A stretch of 61,538 nucleotides of DNA, from contig BFEA01000039.1 in NCBI GenBank assembly GCA_003427395.1, positions 2,292,594 through 2,354,131 of the forward strand, read 5' to 3'. The position numbers and the translations under genes were made by a program. The notes under the pieces were generated by a model. That model was not told the DNA's origin, did not search any database, and saw only the letters and a program-made list of their open reading frames with translations. The DNA comes from Chara braunii (lineage: Eukaryota; Plantae; Charophyceae). The stretch's first letter is position 1, and every line of letters begins with the position of its first letter. This document shows positions 1-61,538 of the stretch, piece by piece.

Positions 1-99
1 GGGGGGGAAGGCGCGGGAAGGCAGGGGGAAGGTGAAGAAAGTCGAGGGTCTAGTAAATCAAGTGTTGGACGGCGTGGAGTGTGAGGGCAATAAGTCAAA

Positions 100-102
100 T
101 CG

Positions 103-139
<37 letters not shown>

Positions 140-160
140 CGAATCAATCAATCAATCAAT
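100..160. repeat. (ATCA)n microsatellite
   Basis: Tandem atcaatcaatca run; complementary (GATT)n runs occur at about 13170-13390. Confidence 0.9.
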
Positions 161-469
161 TAAGAAGGAAAGGGAATCCTTAGCGGATGCTGGGCACCCT
201 ACCGTCTCAACCCGAAAACAAGGTACGTACCTTTTTTTTTTTTTTTCTTTTTTTTTTTGGGAAATATTCAGTATTTCATTACAGCGAAAACCTAGGACGA
301 GGCTGGGGACCTCACAATTCAACCCGGAGTTACCCTGGCAGCATCAGCCCGTTTTGCTTACAATCCAAGCTCGCTGACCTACCTCTATTCTAGGTCCATC
401 CCGACTACTGTTTGAAAACTGGGTCCAACATCCCATGCTAAGACCAAAGTCTTTCCAAAAATCAAACCT

Positions 470-2350
470 CGAAGCACCGGGAAAAAGGGGGCCGCCACAC
501 ACACAAAGGCACAAACATACACTCACAGGGATGCACATAAGAACACAGACACACAGAAATACACAGACATGGAGACATAGACACAAACACGCACAAACAG
601 TCGTGTTTACACAACACACACAGACACGCAGACACAGACAAACACACAAACAAAGATACACATAGACGCACACTGGTAGACACACACACAAGAACGCAGG
701 CACACAGACACACACAAACATAAAGACACAGGCTTGTAGTGACAAAAAGTTCCCCCAGAACCAATCACTTTCGCCTGCACCACTCGTGTTTACACACAGA
801 CACACGCACACAAGGACACAGTGAGACACACAGATACACGGACAACGACACACACAACGACAAAGATACGCACAGACACACGCACAAACTCACGGCCACA
901 CACGGACAAAGGCACACACGGACGCACTGACACAGTCTGTGTCTTTGTTTGTATGTCTTTTTGTGCACCGCACAGGAACACAGACTCAGCCCATGTCCGT
1001 GTTTTAATGCGCATGTGTTTATGTGTGTTTGTGTCTGTTTCTGTGCCTATGTATGTCTGTGCACAGTGGCACAGACTAACGCAAGCACGTTCCCAAAATT
1101 GTTATAAGCCTATAACCACTTTCATTTGTAGCAGTCGAGTTCACACACAGACAGACGCACACAAGGACACAGTTAGACACACACAGACAAACACAACCAC
1201 AAACACAACCAAACACACACAGGCACAAACGCACACAACCAGACACACAAGAACACACAGATACACACACACACACACGCACACACACACACACGCAAAC
1301 ACAGGTACATGCACACACAGATACACACACACTCACAGACAGCCACACACACAAACACAGACACACTGACAAACAGACACACAGACACACATAAAGACAA
1401 AGGCCTGAAAGCGGTCCCCAAAGTGTTTAAGGCCTACAAGCACCTTCGCATATTTTTCTGCTCGAGGCCGCCACACACACAAAGGCACAAACATACACTC
1501 ACAGGCACGCACACAAGAACACAAGCACAGAGACATACACAAACATTCAGACATAGACACGCACATACACAAATAGAGACACACACAAAAACACACACAA
1601 AAACACAAGCTTAAAATGCTGAAAAGTTTCCCCAAGAAAATTACAGGCCTATAATCACTGTTAGGCACACACACAAGAACACAGGCACACAGACACACAG
1701 ACACACATAGACATAAAGACACTGGCTTGTATTGTCAAAAAGTTTCCCCATAACCAGTACAGGCATTTAATAACTTTCGCCTAAAGACACAGGCTTGTAT
1801 TGTCAATCAGTTTCCTCATACGCACACAGACACACACAGACACACACAGACATAAAGACATAAAGACACAGGCTTGTATTGTCAATCAGTTTCCCCATAC
1901 GCACACAACCATACACACAAGAACACACAAATACACAAACACACAGACACGCACACACACACACACACGCAAACACAGGTACACATACACACAGACACAC
2001 ACACGCAAAAACAACATTACACACAAATAGAGATACACAGACACACATAAGGACAGAGGCCTGAAAGTGGTCCCAAAAGTGTTTAAGGCCGACAAGCACC
2101 TTTGCCTTGCCTGCCACACACAGAGGCACACATACAGACACAAACAATGACGCGCACACAGGCACAGACGCACACACACGAAGAGAGACACACAGACACG
2201 AAGAGAGAGACACACACAGACACACACACAAAAAGACACCTTTGTCAGTTGTGTTTGCACATAGACACACGCACACAAGGACACAGGGAGACACACACAG
2301 ACACACGAACACTGACACACACACAGACATACACGGGTATAGAGACATAC
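470..2350. repeat. CA-rich complex (degenerate microsatellite-built) repeat array, left arm
   Basis: Degenerate (CA)n blocks interleaved with recurring modules such as gtggtcccaaaagtgtttaaggcc..aagcacctttgccttgcctgccacac and ggcctataatcact; the same modules recur at 8180-12800. Confidence 0.9.
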
Positions 2351-2395
2351 AGGCAAAACAAGCCGGGGTGTTAGGGCCCTGTAACCAGTCTTGCC

Positions 2396-3250
2396 GTGCT
2401 TGACATTTGTTTTGGATGCCTCTTTGCGTGCAGTCCATTCGTGACGATGAAGACATCCCGAGGTGTGAGGGGTGCGAGCAAGGGGAGGAGTGCAAGAACA
2501 ACCAGCACAGTGTTTTCCCGGGAGCAGCCGGCGTGCTCCGGAAGGGTTGTGCAGCAAAGGCAACCACCGGAGCAGAACGCCGTTCAAGACGCATGGGGAG
2601 AGGATGATTTTCCCCAAATGGGAGAAGGAGATAAGGAAGAATATGTTCTAGAAGAAGGAGAGTTCGAGGAAGGAGGAGGCGTAGGAGAGGGAGAGGAAGG
2701 AGAGGGAGAGGAAGGAGAGGGAGAGGAAGCAGAGAAAGAGGAAGAGGAAGGAGGAGGCGAGGGAGAAGAAGATGATGATGAAGAAGAAGAAGAACAAGAA
2801 GAAGAAGAAATAGAGGACGAGGATGGAGGAGAAGAAGATCCAATGGAGGAGGACGACAGTTGGCAGAGAGAGTTCCTTGAGTCGAGGCCTGTTCGCAGCG
2901 ACTTCAAGTACTTCTTTTGGGCCGTGTATGTCGCAGCTGGATTAACTTTTCTTCACGTCGAGAGCACCGGCAACGGTGTCTATCTAGAAATTGGCGAAAT
3001 TTTATTTGCACTGCACGTGATGGAGAAATATCTCATCACGGAGTTGTGGGTCGTTATCAAGGGCAAACTCCCAAAATGTCTGTTGAAGGGGGATAAATTA
3101 ATGCCCATGCAGATGCCCATCCAAAACAGGAAATTGTTGACATTAAATAAGATTGGTTGCAAGGTAAATGCTCTCATCTCCCCTAAAATTCCCACTGCAT
3201 CTCTCTTTGCAGGAAGTTGCAGAGTTGCAAGTTTCACTCCGCTTCTTTGA
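2396..3250 (+). CDS. Hypothetical protein with a Glu/Asp-rich low-complexity tract; possibly the first exon of the downstream ParB-MTase gene
   Basis: 284-aa ORF (likely start ATG 2447, MKTSRG) with an acidic tract at about 2620-2860 followed by a globular-looking segment; possible splice donor AAG|GTAAAT near 3163. Confidence 0.4.
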   Translation: MLDICFGCLFACSPFVTMKTSRGVRGASKGRSARTTSTVFSREQPACSGRVVQQRQPPEQNAVQDAWGEDDFPQMGEGDKEEYVLEEGEFEEGGGVGEGEEGEGEEGEGEEAEKEEEEGGGEGEEDDDEEEEEQEEEEIEDEDGGEEDPMEEDDSWQREFLESRPVRSDFKYFFWAVYVAAGLTFLHVESTGNGVYLEIGEILFALHVMEKYLITELWVVIKGKLPKCLLKGDKLMPMQMPIQNRKLLTLNKIGCKVNALISPKIPTASLFAGSCRVASFTPLL

Positions 3251-3269
3251 AGTCGCAGATCTTCAGTTT

Positions 3270-3537
3270 CAGGCCTATAACTTCCACGGCGTATCCGAGA
3301 GTTATAGGCCTATAACTTCCATGGCGTAACCGAAAGTCATAGGCCTACAACTTCTACGTCGTACCCGAAGTTGCAGGCCTTTAACTTCCACGTCTTGTCC
3401 GCGTCTTACTCGCTTCCGGGGAGTTATAGGCCTATAACTTTCACTGCGTCTTCCTTGCTTCCGGCAAGTTATAGGCCTATAACATTCATTGCGTCTTCCT
3501 CGCTTCCAGAAGTTTGACTCTTTGAGGTTGCAGGCCT
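3270..3537. repeat. Array of AGTTATAGGCCTATAACT-type palindromes (7 AGGCCT cores, initial period about 35 bp)
   Basis: AGGCCT at 3271, 3306, 3341, 3375, 3428, 3473 and 3532; perfect 18-bp palindromes at 3300-3317 and 3422-3439. Confidence 0.9.
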
Positions 3538-3633
3538 GGAATGTGTTACTCACATTTGTGTTGTTCTATTGCACTTGTCGTACGCATGTTGCTCTAAGTG
3601 TGTGTTATAGGCATATAAGTTTCTCTGACACAC

Positions 3634-6550
3634 TTGGTCGACTGTTGTTTTTTTGTTTGCTTCCAATGTGTTGCGCAACCTTCCGTGGAAGGACTTTCTG
3701 ACTTCTTGCGACCAAATTTGGATGTGAAACTTCTTCCTTCTAAGTACGCAGAGCAAGCAGAAAAATCACAAACTCCAACGACGACGACCACGAGGGGTGG
3801 CTCGAAAGCGAGGTCACAACGCCCCAGAGATGTGATTTCTCCTCAAACCATTGTCGGGTCTTCCGGTAGTTTGGAAAGGGGATCGGGCACAAAGATGGTT
3901 CTTGGGAAGATTCGCGGGAAGAAAACAGTCACAGAGGGTCCGCCTCGTCTGGAAGGGCAACGGGAGGGGAAGACGAGGGAAGAGGAAATCCAGGTACCCC
4001 AAGGTTTCGTGCCGAACGAGTGCACGGAAGATTTGATACAAACTTGGGAGGAGTTGAAGAGTTTGAAGGAGAAGAAGCTTTCACACGAGTTTTTTTAATT
4101 GCCAATGAGATGTTTGAAGAGGTCACCCCTAGTGAATGGGAAAAAACCAATGGAGGTGAGAGAGTCGAACGAGGACCATGTGAAGTTCATCATGGACTCC
4201 ATGCTGAAGCAGCCAACTGGAGATCATCTTCCCTTCGTTGGCCTCGTCGACCCTGCCCAGGCCGGGCGCAAAGAAGACGTGAGCTTGATGAAACTGAGAG
4301 CCAGCGACTACGACATTTTTGTGCTTGGTGCTGGCCACAGTCTGGAAGCGAGGGAGCGGTTAGCACGCACGAATCCCGACAACGAGGAGTACCAGTACAA
4401 TATCTGCTATGTTTACGTTGGCCTCACGATCGGTGAGGCGAGGCAGGTTGCCCACAGGCATAACCTTGCGGCGGGTTACCACAGGGACTTGAACTTCATC
4501 GAGAAGCTCAGGTGTTGACGCCAAGTCTTTGAGAACAGAGGGTGCATTAAGTCGCAAGAAGTGAAGCTCGCTTGCCTGAAAGAAGCAGGGATTCTGAATG
4601 AGGCTAAGAAATTGAACGCCCAAGACCCGTTGCTGCAGTATGCTTTCAAGCCCCAAGAGATTTGGAAGCTCATGTGTAAGATCATGAGCATGTGGCAGAA
4701 GGGCGAGGTCAAAGGCCAGAAACTGAAGCTGGTTGCGAGGAGCTTCTTGAAAGCGGACCAGGATCTAGAAACGAGCGAGTTCGAGGGCGCGAAGAAAAGC
4801 CAGCGTGGGAAGAGGCTTGATAGGGCAGCTGCGAAGGAACAAGAAATGACGTTTTTTTATCCTCGGGTGCAACTGCAGGGTAACAGGGTCCGCATGGTTG
4901 TCGAGGACATGCCAGCACAACACTGGATAGTCATGGGTAGTATGGCTCCAGAGAACGCCGTCCCTATCCTCCTTGAGGTCATTGCGAAGCAGATCTCGCT
5001 CAAGGAGATGGAGAAGAAGTTCCAGCTTGTCAAACAAATTGCCTACGTCTGCAAGGCATTCGCAGTAGGGGTGGGTGCTGCTGACTTCAAGAGGGCCAAA
5101 AAGGAGTATCCTCTCCACACGAAGAAAGAGATTTTGGAGAAGTTCGTTGGTGGCATCAGAAGGGGTGAGACGAGTATCCCCGCACTAGATGGCCATATTA
5201 AACGGGCTTTAGAATGAAAGAACAAGGAAAGGAGACTGCAAGCAAAGAAGGTTATTCACGTGTTCCGTTCGAAACCTCTTGTGGGACCGTTCGTCGACTG
5301 GACGGAGGTGACACACGACAACGACTCGGCGGAAGTGAAAATTATNAATGGCGACATGCGCTTGTTGTCGAAGCTGCAGGCAGAAAAGTTGNCGATATCT
5401 CTGGCTATTTTCAACTTCCCTTACGGGTTCGCGCACGAGGGTCACGCATCTGATAATGAGTTGTTTCCAGAGTCGGACGTTNTGGAGGTTCTTCACAATC
5501 TGAAGGACGTTTCCAGTGCCCCGTTGTGGACAGTTGCGGGATTCTNTTCGGTGGACATGCTTCCTTCCATCCGCTCCNCNTTCCGGGAAGTTTGCAATGC
5601 AGGGCAGGAGCTTTTGACGTGGTGCAATCCTAATGTGACAAATCTAGGTGGGCCTCGGCTTGTGAGTGCGACCAAATTCTGCGTGCTGGGCTATTACAGC
5701 GAGACTGGGCAACGCGAGATGGCGCACTACAATTTTGATCCCACTGATATGCGTCACAATTTCCAGCTCTTCAACGTTGTGATGCAGAAGTACCAGCACC
5801 CTGGTGGCGGTGTCCTCTGCCCATACCACAAGCCGTATACTTTGTACTCCTGGCTTGTGAACAAATTCTCTCCCACAGGGGCCTGCGTTCTAGATGGTTT
5901 TTCCGGTTCCCACACAGGCACCATAGCGTGCGTCAAGGCAAATCGGGAATTGCCTTTTGGTGCAGATAAACACCAAGTGCGCTAAGGTAATCGCCACGAG
6001 GCTTCTGACAGACATCGGCGACACACTTGCTCGCGAAACGCCAAAGCGGAAAGAAAAGGTCGCACAAGGCAGCCCGACCTCTAAGTTGTCTGAGGATACG
6101 AAGTCTGCCGAAAATGAACTCGTGCCCGCTGAAGACACGGGCACTCCTGCTGGAGTGGCGGACAGCGTTGAGGCTGTCGTTATCGGGCCGTCAGGTGCGA
6201 GTTTGCCCACTGCCGTGGCAGCTGCCGGCCCGTCCGGTGTGGAGTAAACTGTTACCGGTGCTGAGCCCGCTATCATTGTGCCTCTTCCCGGTGAGGGTAG
6301 ACCTGTGCCTGCTTCCATGCCTGCTCCCAACGTTGTTCCCGAAGTTAGACCAGAGGCTGAGACGCAACCTGCGTCCGGGCTTGTTCAGCAGAGTGTCTTG
6401 AGCCTCGCCATAAGCCAGGAATCGAGGAGGACCACGACTGGCGGCAGGAAGAGGCGCAAACGAAAGGCAGGCGGTGAAGAGGTGTCGAGCCCGCTAGGTG
6501 GGGTAACGATTGGCCTCAAGGCCAACACTCGCTCACGGACTGCGAAGTGA
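3634..6550 (+). pseudogene. ParB/Srx-like domain + helical region + beta-class N6A/N4C DNA methyltransferase fusion, disrupted by stops and one frameshift
   Basis: ORFs 3634, 4099, 4561 and 5260 share one frame, separated by single stops (TAA 4096, TGA 4516, TGA 5215). ParB-like motifs: VRESNEDHVKFIMDSM..PFVGLV..YDIFVLGAGHSLEARERL..ICYVYVGLTIGEARQVAHRHN..DLNFIEK. MTase motifs: IxNGDMRLL..ISLAIFNFPYG (DPPY-like motif IV), then HKPYTLYSWLVNKFSPTGACVLDGFSGSHTGTIACVKANR (motifs X and I). A +1 frameshift near 5946 restores NRNCLLVQINTKCAKVIATRL, and that frame runs through TAA 6245 to 6550. Confidence 0.8.
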
Positions 6551-6574
6551 TTGAGGCCACAATGTATCCTTTGG

Positions 6575-6810
6575 ATATAGGCCTATATGTCATGTGTGGA
6601 CACACACTTTCGATATAGGCCTATATTACATGTGTGACCTCAAACCACACATGCAATATAGGCCTATATTGCATGTGTAGACACGCACTTTCGATATAGG
6701 CCTATATTGTATGTGTGGCCTCAAACCACACATGCAATATAGGCCTATATTGCATGTGTGGACACGCACTTTCTATATAGGCCTATATTGCATGTGTGGC
6801 CTCAAGTCAC
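6575..6810. repeat. Tandem array (81-bp unit, 38+43) of ATATAGGCCTATAT palindromes directly after the MTase gene
   Basis: AGGCCT at 6579, 6617, 6660, 6698, 6741 and 6779; perfect 32-bp (6647-6678) and 36-bp (6726-6761) palindromes. Confidence 0.9.
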
Positions 6811-6849
6811 TTTCGTGTTCTGCCGACTCTCGTCTTCTCCTTCCGCTTG

Positions 6850-7945
6850 TTCTTTTCAAACCACGGATCGCCCGCGATAATGACAGAAGGTCCACGAGCT
6901 GCCGTTTGTTGGCGTCAAATAATGATTTGCTTGGTACATTCCGGTCAAGGAGCCAAAGCAAGATCGAAAACGATCCATGTAGCAAGGATTGCACCTCTCG
7001 CAATTGGTGCGAGAGGAGAAACCAAGCTTTATTCGTTCACGAGTCTTCAGTTAGCATCACATGGTCAAAATGAGGATTCCTGTGGTTTGTGGTCTAGGAG
7101 TTGCTATTTGTTGATGTCGAATAATGATTTGCTTGGTGCGTTTCGGTCAAAGAGTTGAAGCAGGATCGACAACGGTCCATGTACCAAGGATTGCGCCTCT
7201 CGCAATTGGTGCGAGAAGAGAAACCAAGCCTTATTCGTACACGAGCCTCCTCTGGTGAGTGTTGCTTTGCCTGGATCCCTCCCATGATTGATCGTCGCCC
7301 CTACGTCGTCGGAGTGTGTGCTGCTTTGCCTGGATGTCGCTCCCAAGATTGGTTGTCGTCCCTTCATGGTTGGAGTTGTGTGGTTTGGCACATGACTTTG
7401 TTTTCTGCAGAATTGTTATTGTGTAGAGTAGGCTAGCTTTTTGTTTTTTAGGTCGTGGAAGTGGGAACCAGGCGCACTCGGTTCGTGGTTCAGACCGCAG
7501 TAGGTCGACAATTTTGAGAGTGTCATCACTACTGGGAATTATGTGTTCTGTCGTGCATTGTAGCCATTTAGAGGAACGAGGCCTGGGGAGGTCGACCCAG
7601 TGGTACTCACCACAGGTGTGGTAGTTTTCGGGGACAGGAGGTACTTTAGTTTGCCTTTCCCATGATTGGTCGTCGTTCCTTCGTCGTTGGAGTTGTGTGG
7701 TTTGACACATGGCTTTGTTTTTTGCAGAATTTTTATTGCGTGGAGTAGGCTAGCTCTTTCCTTTTTAGGTCGTGGAAGTGGGAACCAGGCGCACTCGGTT
7801 CGTGGGTCAGACCGCAATAGGTCGACAATTTTGAGAGTGTCATCATTACTGAGAACCTTGTGTTCCGTTGTACATTGTAGGCATTTCGAGGAACGAGGCC
7901 TGGGGAGGTCCACCCAGGGGCACTCGGCACAAGTGTGGTAGGTTT
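6850..7945. repeat. Two local tandem duplications (about 200-bp and about 310-bp units)
   Basis: About 6900-7045 resembles 7095-7250 (aataatgatttgcttggt..cgcaattggtgcgag..gaaaccaagc); about 7345-7625 resembles 7660-7945. Confidence 0.8.
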
Positions 7946-8179
7946 GGTTACATTGTGGTACTTTAGTTTACACGTGGAATGACTTAGTGGAGCATTTATG
8001 GTTTACTTCTTTTGTCGGGTTTGGTTCAGTTCTTTTGTTGGACTTTTCTTTTTTTCTAAAGGTTAATTTTTATAACCCTCTATTTTTTTTTCTAAAGGTT
8101 GTTTCTGATAACCCTCTCATTTTCATTCGTGAGTTCTTGTTCACTTACCTTTGGGTGGACGACCTCTCTCTCTCTCTCT

Positions 8180-8679
8180 CTGTGCCAGCCGAGTTTACAG
8201 ACAAACACACGCACACAAGGACACAGTTAGACACACACAGACAGACACAACCACACACACACAACCAAACGCACACAGGCACAGACGCACACAACCACAC
8301 ACACGAGAATGCACAGATACACACACACAGACACGAACACAGGTGCTCACAAACACATACACACACACACTCACAGACACCACCACGCACACACAGACAG
8401 CCGCACACATAGATATAGACACACACACAAACACGCACACAAACACACATAAAGACATGGGCCTGCAGGTGCTCCCAAAAGTGTTGTAGGTCTGCAAGCA
8501 GTTTTGCCTTGCCTGCCACACACGCACAGAGGCACACACAGACACAAACAACCACGCGCACACAGACACACACAAACACAGACGCACACTCAAAGACTCA
8601 CACACAAGAACACAGGCACACAGACACACACACAGACACGCAAGCACACACACACACAAAAAAAGAGATACACACACAG

Positions 8680-8714
<35 letters not shown>

Positions 8715-9808
8715 GACACAGGCTTGAAGTTTTAAAAAGTATTCCCAGAACCGTTTCAGGCTGATTTGTTTGTTATCTCAAAAAAACATGTTTACAGTCC
8801 TGCAAGATGTATGACACGATAAACGTATTCGGGGGGTTTTCGAACGCCCAAACATGTTCTTGAACATATTCTCTCAAACCAGAGCGAACATATTGTTTTC
8901 TACTGTTTTTTTGTTTTTTCTCTTAATAAATTTTGAACTGGTGTACCTCCCTGGCAAAAGTTAATTGCACTTTTACTTTAAACAACCACGCACGTGGTTA
9001 GATGCATCAGCCTCAAGTACGCAAACACAGAGACACAGATACACGGACACAGACACACACAACAACACACGCACACGGACACACACACAGACACATACAC
9101 ACACAGATACATACAACGACACACGCACACAGACACATACGGACACACTGACACAGTCCGTGTCTGTGTTTGTATGTTTTTTGTGTACCACACACGAACA
9201 TAGACTCAGCCCGTGTCCATGTTTTCATGTGCATGTGTTTATGTGTGTTTGTGTTTATTTCCGTGTGTGTGTCTTTGAGTGTGTACACTAGCATAGACTA
9301 ACACAAGCACACACACACAAAGTAACATTCTCTTGAACTTTTATAGGCCTATAATCACTTTCGTATGTGCCAGTCGAGTTTACACACAGACACACACACA
9401 GAAGGACACAGTTAGACACACATAGACAGACACAACCACACACACACAACCAAACACACAAAGGCACAGACGCATACAACCACACACACAAGAACAGACA
9501 GACACACGCACACATATGTACACATACACACAGCCAGACACACACAACTACGCACACACAGACAACCACACACACAAACACAGACATACAAACAAACACA
9601 TAAAGATAGAGGCCTGGAAGTGGTCCCAAAAGTGTTTAAGGCCTACAAGCACCTTTGCCTTGCCTGCCACACACACAGAGGCACACACACAGACACAAAC
9701 AACCATGCCCACACAAACACAGACGCACACACAAACATACGCATTTAATCACTTTCGCTTGTGCCAGTCGTGTTTACACACAGACAGACGCATGCAACAA
9801 CACAGTTA

Positions 9809-9881
<73 letters not shown>

Positions 9882-12119
9882 AGACACAGACACACACACA
9901 TACACACGGATAAATTGGCACATACACACACAAGCACACACAGACAAAGTCACAAACACACACAACCACACATCGAAAAGTGTTCCCAAAACTGTTAAAG
10001 GCCAAGAAGCACCTTTGCCCGAGGTTGCCCACGTTCATTGTGTGCGCATGCATTTAATCCATGCACATGCACACACATGATTGGTTGATTGGTTGGTTGG
10101 TTTTTTGATTGATTGATCCACGCACATGCACACACGCACAAACTTGATTGGTTGATTGGTTGATTGATTGGTTGGTTGCATGCCTGCAATCAATCAATCA
10201 ATCGATCAACCAATCAGTCCAAAAAAAGGTCCTACAAAATTGCTTTAGAGAGTCTCTAAAATCTTGAAAATAGTTGAAGTCTTGTAAATAATGTTTGTTT
10301 TAGACACAGACACACATACAGTGTCACACAAACAGAGATACACACAGACACACACACACACACATCTAGACACAGGCTTGAAGTTCTGAAAACTATTCCC
10401 AAAACCGTTTCAGGCTCATTTGTTTGTTATCTCAAAAAAACATGTCTATAGTCCTGCAAGATGTATGACACGATAAACGTATTCGGGGTTTTTTCAAACG
10501 TTCAAACATGTTCTCAAACATATTCTCTCAAACCTGAGCGAACATATTGTTTTCTACTGTTTTTTTGTTTTTTTTTAAATTAATTTTGAACTGGTGTACC
10601 TCCCTGGCAAAAGTTGATTGTATTCTTACTTTAAATAACAAATATTTTTTGCTAAGGGTATTTTTGTTAACTCAAAATTTATTTATAGTCCTGAAAATTA
10701 GTTTTCGCAAATCTTGGTTTTCACCTAACTGCTAAACAGGGCCGCCTGCGGCACACTTAGTGCCAATGGACTGTGATAGCCCTTTGGATACCGCTGATTG
10801 GTATTAACGGGGTCTATGACCAACACGGGTGTGAGTGTGAGCGCGAGTGGGTTGTGCGTGGTGTGTGGGAGAGTGTTGGTCATAGCATCTGCTGCTACTT
10901 GATGAAGGGTGGGGGACGATGAGAAAGGGCGACACAGCTACTGGCAGATGTAGGTCAGCCTTTGCTGCTACTCGATGAAGGGTGGGGGACGATGAGAAAG
11001 GGAGGCACAACTACTGGCAGGTCTCGGTCTTTGTGTTAGGGACGATGAGCTAACGACAAGTGTTTGTGGTCTGTTACAAAGAATACCAAAAGTGTGGGGA
11101 CCAACTACTCGAGGTCTTCGCCCTTACAAAGAAAGGAAAACAAGAAGGAAAAAAAGAACTCACCAGATGCACACACGCACACATACGCATGTGCACATAC
11201 ACACACATGATTGGTTGATTGGTTGATTGATGGATTGGTTAGATGCACCAGCCTCAAGTACGCAAACACAGACACGCAGACACAGACACGCACACAAACA
11301 GAGGTACACAAAGACGCACACTGGGAGTCACACACGCAAGAATGCAGGCACACAGACACACACAGACACACAGACATAAAGACACAAGCTTGAAGTGTCG
11401 AAGAATTTCCCCATAACTATTATAGATCTTTAATTACTTTCGCCTGCGCCAGTCGTGTTCGTACACAGACACACGCACACAAGGACACAATTAGACACAC
11501 ACAGACACACGGACACGGACACACACAACGACACACGCACACAGACACACACATGGACATGCACACAGACACAAACACACACAGACACATTCAATGACAC
11601 ACGCACACAGACACATACGGACACACTGACACAGTCTGTATCTATGTTTGTATGCTTTTTGTGTACCACACACGAACACAGACTCAGCCCATGTCTGTTT
11701 TTTCATGTGCATGTGTTTCTGTGTGTTTGTGTTTGTGTCTGTTTCCGTGTGTGTGTCTTTGAGTGTGTACACTGGTACAGACTAACACAAGCACACACAC
11801 ACAAAGTAATATTCCCCGTGTGTGTGTCTTTGAGTGTGTACACTGGTACAAACTAACACAAACACACACACACAAAGTAACATTCCCCAGAACTGTTATA
11901 GGCCTATAATCATTTTCGTCTGTGCCAGTCGAGTTTACACACAGACACACGCACAGAAGGACGTAGTTAGACACACACAGACAGACACAACCACACACAC
12001 ACAACCAAACACATACAGGCACAGACGCACACAACCACACAGATACACACATACACACACGCGCACAGATACACACACACATACACACACACACAGATAC
12101 ACACACACACACACAGACA

Positions 12120-12211
<92 letters not shown>

Positions 12212-12800
12212 CACAGGTAAACATACACACAGACAGACACACACAACCACGCACATACAAACAGCCACACACACATACAAACACATAAAGACAGAGGTCT
12301 GAAAGTGGTCCCAAAAGTGTTTAAGGCCTGCAAGCACCTTTGCCTTGCCTGCCACACACACACACAGGCACACACACAAACACAAACAACCACGCACACA
12401 CAGGCAGACGAATTTAATCACTTTCGCCTGCGCCAGTCGTGTTTACACACAGACGGACGCATGCAAGAACACAGTTAGACACACAGACACACACAAACAC
12501 ACGCATACATTGGCACAGACACACGCAAGCACACATAGACAAAGTCACAGACACACACAACCACACATCGAAAAGTGTTCCCAAAACTGTTAAAGGCCAA
12601 GAAGCACCGTTGTTCGAGGTTGCCTGTGTGCATGCATTCAATCCATGCACATGCACACACATGATTGGTTGATTGGTTGGTTGGTTGATTGATTGATTGA
12701 TCCACGCACATGCACACACGCACACACGCACACACTTGATTGGTTGATTGGTTGATTGATTGGTTGTTTGCATGTCTGCAATCATTCAACCAACCAAGCA
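8180..12800. repeat. CA-rich complex repeat array, right arm, in the same orientation as the left arm
   Basis: Same modules as 470-2350, plus pure (CA)n runs; internal duplication of about 8715-8975 at 10365-10630; non-CA insert at about 10740-11160 with a roughly 73-bp tandem duplication. Confidence 0.9.
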
Positions 12801-13045
12801 CACACTTGGACAGAAGTTGCTCAGGTAAGCTATTGAAATTTGGAAAGAGGATAAAAGTTCCTCTCCGCAGGTCTGTGCCTGTAAGCTAAGCTGGCTGATA
12901 CTATCAGATACCCCGGGTTGAATTGTGAGGTCCCCGCGCTCGATCTTTTGTTGGGAATGATATGAATGCTTTGAGTGAAAAAAAAACAAAAAAAATGAAA
13001 CTACAGGGAGTGCGTGTCTGTGTTTGTGTGAGACACACACACAGC

Positions 13046-13092
<47 letters not shown>

Positions 13093-13439
13093 TTGACTCA
13101 CATACATTCAATCCACGCACATGCACACACGCACAGACACGCTAATGCACATACAGATACACATCATTGGTTAATTGGTTAATTGATTGATTGATTGATT
13201 AATTGTCAATCAATCAATCAAGAGATTAACCAAACAGTCCATCAAACGGTCCTAGTGAATTCTAGCATAGAGGCCTATAAATTCAAAATTGGTTGCTAAT
13301 GGACATACAGACGCACATGATTGGTTGATTGGTTGATTGGTTGATTGATTGATTGATTGATTGATTGCATGTCAATCAATCAATCAATCTTTCAACCAAT
13401 CAGTCCAGCAAACGGTCCTTGTGAATTCTGGCTTATAGG

Positions 13440-13800
13440 ACTATAACTTCAAAATTGGTTTAGAGAGTCTCTTAAATCTTTGAAATAGTTTAATCCTTGT
13501 AAATAATCTTTGCACAAACAACTTTTATCTCACAGACATCTTGAATTCTTAGTCAAAACGCAAGTTCAAAATGAAACAGAGAGAGAGAGAAAGAGAGAGA
13601 GCGGGAGAGAGAGAGAGTAGGACCATAACTTCAAAATTGGTTTAGAGAGTTTCTTAAATCTTGGAAATAGTAAAATCCTTGTAAATAATCTTTGCACAAA
13701 CAATTTTTATCTCACGGACATCTTGAATTCTTAGTCAAAACGTAAGTTCAAAATGAAACAGAGAGAGAGAGAGAAAGAGAGAGAGTGGGGCAGAGAGAGA
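13440..13800. repeat. About 183-bp tandem duplication with (GA)n tail
   Basis: ataacttcaaattggtttagagag...aagttcaaaatgaaacagagagag occurs twice. Confidence 0.85.
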
Positions 13801-14257
13801 GTAAAGATCTATGTGGAGTGTTGTGACCCTCATACATTCGAAATGTTTGTTGTCCATGCACATCGACACACACACATGTGTGACTGATTGATTGATTGAT
13901 TGGTTAGATGTCAATCAACCAATACATTGATTGGTTGGTGGGCGGGTGCACATCATCCCTCCTCTCTCTAAACTCTCTAACCGCACACACACACAATCCA
14001 CATATCACACACACACAAATACATAATCCACATGACATTGTCATACACACGGACACAGACACACACACTTTCCCTCTCTCTTTCTCCATTTTCTCGTGGC
14101 TTTCTCGTCGCTTTCTTTCTCCCTCTCTCTCTCTCCCTCTATCTATCTATCTTTGTCCCTATCTCTCATCGCCTTTTCAATCCCCACGCCGACCCCGATC
14201 GATCAATCAATCGACTGGATAAATTAATAATTCCATTGATCATTCAATCAATCAATC

Positions 14258-14329
<72 letters not shown>

Positions 14330-15304
14330 NNNNNNNNNNNNNNNNNNNNNNNNNNNNNNNNNNNNNNNNNNNNNNNNNNNNNNNNNNNNNNNNNNNNNNN
14401 NNNNNNNNNNNNNNNNNNNNNNNNNNNNNNNNNNNNNNNNNNNNNNNNNNNNNNNNNNNNNNNNNNNNNNNNNNNNNNNNNNNNNNNNNNNNNNNNNNNN
14501 NNNNNNNNNNNNNNNNNNNNNNNNNNNNNNNNNNNNNNNNNNNNNNNNNNNNNNNNNNNNNNNNNNNNNNNNNNNNNNNNNNNNNNNNNNNNNNNNNNNN
14601 NNNNNNNNNNNNNNNNNNNNNNNNNNNNNNNNNNNNNNNNNNNNNNNNNNNNNNNNNNNNNNNNNNNNNNNNNNNNNNNNNNNNNNNNNNNNNNNNNNNN
14701 NNNNNNNNNNNNNNNNNNNNNNNNNNNNNNNNNNNNNNNNNNNNNNNNNNNNNNNNNNNNNNNNNNNNNNNNNNNNNNNNNNNNNNNNNNNNNNNNNNNN
14801 NNNNNNNNNNNNNNNNNNNNNNNNNNNNNNNNNNNNNNNNNNNNNNNNNNNNNNNNNNNNNNNNNNNNNNNNNNNNNNNNNNNNNNNNNNNNNNNNNNNN
14901 NNNNNNNNNNNNNNNNNNNNNNNNNNNNNNNNNNNNNNNNNNNNNNNNNNNNNNNNNNNNNNNNNNNNNNNNNNNNNNNNNNNNNNNNNNNNNNNNNNNN
15001 NNNNNNNNNNNNNNNNNNNNNNNNNNNNNNNNNNNNNNNNNNNNNNNNNNNNNNNNNNNNNNNNNNNNNNNNNNNNNNNNNNNNNNNNNNNNNNNNNNNN
15101 NNNNNNNNNNNNNNNNNNNNNNNNNNNNNNNNNNNNNNNNNNNNNNNNNNNNNNNNNNNNNNNNNNNNNNNNNNNNNNNNNNNNNNNNNNNNNNNNNNNN
15201 NNNNNNNNNNNNNNNNNNNNNNNNNNNNNNNNNNNNNNNNNNNNNNNNNNNNNNNNNNNNNNNNNNNNNNNNNNNNNNNNNNNNNNNNNNNNNNNNNNNN
15301 NNNN

Positions 15305-15398
<94 letters not shown>

Positions 15399-15975
15399 TT
15401 AGACAGAGAGAGAGAGAGACAATAAAACAAAGTGAAAACCAAAGTCGAGATTCAATCAACAGAAATAAGTAAGTGGTTGCAATTATTATTATTATTATAC
15501 ACATTCTGGCTCTCTCTCTCGCTCTCTCTCTGTCTCAATCTCTAACCCTCTCGGGCCTCTCCCTCCGTCTCTCTCCTGTACATGCTAATCTCTTTTTCTC
15601 TCGTTGTCCCTCTCTCAATTATTGTACACACGCGCGGCCTATTCGGAAACACTACTCATGGCCATGAGAAAGAGAGAGGGAGACACGTGGCATTGCCACG
15701 TACTTGCACTTGCGCTGGATATCTAGAGTGAACGAGAGAAAGATAGATAGAGAGAGAGGGAGAGACAGGGAGACACGTGACATTCCCGTATAGTTGCATG
15801 TGTGCGGCCTCTTATGTGTCGTCCGTGCACCTGCCACGTGGTCCATTCGGTCCTTAATCGGGCTATTCTCCTCGATGTCGTCCGCACAACTGCCACGAGG
15901 TGCACTCGCCATCCTTACACTTCCCACATGGATGCCACTTGCCAGCTGCCACGCCGTGCACTACGTCCTTAGCCT

Positions 15976-16013
<38 letters not shown>

Positions 16014-16937
16014 CGTTGCAAGGAACCTTTTCCGGCGAGCGATCCGGATTCTGACGTGGACGGTCTCATGTGTCGGTTTGCGTGCTTGCCACGTGCCAAA
16101 AACACCCCACTTGTGGGTTACTCTTTCTCGCTCTCATTCTCTTTGTCTTTCTTTCTCTCTCTCTCTCTTTGTATCTCCCTCTCTCTCTCTCGCGCCTCGG
16201 CATCCTTGGTGTCTTCTGTTGATGCGCCGGTTGATGTGCAGGCGGCTCTCTCCTTTCCCTGTTCCATCTTCTGGCGTTCATCCTCCTCATCTAACTGCCG
16301 GATGTAGAGGATCAGATCCTCCAAGTCTTTCTTCTCCTTCTCCATGAATTTCCTGGTCTCAGGAGATACCTTCCTCCTTCTCTTTCGGCTCTCCTTGCGG
16401 CGCGGACGTGCATGCTCTTCCACCCACCATTCGTCGCAAGATGATGATGACAAGTCCGCATCATCGGTCCTCCTCCTCTCCCAAGATTCAAACGTATGGG
16501 CCATGGGGGGGGGNGAGAGAGAGAGGACCCGACAACGAGCCTGACAAGTCCGGATCACACAGAAGTGCCACGTGGCACTATTCTCCCATGGAGACAACCA
16601 AGACAATCAGCAGGGAACAATATCGACGTCAATCTCAGGTAAGTAACCNGCTCCTNACTCTNCCACAGATCCTGATCCTCCTCCTTGTCNCAACTAGTCA
16701 CCTCATGTACACAGCGTGGCCAGTGTCACGTTAACAATAGAGACAGGTCGCATGCGCAACTCCCTCAAATCTCTGGCAGAGCGCAACTCTCTCTCTCGCG
16801 CGCGTACAAGTGCACTAGCACTTCGGAATCCACACTCTCATGCGAATGAGCATCTGCCGAAATGGGAGGCTGACCAGTCTTTTATGATGCTGGACTGGAC
16901 TTCCCCGGCCAGCCTCGAACTCAAATGTGTTTGGCGG

Positions 16938-17190
16938 CCTGGGACCGCATGCCCACTGTCTGTTGCTGCAAAGTGTAGTCCCAGTATCTTTTTCATGGTA
17001 GCCTGGGACCGAAGCCCAGTGCTTGTTGCTGCGAAGTGTAGTCCCAGTACCTTTCCCATGGTGGTCTGGGACCGCATGCCCAACGCTTGTTGCTGCAAAG
17101 TGTAGTCCCAATACCTTTCGCATGGTAGCCTGGGACCGCATGCCCACTGCCTGTTGCTGCAAAGTATAGTCCCAGTACCTTCCCACGGTC
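16938..17190. repeat. Minisatellite, about 62-bp unit, about 4 copies
   Basis: cctgggaccgcatgcccactg..tgttgctgcaaagtgtagtcccagtacc repeated. Confidence 0.9.
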
Positions 17191-17885
17191 TGCTGCTGTT
17201 GTAGCCTTTCGGGCCTTCCTTTTGGACTTCTGGTCTGACTCGAGACCTGACCTCTGGGACTGGCACTAATTGGGCCTGCGACCTTTAACTCTGGGACTGA
17301 CACTAACTGGGCCTGCGACCTTTGACTATTTGTTGAATGGACGTGACCCCTGCTGCTGTGGCCTATCGGGCCTGCCTTTTCGACTTCTGGTCTGACTCAG
17401 CACTTGACCCCTGGGACTGGGGCTAACTCTTGAGTCGGACCAGAAGTCCAAAAGGCAGGCCCGAAAGGCCACAGTAGCAGGGGTAACTGAACAGACGTGA
17501 CCTCTGCTGCTGTAGCCTTTCGGGCCTACCTTTTGGACTTCTGGTCTGACTCAAGACTTGACCTCTGGGACTGAGAGTAAGTCTTGAGTCAGACCAGAAG
17601 TCCAAAAGGCAGGCCCAAAAGGCCGCAGTAGCAGGGGTCACGTCTGTTCAGCAGACCTGATTCGGACCAGAAGTCCTAAAGCCAGGCCCGAAAGGCAGCC
17701 GCAGGGGTCACGTCTGTTCATACCCCTTCTGCTGTGGCCTTTCCGGCCCACCTTTTGGACTTCTGGTCTGGCTCAAGACTTGACCTCTGGGACTGAGAGT
17801 AAGTCTTGAGTCAGACCAGAAGTCCAAAAGCCAGGCCCGAAAGCCCACAGTAGCAGGGGTCACGTCTGTTCAGCAGACTTGAGTT
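17190..17885. repeat. Fold-back array of alternating direct and inverted roughly 80-bp units; further copies at 18865-19135
   Basis: ggcctttcgggcctgccttttggacttctggtctgactc alternates with its reverse complement gagtcagaccagaagtccaaaaggcaggcccgaaaggcc. Confidence 0.9.
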
Positions 17886-18082
17886 TATGGTCATAAACTC
17901 AATTGAAAATACATAAACTGAACAATCTCTTTTTCAATTTGAATAGAAATAAATCTTCATTGTTGTCTATTTTAGATTTATTTTTTATTTATATGTATAT
18001 ATATATTCTTCCTTGAGTCAATAGAGAGGTCAAAGTAATCTCCTTTTACAAAAAAATCACATGAAAGAACAATTTTTCTCAT

Positions 18083-18141
18083 TACGCCCTTTAGGATTCG
18101 AACCTATGCTAGAGATATAGAAGATCTCAGAGTCTGTCCTA
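18083..18141 (-). pseudogene. 3' part of a tRNA-Arg(UCU)-like sequence (tRNA fragment or SINE head)
   Basis: The minus strand reads taggaca-gactct-GAGAT cttctat ATCTC-tagc-ataGGTTCGAATCCta-a-agggcgt-a: an anticodon arm with TCT, a T-arm/B-box and the 3' acceptor strand. The 5' acceptor strand is missing. Confidence 0.6.
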
Positions 18142-18226
18142 ACGTTTATAAACGAAATAATATAATTCACGGTATATGCATAAATATATCCTAATGAATG
18201 GATGATATGTACTAGCCTTCAGCCTC

Positions 18227-18263
18227 CTGATGAGTCGGTGAAACTCCGACGAAACAGTTTGTC
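18227..18263 (+). ncRNA. Hammerhead ribozyme catalytic core (minimal type-I-like; stem I not intact)
   Basis: CTGATGA-gtcgg(tgaaact)ccgac-GAAA-ca(gtt)tG-TC: conserved core, perfect 5-bp stem II, very short stem III and a GUC cleavage triplet. Confidence 0.6.
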
Positions 18264-18329
18264 ACAGCCCCTCGTTTGTTGTCCTCTTCTCTCTCTCTGC
18301 CTACGGTTTACCGGGCAGTTCTGTTTGTG

Positions 18330-18364
<35 letters not shown>

Positions 18365-19889
18365 ATGACGATATATATATATATATATATATATCCTAAA
18401 GCCTTGGGCACTGGGCCCTTAAAAAAAGAAAGGAAAAAAAAACAACAACAACACCATCTTACAATTTGATTTTATTTTTTTTTTCGCTACTAGGAAGTAA
18501 GGGAATAACAAATCATGCGAAGTTGGGAAATAATATAATGCTCCCAAGGTTACTTCCGGGTTGAATTGTGAGGCCCCGACCTCAAGTTTCATTTGGTAAA
18601 ATAAAGAAAACATAATAATAATAATACTTAACCAAGGCATTTGATTCACAATAAAAAATGTATCTTTTTAAAACAAAGAATATTCAAGAAAAGAATATTC
18701 TTAAAAATCTATGATTCATTCAAAATTTTGACAAATATGTCATTTTAATTTTATCATATTTATGTAATTTTAATTTTATGTATTGCATATGTTTATTGAT
18801 TTGATTTATCCATTTTTATTTATTCCAATTCAGTAATTTATAAATTTCAAATTTGTAAACATCGCAGGCGAGTCAGACCAGAAGTCCAAAAGGCAGGCCC
18901 GAAAGGTCACAACAGAAGCTGAACAGACGTGACCCCTTTTGCTGTGGCCTTTCGGGCCTGCCTTTTGGACTTCTGGTCTGACTCGCCTGCGACGTTACCT
19001 TTGGGACTGAGACCAACTGGGCCTGCGACCTTCGACTCTGCCGAACAGACGTGACCCCTGCTGCAGTGGCCTTTCTAGCCTGCCTTTTGGAACTTAGACT
19101 CAAGACTTGACCTCAGTCAGAGCAGAAGTCCAAGACCTTTGAGTGTTTACCGACACTAGGTAGTCACTTCAATCTATCTTCGATACTAATGAAATGTGAG
19201 CATGTTACTACAGTCTTCCCCCCAATACAACGCACAATCATTAGAGTTGTATTTAGACCGAAAGACACCGCAAATACAGCCACAATGACCGTACGTTGTA
19301 TTCGGGGGAACACTGTACGGCTCGAACGTCTAATACAAATAATATTAAATTCAGAAATAACCTAGGTTACCAGCCCGGACGTTCGGGACCCTTTTTTATT
19401 CCGGCTTGTCCGATCAGACAACTTCCCCGGTTGTCCGAGCGGGGCCCAGTGTCCGGTGTGGTGAAAAATTCTCAGGTGGGTCCAACAGGGTTTTTGGCCC
19501 TGGGGTGACGTTTTATGGCCTTCGTAGTACCCCCCTTTCACCTGACCAATTTTAGTGATGCCAGCAGGACCTCCGAAAACAAGACACAAAAAGGTCTGGT
19601 CTAGGCTGTCAGATCTAAGAGATCTACGGCCTAGATCAGGCCAAATCCAAATTTGAAATCATCCCTCCTCCTCCTCCTTCCAGTATCCTTCTTTTTCTTC
19701 TTCCCCCTCCTCGTCCGAAAGGTCCCCTGCAAATATTTAGCAGAGCTTCCGTGCTTCGGGAAGGATGCCCATTGGATTGCTGCAAAACGCCCAGCAGGGC
19801 AGTAATATATCCTGGATTGAAGTGGATTCTGATTCAGGTGTGTGTTCCAAGAGTTATGGGCGACGAGATTACTGCAAACACTACAGCAG

Positions 19890-21090
19890 CTGTCTCGTTT
19901 TTTTTTTTCCCTTTTCTTACGTGCAGTGGCCCTAAGGGCCTGTCTCCACTCATCAGCACTTGCAGAAAAGAAAAACGGATGGCTTGTATGATTCTAGTTT
20001 CTAGGAGAAGATTCATTTCAGTTTTCCACGTACAGTAGGTGTCTCTTTTTTTTGTTTTTCCTTTTCTTACGTGCAGTGGCCCTAAGGGCCTNTACAGTAG
20101 GTGTCTCTTTTTTTTGTTTTTCCTTTTCTTACGTGCAGTGGCCCTAAGGGCCTCGCTCCACTCATCAGCACTTGCAGAAAAGAAAAGCGTATGGCCTGTA
20201 TGGATCTAGTTTCTAGGAGAAGATTCATTCTAGTTTTGCACATACAGTAGCGGTCTCATTTTTTTATTTTTTTTTAATGGTCTTCCAGAGGGCAGCTTCG
20301 AGTGGGTTGTAGTCTCCTGTCAATTCCTTCCCAGGAGACGGTCTCCCTTNCAGAATGCGAAGCTTTTCCCAGGCAGCCTCACCCATTGGCACGGCCCCCT
20401 TCCCAACAAGATTCTCCCAGACTAAGCCTGCAGAATCAGGGGTCATAATAAGAGTATAACCCTCCGAAGAAGCCCTGCCCCTGATGCGATGGTCACTGGC
20501 TCACCAAACAACTCAAAATGCATGTTGGTTCCATAGGGTGTCCCCACAACTGCCCCTCCTTTCATGTCCTCCAAAATCTCCCCGCTCTTAGGCTGTCTCG
20601 TTTTTTAGTTTTTTCTTTTCTTACTTGCGTGCAGTGGCCGTAAGGGTCTGGCTCCACTCATCAGCACTTGCAAGAAAGAAAATCGTATGGCCGGTATGGA
20701 TCCAGTTTCTAGGAGAAGATTCATTCTAGTTTTGCACATACAGTAGGTGTCTCGTTTTTTGTTTTTCCTTATCTTACGTGCAGTGGTCCTAAGGGGCTCC
20801 ACTCATCAGCACTTGCAGAAAAGAAAACGGATGGCTTGTATAGTTCCAGTATCTAGGAAAAGATTCCTTCTAGTTTTGCACATACGGTAGCTATCTCATT
20901 TTTTAGTTTTTCCTTTTCTTACTTGCGTGCAGTGGCCGTAATGGCCTGGCTCCACTCATCAGCACTTGCAGAAAAGAAAAACGTATGGCCTGTNGGCCTG
21001 GCTCCACTCATCAGCACTTGCAGAAAAGAAAAACGTATGGCCTGTATGGATCCAGTTTCTAGGAGAAGATTCATTCTAGTTTTGCACATT
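19890..21090. repeat. Tandem array of roughly 150-bp units inside the hAT-like element
   Basis: cttacgtgcagtggccctaagggcc..ctccactcatcagcacttgcagaaaagaaaacg..gtttctaggagaagattcatt repeated, some copies partial, interrupted by 20276-20592. Confidence 0.9.
20276..20592 (-). pseudogene. Captured fragment of a YgfZ/COG0354 (CAF17/IBA57-like, plastid-type) folate-binding protein gene
   Basis: PKSGEILEDMKGGAVVGTPYGTNMHFELFGEPVTIASGAG / (frameshift) SEGYTLIMTPDSAGLVWENLVGKGAVPMGEAAWEKLRILxGRPSPGKELTGDYNPLEAALWKTI matches the plant COG0354 region just before the KGCY signature. Confidence 0.8.
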
Positions 21091-21341
21091 TCGTGAGTAG
21101 TGGAGTGAAGCCCTCAAAATCACATGCCAGGTTAGTAAGTCAGTAACCCATAATTGCTGAAACACGGACCTGCATCGAAGCTACACCATATATAGCTGGC
21201 CTGCCCTCTACTTATTACAAGTCCAGTGGCGACCTGTCAAGTGACCACCCATCTCCTGCCGACGGGACCCATGCCAATTTTTGGCAGGGACCTTTTGAAG
21301 CACAGACAGGGGATAATCCGAATAATGTGAAAGGGCTTTGT

Positions 21342-21393
<52 letters not shown>

Positions 21394-23013
21394 CAGTGTG
21401 TATACACACATCACGGTTGCTTCTTTTTTTGTTCTTTTTTTTATGCGTGCGCGCGCTCGCACATGTGGGATTAGCGCACTGCGCACCGTGCAGCATATTG
21501 CGCAGCGCACTTTACCTAGGCGCTGCAAGTATGCTTCCCACCCCTTTCCTCACCCCCGACACCTTTTTTTTTTATTGCTCCGAATGACCTCAAAAATTTT
21601 TGGGGGAGCCCCCTGGTGGAACGCAGCCCCCCCTTGTTTTTTTTTTTTTTTTTTGCTTTCATGATTTGAAAAAAATGATCTGGACAAGCACAGGATGTCC
21701 GCCCAGGACAACCGGTCATCGAACAACTGGTAGCCTAGGAAATAACCTTATGTTGAAAAGAAAAACACATCAAATGAAAGTAACATTTTATTAGTGTGAT
21801 GTGCACCTCGTTTGATTTCCGACTTTCAGGAATTTTTATATTTTTCGTATGCTCATCATTTGATTAATTCATTGGCACAAAAACCTCCCACATGGATAAC
21901 AGTGTAATAGGGCTATAACAATTAAAAAAATGGAGGTCAAATTCAATTCCAATAGTTTACGAATTTATCTTTCAACTGTATGATTTGGTGAGAATAAATC
22001 ATCACTATAGGGCTATAACCTTGAAGGCATAAAATATTATATTCTGAAGCGATGAGTGACAAAAAAAAANACTCTGTACGAAAGTTTCATGTTAGTAGTC
22101 TGTTGTGCACAAAGTACAATTTTCGACTCTAAAAAACAACTACATTTCTTAGCAATCGCATGCGAGGAATCGTGGAACTGTACAAATGTTTCGACGCTGG
22201 ACTTCGACATTATAGGGTTATATCCTAGTTTCACCATTTGTCTGAAAAAAACATTTGAATGAACACCAGTACACTTTAAAGACTTTTATCCATGTTTTTT
22301 TATCTCTTGACGTTTTTATGATTTTTAGGGATAAATTCTACGTTTTCTCGTAAACCATAGATTAGTTAAAAACTAAACTCCGTAAAAAANNNNNNNNNNN
22401 NNNNNNNNNNNNNNNNNNNNNNNNNNNNNNNNNNNNNNNNNNNNNNNNNNNNNNNNNNNNNNNNNNNNNNNNNNNNNNNNNNNNNNNNNNNNNNNNNNNN
22501 NNNNNNNNNNNNNNNNNNNNNNNNNNNNNNNNNNNNNNNNNNNNNNNNNNNNNNNNNNNNNNNNNNNNNNNNNNNNNNNNNNNNNNNNNNNNNNNNNNNN
22601 NNNNNNNNNNNNNNNNNNNNNNNNNNNNNNNNNNNNNNNNNNNNNNNNNNNNNNNNNNNNNNNNNNNNNNNNNNNNNNNNNNNNNNNNNNNNNNNNNNNN
22701 NNNNNNNNNNNNNNNNNNNNNNNNNNNNNNNNNNNNNNNNNNNNNNNNNNNNNNNNNNNNNNNNNNNNNNNNNNNNNNNNNNNNNNNNNNNNNNNNNNNN
22801 NNNNNNNNNNNNNNNNNNNNNNNNNNNNNNNNNNNNNNNNNNNNNNNNNNNNNNNNNNNNNNNNNNNNNNNNNNNNNNNNNNNNNNNNNNNNNNNNNNNN
22901 NNNNNNNNNNNNNNNNNNNNNNNNNNNNNNNNNNNNNNNNNNNNNNNNNNNNNNNNNNNNNNNNNNNNNNNNNNNNNNNNNNNNNNNNNNNNNNNNNNNN
23001 NNNNNNNNNNNNN

Positions 23014-23071
<58 letters not shown>

Positions 23072-23190
23072 CGGGGGAGACAGGTGACTCATCCACTATG
23101 CTGCTCTGCGCTCGTTCACTAGTGAATGGGCTGCAGAGTAGCGCCTGCACCTGGCGCCGATGGCAGTCGGGTGCAGGCATGAGTTGGGCA

Positions 23191-23252
23191 GGGGGGATGA
23201 AAACCCCTGCTGAGCTTGACTCTAGTTCAACCTGTGAAGTGACTAAGGGGTG
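23191..23252 (+). pseudogene. Diverged 28S/25S rRNA-like fragment
   Basis: gaaaacccctgctgagcttgactctagttcaacctgtgaagtgact resembles conserved LSU rRNA gaagaccctgttgagcttgactctagtccgactttgtgaaatgact. Confidence 0.65.
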
Positions 23253-23989
23253 GCTGCTCGTTTTGAAAAATGAGTTGCCCCCTGCACAGAAAAACGAGAG
23301 GGGGGGACAAAGTAAAAAAAAAAGAAAAAAGGAGAAAGCAAATGTCGCGAATCTAATCACGCCGCAGGGCCAGATGCAGGGGTAGAAGCATCTGGACCCT
23401 GAAGATTGACAACAGACTGTTGGATTTCAACAGTCTGCTCTACTTGGCTCTATACAACCATTTAGGGCTGCATCTGGCCGTAGGTAGCGGCCAGATGCAT
23501 TACGAAGGCCTGAAACTTGGTTCCCCTAGGGGAACATCAAGTTTCTCGGCCCTTGAAGGGTCAGGCCTCACTCCGAGTTTTGGCTGGGGGCAAAGCAGCT
23601 GCCCACAACCTCCAACCAACAATAAAACAACCAGCAGTCAGCCAACCAGCATTCATTTGTGGCTGGTGCTGCTAGTTTTTCGTTGGGTGAATGTTGGCTG
23701 CTGGAGGAGGAGCTGCTGGTGGAGTGAGAGGGAGCTGAGTGGAGGTCTGCAAGTGAGGGGGGAGGATTGCTGGAGGTGGCCATAGCTGTGAAACACAGCC
23801 ATAACCGCCATCTCAGCGAGGTGAGGAGAGGAGAGGCTGCCATAGCCATCGTGCTGCGGGGTGCGAGCTGGAGGTGTTGCTGTTCGTGGCAGGGTTTTCG
23901 GTAAGCGGTGCAGGGGAAACTTTGCCCATTTTGCATGGTGGCGGCAAGTCTTCGGTTAGCGGTACAGGGGAGACTCTGCCTGTTTGACA

Positions 23990-24460
23990 CGGAAACGGCA
24001 GCGCTTTGTCGACAGTTGTGCGGGAGCGCTGCCAAAATTTTGCAGCGACAGCGCCAGGTTTGTCGACGGTGGTGCGGAAGCGCTCCCAAAATTTTGCAGC
24101 GACAGCGCCGGGTTTGTCGGCTATGGTGCGGAAGCGCTGCAGAAATTTTGCAGCGACAACACCGGGTTATCGGCGGTGGTGCGGAAGCGCTGCCGAAATT
24201 TTGCGGCGACAAGGCCGGGTTTAACGACGGTGGTGTGGAAGCGCTGCCAATTTTTTGCGGCAACGATACTGGGTTCTAAGAGGTGACGCGGAAGCGCTGC
24301 CGATTTTTTTTTGCGGCAGCTGCACTGAGATTTTGGCGGCGATGTGGAAGTGCTACCGAAATCTTTCGGCTTCCACAATGTTTTTTTTGACATCGACACG
24401 GAAGTGTTATCGAACTCTTGCAGCGGCGGCAGTGCGTCCTAGATGGTGGCACGGGAGCGC
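23990..24460. repeat. GC-rich minisatellite, about 54-bp unit
   Basis: ggtgcggaagcgctgccaaaattttgcagcgacagcgccgggtttgtcgac repeated about 7 times with increasing decay. Confidence 0.9.
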
Positions 24461-25690
24461 TGCCCGTTTTGTCTTGATTGTGAGGGACATTTTGTGGTAG
24501 TATGTTCTGGTATTAACGACGATGGCGTGGTGCTGCGGTTGGTGTGACGACGACGTTGAGACGTCGTCAAATTGTTGGGAGGTGATTGTGTGTTGAGAGG
24601 GTGTCGCGGCAAGCGATCGCTCTAAGGAGTAGTGTGGATCACTTTTAGGGCGACTCGTTGTGACGACTGTCTTCGCTGGAGTGCGATTTTACACGGTCTT
24701 TTTGAGTGAGCCGTCTCTTCAGCTTCACTCAAGGTCAGTTAGTTTGACTCAAATTCTTCACACCTTGTGTGAACCCACACTTGCTTGACCCTGTTCTTTG
24801 AACGATTCACTGAAGAGGTACACGAAGTTGTGTTCTGTCTGCATGTGTGAATAAAAGTATGACATGAGTTTGAATTGCATTGTTTTTTTTTTAACTCCTT
24901 GTCCGATCTGATGTGCAGGTAGGTAGAAGGATGCCTGAAAAAAAGGAACTTATTCATGTTAATGGAAGTGAATGGAAGGGTGATTGTTTTCTATTTTCTC
25001 GCTTGCATGCATGTTGAAGGGAAAGGCAACCAGTGGACGACGAAAAGGAATTTGATCACTCAAGGAGGAAGAAATCAATTGGACATAGATTTTTTCCAAG
25101 GTTACCCATTCTTTCTCGAATGACCCTCTTTGTCTATGCCCGTCTGGGTGCATGATTTTCTCTTCTGATCTCCTTTTTCGTCTAAGTTACCCTTGATGTC
25201 AAGCGGCAAGGAACCATTTTTGTCTGTTGTCGTGGACATCTTTCCCTTTCTTATGAGGCATCTGATGCGAGGGTTCATTGCCTTAGGGGCCCGTCCTGCT
25301 ATCGACTTGGAGTGGACCGCTTATGCGGGGGGATATCATGCTGTTGTGGTGGAGCCAGCTTGACTTCTGAGATTCGAGGTTCACTCGGGCGAGGACGAGG
25401 GGTATCCCAAACCACCTCCTAGGGGAAGGACATGCGCCTCCTCACAAAAGGACCTCAAGTTCTTGGCGGTTGGCGTTAAGGACGACTGTCGTAGTTTACC
25501 CTTCTCGTGGCCGTCTTAGGAGCCCCATACGAATGAGGAACTGGCGCCACAAGAAGCCCAGTTTGTGTTTCACTAGCTACGGATGGAGTGTGGGTAGGTA
25601 CTACCTTCGCAGATAGGTTTGCATCATAAGAAATNCAAGTCTNGGGCAATCAGGCTAGTNGANAGTAAGATGTGGCCAGAGCATTGCTTT

Positions 25691-25780
25691 GAATGCATTT
25701 GTGTCGAAGGCGGATACTTCATTATTTATGGAACTGAAAGAGTAATTATTGTCCAAAAGGATAAAGCAACCAACAAAATT
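25691..25780 (+). pseudogene. Fragment of a DNA-directed RNA polymerase second-largest subunit (RPB2/RPC2/NRPD2-like)
   Basis: Translates as ECICVEGGYFIIYGTERVIIVQKDKATNKI, matching the conserved EC..D.GGYFIinGsEkVli.QE motif; flanks contain stops and Ns. Confidence 0.6.
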
Positions 25781-28700
25781 TGAAAGTGGATCCTCGATCT
25801 TAATGGGGCATCGAGTGTTTGATTATTCAAGATAATTGTTGACTTGCATAGTGGTGGCCAGATTACTTGCGGATGGCATTCACACCGAAGTTAGAAAAGT
25901 AAAGAAATCATCATTAAAGCCATGACATCCTTGCTCTACTTGAGTATTGAGATTTGTCTGTGTTTTTTTTCTAGCAGTCAGTATGGGGCGGAATTAAATA
26001 ACTTGGCAACGCATCTCATCAAATCGAAAAAGTCATGACAGTCCAGCCGTCTGGCAGGTAAAGTGGTGATACTTTAATCAGATGTCATTTAAGCGTTATA
26101 TTGTGTATAGGTCATGCTTTGTTCTTTTATCGATAAGTGTTGTTTGAAGCCAAGTCAACCTTTATTGTGTGCATTATTGTATTACACATAGGTTAATAAT
26201 CAACTACCGTTGACATGAGTCTTCTTTTCAAAGGGCTTGTCTGAGTAGCTCAGTATCGTCTTTGAAAGAAGGGACTAGGATCGCTAGAGTATTTCCTTAT
26301 GCTTGGAATATCACGTCCTAGTCGACCAGCGTACTTTCCGATTCCTGGGAGATCAGCGCCCCAGGGACGGACGATGTTCAGGTCCACTTTGGCGTTAACC
26401 ATGTGTACCTTTGCTACAACGAAGGAGCAAACGCCCTCGGTCGGCCCACCTCTGCAATTGCATTATAAAAGTCTTCGCATGTGGGTCAGTAGCTCGGCGG
26501 GGATACGCCCCTAAGGGTGGTGACAGCCCCTCAGGGAAGGTAAGTTGTGCATCGCGAGAACCTATCCTGTCGTAGGGGACCGCGGGATGCACAGCTGGCG
26601 CACTCGGCCGGAGCAGCGAAGGGTCGACGCGGGTTAACGTGTCATCCCCGAGTTGTCTCTAAGAGGTTGAAAACCTAAGTTTCTCCTGCGTGACGCGGCC
26701 GGGAGGACCCTCTCTCGCGCGGGGGCCTATGCGCTCGACAGGTGGTCCCGTTGCCGGGGATAACAACAAGCTACTGTTGTCCCTGGTGGAAAGACACTCG
26801 AGAATGAAATAAGTAAAAGGTTATGCTTTAGTGGTCGTGTAAGAAAAAAAGGTCAGTAATCTATGAACTTCTACAAATGTAAGGAAAAAAACTTAATAGA
26901 TGCCACCAAACTCCTAGACTGATCTTTTGGGTTCATGGCCTGGTTTCTAGATGGACAGTGCCGCATGACGTCACATTAACGTCGACGATGGGAGGAACGA
27001 TATTCGAGAACTGGCACGGGTCATCCGGCAGTTGCACTGTCGCGCGCATCGGTCAGGCACCGCACAAGGGCAGTAGCACAACTCAGTAGCGGTATGAACT
27101 GTAACTCGAAGTATGTTGGCCACAACTCATGAGCACAATTTGAAACCAACTTGTACAGCAGGTGCCCATCACGTGCAGTTACTGCAGATGGTACTCTGAG
27201 TGGAGAAACACCGACTTCCTCGTGTCATAGCCTGAGCGCATCGTCTGCCCGCCTAGTGATCTGTAGCGAACCCAACCCGACAATGTTCGTACTTGGCATG
27301 CGAGAGTAATTAGATCCTCGATAGTGGGGCAGATGGTCACAATCGCAATGTCCTTTATGCTCAAAGAGTATGTTGGTATATCGGCAGTAGCATGCAATGA
27401 CCATACTCTGTGGCCCTCTNGCGAACTACAAATGTCATTCGNAGAGCAATGAGACGCAGNAGTCCCAGCATGCAGACAGATAGTGGTATTGAATGCTGCT
27501 CAACAAGCATTTCGTCGAAAAAGCACCAACACAGCCCTGCAGCGCTATGGAACGTAACTCGTAGCACACTNGCCATGCCTTCGTTACCATCGCCTGAAAC
27601 CTCAACCGGTACGACTCGTAGCCACCACCCGCAGTTGTTGTGGTCAACACTGCGCACGAGGGAGCCCATCCTTCCTCATGTCACGGCCATAGCCCCGAAT
27701 GCATTTTTCTTCACTAACTTTTTCTCTACTAACTTTTACCTCCTTCTGGNCTTGAATCCGATGTCACCCGCCCTAAGAATCCCTGATCTTGTCTTTTGCT
27801 CGACCCGGTTTCATCATCGATCGGGTGAGATTTTCACTCTTCACCTCGTTCTTCTCAACACCTTCACGCTGTTTATACCTCAACTAACTCTTACTTTGCT
27901 AACTTACTATTAAAACTAACGTCAAATTTGGAATCGCCGGGGGTGAGAACCCCAAGTTCGCCTTTCCCTACACCCGATTCTGTTTAGGAACGAGCGGGCT
28001 ATGGCTTTTGCTTCCCCGCCATAGCTGCTCCCACCACCGATGCTCCACCCCCACCCGGCCCAAACTTCCGTCCGGGTACACTCGCACCTGTCTGAGCGCC
28101 CTAACTAGCTATCTCCCTTCTTTTTATTGGCCTCCCTCACTACCGCCTCAGACCAACTAACCATCCTATAGACACGTTTCTGGCCCGTGGCTAACTGCAC
28201 ACTACTTCAATCACTTTGATGGACAACAACGAACGAATCTTCCCCTAACCCGAGGCTAGGTGCATCTGCATATTGCCGCTCTCTTATTCGAGCGCAACTT
28301 CCAATCTTCGTACCTCAAAAATTAGCGTTCAGACTGCAAATCTGGCATTGCCACTGAATTCGCCCCATCTCAGGACCTCAGCCTCGCACTTTTCTTCGCC
28401 CAACTTAGTTGAAACTCGCGTGAGCTTCTCCTTCCCCGTTGCGCCTCACTCACCTTCTCGCCATCTCTTTGCGCAGATCCTTCTCCTCTGGCCACCCACT
28501 GACTCTCTGTTGTGCTTCTCCAACCACAGATTTGGGCTCGCCCGGGGACACAACCCCTGATTCACCTCTCATCCCGATGAAACCAGCTTGGGGTCACGAT
28601 CACTATACTTCCTTGACTGCACCCGGCCACCTCTTCCGTCAATGCACCCGGCGCTGCTTTGTATCCGGGTTCAGTCCGAATTCACTCCGCTGCCTCGCTC

Positions 28701-28797
28701 CGCTTGTTGCCGCTAGTCCCCCCGTCGCTCAGCTACCCCAACTTTTGCACGTACCTGGCTTGAATTTGCGCCAGGGTTTCAACCTCTTTGTCGTCTC

Positions 28798-28865
<68 letters not shown>

Positions 28866-29829
28866 CCGACACAAGCGCCTCTCCGTAGCGCAGCTACGGC
28901 GGGCTTCCTTCCCGACGGCAATCCCCATTGTCTACCACTACCTCCGGTTCTACATCCCGTCGTCGCCGAGGCCATTGTCTCAGTGCTCCCGCATGGCTTA
29001 CGCAAGTGCGACCGAACGACTGCTGGCTGCTTCTTGACTTATGCTTCCACAACTTATTGACCTGCCTCCCCGCTCTGGCCCTGATCTGCCATCTTCTGCC
29101 ATAGAGCTCTTCCTCTCTGTTTCCCAAGAACCTGGAACGGCCCACGTCCGGGTTCACCCGGTGCTCGTCTTCGCCTCCTCCGGCCCCTAGCCGGCCCGCT
29201 AGGTCCGAATTACAGTACCCCGCGCCCCGACTGATAATGCCTAGCCCTTAGGACATGTGCCAACTACTCCCCAGTTCCGGCCATCCTGTAGCCCAGTTCC
29301 GGCCATCCTGTAAAAAAGTCCGGGAAGGCCTGCTATAGTCGATGTCGTCTGCCCTTTCGCCGCTACTCCAAGCTCCCTACTGTAAGTCGAGGATGGCGGG
29401 GGGGGTGTATCCACCGGCCCTTGGCTTGGCCAAGTCTACTCCGTCATCCCGTGGGATCCTGGCGGATGACCCGCTTAGTAGTACTACGCGCCTCCCCGCA
29501 GTATCCCGCAGCTAGACCCCCGACTGATCTGTACATCAGTACGGTCGCGGCCCCCGCCCCAGAAAAANNNNNNNNNNNNNNNNNNNNNNNNNNNNNNNNN
29601 NNNNNNNNNNNNNNNNNNNNNNNNNNNNNNNNNNNNNNNNNNNNNNNNNNNNNNNNNNNNNNNNNNNNNNNNNNNNNNNNNNNNNNNNNNNNNNNNNNNN
29701 NNNNNNNNNNNNNGATGACCCGCTTAGTGGTACTACGCTCCTCCCCGCAGTATCCCGCAGCCAGACCCCCGACTCCCGACTGATCTGTACATCAGTACGG
29801 TCGCGGCCGCCGCCCCAGAAAAAACAAAA

Positions 29830-30439
29830 ATAAAAATAAAACTAGAGAAATAAACGGGTCCGCGTTCGGACTCCCCTTAGCAAAACCAAGGGGGATAGTC
29901 CCACGGGACCCTTAACCCCTCAGCTCCTTTACTGCTCCTTCGTTGCCGCCTGCTGACCTCGATCCCCGTATCTCCACTGCGAAAGTCTCGTAGCGTAACC
30001 TATAGGGCTAAGCCCATACCTAGGATTAATGTGTGCGGTCTCCTATATAGATGGGTGCTGCTCAGCTCCTAGGCCTAGGAATCAGTCCCAACCTTTATTC
30101 GTTCTTCTAACTAAGCATGGTGTCACTAGGCCTCTGCACCGGCTTGCCCCCTCGTGTATGTCGGCCTACTTGTGGTCAGCCGTCCTGGATATAAACACAA
30201 CTTCTATTCCTAAAAGAAATTGATGCCGGCCAACTAAGCCGACAACCTAATCAAGCGGAGGAATCACACAAGCGCCTTAAGACGGTGCGCCCACTCACGC
30301 TCTACTCTAGTAAACCTTCCCACCTATGTAACCAAGCAGACCTAGGCACGTCTCGCGCCGTACACTTAGATTTTAAGCTTACTTCCTGTCACTCGCAAAA
30401 ACTAGGGCGGATACCCTTGTCAGGGTATTCGCACCGACA
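29830..30439 (-). mobile_element. Probable LTR terminus (minus-strand TG.. start) abutting and truncating the gag of the next element; left boundary uncertain
   Basis: The minus strand begins TGTCGGTGCGAATACCCTGACAAGGGTA at 30439, exactly where gag-like coding sequence begins on the plus strand. Confidence 0.4.
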
Positions 30440-33400
30440 GCAGCGAGAGCCCTACCCCAAGATTGATGTTCCGTTGTTCGATGGAAATCATGCCTCTTCT
30501 TGGGCTGATAAGTTCGAACAGCTAGGATATAGCAACGAATGGACGGATGAGAAGATGCTTCATATGGTCAAAAGGTACTGCAAGGNGGAGTACCGAGACG
30601 AGATCGGTGAGCTGGTCCAAATCACCCGTGATTGGTCAGACTTCAAGGCGCGGCTGTTGGAGAAATATCAGCTCAGCGACCGGCTGCTCGACCTGCAGGA
30701 TTTTAGGGTTGTGGATCGTAAAANGTTTGGTACTACCAAACAATTCTTATCGGAGTTTGAGCATGTGGCTCGCCTAATCCCGGATCTATCCGACAAAGAT
30801 CGCTGCCTCATCTTCCTTGACAACTTCAACGACGNCGAACAGTCGAAGTTGGTTGAAGGAATGCAAGGGAGGTATGACAAGACTAAGGTCCGGCAAAATG
30901 CGTTGGTGGGAACGTTCGACGATATCCTTTACCCGTTGTTGAGGCAGCAAAAGGAGGAGCGGGAGAAAATGAAGCTGGGAGAGGTGAAGGACGGTGAGAT
31001 TTACAAAACTTTGACCTGCATGAGAGAAATGATGGAGGGCATGAAAGAGGAGAGGCTGAAGTTTCAAGTTATGCTGGCCAAAGAGAAAAAGAGNNAGAGG
31101 AAGGGGAAAGAGCCGGCAGAAGAAGAAAGCGACAGTGAGAGNGAGGAGGAAAAGGAGTCGCCTCGTAAGTTGACAAAGGCAGAGAGGAAGGTCTTGAATC
31201 AAATTCGAGGTGGACAGGGGACCTCCCATAAATAGGGGAAGAATGGTGGATAAAATAATAAAGGAGGGAATGGCAGCGCTGGCGGTGGTTCGTCAGGACA
31301 AAGTTCCCAGGATCAGGGGCAGTTCCAGCCGCAGGGTGGACGAGGCCGCGGTCGAGGTCGTGGGAACGGACAGCGAAACGTTGGGCGTGGCAGCAGGAGG
31401 CCATGTGTAACTATTGTGCAGAAAATGGTCATATTATGTGGTTTTGTCAACTTCCTTCAAAAGACAAGAAGGAAGGAATAGTCTTCACCACGATACGCGG
31501 TGAAGTCTTTGATTATGAAGGGAATCTGATTGACCCCAACATTGAAGGGGGTATGAGGAAGGAGGCGTTTCGCCGAATGGGTCATCCCCTTCCGGCGTCC
31601 TTCCGGATTGCCTCCCCGGAAGAAGTACGGTTGACCGAGGTCGAGGAGGCCATGGCGTTATTACATATCAATGACTCATCGGTGGAGCCGGAAGGATTTA
31701 GGGAGCAAGTGGTAGAATGAGCGAAAACTATCACGAGGAGGCTTGCCCGATGTCGGGACTCTATCATCCGACTTTGCGTGGACATGGAGGAAGTCTGGCC
31801 TGGATTGCCAAATGTCTTTCTTTTTGGCGAATGGGGTGATAAAAGGGAAGATGTGTCTGGCCAAGCAGGGACGTCTACTCCGAGAGAAGAATCACAAACT
31901 AGGCCGATGGTAAGCACAATGCAACCCAGGTGTGTGCTAACGAGAAGTCCTCCGACTGTAGCCGTTCAGACTCGGATGCGGTGGCGAAGCGAGCAGCTTC
32001 AGAAGGAAAAAGGGTGTGAAAAGGCAGTGGAAGAAGAGCCTATCCCCGTTACTGAGAACGAAGAGGATAACGAGGATGAGAAGTCGCGGTCCGAAGAGGA
32101 AGAACGGGCTCGTCGTCGTGCGCTGGAAAGGGAACCTAAGAAAGGGAAAGCCGAGGTAATCGAGGAGGAGCCACGAAAGAAGAAGAACATTTACTCGATC
32201 CCCATGGAGCAAGGGATCGATATTGAGCGACTCGTCAATAAAATCTTGGAGAGTCAGCGTGACTTGGTCACGCTGAAGGAAATTTTGGCAGTGTCGCCAA
32301 AGATTCGAGAAGAATTTAAACAACGAATGACTCGCAAGAGGGTCATGACTGTTAAGCTCGGCGAAGTCATTCCGTCGGAGGCTAACTGGTCTCCACCTGG
32401 GACAAAGATGGATTGGCGAAGTGTGTCGACCGACCATATGAAGGTCCAGATTGGACAGTAGGAGTATTCGACACTTGTGGATGATGGAGCCAAGATGAAC
32501 ATCATTCCCACAGCGCCATGCCATTGAAGTGGGGTTAAAGATCAACCGAGAAGATTATGGATTTTTTGTGCGAGCTAGTGGATCGACTCCATTCTGCAAA
32601 ACCGCCAGTGGCGTTCTTGTCACGGTCGGAAAAGTCCAGGTATGTTCTTATTTTTACGTGTTACCTAGAGTGAAACACGAGGTACTTCTGGGAAGGGCAT
32701 TCCTATGTCGGTCGTAAAGCATCATCATTAACAAGCATGATGGAAGAATGTGTGTGATCCTTTGCGATCCTGTCTGCGGCTACAACGAGGTGGTCTAGTG
32801 TGCGAACACTGGACCCCATTGCTCGCGGAACCAGCTGAATCCGAAATCGTATACCTTCCCGGAGTCAGAAAAATTGAGAAGGGAGAAAGAATCGTTAGGG
32901 GAGGAGCCGAACCCTCGTGAGTTCTCACTGACCCTGCCTGATATTGGGCAGGCAATCGATTTTGTGTCGACACATGCTGCGATCGATCCAAATGTAGTGC
33001 AAGCACTAACGGAGATCATCACGGACACCGGAAGCGTAGGAACTATGCGCCTTGTTTACTCCCCGTCGGAGGGAAATGGGGGAGAAGATCAAGAATTGCC
33101 CTCCACTCGACAAGATCCTTTTTTAGAGGACGCAGGCTTGACACCGGCGCCAAACGTAAGTACAAGAAAGTAGGCGTGAAAGCAAAGTCGATGCCTGTTC
33201 TGATCACTCGGGAGGAGGAAGTCTACTATCGTGAGGAGCGTGAGTGGATCAGAGAAGTGGAGGACAGAGATGAAAAATGGTCATGTCGATTAACCAAAGA
33301 AAGAGTGGACAGTATGATCATTGGGGAGGAGGACCTCCTTACTGAGCAGGAAAAGGGGTCATCGATATATTAAGGGAGGAATATCTCGCCTATGCATTTG

Positions 33401-34790
33401 ATGATGATTAGCGAGGAAGGCTGAATGTTGATAAAATCCCTATGATCAGAACCCATATTGTACGACATGAGCCATGGAATGTAAGAGGACCACGTTATCC
33501 GAATCCGGAAGATCATCGTAAAGTAGTCGCGTATCTTGATGGGAAGATCCGGACAAAGGTTGCAGATTATTCTTACGGGCCGTATGCATCTCCATGGTTC
33601 TGTTTCATCAAACCGAATGGTACTCTGCGATGGATTCATGACCTCCAGAAGTTGAATTTAGTGACAGTGCGGGATGCAGCTGGACTTCCACATGCAAACC
33701 TACTGTCAAAGTCCTGCCCAGGGAGGTCTATCATCACTCTGATCGATTTATACTCCGGGTATGATCAATTTCCCATTTACATTGCGGATCCGCCCAAGAT
33801 GGCAATGCACACTCCTCGCGGGCTGATCCATATGTGTGTGGCGCCGCAGGGGTGGACGAATGTCGTCGCCATTGTTCAAAGATATATGACGAGGGTTATN
33901 TAGCCTTATTGNCCTGGCATAACTTCGCCGTATATTGACGACTTGGNTATTCCAGGGCCTCGAACGAAAGACCTGGCNGAGNTGTTGTCGGGCATTCGCC
34001 GCTTTGTCTGGGAGCACATCAATGATGTGGTGAAAGTCCTTAAGAGGTTGAAGGAGTTTANTCTCACAGTTAGTGGGATTAAGTCTCGACATTNTATGAG
34101 GAGAGAGCAGTGATCTTGGGATTCCTTTGCGATGAGACAGGTCGTCGACCGGATGCGAAAAAGACTAATAAAATCTTGGAATGACCGACCCCTTTCAAGT
34201 CGATCACAAATGTGTGAATTTTCCTTGGAACCTGTGAATTTTGGTGTATCTTTATCCGCAAGTTTGATGCCAGGTTGGAGCACTTGCGAAAGCTTCTGCG
34301 CAAAGGCCAAGAATGGGAATGGGGTCCGAAGCAGCAAGCGGTCGTGGAGGACATAAAGATAGAGTTTCGTGAGGGCGGATTGATTCTTGGAGTTCCTTTC
34401 TTCGACGATGACACGAACCGTCCTTTTGTTATTGAGACTGATGCGGGTCCCCCAAGCCTAGGAGGGGTCTTGATTCAAAAGAATGCTGAGGGACAGGAAA
34501 GACCTCTCAGATTTGAGAGTAGGACCCTAAATGTTGCTGAGAGGAACTATTCTTAGTTCAAGAAGGAAACTTTGGTCGTGCTTCATTGTTTCCGAATCTT
34601 TCGGAATTATGTGTTCGATAGACGCTTCATCCTGCGGGTGGACCCGACTGATTTCGCTCAATCTTTAAGGAATTACTCACCTTTTGATCCCATTATTGCA
34701 CGATGGATGATTATATCTGGATGCTTCACTTTAAAATTGAGCAGATTTCAGGGAATCAAAATCGCGCAGATGGGTTGAGTCGGGTTGAGC
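30440..34790 (+). mobile_element. Degenerate Ty3/gypsy LTR retrotransposon 1 (gag, zinc knuckle, protease, RT, RNase H)
   Basis: gag PKIDVPLFDG..WADKFEQ; CNYCAENGHIMWFC knuckle; LVDDGAKMNII protease; RT YASPWFCFIKPNGTLRWIHD..IDLYSGYDQF..PQGW..PYIDD; RNase H VIETDAG..RPLRFESRTL; many stops and frameshifts. Confidence 0.9.
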
Positions 34791-37700
34791 TGGGCTTGAG
34801 AGATGAGCCCCATCGCTTGATGAGTGCCAACCAAAAATCGGACATGAACCGAGTGTCGCGGTCGCAGACGATCTCCTTGGGGTAACCCTTGGTGCGAATC
34901 CAACCGGCGTACAGAACCTCGGCCAACTCCGGTGCCTTGGCATGATAGCGACAAGGCAAAAACATGGCGAACTTGGTGAGTCGGTCGACCACTGTGAGAA
35001 TCCCATCCACTCCGGTCGTGTGCTTGGGGAACAGGCCGGTGATGTCCATGGCAATCGCTTCCCTTCACCTCAACGGGACTGGCAATACGGACGATGGTTG
35101 CGGGATTTGCAGCGTCGACAAACCTCGCATGACTCGCAATAGTGTGAGACGTCGCCGAGAAGGCCGGGCCACCAAAATCGCTGGCAAAGTCGGCCAATCA
35201 TGTGATTGACTCCACAATGTCCGGTGGCGGGAGCGTCGTGGAACTCGCCAAGAAGCCGTGTATGCAAGTGAGGATCACTTGGTACGCAAAGAAGGTCCTT
35301 CCCCCGCGTGTGGACAAGCAAGTACCCCTCCTGGATCCGGTAGTGAGAAGGAGCCGGATTAGGCGAGGAGCAATTAGCGTACTTGTCGCGAAACTCGGGG
35401 TCGGCTTGGTAACTGCGGATGAAGCTGTTCCGCAGGTCATCGTCAATCTCGAAAGTCGAGTAGACCGCGGTACAGTGATCCGGACGCCGTGAAAGAGCAT
35501 CCGCAAAACGGTTCGACTTCTCGGGAATGTGATCGGGAAAGAAGTCAAACTGGTCGATGAAAGCCATCCATCGAGCGATGGTGCTGTTGACGGTGTCTTG
35601 GGTCTTGTAGAAGACCAACGGATTATTGTCCGTTACCCAGCGAAATTGGCTTCGACCAAGGAGGAAGTGCCGCCACCGCTTGAGTGCGTGGACGAAGGCG
35701 AGGAGCTCTTTTTTGCGTGCATCGTCAATGGAATGCACGAGTGGCACTTTCTTGCTGAAGTACTCGACCGCGTGCCAGTCCACACCATCATGTTGCTCTA
35801 GGACTGCACCAATGCTATAGCCTGACGCATCTGTAGTGACACGTGTAGGCGCGAGCGGGTCGTATATCCGCAAGACCTCCACAAACAATAGCGCGGCTTT
35901 GAGAGCGAGGAATGATCCCCGCGCCTCCTCTCCAAAGTCAAACGGCCGATCCTCCCACTGAAGCTTGTTCAAGTGGGCCGCGATCTTGGAGTAGCCTTTG
36001 ATGAAGTGCTGATAGTAGCCGGTAAGACCGAGGAACGAGCGGACATCCGTGACGTTCCGAGGCTCCAGCCACTCTTGGACGGCCTGAATCTTATCCGATA
36101 GCGGACTGATGCCCTCCGGTGTAACAAAATGGCCCAAGTATTCCAGCTCTTGCCGGACAAATTCGCACTTGTCGCGGTTGGCCTTATACTTGGCACGACG
36201 GAGCGTCTCCAATACTCGTCGAAGATGTCCAAGATGATCCTCCAATGTCCGGCTGTAGACGAGAATATCGTCTAAGTAGACCAGCACGAACCTGTCCAAC
36301 ATTGCACGAAACTCATTGGTTATCGCCGCCTGGAATGTCGTCGGGGCGTTGGTGAGGCCAAACGGCATGACCACCCACTCAAAATGCCCGTACCGCGTCT
36401 TGAATATGGTTTTATAGCGATCATTTGGCTAAATCGAGATTTTATGGTATCCTGATTTCAAATCCAACTTGGAAAATACTTCGCACCGCCCAGCCGCTCG
36501 AGAAGATTGTCGGTGCGAGGAAGAGGTCCCGCATTCTTGACGGTTTGCGCGTTGAGCTTGCGGTAGTCGATGCACAATTGTAGATCCTTGTTCTTCTTCC
36601 TGACGAAGAGAACTGGTGCTCCATATGGGGAGCTACTCGGGCGGATCCAGCCCTTGGCCAACAAATCATCGAGTTGTGCGCGGAGTACCTCAAAGCTCTT
36701 CCTCGCTCATCCGATAGATGCAACCTTTCGGCGGCACGACACCGGCCTCAAGAATGATCTTGTGAGATATTGGCCGACCCGGCACCATACCGGTAGGTGA
36801 CTCGAAGATGTCGGTGAACTCGTCCAGCAACCGTACCACACGGGGTTCCGAAGACAAGTCAGTGGGTGAAGATTCGGCTACCGCGACGGTCTGTAGGAAA
36901 CACGTGTCGATCTCCTCGGGCTGCTCGTAAGCACAAGTCGCCCGGAATGATTTGGCCGTCACCACTTGGCACCGGATCGAAGAGTGCGGTAGAGGAATCG
37001 TACACGCCACTTCCGCGTCGAAGGCGTCGCGAACGCTAAGAGTCCGCCGATGGAAGTTGACCGTGTGATCCACACTTGCGAGCCAAGGCATTTCCAGAAT
37101 GATGTCGAAGTCCGTGTCGAGAATATCGAATGTTACCGGTTCGCATGCATGAGGTGCGAAGTAGACTGGTACAGCCTCGATGTAACGGTCGAGACGTTGT
37201 TGCGTCTTACCATCCGCCAACTTGATCGCCGTCGGGTTTACCTTCCTCCGAACCTGAGCGCCAAGGCCAGTTCTTTGCATAAAAGACTGACTCATGAAGT
37301 TGCGAGTCGCGCCGCTATCCCGCAAAGCGCTTCAGGACGCTTGCCCAACCTGGATGCGGACATACATGAGCGATGCATTGTTGTTATCGTACCTCTGCGT
37401 GCGAAACTCGCTGTCCACCTTGGTAACGTACGCCAGGATGTCCCCCACCGCGACTTCGTCATCCGTCGGTGAAGTTGGTGGTGCATAGAAGGAAAGGTAA
37501 GTGTGGAGATGAGCGCTAAGTGCTGCGCATTGTGGTCCCGGCAAACAGCCTGTGATCGGGAGGGGAAGCCATGCAAAGTCCTCAGACGTGAGCGGGTCCA
37601 AAACCTCTATCTTGAACTCGCGCGCCGAATCCCGTGACGAACCACTTGAAGACGATATGTCGCTGTTGGCGGACGGAGAAGAAACCGCACACACTCCTTG

Positions 37701-39505
37701 TCCTTGAGCCTGAGTACCCAACGTTGGAACGAGCCGAGCAGCACAGTCCTCAAAAGAAAATAGAAGCGGAGAACTGTCGACTTCCGCGAGCGCCTCGGAA
37801 TGAAGGCTGGTCACTCGCGAAGAAACCAGTTCCGAAGGCGTCAAGAGTGTCGTCGCATCACTCTCGGCGGTGCTCAGTTTCCCTGTCGACCCTTGCCCTT
37901 CAGTGGGCAAACCGGCGTCAGATGAAGATCGTTGTTGCTCCACAGGCAATAATGGAATCTCTCGCACGCCTTGTAGGCGGACTCGGAGAGGCCATACGGG
38001 GTCCATGGGCCTGTCTGAGCTGCTGCACCGGGCCCGGGGCTAGAAATGGTGTGTGTCTTCGGCTTGCCGTGCCCTCGGTCTCTGCCGGCGCGGCCACCTT
38101 CCCGGGCGGCTGCGAATCTGTCTCCTTCACTGGCAGATGCAGCCTCGCTGGTTTGGTCTAACGGCGTTGTCGCAACGACCACGGCCACTCGTGGCCGATG
38201 CTGGTTCCCGCTCGGGCCTGACGCAGAAGAACAGAGGTTCTTGGCCTCCTTGTTCGTAATGATGATCTGCGACGCCTTGTCGAATAGTTCCGCCGTCGTC
38301 GTCAAGGTGTCCTCGACATGCGTCAGGGCATTGCTCAATGTCGGACATGACCTTGAGATGAAGTAGTGGCGGATGGCCTTGAAACCCATCTGGATGTTTG
38401 GGACTGACGTCAAGCGTTGGTACTCGGCGATCCAGTCCGTACTCGGCAGCCAGCCTTGCTCGAAGACCATAAGCTTGTCCATGGCTTTGATCTCTGGCGG
38501 CTCCACCTGGAACCGCTTGTGCCACGCCGCCTTAAGATCATCCCAGCTGATCATGGTGTGCAAGTCTGCTGCTACCACTCCGTACTTGGACAACAAGTTG
38601 TCCAACCATGCCTAACACGCGCCCCTTGAGCGAGAGTACAAGTAAGCGTGGTGCTTGTTTTCCTTGACGCTGTGGAGTTACAGCGTGAGCTCGAAATTGC
38701 GAAACCATGGAATTGGATCTGTCTTGATTGAGTCGTGGAAGATCTCATCCCCATCGAACTTAGGAGCTGTCTCGCGCGGCTCCGGACTCGAGGTGGTGGC
38801 GGTAGTGCAGATCCGCTGCTGCAATTGTTGCGTCGCAGTCTGTTGTAACTGTGCGCCATCCTGGAGGGAGCCGACGTGCATTTCCAATGCGGTGAGGCGG
38901 TCGGCAGTATTGGAAGAGCCTGCGTCGGCAACGGCGACTGGTCGCTGCTCCACCCGCTGAAGGCGGTCTTGGAGGTTAGCTACCGACTTGTCGAGACCGA
39001 GGATCTCCNCCTGCTGTGTAAAGCAGGTTGCCAGGAGATCCGTNAGATGCGAGAGGAGGAGCGCTATCTTGTTTGCGCTGTCCTCCAACTGGCTGTTCTC
39101 GGCCTCNCTTCGCCATTCTGCTGCCATGGTACGTAACGCACGNTCTNCGGTGAATATCTTCTCACGACGCTGTGTTCTTTCTTCATCATCAGCCCTTGCT
39201 GCTGCCTCGTCGTGCTGGCGCTGTTGTTGCATGGCCAGCAGNCGTGCCTGTTCGGCATCCTCTGCCCTTTNNTTNGCTGNCGCGGCAGCGTCATCTGCCC
39301 GCTTCTTTGTCTCGGTACTCCAGGCTAACATGCGGGCCTGATAGGCCTCGTCTGTTTCCCCGGCCTTCTGGTCCATGACTGCTGTCTGTGAACGCAACAG
39401 CATAGACCAGACCGGTGCCTGCTGATGTGGTATCCCTTGCTGCTGACGTGGCAATGCTGACGTGTCCTGCTGACGTGGTCTGCTGACGTACTTATGTAGC
39501 CTGCA
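34790..39505 (-). mobile_element. Ty3/gypsy LTR retrotransposon 2 (gag-PR-RT-RH-INT), degenerate, with integrase truncated at the junction with element 1
   Basis: gag 37874-39454; protease DSGATRNF; RT MPFGLTNAPTTFQ..VYLDDIL; RNase H TDASGY; integrase HDAP..GH..CESCEVC, MDITG..VVDRLTK..IVCDRD. Confidence 0.95.
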
Positions 39506-39768
39506 NANNNNNCCNNNNNACNNNNNNNANNNNCNNNGNNNNNNNNNNNGNCANCNNNCNNANGNCNCNGNANNNNNNNNNCNGNNNNNNANNNNNNCNN
39601 NNNGNNNNNANNNNGCAANNANNTNNNNNGGNAGNNNNNNNNGNNNNNNNNNNCNNNNTNNNNNNNNGANNNNNNNCCNNNNNNNNANNNNNNNAANNNN
39701 NAANNNNGNANNNNNANNNNNNNNTNNNNNNANCNANANNNNTANNNANNNNGNNNNNNNNCATCGCT

Positions 39769-42700
39769 TTGATTAAACAGGAAGCAGAAGCGCCGGTAGA
39801 TGACGTGCCTCATCTAATGCAGGAGATGACGGATCTAACAGGACTGACTTTGGAACAGACTTCTGTCNGTTTAGAAACTGATGCCGAAACTAAAGAGACN
39901 GAAATGATCAGCCGTGCGGAATCTCATATGATAGCGNCTGTCTTTTCTGTTCGCACTAGTAGTTCCGTTTTTTCCAGTGTCCATAATCNATGGGAAAGGC
40001 CGGCTGATTGGGTGGACGTCTCCCTCATGATTCCTGGTCGACCAACAATCACCCTTCCAAACCACGTCCCCACAGAACTCCAAAAATCGTTAATTAGTGT
40101 TTTGAATGGCTACGTGGAAGTATTGAGTGTGTGCGATAATGATATCGGNCTCACTAACGTAATTGAACATGCCATTCTTACTGGGGATCATCCACCCATT
40201 AGCTGCGTGCCTTATAGGTACTCACCAACTCAAAGAGCGGCCGCTTTTCAGCGAATCAAAGAGTTCGAAGCTAATGGATGGATCGAACCCGCCATAGGAC
40301 CATGGTCTTTTCCCGTAGTGATTGTGCCTAAAAAGGCCGNAGGGATCCACATTTGCATCGATTATCGAAAATTGAATGATATCACGATTAAGGATGTGTA
40401 TCCCCTCCCCCGAATTGATGAGATGTTGGATGCGATTGGGAGTGCTCGATTTTTCAGTAAGTTTGATGTTCGCCATGGGTTCCATCATCTTCTGGTCCGA
40501 GAAGAAGATCGCCCGAAGACTGCGTTCGTACTCTTCGAAGGTACGTGGCAGCGGATTCGATGCCCAATGGGCATCTGCAATGTCCGTGCCACTTTCCAAC
40601 GAGCCATGAACATGGCCTTTCAGAACTTTGTGCGGAAGACTCGTCTGGCGCAGAGTATCATTAACTAATGTGTAATTGTGTACATGGATGACATTTTGGT
40701 GTACTCGAGTTTTTATGAGGGGCACGTGCAACACATGGAATGGGCGTTGCATGCGTTACGAGATGCCGACTTCAAGGTGGCGCTTGAGAAGTGCCAGTTC
40801 TTCCTTACCACCATTTCCTTCGTGGGACACGTGGTAACGGACCAAGGACTCAGACCGGAGCCGCAGAAGGTGGCAGCTGTCCGAGACGCACCAGTGCCGA
40901 CGACTATTACGCAAGTTCGCGCCTTCTTGGACCTGGCCACGTACTACCGAAGATTTATCAAGGGCTTTGCCGCCATTGTGGGACCCCTCATGAACTTGCT
41001 GCGAAAGGATCAACCGTTGATCTGGACACCAGAATGTGATCAAGCGTTTTCAACACTCAAGACCGCTCTCATTTCGGCTCCAGTCCTTATAAGGCCGGAT
41101 CCCGAAAAGCCTTTTGTTCTCATTACTGACTGGCAGCCGGAGGCAATTTCGGCGATCCTGGCCTAGGTGGGACCAAGCGGACTCGAGTGCGTGGTGGAGT
41201 ACGCATCTAAATCGGTGCTCGCCTGGAAACGCAACTACGCCGCTCCGACGGGAGAACGCTACGCGGCTCTCTGGGGAATCAACCACTTTCGAGCTTACTT
41301 GTACGGGCGGAAGTTCACACTGGTAACCGATTATGAGCCTCTGCTAGCCCTGAAGAAATCCAAGGATTACTCGGGCATGATCGGGCGATGGGCAACNGTG
41401 CTGCAAAGCATGGACTTTGACNTTCGTCACCGGAAACATGAAAAGCACGGGAATGCGGACGAATTGACACGACTGCACCGACCTGAGAAGGTTCCGAAGA
41501 ATGAGGAGGTGATTCCGTGGAACGAACCAAAAAAGGAGAACGGGCTTCGGTACGGCCAGGTGGAAATCCTGTCAAAGGAGTAAGCGACACGGGGTCCATT
41601 TCTCTTTGCCCTCTCTGCAATTTAGTCACATCCCTCCCTCTCTGCCATCATGACTACCCCCTCTTCTCCTACTAATTCTGCCCCTCTCACCTCCTCCGNT
41701 TTCTTTGCCACCCTCCCTGATAAATTCTGCTATTTTTGTACGTGTATTGCACGAGTTTATGGCGNTGACTGTCATCCTTTCGAAACCGGGTTTGTCGATT
41801 GGGTAGAATGTGCCACGTGTGTCAATCGTGCGCACGGGGCCTGTGTTTGCTATCNAATGAGTAGCAAGGAGTGGAGGTGCCCCCTGTNTAGAACGGCCAA
41901 ACTTCCCACAGAGGTTCGATTCGAGGCCGCCCGAACAGACGGACCTGAATATGACGAGAAATACCGTCGAGCGGAGGTTTGGACGGATAAAATTTTATTA
42001 NCTAAATTAGCGGGATTATCATTGGGTCGCCTCACCGAACACGACAGACGTNGGGCTACCGAGAGATCTCGGGACTATCGATGGATCAACGGTCATTTGG
42101 AGAAGCGTAAAACTGACGGATCGGGTTCGTGGTTGACGGTTCCTCATCCATTCCAGAGATACGATTGGACTCGATCTGCTCACGAAGAGCAGGCCGCTCA
42201 TTTCGCAATACTTGTCACGGAGGCAACTATAGACCAGAACCGATGGTTCTGGTCTAATATACGAGATGATGTCAGATACGTTGTCGCCAACTGTCTGGTC
42301 TGTGCCGCTGATCCCGCCCCAATACGGGGACCGAACACGATAGTACCAACGAAAGTAGAACGCCCCTTCCAGCGAGTCAGTATGGACACGACAGATATTG
42401 ACGTGCCACCTGCAATGGCCCAAACCGCTGTGAATATTCTATCCTTTTAGTATTAATAGATAATTTTTCCAAGTACATCGAGATCTACCCCTGCAAGACC
42501 CGCAAGGCTGCAGAAATCGCCACGTACATCGATCGGTTCCTCTACACCCATCTAGATACGGAAGAAATTTTGACCGACAATGGCTCCGAATTCAAGGGCG
42601 AAGTAGAGGAACTGCTTGCACGAAGGGGCATCACGCTCCGATATACGGCACCCCACGTGTCCCAGTCGAACGGGTTGGCCGAAAATGCCAACCGTATGAT

Positions 42701-43366
42701 TAAAACCGCCCTCCGTAGGAATTTAGCGGCACATGACACGCGTCCGTGGCCCGAACTCGTGTATCAGATCGTCGGTATNCACTGGGCCACCCCTCACGAG
42801 TCCACGGCGTTCACCCCCTTTCAGCTTCGCACTAATAACCTTCCCTGTATCGACTACCGGGGTAACTCGAAAATTGCNGAAGCACAGGGTAGAACACACG
42901 TGCCGCCCTCAAGGCCAAGGCCAAAAGGTACACCGATTTGATGGAACGGGCCGTCCCGAAGCTAGCCCGAAAAAGACAGAGGATGACCGATCTGGCCCAC
43001 GGTAGGCAGGTCCGTAGCTATGAGGCTCGAAATGGAAATGTTGGGCCCCAACATCAATATAAATTAAAGGACCTAGTGCAGGTACATAAATGTGCACGCG
43101 ACCGGAAACTCGCTCCCAAGTTTTCTGGCTGTTTTCCTGTTGTCGAGCTCGGACCCAANGGCGCCAACACGGTGCGCATCGTGCCCGAGGCTAGCGCCAG
43201 CCATAGCTCTGTCCCCATCGTCCGACATACCTCCTACCTCCGGCCTCTCCCTCCCTCTGATCTCCCCCCTTCTTTCTCCTCCGAGGGCGAGGAGAACGAC
43301 GACGATCTAACTCTCTCTCCACTCTCTCCCTCCTGCCCCTCGTCTTCCTCCCCTACCTCGCCATGA
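39769..43366 (+). mobile_element. Ty3/gypsy LTR retrotransposon 3, pol region (RT, RNase H, PHD finger-integrase)
   Basis: [27 protein letters not shown]; RNase H ITDWQ..VTDYEPL; integrase HEEQAAH..CLVC, VSMDTTD, TDNGSEF, SNGLAENANR. Confidence 0.92.
41650..42450 (+). CDS. PHD finger (C4HC3) fused N-terminally to the retroviral-type integrase zinc-binding and core domains
   Basis: FCYFC..WVECATCVNRAHGACV..WRCPLx followed by the HHCC and rve motifs; own ATG at 41650 after in-frame stops that end RNase H. Confidence 0.7.
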   Translation: MTTPSSPTNSAPLTSSXFFATLPDKFCYFCTCIARVYGXDCHPFETGFVDWVECATCVNRAHGACVCYXMSSKEWRCPLXRTAKLPTEVRFEAARTDGPEYDEKYRRAEVWTDKILLXKLAGLSLGRLTEHDRRXATERSRDYRWINGHLEKRKTDGSGSWLTVPHPFQRYDWTRSAHEEQAAHFAILVTEATIDQNRWFWSNIRDDVRYVVANCLVCAADPAPIRGPNTIVPTKVERPFQRVSMDTTDIDVPPAMAQTAVNILSF

Positions 43367-45331
43367 GCTTCATCACGGAGCGGGCCCTTGATNAACAGTT
43401 GTTGCAGCCACGTGGCCACATCTNGGAAATTAGGCAAGTTCGCCATCCACGACTCAACACGGATCTTCGGCGTCTGGCGCAATTCTTCTGCGACGTAGGT
43501 GTGTGTGTTGCCGCCACGTTTCGATTCAAGGGAAGTCCGCAGGCGATAGTGTTGGCAGAAGTGGTGGCGGTGCATCGGCGAGCAGCTCCAGGAACGAGCC
43601 ACGTCACGACCGTCGTGGCCTTCAACGGTGACATCAGTACAGTCAACCTGCAACGACATACCGCTATCCGGACTTGATTGCGAGAGTGGACGGAGCAGTT
43701 GTCCAACGTGTGGCAGCACGGTCTTGCCCGACCAGGGCATAATCTCATTCCAACCTTCGCACCTGATCTCGACAAAATCCGCGTCTCTCTATGCGAGCCT
43801 GCAGTAAAACTCCCCACCTTTGTTGCTTATCCACGACCCCGATGAACCGCGCCGTCCCCCTTGCTCCTCTCTCCATCTTCGGTCTCCCCTCGCTTTTCCC
43901 TACCTTCTGACAGTCCGATCTTCATCCCCATCTTTCCCTCTCTATCGAGCCCCTTTCCGTCCTGCTAATCAACCCTGGGCATTGGCAGCTGTGGCGCGAA
44001 ACTTTTGTTGAGTTGTCCATGTGCTTGATCCGGGTGCAGGCGACGGGGATACAGACCGACGAGCATCTTGCGTGTCTCGAGAACGTGGAGCTGTTGATCA
44101 TACAAGCGTGGAAGACCAACGTGGAAGGCGATCTTCTGGGCTTTCTTTTTGGATCGGTACGACCGGGCCACCGCCAGTTGATTGCGCAGGAGCTCATCGT
44201 GTCGATCATACAATTGGCGGACGATCTCTCGTTAGACATTGTTTCGCAAAGTGACGACAGTCCCGCCCTGCACGTCCTTGCGCGGTCATTGGATCCATAT
44301 CTTCAGTGGAGCGAGTGCTTGGAGGAACCTCGGGACGAAGATACACTACCGCCGCGGCAGGAATATCTAAAGTCGTACGGCCTCATCAATCATGCTTTCT
44401 ATCCAAAGGCGGAGGAGGTGGTGATAGACGACGAAGAAGAAGACGACGACGAGGAAACGTCGGAAGAGGGAAGCTATAGCGAGGATAGCGAGGGCGAGCC
44501 GAGCGAAGAAGAAGAGGAGGAAGAAATAGGATTTGAGTGGGAGGCCTTGCCGGAGGAAGCGTACTGGCATGGAAGCGGACGATCCTGAGGTGGCGCGAAG
44601 GCGGGAAGAGATTGCTGTCGGGAAACACCAGTTGGAGTTGGCCAGCGGAGCCAGCCTGAACATTGGCGACGATCCGACCAGGGATCCGGAGCCCCCGAAG
44701 CCTGAAGATGGCGACCCAGCAGCCGCCACCTCAAGCACCTTACGGCGGACATGAAGCTGATCCCCCTCCCCCTCCACCCCAACCCGTCCCCCAATTCGTC
44801 CACGTACCAATGCGGGCGATAGGCCTTCGCCCTCAGACATTATCCCGCCGCCCCCTTGATCTCCTCACCCTCGAACAGATCCACACCCCCGTCACCTTCC
44901 CCCGCCACCCCTTCCTTCCCCATCTCTTCGGAGATTTCTATTCTACCCGTCTAATCGCCATCGTGTATTCCCACCGATCCCTTCAGCCCGCTATCCCCAC
45001 ATTCTGTCTGCATATCCTGTTGTTTAGCGTTGCGTGGGAATGGTGCAACGTAGTAGAAGTCTACTGCGTAGCCACGGGAACGATTCCCGCCTGTCGCCAC
45101 TACGATATCTTTCGCGCGGCGCTCTTCCTCACCCTCTCCTCCCTCTACCGTGACTACTTCGCCTCTCTCCCTCACAGCGGCGATCGCTTTTCCCGCTTTC
45201 ACCGAATCATCCGCTATGAGGAACTTCTGATAGATGGGATACATCGCTACCTAACCCCACTTCCTCCCCGTCGCACCCGTGAACTCCCCTCCATGTACCA
45301 CGTCTACTTCCCCATCCCCACGAGACGCTAA
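43363..45331 (+). CDS. Additional ORFs 3' of the integrase of element 3 (unknown function, partly disrupted)
   Basis: Consecutive plus-strand ORFs 43363-43677, 44013-44588 (acidic tail) and 44663-45331; the first begins at an ATG overlapping the previous stop (ccATGA). Confidence 0.4.
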
Positions 45332-47256
45332 TCCCAACCCCACTCTCTCCCTCCAACCCTTTGACAAGAGAAGACGACACGAATCAGAAGTTTCGCGAAG
45401 ATCACGTCAAGGACGATGACGTCCACCTATGCTCTGATTCGACGAGTCGCGACTAGCTGGGGTGCAAAGCACACGGACACCAGGTGGACCATGATAGCGT
45501 CACCCGGATGATCTCTAAAATGCAAAGAACAGGGGGTTGCATATGACAGGGCTACAGAGATCTTGCCACGGATGTTGTCGCCATCTCATCCGCGGCTCAA
45601 TTATCGTCCCTTGTGCTTCTTCCCGGTGCTCCGTCTTCTTCTACCCCTTGTTCGAACTTCCATATAGTCAAGAAGTTGCAATTGAAGTTGGCGTCAACAT
45701 GAACTCTGACTCGATCATCTGCTGATACACTTGGTTCCTCATGCATCACTCTTCCCCTTCTTTCCTTCTTCGCCGTGACATGCAATCAGAAGATCGCATG
45801 ATCTTGGAACCCCCTGCGCATCACATATGTGACGAACTACTCCCCGAACCTGTGCAATCTTTCGTACCCCTTTGGCTCGAATTTTTCTTGTACCATACCG
45901 ACCTTACGAGTACCCCGTTTGTTTTCTTGATTTTGGGCACCGTGTTTTTGGCCCCCGTTTTGTCGAAAGCCTGGTTGATTCTTGGAATTCTACTTTTTGC
46001 AATTCAGGAAATACACGGGAATTTACACGCGGCTGAGCGAGCGCACTGGGAATTGGGTTCGGCAGTTGGGAATTCTGGGATAAGCGGAACTTCGACGTGT
46101 CCTTTTTTTTTGTGTGAATGTTCTCCGTCGCATTGGGAAAAACTCTCGGAATTTTGTGAGAATACGAATAGGCGTAGAATTTTCTTTTCCCGCGTCGTCC
46201 TCTTCGAGCGCGGATATGGTTATTTCAATTTTGAATTGGTTTAGGACATAGGCAAGCTGTAACTGTTTCGGTGCCTTTTTCTTTTACTTTTTGTTCACGG
46301 CGTCACGCATGCGAAGCTTCCCCCCCCCCCCCTCTGTTTCCCGCATCGTTCNNNNNNNNNNNNNNNNNNNNNNNNNNNNNNNNNNNNNNNNNNNNNNNNN
46401 NNNNNNNNNNNNNNNNNNNNNNNNNNNNNNNNNNNNNNNNNNNNNNNNNNNNNNNNNNNNNNNNNNNNNNNNNNNNNNNNNNNNNNNNNNNNNNNNNNNN
46501 NNNNNNNNNNNNNNNNNNNNNNNNNNNNNNNNNNNNNNNNNNNNNNNNNNNNNNNNNNNNNNNNNNNNNNNNNNNNNNNNNNNNNNNNNNNNNNNNNNNN
46601 NNNNNNNNNNNNNNNNNNNNNNNNNNNNNNNNNNNNNNNNNNNNNNNNNNNNNNNNNNNNNNNNNNNNNNNNNNNNNNNNNNNNNNNNNNNNNNNNNNNN
46701 NNNNNNNNNNNNNNNNNNNNNNNNNNNNNNNNNNNNNNNNNNNNNNNNNNNNNNNNNNNNNNNNNNNNNNNNNNNNNNNNNNNNNNNNNNNNNNNNNNNN
46801 NNNNNNNNNNNNNNNNNNNNNNNNNNNNNNNNNNNNNNNNNNNNNNNNNNNNNNNNNNNNNNNNNNNNNNNNNNNNNNNNNNNNNNNNNNNNNNNNNNNN
46901 NNNNNNNNNNNNNNNNNNNNNNNNNNNNNNNNNNNNNNNNNNNNNNNNNNNNNNNNNNNNNNNNNNNNNNNNNNNNNNNNNNNNNNNNNNNNNNNNNNNN
47001 NNNNNNNNNNNNNNNNNNNNNNNNNNNNNNNNNNNNNNNNNNNNNNNNNNNNNNNNNNNNNNNNNNNNNNNNNNNNNNNNNNNNNNNNNNNNNNNNNNNN
47101 NNNNNNNNNNNNNNNNNNNNNNNNNNNNNNNNNNNNNNNNNNNNNNNNNNNNNNNNNNNNNNNNNNNNNNNNNNNNNNNNNNNNNNNNNNNNNNNNNNNN
47201 NNNNNNNNNNNNNNNNNNNNNNNNNNNNNNNNNNNNNNNNNNNNNNNNNNNNNNNN

Positions 47257-47324
<68 letters not shown>

Positions 47325-48684
47325 CTCTATCTTTGACGATGAGTCTTGATGACTGTCCCTCTCATGAATGGGAATGAATTTGTGTGCTCTCCTGCGTGAA
47401 GGAACTTCTTTCGGAACTCTTCCATTAGTTTCCTAGGTAATTTCCGGATGTCGAGGAATTGATTCTCTTGTCTTGTGAACGGTGGATGCGTGTGTACAAT
47501 TTCCTCGGTTGATTCCCGACCTATGTACCCTTGTCATTTCCGCACCTTTCACAGTGAATGTATGTATGGAGATACTTGCCTTTTTGTATTGATTAGACGT
47601 CGCACTCGGCAGGATTTTGTTCGAGAATGCAAGAGTGTTTAGATTTGTAGTTCTGAATACCCTGCGCATGCCATCTGCCTTATGTTGCACGACATCTGCA
47701 ACCAATCTACAGGGCACCCTCGAGAAACCAGGCGCTCGGAGATCAACGTCGCGGTGGCTTACAAAACCTGAGTCACGGGTCGGTCCCTTAGTTACATGCA
47801 TTATCAAGTTGACGAGTGTTTTCTCTCTCTCGTGTTGAAAAGGATTGATTGGTGGTTGCGCGAGTGTTTTTTTTCTTGATGACGTCTCGGGATCTTTGCA
47901 ATTGATTGATATGTGGACTGACAAGCATCCTTCGATCAGGCGCCAACCTCCCGTATCTCCCGTCTCAACACGACCTTTTCCCTACAATGAGGAAAGGACA
48001 CGTGTATGCGAGTGGGACGTACGAGAAGCTGTGGCACAGATCGGCGAACGATACTACTTCCCTCAGGCAAACCGTTGTTCAGGGTTCGTAGAGGCCGAGT
48101 TCGTCATTATCGATACACACTTTCCACCTTACTCGATATTGTTGCCATTTAACGAGTTGATCGTTATCCCGTGGACGGCAATAGAACCCCACTGGCCTCG
48201 CACTCTATGCACCGAATGCCAACGCTTTGAGCGCTACGAATCCAAGGTTTTCCACTACCGTGTACGGAGTGAAGACGAACACAGAGAAAGAGCCACACGA
48301 CTGCGACCCTCCACGTCGGACTCACAACGGACCGGTGAACAACGCCGGGAATTAATACGAAGACGAGACACGCGAAGCGTGCCGAAGCCTTTTTGCTCTA
48401 AACGAAGGGCTGTAGCACGGTGGGAAGTCCGACAATACTTTTTGGATTGGATTTATCTTTCTCTCTCCTTTCGCGCTGAACTCCCTCGTGCATTTTGCGA
48501 CGCGCGAAAAACGGTCGGCTTACCTCATCGGACCAACACGGGGGATTTCAGTTTCGTCTGTGTCCCCACACTCAATTTCTAAAAATCCTTGGCACACCCC
48601 ATCTTGCTGTTTTTCCGGGCCCCTTTTCCGCACCTCTAGCACTCCGAACGAAATACAGCACAGGGCGTGAGGTTGCGCATCACA

Positions 48685-49140
48685 CTTCGGCGCCTACGGT
48701 GTCTGGACCTAGGGCCTACAGACTCTTGGGGTGACTGGGGGGATCTAGTCACTGGGTGGGGTCTCGTATCTGTAGTAGGTACAGGTAAGGGTCTCCAGAG
48801 TCCCCCTGATATTCGAGCTTACCCCGTTCTTGCTTCAAGCACACATGATGCTACATTGATCACAAAGCACACACACAGCCTTCGGGCATATTATAAGGCT
48901 CAGACCCTAGGGTAAGGGCAGGACGGAAATAAGTCGCTTCGGCGCCTACGGTGTCTGGACCTAGGGTCTAGAGTCTCTTTGGGGGGTCTAAGGTAACGGT
49001 CACCAGAGTCCCGCCTGATATTCGGATAGAACTGTCTGGTGGCTATATAAGGCTTAGACCCTAGGGGAAGGGCAGGACGAAAATAAGTCGCTTCGACGCC
49101 TACGATGTCTGAACTTAGGGTCTAGAGTCTCTTGGGGCGT
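48685..49140. repeat. Three dispersed tandem copies of a roughly 45-bp motif
   Basis: cttcggcgcctacggtgtctggacctaggg at about 48685, 48937 and 49091. Confidence 0.8.
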
Positions 49141-50183
49141 GTAGCAGATTGTCTGGGCTTGGCGTCCGAAGTTCCCGTTCGACAAGGCTCGTTCGACTCC
49201 GCTTCCACCATGGTTGGGTAACCTATCAGCCCTGGTGCCTATCACTGCTGTTCGGTCCAAGTTACCTGCCCATTGGTAGGGTAATGGTCCTGAGTGCTGG
49301 TCACACTGAGGTAGGATAGTGGGATAGCGGGTGCGCTAGGAGCATTAACGTAAGGATGGGATGGGAGGTGGTCCCATATTCCTGGACACCGATGGCCTAC
49401 TACTCCAGGTGATCAATGTGTACTCAGTGAGTGGCCTCTACAACACCATGGACTTTAANAAAAAAAAAAAAAAAAAAGGGAGATTGACATGGCAAAAGTT
49501 ATAGATCGAGAGGTTGAAGGGCTTTGAATCAGTAAAATGTGGTTCCCTCTTCCAATTCGATAGGGTTTCAGGGTTAGGTCGGCTTGTGAAAGAAGAGGTT
49601 ATGACGGTGGGACATTTGGGAGGGTGTAGAAGCCAAGGCAACGAGGAAGTTTGCTCACCGAGGGGAGGTCGGTTAGGGCAGCAGGCGGAAGATGAATGGT
49701 GCGTCTCTACCTAAGAATTTTGGAGCGTCAGGAAGTGGGAGGAAGTCAAAGCTGTTGATGTCACCCAACAAAAGGGCGACAAGAGGTGAGAATAGGGGAC
49801 AATGAGGAGTGGGAAAGAAAGACTAAGATCAGGATCCTACCCTCAATTCGGCAGGGAATTGGGGAGTAGTGGGACTAGCTGGGGGCTAAGGGTTTCTTAG
49901 AACCATGGTCCGCTGACTGCCTTCTCTCCATTTCGAAGGAGACTCAACAGGCGGGAGATGCGAAGGAAAATGAATTAAGGGAGAATCCGGAGTCTCAGGA
50001 AAGGGAGTCAACGATAGAGGAAGTTTGACCTGTTTTTCTTTGCACCCGGAAAGGTGTTAGGATTCACGGCAGTGTTCGGTGGTTAATTCAGAATTTAAAG
50101 TTCCCTGAGGGCAGACATGGAAGGGGACAGAGCAGGAAGAGAGGGGGGAGGTCGGAGGTTACCCCCTCCTCGCCCTCCGGAAA

Positions 50184-51282
50184 TTGATTTTTGGGTGGAG
50201 GAGGACAGAACAAAGGCATTCTATCGGGCAGTGTTATGATGAGGGAGTTGTCCAGTTAGTGGAGAACGTGGTGATTGATGAGAAGGGAAAGAGGTCCAAC
50301 GTTAATGAATCGGATTCCTTCGATGCAATTAAGGAAAGGTGGTTAAAGGAAAGAACGGTGATTTTTATTTTTCAAGATGACACCCGGGACCTAACCAAAA
50401 GTGTAAAAGAAGATTTGATTAGGGCTCATGAAGACGGGTGGATGACGAGACGCCTATTTGACCCCGAGTATTGGAAGAGGGCGGATTAAGTTCGAAAGCC
50501 CAAATGTAGTCTCGTATGTGGCGAAGGTCATGAAGGTTGCAACTTGGTTGATTCAGAGAGGAATACTAAGGTTAAGCCTGAGAGGAAACGACTACCCGGC
50601 GTTGGTGAAGCCCTGGATGACGAAACCAAAGTTAAAGAAGTTGAAATTGAGAGAAGCGGAGATGGATTTTTGGATAATTGCCCTCTGAGTCCCGTTAGAT
50701 GCAATGCGCTATTTGCCCTCAGCAGCGGAGGGGCTGATCGGGGGAGTTCTTTGCATGCACCCACCAGAAGCAGACAGGTCTAAACCGAAACTAATAAATA
50801 TTAAGTTACATATGGATCCGCAAGCAAGATTTAGAGTGGAAAATACCCTGACCATAAAGTCCCCGAAAGGTGAGTTATGGTCTGTCGAATTAGCTACTCT
50901 ATATTTTTAGTGGTGTGGGAAGTGTCAGTGGTACTTCCACTCAGAAGAATCATGCCCGAGACAGATGAGCACAGGGCAAGGCCGAAGGTGGGCAAATTCA
51001 AGACTCCCCACTCAGCATCGTCAAACGGGCCAGCGGCAGGGCCAAGGACAAAATCAGCAGGGTCAGGCATGCCAAGGACAGAATCAGCAGGACCCGACAC
51101 CAAACCCGATTAATCAAGCGTTGTCGCAGTTTCGGTCCCACCAAGTGTCTGCACCGGTTCAGGCCAGATCAGGTTCAAAAACGCTTCTTCATCGTCAGCA
51201 AGGGCAACAGTCGCCGAGGTTTCATCCAAGCCCTCAAGTGGGCTATTCAGGCGGAGCTGGTCAGCCAATGGGCACACTGTGA
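50184..51282 (+). mobile_element. L1/Tx1-like non-LTR retrotransposon ORF1 remnant
   Basis: Frameshifted pieces WLKERTVIFIF..VKPWM..FWIIAL.VPL..NIKLHMDP..CGKCQWYFHSEESC (CCHC knuckle); homologous to the ORF1 at 55250-56658 (-) that precedes an APE endonuclease. Confidence 0.65.
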
Positions 51283-52899
51283 CGCCCAACCTCACCCCCA
51301 GCGCGAGTTCCTGATCGGAGTGGGATGGGGACCCGGAAGTGCGAAAAAGGGGCTGTGTCAAGGATTTTAAGAAAGTGGCGTGGAGTCCCAGGACAAAACT
51401 GAGATCTCCTGTGGCAAGTTTCGGAGGTAAAGTGCAAGAGGGCAAGTGCGGGCTGGGCGCGGTGTTTCAGGTTTTGTGAGCAAATAAACCAGACTGTGTA
51501 AAGAAATGAAAGTTGCAGGTGTTGCGCAACATAAGGCAGATGGTATGCATAGTGTATCCCACGGATAAGAGTCCCGATGTAATCACGTGGTTAACAGATC
51601 TAGACACTCTCTCAATCTTCGAAAAGAATCCCCCACAACGTTGCCCCTTTCATCGACCTCAAGCACGTTTCATATACCTTAGGCCTGAGAGATGGGAATC
51701 ACCATCTCCTCTGGTTTCGCCTTTGCGGTCGGTCGTGGACCTGATGGACAGGGTGCACGCTATGGGTATCGCGCTGTCTGATCAACTGCTGTCATCGATC
51801 GCTGCAAACTTCGGAATCAGACGACGAGGGTCTCAGTCGGAGGTTGCGTGCCCGTCGTCCAGATTCCATCCGGGTTCGGCGGATGAACCCCGAGGCTCGG
51901 TACTTGCTGTCTCGCTGGCACTCAGAACAAAGGGTTCGAGGCCAGTAGGGAGCAATAACGTGTCACGGGATAACGGTGAGGTAGTGGAAGGGAAGCACCA
52001 CTCGGTACGGTGGACAGTGAGTTACTAGGACGACGACCCCAGGTTCGGAGAAGACGTGGTTCGTGTGGGACTCGGGGAATTGGGCGGTGTAAGGAACAGC
52101 GTCCAATGCCCTTCCTATATCCCAATCACACACACGTTCGTCTCCTCGCTGTTAAGGGAATCTCGGAGGATCGGGGCGGGGCTGAGCGAGGAAGTACGTG
52201 TTCTTTCATTCCCAATATTTTCGATATTCGGGGTCCCGCAAACTTTCTCGGTCCGTGATGCGAAACATCCTGTCAATCCGACGTAAACGCCGTCATGGCC
52301 CGTGCGCAGATCTTGCATGCACGCGTGTAGGCACCGTCCCGTCCAGGCAAGTTTACACGTGCATGCCCAGGATCTGTTGACGGCTATATGAGGGGCTGGC
52401 TCCCGATTAGTAGGAGTGGGCGTAAGCAATGGTCGATCAGAAGATACGATCCCGGTTAGCTTAATTTAAATTTCGTCAATTTTTAGTACCCATCATCATT
52501 GCCCTCCCCTTTCCTAAGGCCCATGTATCCGCGCGCCACCCCTCAGCCCCTCCCGAATAGTCAATCGTGAACAACCGATCACGGGTCCGTTGAATCACAA
52601 CTCCCGCTCACACATATCTGCTCTACCGTTACGCCCCAAGTTCTCACCCGTGCATTCATCAAAGCAACAAATTGTCATCAGACTCGTTCATGTTTAGCGA
52701 CAGTGAGGAATCAACAAGCATGCGCATCTTAGATCGGAAGGAAAGACAACATACATTCAAACAGAAACCACCGACCTTGCAAGAAATTGAGAATGGCAAT
52801 TACGCCGCAAACGGAGAGTGAGGAAGTACAAGCATCCATCGGATTGTCAAACATGCAAGATCTAATAAAGCCGAGAATAAATGATGACGCACACCGAAA

Positions 52900-53960
52900 T
52901 TCCAGATAATTCACAAGGAAAATCCGAAGTTGCCGCAACAAAATTGGCCAAGACGAAAATCCAAAATTTATACAAGAAGGTTGGAAGAAGAAGAAACAAA
53001 AGGAAAAGACACCATCCCGATCCGTCTCCTCTCCTCTCTCTCTCTCTCTTTCCACGTCACCTCCGATGCGGGAAGTCCGTCGCCGCGCACCAACACCGAG
53101 TCGTCACCCCGCTTAGACCAAGCAGGCCCGTCAAGTTCGCCCGTGCGCCACAGTCTGTCGTGGCGCGCACCTCAACCCCGCTTACTTGGCATCAGCCCGT
53201 CGGATCGCCCGACCCAATCTACTCACCTGCAACTTACTCGTTAGCCGATCCTCACTGACCACGCTAACCTTCCAAGTTCAGAGAGAGCAACTAATCGCGC
53301 TTTGGAAAATTTATAGCATGCCTGCGTGCGAGATGGATTCGGGATTATGCCTAAGCAAAGGAAGAGAGGAAGTGCCTACGTCTGCATGTCCAGGTCGTGG
53401 CGTAGGGGACGGAGCCACTCTCCGCTCATCGATTTGGGCGTGCAAACGTGGGAACCGCTTAGAACAAAGGAAGAAAGTGTGCATGCGAAGACGAGGCAGG
53501 AAAGAAGGAAACACAAAGGTCATCAAGAACAAGAAGATTACAGTTGCGATTGCGCCCGCCAAAAGCTACAGTTACACACAGGATTGAGGAGCGGATGAAA
53601 ATCAGAGCCCAGACCCTGTCGAGGCACGACGAGTGCGAGCAAGAAGCGCCGTGCAGCCAAATGGCAAGGTGCCTAAATTCCTAGTCTAAATCCTAATTGC
53701 AAAAAGGAAATTCCGAAAGAAAAACAATCTCGAGAGCCTACGAGGGCTTGACATTAGTTCGAATTTTAAAAACAAAAATTCTTGCACGCTAATCGCACCA
53801 AAATTCCTAGTGCTCAAAGCAGAACAAGAAAGGAGTTATGGCAACCGTTATTTCTCGCGCTCGCTAAGGCACGGTCACTCAATCATTGGTGCGGGACTTT
53901 CCCAACACTGGCCCAACGAATTCCAACAAAACGAAAAAGAAACAAGGACATCCATGCAAC
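52900..53960 (+). repeat. Unidentified interspersed repeat, copy A
   Basis: Diverged inverted homologue of 59090-60340 (e.g. cagcccgtcggatcgccc, gagaggaagtgcctacg, aagattacagtt). Confidence 0.75.
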
Positions 53961-54199
53961 TTGTCCTAAACGATCCCTGCTTACGCCCCTCGCCCATCAA
54001 AGCCCTCCTGTTTCCCCACAACAACTTCATGCAGGAAGTTGTGCGGTTACAGACCCTAGTAGACAAACATTACTCTCCATATTTCTTCAAAAAATTCAAA
54101 CTGTACCCACACTCATTAACCGTGCAGGTCCGCCATAGAAATCATAGTACATATATCGAGATCCTTCAAGTTATGGAACAAGATACCCACCTCCCCTCT

Positions 54200-56658
54200 G
54201 GTACCACGTGCGGGTGACCAAAATGGGGGCCCATTCCACCAGTTGCTCCCTTTGACTCGCTTTTCGTCCAATTTGGTTTCTTGAAGACACATTATGCGTA
54301 TTTTCTTTTTGTGCATCCATGTTTTGAGTCTTTCTTTTTTCTTCTTAGTGCTCGTGTCACATAGACCATAAACATTCCTGGTGTTTATGTTAATTTTGTG
54401 CTTTAGGGGCATTTACCCCTGTGGCACAACCATTTTTTTGGATTCGGTTCACGGACTCCTCCTAGTGCTTGTGTCACATAGACCGCAAACATTCCAGGTG
54501 GTAATGTTAATTTTGTGCTTTAGGGGCATTTACCCCTGTGGCACAACCATTTTTTTGGATTCGGTTCACGATCAATGTCGAACTCTTAGTCTTGGGGTCC
54601 TTCCCTGCGCTTCCCTTGCTTTTATTAACATCGAGTTCCCATGGGAGGCATAAGTAACTGAAAAAGGAGGACCCCAAGAGCATTTCCCTTTAGGATGCAG
54701 TTTGTAGCCATTCCGATATCACAATGACGGGAATCTCTCCTGTAATGTTGATTATAGGCAAGTTCTTATTTATCGGTGACGACAGATGAACCAACGGTAT
54801 CCATGTAAATTCTGCCTCTTCCATAATCGAAATCTAGGCATCATTCACTTTCCCTCTCATGCATGCCACATATAAACGGGCAGCTGGTTCGTTGTTCCTT
54901 TCCACTATATATATGCTCATATTCATATTTGGAATCATTCTAATAGTCAATCTATTATGCACTAAGCCTTTCACCTTACTGGAGATGAACGATTCAGTCA
55001 GACAATCGTTCGTTTCCGGTGGGGTGGACGACAAAGATATTGTCTCAGATTCATTTGTTCTGGTTAGAAAAACCACTTGATTATTTTTTGTCACTGAGAT
55101 CACAGAGACGAAGATTCTAGGAATAACCATCTACTCTTTGGTTAGCGAGCGTATCGGCCTGCTGCGAGCAATGTGGTCGAGTTTTTAAGATAGGTACCTC
55201 CCTTCTCTAGGGACTCCCTGCTTGAATTCCGACTGCAATTGGACTCCTCTTACCTTTTTTTGCTATGTTCCCGTGACCCTGATTGCATCATTATACGAGA
55301 TCTCTTCAGGAGGGATGAGTTGGGGCCTTTTTTAATCGTGGCCATGATGTCCCCCCCCATATCCTCCCAGACTCTGGATGCATCTGCGTCAGTTGGGTCA
55401 ATATTAATTTTGTTCACCGGGCTCTTATGAGCATCCTTCATTACTTTGTCTGAATTTTTCGATTTCTCGGATGATCCCGATATGGATGATGCAGACTTCT
55501 CTTGGCGTGTTTTCTGCCTAGACGATAGCTTGCTTGATTGGGATACTTTCTCTGATTTGCTTGTCGAGCTTTTCTCCTTCACTACTCCGTGCTGGTTCCC
55601 TTTGGTGGGTTTCTTCGGGTCCTTTTTGGTACCCGAGAGTCCCACTGTTGAGCTCTGTGTTGCTCCCCCTACCTTTCCCCCTGCGCGTTTTTTATATCTA
55701 TTCCATCCGGCTGTTGGTACTGTCTGGCCCAGAGGCACGAATCCAGAGAAAGGTGGGAGGGGGAGTGGCTCCTTCGTAGAAGGGTCAATGAAAGGGTCTG
55801 ACTCCATCACCAGACAGCAGGTGTCTGATTTGGTATGGTAGTGCATGCGACATGTGTTGCACCACGGTGTGGCTGTTGATATTACTTCAACATGACACTC
55901 CCCTTTTTGAGGATTCCCATAATTATTTTCTTTTTAACTCGCAGTTCAACCAGTGGATCCAAGTCAAACCGAATGTTGCCTAATTCTGGCTCATCGACAA
56001 ATTCCTCAAACGCGTGAAGCTTAATTACCTTGCCGAAATTGCGTTCCACAACAATATGAAGTGCTGCCATTAATTGCATCGGGACATTCAAACATCAAAT
56101 CCGGAAGATCTTGGGTTCACCCATGCTTTTGAAGAATTTCATTTCACCTAGGTCCATCCAAGATAGGGAGGAAACGTCGTAGGTCTTGCCTTGCAATTCA
56201 ATGGACACTCCCCCGTCTTGTTTCAACCAGTCATCGATCTCCCTAGTACTAGTCACATATGTGGCAAGATTCTTCCCTTCGTTTTGATAATGACCTCGTT
56301 TTGTGTCCAAGTCGATATCCCCGTTGTCGTACAAGGAATTTTCGTAAACCCGTACCGGTTGCTTTTTAATGTCATTCGATAGACTTCCGGCTTCTTGGTG
56401 AAACTGAATGGTGACTGTGTGTTCCCTTAACCATTCAGTTTGAGAGTCAGAGAAATCCTCATCAAGATTTAGGCTAGCAAAATTTTCTCCCAATTGAGTA
56501 GTCTCGATATACAGTCCCGATAGGAGGAGTCCGTCGTGAAAACATGCGTCGAGTAGTTCTTTGATATAAGCTTTCTCTTCGTCAGTATAATTTCGTTTTA
56601 TCCTTTGATCTGAAACAGTTTCCCTCACCGCATGTAGGTTGGGAGGGCATGGTTCCAT
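54200..56658 (-). mobile_element. L1/Tx1-like LINE: ORF1 plus the start of the ORF2 APE endonuclease, 3'-truncated
   Basis: ORF1 EWLREHTVTIQF..SWM..NVPMQLM..NIRFDLDP..WCNTCRMHYH..C; ORF2 ININTRNVYGL..IMCLQETKL..RGEVGIL; a roughly 113-bp tandem duplication at the ORF2 start (54350-54570). Confidence 0.8.
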
Positions 56659-57199
56659 AGCTGTTTTCCTTCAATTAGGATTTTACAATTGTATTATACC
56701 GAATTCACGAACAGGTACAGATAGACTTCGATACCAACATACCAATATTTGATTATATGTGAGGCCTCCATAAATATGAGCAAAGTTCAGGGTTCTCACG
56801 CAACACAGATGTGATTGCTTACCCACGGATCTTCCATGCATCTTAGCTATACTTGGGTTGACCGTTCTTCTTCCTTCCGCAACTTCGAATAGGACGGAGC
56901 TCGAAAACTTTGAGCCCCCTAGGAGAAACTTTCGCCCTATTCACGGTTGAACAGTTGCTTCCCTGGAAGAGGTAGCGGTGGAATTCTCCTAACCACCATA
57001 GATTAACTATGAGAGGCGGGAGGCGTCCTAGTTACCTGAGAAATGATGAAACGACGCCGTAGCATGATAATGACAACTTCTTTGAGCAGTGCGTTAGCGC
57101 TGCCAAAATAACGCTCGGAGTTTTCCGTCTCTGTGAGCTAATCAGAGCACCCGGAAACCAATAACACGAAACTTATTAGCTATACATGCTCTTGAATAG

Positions 57200-59050
57200 T
57201 TCGGTTTGTCTCTTAGCAAGACCAGGTTCCTGATCCGGTAGGAAAGGTCGTCATACGTATGCAGACAGACCTCACAAGATACTGCGATCTCCATCCGTCT
57301 TTCTGCGCACCATGTTGCCGTGGGCACACAGCTGTGTAGGTGGAGCCATTGTAGTCCTACCATCTTGATCTCTACTACTCCCAGGATTAAACAGATGTAG
57401 AACTCTACCCAGTTTAGATCTGGTCGTTTAATCTATGGATTGGCAGAGCGTCTTGTCCATGTCTCCCAGATTCCGAATTGCATAGTCGCCGCCTTGGAGT
57501 GGAGTGTAACCCACCTGGTAGGAATATTCTGGGAGTAGTATGAAGGTTACTTCTAAGGATTCAGCTATAAGCTTCCACCCTAGATTTTGTTCGTCCACCT
57601 TCTAGTCGCAGAATGGGGTTCTGTTCCGAGTTGGTTTGAGGGGGGTTCTTCCTTTATGATCTGTTGAAGTCTTGATCTTTACCGCTGAGCAGCTTGTGAG
57701 ATCTGTGATCTGAGTGGTTGGATCCCTACGAGTGAGTATATCCTTGGTGTATTTCCAGGTAGAGACCTCCGCTGCTTCCACACCACTCTTCTTCTCAACT
57801 TGGTAAAATATCTTTGGATCTGTCGAATCTCTCCACCATGAGTTCGAGGGCACCAATCGAGTGCCAGCTGCTAAAATCTAGTACCAGGTGTTCGGTAGGG
57901 TTGCTAGCAGTGACCTCCCGTGTGGCCCCACGTTGCGTTAGCCTCTCAATTTTTCTCTCAAAAATTCTTTTGTGTGCCAATCCGATGCTTGAACGTCCCA
58001 CAGGTGGAACACCTTCCATATCCCTCTCTGTAGCCACTTCGTAGCAAGGTTGCCTGGAGACTTGGCCAGTGAAAAAACGTATCCGGATGTGTCCAATATA
58101 GTCAGGTTTTCGAACAGGGAGGAGGATAGGACTTCAGCAAGAGTAGTAGGAGGTCTTAAGGTGGAAGGGAGAATTTTGGACAACGTCTTAAGGATCGGAC
58201 CCCATGTAGGGGACTTGACTGACTTGACTAGCGGATAGTATAAGAGAGCTTGCCAGACTGCCTCGTAATCAGTGAGTTCCCACTCTTGTGTTAGCGAAGT
58301 CTGGGCCAGCTGCATCCAGGGTTGATACTCGGTAGAGGTTAAAAGTCTCACCGACCATTTGGCGAGGAGGGCCGCATTCTGGGTCTCAAGATCTAGGATC
58401 CCTAGACCCCCGTCTTTCTTTTTCTATGTCAGTTTCCACCATGCCCCTTTACTTATACACGAGGGGGTGTTGGAATCCCCCTTCCATATGAATTTGGTAA
58501 TTAGTTGTTTCATTAGTTTGGCTGAGGAGGCAGATATTTGTCGAAAGGCCAATATGAACTATACAGTAGACAAAATGGAGCAATTGACAACTAGTGCCCT
58601 TCCCATGAGAGAAAGGCACTTCCGGCCCGACCATTTGGCACAGGTGTCTCATATCCTTTCTCAATGACTGATGATTGGACGTTCATGCAGTCTCCGAAGG
58701 AGACCATGATGTCGAGATACCTTTATGAATTCGTTGCGGGGATCATTTTGATTCTGAAGTCTAATGCCAATGGTGAGTTGTCGTTGGTGAGGGCGACAGA
58801 CTTATTCCAACTCACCTTTATCTCTGACGCGTACTCATAAATGGTAATACAGTCGTGGAGCGTGGTTAGTGAGGACCCTGAGTTTTCTGAAATGGTTGAG
58901 AAGTCATCAGGCAGGGGCGACCCTTAAACCTCTAGGTTTGAGAGAACCTTCGGACCTTTGTAGTTTTCGTGTGTTCTAATCATATTCATCAAGACTTCCA
59001 ATTGGATAACAACGAGGAAACGGGCCAACGGGCTGTGACGAACTGCTTTC
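57200..59050 (-). mobile_element. L1/Tx1-like LINE ORF2 remnant (RT C-terminal half and downstream region)
   Basis: AVRHSPLARFLVVIQLEVLMNMIR (degenerate vRQG.PLsP.LF), LPDD, YEYASEIKVSWNKS, KDGGLGILDLETQNAALLAKW. Confidence 0.75.
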
Positions 59051-59089
59051 TGTAAGCGTGCGAGGGAGTTGATCGGGAAGGGCCCGCCC

Positions 59090-59977
59090 AGTTGCATGAA
59101 TGTCCTCGTCTTTTGGAAAAAGGGTGGTCCCACGACGGTTGGTAATTGATCAAGCCTTAGCGAGTGTGTGAAAATAACCATTGCCGTAGCTTCTTTCTTG
59201 TTTTGTTGTGAGGTTGGGGAATTTTGGCGCGATCATCGCATGGGGAAATCTATTTGAATTCTTAATAACTTATGCCGAGCCCACACAGGTTCTCGGAATT
59301 TCTTTTCTCGGAATTTCTTTTTGTTATTAGGACTTAAATTAGGCTAGGAACTTGGGTGCATCGTAATTCTGCCTGCAACTGCACGATCCCTCTTGCTTTG
59401 CGCACTTTGCTGCACCAGGGTCTGTGCTCTGGTTTCTCCGTGCCTTAATCCCGCGTGTAACTGTAACCTTCTTGGCAAGCGCAAATGTAACTGTAATCTT
59501 CTCTTTCTTGATATCTTCGTTGCACCCCTGCGTGAGCATGCTTTTCTTGATCTTATTGGCCTGAACCGTGCATGACTGGATCGATACTTGGAAAGTGGTT
59601 ATGCCCCCCACGCCCCGGCCTGACCATGCAACCGTAGGCACTTCCTCTCTTCTTCTTCCCTCCCACTCAGGCACAATCCCCGTTATCTCGCGTGGATGTT
59701 AATACTATAAATCTCGTAGGCGCGATTAACTCGGTCTCTAATCAACTTTGGAGTTAGCGAGGTAGAGAGGAGCGGCTAATGGGCAGGAGCAAGACGGTGC
59801 GTAGGGAGTTGGGCGATCCGACGGGCTGGTGCTGGGTATGCGGGGTTGACGTGTGGCTGCGAAGGACTGTGTCACACGGACGAACCTGGTTTGCATGTTC
59901 AGACTAAGCGGGTTGACAACTCTATGTGAGTAGTAGGTGGCAAGGTGCGAGGCGACGGACTGCCCACATCAGGGTGG

Positions 59978-60061
<84 letters not shown>

Positions 60062-60151
60062 NNNNNNNNNNNNNNNNNNNNNNNNNNNNNNNNNNNNNNN
60101 NNNNNNNNNNNNNNNNNNNNNNNNNNNNNNNNNNNNNNNNNNNNNNNNNNN

Positions 60152-60223
<72 letters not shown>

Positions 60224-60340
60224 CGAGAACGTTAGGTGTTGGAATGTGGCTTTTCTTCGACTCCTCTGCGTAATTTTGATGCCTAGCGCAAGCCATTTTT
60301 TTGTTCATGGTTATTTCAGGTCTTTCTTTTCTGTGAATTG
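59090..60340 (-). repeat. Unidentified interspersed repeat, copy B, with internal (GA)n and an assembly gap
   Basis: Reverse-complement similarity to 52900-53960, including the position of the (CT)n tract. Confidence 0.75.
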
Positions 60341-61447
60341 ATGAATGATTGAGTCTCTCCCTCCCCCGCCCCTTCCTCCTACTTAGTTGCGGACTCGATT
60401 AGTTGACTTCCTACACTTGATCCATGTACGTTCTCTGGCTAGTTTCCCGAAACGGTATGACGTGAGTAACAGGATGTTTTGATGCATGAGTGCTTGTTGT
60501 TTCCTCGCCTTTGCCCTGTAACATGGATGAGCATGCTGCTTGATTACATGTTGTCTCACACCGAGCCTGCCAGCGACATCTCTGGGCCGACGGGTCGATG
60601 TATATGTGTTGAAGATCGTGAAAATTCCCATCCTGATTATAGGAAGATCTTGCGCACGCTCGGGTACGTCCGACCGATGGAGGTCATCGCGTACACGCGT
60701 GTCTACGAGATCTGCCCCCGATCCGGCTGCTGACCGAGCACCCCAAATGTATGGATTCCCAACCCACCCCGCAACATGAATTTCGAGACTCAACATGTTA
60801 TTCGTTAAAACAGTACATTATTCTGTGTACTATTTAGAAACCAATTCGTTAAGCAGTGAAATATAACCTTCATTATATCGTTAATGACCTCCAACACACC
60901 ACATCGAAGGATGTATCCGAAGTAGAAATGTATTTGGTTTTGGATGCAGGCCCGACATATCCGCCCCACATTGTGCGTATACTCTTTCATCTCTCTCTCT
61001 CTCTCTCTATTGTATTTTGTGACAGATACATCCATATCCATATGGATGTATCCGTCAGATTCTTCTAGAGAGAAATGTTCTTTCATGTATGTCAAGAGCA
61101 CATTTCTCTAATTTAAGCTCTTGCAATTCATGACGGATACATTAGTTACAGATGGACTTCCGCTTTCATATACGACACGCCACAAACGAGAGATAGAGAG
61201 AAAGATTTCACAACTCATCTCCCCATATACGTCTGTGTAGGTACTCATTTGCAGTTAGTGCCGGATACACCGGCTACATATTATTCCACATTCCGGTACA
61301 CATCTTAAAGACAGGCAAACTGGAGAGAGCAGATTCACACAAGACCACGGTTTTCTAAACTCTTTGCAGTTTAAGCCGGATACACCCGCTACATATTCCA
61401 CTGCGTCTTTCTTGCATGACACGACAAGATGGCACGAAACAAAGGAA

Positions 61448-61451
<4 letters not shown>

Positions 61452-61538
<87 letters not shown>
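61452..61538. repeat. (GA)n microsatellite
   Basis: Pure GA run to the window end; similar runs flank most N-gaps. Confidence 0.95.

What the first reader, a model, noticed from the sequence alone, without database searches (positions are those of the whole stretch)
3634..6550. Prokaryote/phage-type ParB + beta-class amino-methyltransferase fusion gene in a eukaryotic repeat landscape
Seen: four same-frame ORFs plus one +1 frameshift reconstruct a single protein of roughly 950 aa. It has a ParB/Srx-like domain (about 4150-4510), a helical linker, and an MTase with the catalytic motif (NFPYG) before the SAM-binding motif (VLDGFSGS), which is the beta permutation. Known: ParB-MTase fusions are typical of phages and prokaryotic mobile elements, and the few characterised eukaryotic beta-class N4C enzymes (bdelloid N4CMT, Marchantia DN4MT1) are of bacterial origin. 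Inference: this is a mobile-element-borne 4mC/6mA writer family in an algal or plant genome. This copy is dead, and its stops are each one C>T or G>A transition from sense codons, so intact paralogues may exist elsewhere.
Basis: partly seen in the sequence, partly recalled or inferred. Interest (0 to 1): 0.9.

Follow-up and report, generated by a model that had tools for sequence, protein, structure and literature searches.

The report
Plant transposon carrying bacterial-type DNA methylase
This is a dead copy, in a stonewort alga, of a gene that a family of cut-and-paste transposons carries through algae, liverworts and ferns. The gene fuses a bacterial chromosome-partition (ParB) fold to a bacterial-type DNA methyltransferase, and each transposon lineage has its own palindromic DNA tags, which suggests the element chemically marks itself.

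Summary
Window 3679-6550 is a decayed ParB-fold + helical + beta-class amino-methyltransferase gene with four in-frame stops and one +1 frameshift. Its nearest kin are at least 15 Chara braunii gene models. An uninterrupted 929-codon frame exists in Chara, and there are relatives in Riccia, Adiantum and Ginkgo.

Corrections: NFPY is decay of the family motif D-x-P-Y, which points to 6mA rather than 4mC. One stop is a transversion. An upstream acidic ORF is probably exon 1. Phage relatives are only 23-30% identical.

New: the gene is cargo of a DNA transposon with terminal inverted repeats. A DUF7869 DDD-type (Sola-like) transposase lies beside it in seven loci, and one 8.9-kb metagenome contig is a near-complete element. 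Each lineage carries its own 12-20 bp palindrome, almost only in introns and spacers (71 of 73 copies). The window's palindrome also heads units of the CA-rich flanks, which a second Chara copy shares.

Most likely mechanism (inferred, untested): the protein binds these parS-like sites and methylates its own element to resist silencing, as VANC proteins do by demethylation. No activity, binding or transposase was shown for the window copy. No description was found in the literature searched.

The parts
114..16417 (+). Minimum extent of the repeated unit (transposon-derived element). Collinear with a second Chara copy; true ends not found, and no transposase lies inside the window.
   Evidence: blastn against L005: 86% over 2265-6724 and 70-89% across the flanks, up to the end of L005; no transposase HMM hit in the window
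478..2300 (.). CA-rich array of diverged units, two of them headed by a near-perfect palindrome (1103, 1642)
2447..3163 (+). Probable exon 1: very acidic (E/D-rich) stretch plus a small conserved domain; the same kind of ORF precedes the MTase in L004, L005, L006 and L017
   Evidence: ORF; 78% to L005 and 31% to L006; the L005 gene model removes exactly the homologous 566-nt intron
3164..3678 (+). Probable phase-0 intron holding the upstream palindrome array (copies at 3268, 3303, 3338, 3425, 3470, 3606). Donor GT intact; the acceptor reads AA where L005 has AG.
3679..4044 (+). Low-complexity basic linker at the start of probable exon 2
4045..4480 (+). ParB/Srx-fold domain. GGxH(S/T)xxA stands where ParB has GxxRxxA (4327-4350), and HN where ParB has EN. 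Stop codon at 4096.
   Evidence: family profile hit at 4053-4719, E 6e-91; fold of the intact homologue matches Noc/ParB/Srx
4481..4720 (+). Four-helix module placed like the ParB helix-turn-helix DNA-binding domain; its third helix varies between lineages. Stop codon at 4516.
   Evidence: (alignments to ParB/Noc span 190-220 columns, those to Srx about 113)
4721..5330 (+). Disordered basic segment and conserved helical linker. Stop codon at 5215.
5331..6016 (+). Beta-class N6/N4 DNA methyltransferase domain: motif IV at 5413-5424 (NFPY here, D-x-P-Y in the family), YxKP near 5824, SAM motif at 5896-5916, +1 frameshift at 5944-5946
6017..6550 (+). Ala/Pro/Glu-rich tail ending in a basic cluster; in-frame stop at 6245; native stop at 6548-6550
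   Evidence: (P0007)
6576..6787 (.). Downstream array of six perfect copies of the 12-bp palindrome TATAGGCCTATA
   Evidence: 17 matches in the window at up to 1 mismatch, against 0.01 expected
8150..13460 (.). CA-rich arrays of diverged units, with palindrome copies at 9342, 11897, 13268 and 13434

Best explanation
What it is (shown by homology, about 0.9): a decayed copy of an accessory gene carried by a family of cut-and-paste DNA transposons in streptophytes. The element has terminal inverted repeats and a DUF7869, DDD-triad, Sola-like transposase. The accessory protein reads acidic region - ParB/Srx fold - HTH-like helices - helical linker - beta-class amino-methyltransferase.

How it most likely works (inferred, about 0.45):
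(1) The ParB-HTH part binds as a dimer to the element's own palindromes, which behave like parS sites and sit in introns and spacers along the element.
(2) This tethers a methyltransferase with little specificity of its own, which writes an exocyclic mark on the element. 6mA is more likely than 4mC (about 3 to 1, from the D in motif IV).
(3) The mark and the acidic region keep the element expressed or mobile in hosts that silence transposons with 5mC.
(4) Protein and palindrome drift together, so each lineage marks only its own copies.
The window copy no longer encodes a working protein.
For: Transposase gene adjacent in L004, L007 (Riccia), L008 (Adiantum), L009, L011, L012 and L015, and 8 kb away in Chara L018. 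L004 is bounded by 28-bp, 96% inverted repeats. The transposase has DGM-D, LDN and GHTH-x-x-x-D. Purifying selection on the source genes: dN/dS 0.28 (window vs L005), 0.22 (vs L003), 0.08 (L006 vs L001). Uninterrupted Chara frame at L006:35701-38487. Folds. Eight or more different palindromes, each confined to its own clade. 71 of 73 copies lie outside coding matches, although 43-76% of the tested DNA is coding; control DNA lacks such families. Precedent for TE-encoded self-targeting with lineage-specific non-coding motif arrays: VANDAL/VANC (PMC5735166).
Against: No biochemical or methylome evidence. The arginine of the ParB CTP-binding motif is absent, so clamp loading is uncertain. Motif IV usually lacks the first proline. 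Motif classes follow the protein tree, but shared descent alone would give that; L009 and L010 have similar candidate recognition helices yet different palindromes. In L004 and L007 the palindrome half-site partly resembles terminal sub-repeats, which favours the transposase as binder. No transposase or element ends were found in the window or in seven other Chara loci within the 10-kb flanks. TE-borne DAM enzymes were inactive when expressed in E. coli (bioRxiv 2026.05.21.726589).
Confidence: 0.5

Rival explanations
1. Same transposon and same cargo gene, but the palindromes are bound by the transposase (or its zinc-binding N-terminus) as a self-regulator. The methyltransferase acts untargeted, or on excised ends or insertion sites.
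For: Transposases can act as sequence-specific regulators of their own copies (bioRxiv 2026.08.24.746577, abstract). In L004 the terminal sub-repeat and the internal half-site are similar. Palindromes also lie in the transposase intron of L004 and L007.
Against: The full palindromes are internal, not at the ends, and are densest right beside the MTase gene. Twofold-symmetric sites fit a ParB-type HTH dimer. They persist and diversify in Chara subfamilies where no transposase was found nearby.
Confidence: 0.22
2. The methyltransferase domain is not a DNA writer in vivo (inactive, a reader, or acting on RNA). The protein works as a sequence-specific anti-silencing or activator protein through its acidic region, like VANC.
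For: Motif IV is D-x-P-Y with a variable second residue, and some members have DxPH, DxPR or DxPC. Related TE-borne adenine methyltransferases gave no activity in E. coli. 6mA is reported lost from major multicellular lineages.
Against: D, P, Y, the YQKP motif and the SAM-binding glycines are kept from Chara to ferns and liverworts under low dN/dS. The model superposes on active DNA MTases.
Confidence: 0.15
4. A domesticated host gene family spread by segmental duplication; the transposase neighbours are incidental.
For: The window and L005 share more than 16 kb including microsatellite-rich flanks. Most Chara copies show no transposase within 10 kb.
Against: The same transposase family neighbours the gene in four lineages and in metagenomes. 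Most copies are broken. Flanks differ between subfamilies. L004 has terminal inverted repeats.
Confidence: 0.04
5. Bacterial, phage or giant-virus DNA: a contaminant, a misassembly or a recent insertion.
For: The domain order matches phage ParB-MTase genes near terminases.
Against: 91% identity to another Chara scaffold with shared flanks; introns; no relatives found in viral or prokaryotic genome collections; phage kin below 30% identity; separate eukaryotic clade.
Confidence: 0.01

Closest known systems
Phage ParB-beta-MTase genes of ParB-terminase loci (e.g. Vibrio phage 1.213.O gp71, Streptococcus phage Javan69; PMC4738411)
   Same: ParB-fold domain N-terminal to a beta-class D-motif methyltransferase; the MTase domains align (probability 97.7)
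   Different: Here a 230-residue helical insert and a probable acidic exon are added; the ParB parts do not align by sequence; there is no terminase; the gene has introns and rides a eukaryotic DNA transposon
VANDAL transposons and VANC anti-silencing proteins (PMC5735166)
   Same: Plant DNA transposon with an accessory protein; lineage-specific short motifs in non-coding regions that spread as tandem repeats
   Different: VANC induces loss of 5mC and is not a methyltransferase; VANDALs are Mutator-like (own knowledge). Here the motifs are palindromes and the accessory protein is a prokaryote-type writer with a ParB fold.
DAM-carrying DIRS and LTR retrotransposons (bioRxiv 10.64898/2026.05.21.726589) and DNMT retrotransposons (PMC5890265)
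   Same: Transposon-borne DNA methyltransferase of prokaryotic type, proposed to mark its own copies
   Different: Those are retroelements with NPP-type DAM or C5 enzymes. This is a cut-and-paste element with a permuted beta enzyme, a ParB fold and internal target-like arrays, in lineages said to have lost host 6mA.
Bdelloid N4CMT (PMC8885841) and Marchantia DN4MT1 (bioRxiv 2021.02.12.428880)
   Same: Beta-class amino-MTase of bacterial ancestry in a multicellular eukaryote
   Different: They have SPPY, make 4mC and are host genes (with a chromodomain, or no extra domain). This family has D-x-P-Y, a ParB fold and is mobile.
Eukaryotic N6A-MTase clades of Iyer, Zhang and Aravind (PMC4738411): haptophyte clade 6 from ParB-Tls loci; chlorophyte-type Dam with a ParB-type HTH
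   Same: Eukaryotic amino-MTases traced to phage ParB loci, one with a ParB-type HTH
   Different: Those are unpermuted group 1 or group 2 enzymes in haptophytes, chlorophytes and chytrids. No permuted ParB fusion in streptophyte transposons appears in the passages read; the supplement was not available.
Sola superfamily DNA transposons (Sola2 sequences in the supplement of PMC3627910)
   Same: Terminal inverted repeats, CxxC...H before the first catalytic aspartate, DDD-type triad
   Different: The first-aspartate context differs from those Sola2 proteins; the target-site duplication could not be fixed; no Sola element with this cargo was found in the literature searched

Membership tests
Beta-class N6/N4 DNA methyltransferases (PF01555) | Catalytic motif IV lies before the SAM-binding motif I | tested here: met
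   5413-5424 before 5896-5916; same order in all family rows
Beta-class N6/N4 DNA methyltransferases (PF01555) | Profile score above the Pfam gathering cut-off, and a matching fold | tested here: met
   Intact homologues score 39.9 and 29.7 bits against 26.7; the broken window piece scores 19.4; Foldseek E 2e-11 to CcrM
Beta-class N6/N4 DNA methyltransferases (PF01555) | SAM-dependent methylation of adenine N6 or cytosine N4 in DNA | not testable with these tools
   Needs an assay; the window copy is broken and has altered motifs IV and I
Eukaryotic N4C MTases (N4CMT, DN4MT1) | SPPY catalytic motif | tested here: not met
   D-x-P-Y in the family; S in none of 42 rows
ParB/Srx superfamily | ParB/Srx N-terminal fold | tested here: met
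   Model at pLDDT 81; the top 50 PDB hits are Noc, ParB, KorB, PadC, Srx, SbnI and other ParB-like proteins. Tested on an intact homologue whose domain is 53% identical to the window piece.
ParB CTPase clamps | Arginine patch GxxR and the EN motif for CTP binding and hydrolysis | tested here: not met
   The family has GGxH(S/T)xxA and HN; the canonical motifs are from own knowledge
ParB CTPase clamps | HTH domain that binds a palindromic parS site | tested here: inconclusive
   A four-helix module lies in the right place and structural alignments run through it, but with high rmsd; palindromes are present, binding not shown
Phage ParB-terminase MTase loci | Neighbouring terminase genes in a phage genome | tested here: not met
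   Neighbours are a eukaryotic transposase and an acidic exon; no hit in viral contigs
Sola superfamily DNA transposons | DDD-type transposase | tested here: met
   DGM-D, LDN and GHTH-x-x-x-D in five loci; Pfam DUF7869 E 3e-50. Not present in the window itself.
Sola superfamily DNA transposons | Terminal inverted repeats | tested here: inconclusive
   Met in L004 (28 bp, 96%); only degenerate in L007; not found for the window copy
Sola superfamily DNA transposons | 4-bp AT-rich target-site duplication (AWWT for Sola2, PMC3627910) | tested here: inconclusive
   ATAT flanks both repeats of L004, but the inverted match continues beyond it to the contig start
Sola superfamily DNA transposons | Phylogenetic placement with reference Sola1/2/3 transposases | not testable with these tools
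   No reference sequences available by id; the defining papers were not held
VANDAL/VANC anti-silencing systems | Lineage-specific motifs in non-coding regions of the element, often in tandem arrays | tested here: met
VANDAL/VANC anti-silencing systems | Mutator-type transposase and VANC homology | tested here: not met
   The transposase is DUF7869; the accessory protein matches only N6_N4_Mtase in Pfam
VANDAL/VANC anti-silencing systems | The accessory protein binds the motifs and changes methylation of its own element | not testable with these tools
   Needs binding and methylome data
DAM-carrying retrotransposons | NPP-type DAM domain linked to reverse transcriptase | tested here: not met
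   Permuted D-x-P-Y enzyme linked to a DNA transposase; the retroelements nearby appear to be separate insertions

The most novel reading that the evidence does not exclude
A eukaryotic transposon family runs a bacterial-style ParB/parS read-and-write system: a nucleotide-gated ParB module loads on element-specific palindromes, spreads, and deposits 6mA (or 4mC) along its own copies. This would give algae, liverworts, ferns and gymnosperms a transposon-private epigenetic mark whose target sequence is reprogrammed lineage by lineage.
Probability: 0.3. Interest if true: 0.93.

Novelty: new variant of a known kind. Interest (0 to 1): 0.78.

Why it matters
Transposon-borne methyltransferases were known mainly from retroelements and virus-resident Mariners, and plant anti-silencing mainly from VANC-type proteins. 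This family joins the two ideas in a cut-and-paste element that spans streptophytes, and it brings a ParB fold into a plant nuclear setting.

It makes a disputed question testable at known addresses: whether real 6mA or 4mC exists in multicellular plants, who writes it and where. The prediction is a mark confined to these elements and centred on named palindromes.

If binding specificity resides in a short variable module, the natural series of protein and palindrome pairs is also a ready test set for sequence-targeted DNA marking. The window copy itself is only a fossil.

Tried and rejected
- Pfam, PHROGs, PDB-sequence, tblastn and profile-profile tests for ParB all failed; only structure prediction showed the fold.
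- Two homologue searches with full-length queries hit the 8000-candidate limit and returned 2-3 proteins, so they say nothing about copy number.
- Viral and prokaryotic contig scans found no relative (short-pattern method).
- No transposase trace in six-frame searches of the window or of L001, L002, L003, L005, L006, L016, L017 and L019.
- A 40-bp inverted match between 306-344 and 18538-18577 was tested as a terminal repeat and rejected: it is a dispersed poly-T-flanked repeat that is also at 12932 and in other loci.
- Terminal repeats were not resolved in L007 or L008.
- Transposase and MTase identities correlate over five loci (r 0.86), but one pair drives this and three MTases were stand-ins from close relatives, so it is not counted as co-evolution.
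- N4CMT and DN4MT1 could not be put in the tree because no sequence reference was on hand. Rows shorter than 150 residues were left out (L018).
- The Sola-defining papers, the final Cell paper on DN4MT1 and the Iyer supplement were not held.
Folding used an intact natural homologue, and scripts read breaks as X.
Full report
OBSERVATION. The frame that starts at 3634 is interrupted by TAA 4096, TGA 4516 and TGA 5215, and the next frame carries TAA 6245 and TGA 6548. Alignment to four paralogous loci shows a single extra base at 5944-5946, which explains the frame change and makes the stop at 5983 a by-product. The stops at 4516 and 5215 are Trp codons in paralogues, 6245 is Gln and 4096 is Tyr, so three of the four are transitions. 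The end at 6548 is shared with L003 and L005. The window's NFPY is DFPY in L003 and L005 (a G-to-A change in a CG context), and GSHTG is GSGTG in all four paralogues.

SOURCE. The MTase piece finds Chara braunii proteins at 72-82% identity. A search of 1.8 billion representatives gave 70 hits. Those looked up are Chara (14 named gene models over, plus L018), Ginkgo, Adiantum nelumboides, Riccia sorocarpa and unnamed metagenome or run assemblies. The window is 91% identical over the gene to scaffold BFEA01000396.1 (L005) and collinear with it from 114 to 16417, CA-rich flanks included. That it comes from Chara, probably C. braunii, is an inference; it is not human. Contamination or misassembly is excluded. 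Source genes were under purifying selection: dN/dS is 0.28 against L005, 0.22 against L003 and 0.08 between two other copies. An uninterrupted 929-codon frame with DLPY and GFSGSGTG exists in Chara at L006:35701-38487.

PROTEIN. I folded the intact metagenome homologue P0011 rather than a repaired window copy. The C-terminal domain matches the beta-class enzymes CcrM, M.BceJIV, M1.HpyAVI, MboIIA and RsrI first, then N4CMT and PvuII. By profile the order is similar: M1.HpyAVI E 2e-12, N4CMT 5e-5. Motif IV is D-x-P-Y across the family and never S. Since SPPY marks most 4mC enzymes and DPPY most 6mA enzymes (PMC8885841), 6mA is the better guess. The N-terminal 236 residues, 53% identical to the window piece where they overlap, match Noc, ParB, KorB, PadC and sulfiredoxin and viral ParB proteins. 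Alignments to ParB and Noc extend through the helices that follow, which sit where ParB has its HTH domain; rmsd values are high, so this part is tentative. The ParB arginine patch is replaced by GGxH(S/T), so CTP-clamp behaviour cannot be assumed. The acidic ORF at 2447-3163 is probably exon 1: the annotated model on L005 removes 566 nt, exactly the homologous GT-AG interval, and two other Chara models join acidic and ParB parts. The acceptor reads AA in the window and in L003, so this junction is a model, not a fact. The joined spliced model was not built or searched.

CARRIER. Contig L004 (JGI metagenome, 8.9 kb) holds an intact gene, the acidic ORF and a spliced DUF7869 gene between 28-bp inverted repeats. 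The DUF7869 protein has a Cys-rich N-terminus and a DGM-D / LDN / GHTH-x-x-x-D triad, which I read as a Sola-like cut-and-paste transposase; superfamily membership could not be tested. Homologous transposase genes lie beside the MTase in Riccia (L007), Adiantum (L008) and four soil-metagenome contigs (L009, L011, L012, L015), and 8 kb away in Chara L018, 65% identical to that of L004. In the window and seven other Chara loci no transposase lies within the DNA on hand, and the ends of the window's element were not found. This subfamily is either non-autonomous or much longer than the view allows; the shared unit is at least 16 kb.

ORIGIN. In a maximum-likelihood tree of 50 MTase domains, the 42 family rows and the 8 phage rows fall on opposite sides of a branch with 100/99 support, and the window sits in a Chara clade with L005 and L003. 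Phage and plasmid relatives are 23-31% identical. Phage ParB-MTase genes beside terminases have the same domain order, and their MTase aligns with probability 97.7, but their ParB does not align. A phage-type ancestor is plausible but old; the sampling is too thin to name a donor.

PALINDROMES. The window has 17 matches to TATAGGCCTATA at up to one mismatch, against 0.01 expected. They lie in two arrays that bracket the gene and at the head of several units of the CA-rich repeats. Other lineages have other palindromes in the same kinds of places:
- TATAG-GA-CTATA in L001 and one L006 copy.
- TATAG-AA-CTATA in L017.
- CGATTACGTAATCG in L016, L018 and L019.
- An ACCGATA-based form in L004.
- CATGCG-N-CGCATG inside longer arms in Riccia.
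- GGATTCTAGAATCC in Adiantum.
- CGAGAC-NN-GTCTCG in L010, L012 and L013.
- A CCGAT-N5-ATCGG form in L009.
Each class stays within a clade of the protein tree. Of 73 copies in ten loci, 71 fall outside coding matches. The other 39 kb of the window and four unrelated flanks have no palindrome family of three or more copies. These arrays are real and belong to the elements. What binds them is not shown.

MECHANISM. Shown: domain content, linkage to a transposase, selection on the source genes, and lineage-specific non-coding palindromes. Inferred: that the ParB-HTH module binds the palindromes as ParB binds parS, that the tethered enzyme writes 6mA on its own element, and that this, with the acidic region, counters host 5mC silencing. 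The closest working precedent is VANDAL/VANC, where a transposon protein binds lineage-specific non-coding motifs that evolve as tandem repeats (PMC5735166). The main rival is that the transposase binds these sites; partial likeness between terminal sub-repeats and half-sites in L004 and L007 keeps it open. A non-catalytic role and a 4mC product are further rivals. TE-borne DAM enzymes showed no activity in E. coli, a caution for any assay.

KNOWN SYSTEMS AND NOVELTY. It belongs to the beta-class MTases and to the ParB/Srx fold superfamily. It is not a member of the N4CMT/DN4MT1 group, of phage ParB-terminase loci, of VANDAL/VANC or of DAM retrotransposons, each of which fails on a defining feature. 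Nine literature searches and the passages read in the 2015 survey (PMC4738411), the 2018 DNMT paper (PMC5890265) and the 2026 DAM preprint gave no description of this family. Subscription papers and Repbase could not be checked, so a prior entry cannot be excluded.

VERDICT. A real, previously undescribed variant of transposon-borne epigenetic writers with a specific and testable self-targeting anatomy, seen here as a pseudogene. Interest 0.78.

Noticed in passing
window 30195-38611 and 41626-45328: Decayed Ty3/gypsy retroelements (gag, protease, RT, RNase H, integrase zinc finger), unrelated to the finding.
   Followed up: partly
window 181-390, 12880-12990, 18538-18577: Short dispersed repeat flanked by poly-T, also in L005, L006 and L017; looks like a SINE or a LINE tail, not a terminal repeat.
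   Followed up: partly
window 21906-22211: Three copies of a variant palindrome (TATAG-GG-CTATA type) far from the gene; may belong to another lineage of the same element family next to the assembly gap.
   Followed up: no
window 16932-17884, 19880-21090, 24005-24301: Three further tandem or inverted arrays with units of 54-222 bp, of unknown origin.
   Followed up: no
proteins P0041, P0054, P0055, P0069, P0073: Deep-branching members of the same MTase clade from unnamed assemblies end in a Cys/His-rich, PHD-like finger, which suggests histone-reading versions in other eukaryotes.
   Followed up: no
L018 9564-14460 against L016 200-13385: The MTase segment of L018 appears inverted relative to its transposase and palindrome array when compared with L016, where a gypsy element splits the same spacer; a LEA-like gene lies beside the breakpoint.
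   Followed up: partly
L004 20-66 and 8810-8871; L007 3475-3526 and 13996-14119: Terminal sub-repeats share part of the half-site of the internal palindrome in both elements; unexplained.
   Followed up: partly
L006 10001-12843, 35701-38487, 44250-46310: Two full copies from different subfamilies and fragments of a third lie within 40 kb, followed by a 101-bp tandem array; the Chara annotation fuses two copies into one 1825-residue model.
   Followed up: partly
L009, L011, L012, L015 against L004, L007, L008: Gene order differs: the transposase converges on the MTase in the soil-metagenome group and diverges from it in the others.
   Followed up: no
L001 near 9850: A second decayed copy also reads N at the first position of motif IV, apparently independently.
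   Followed up: no
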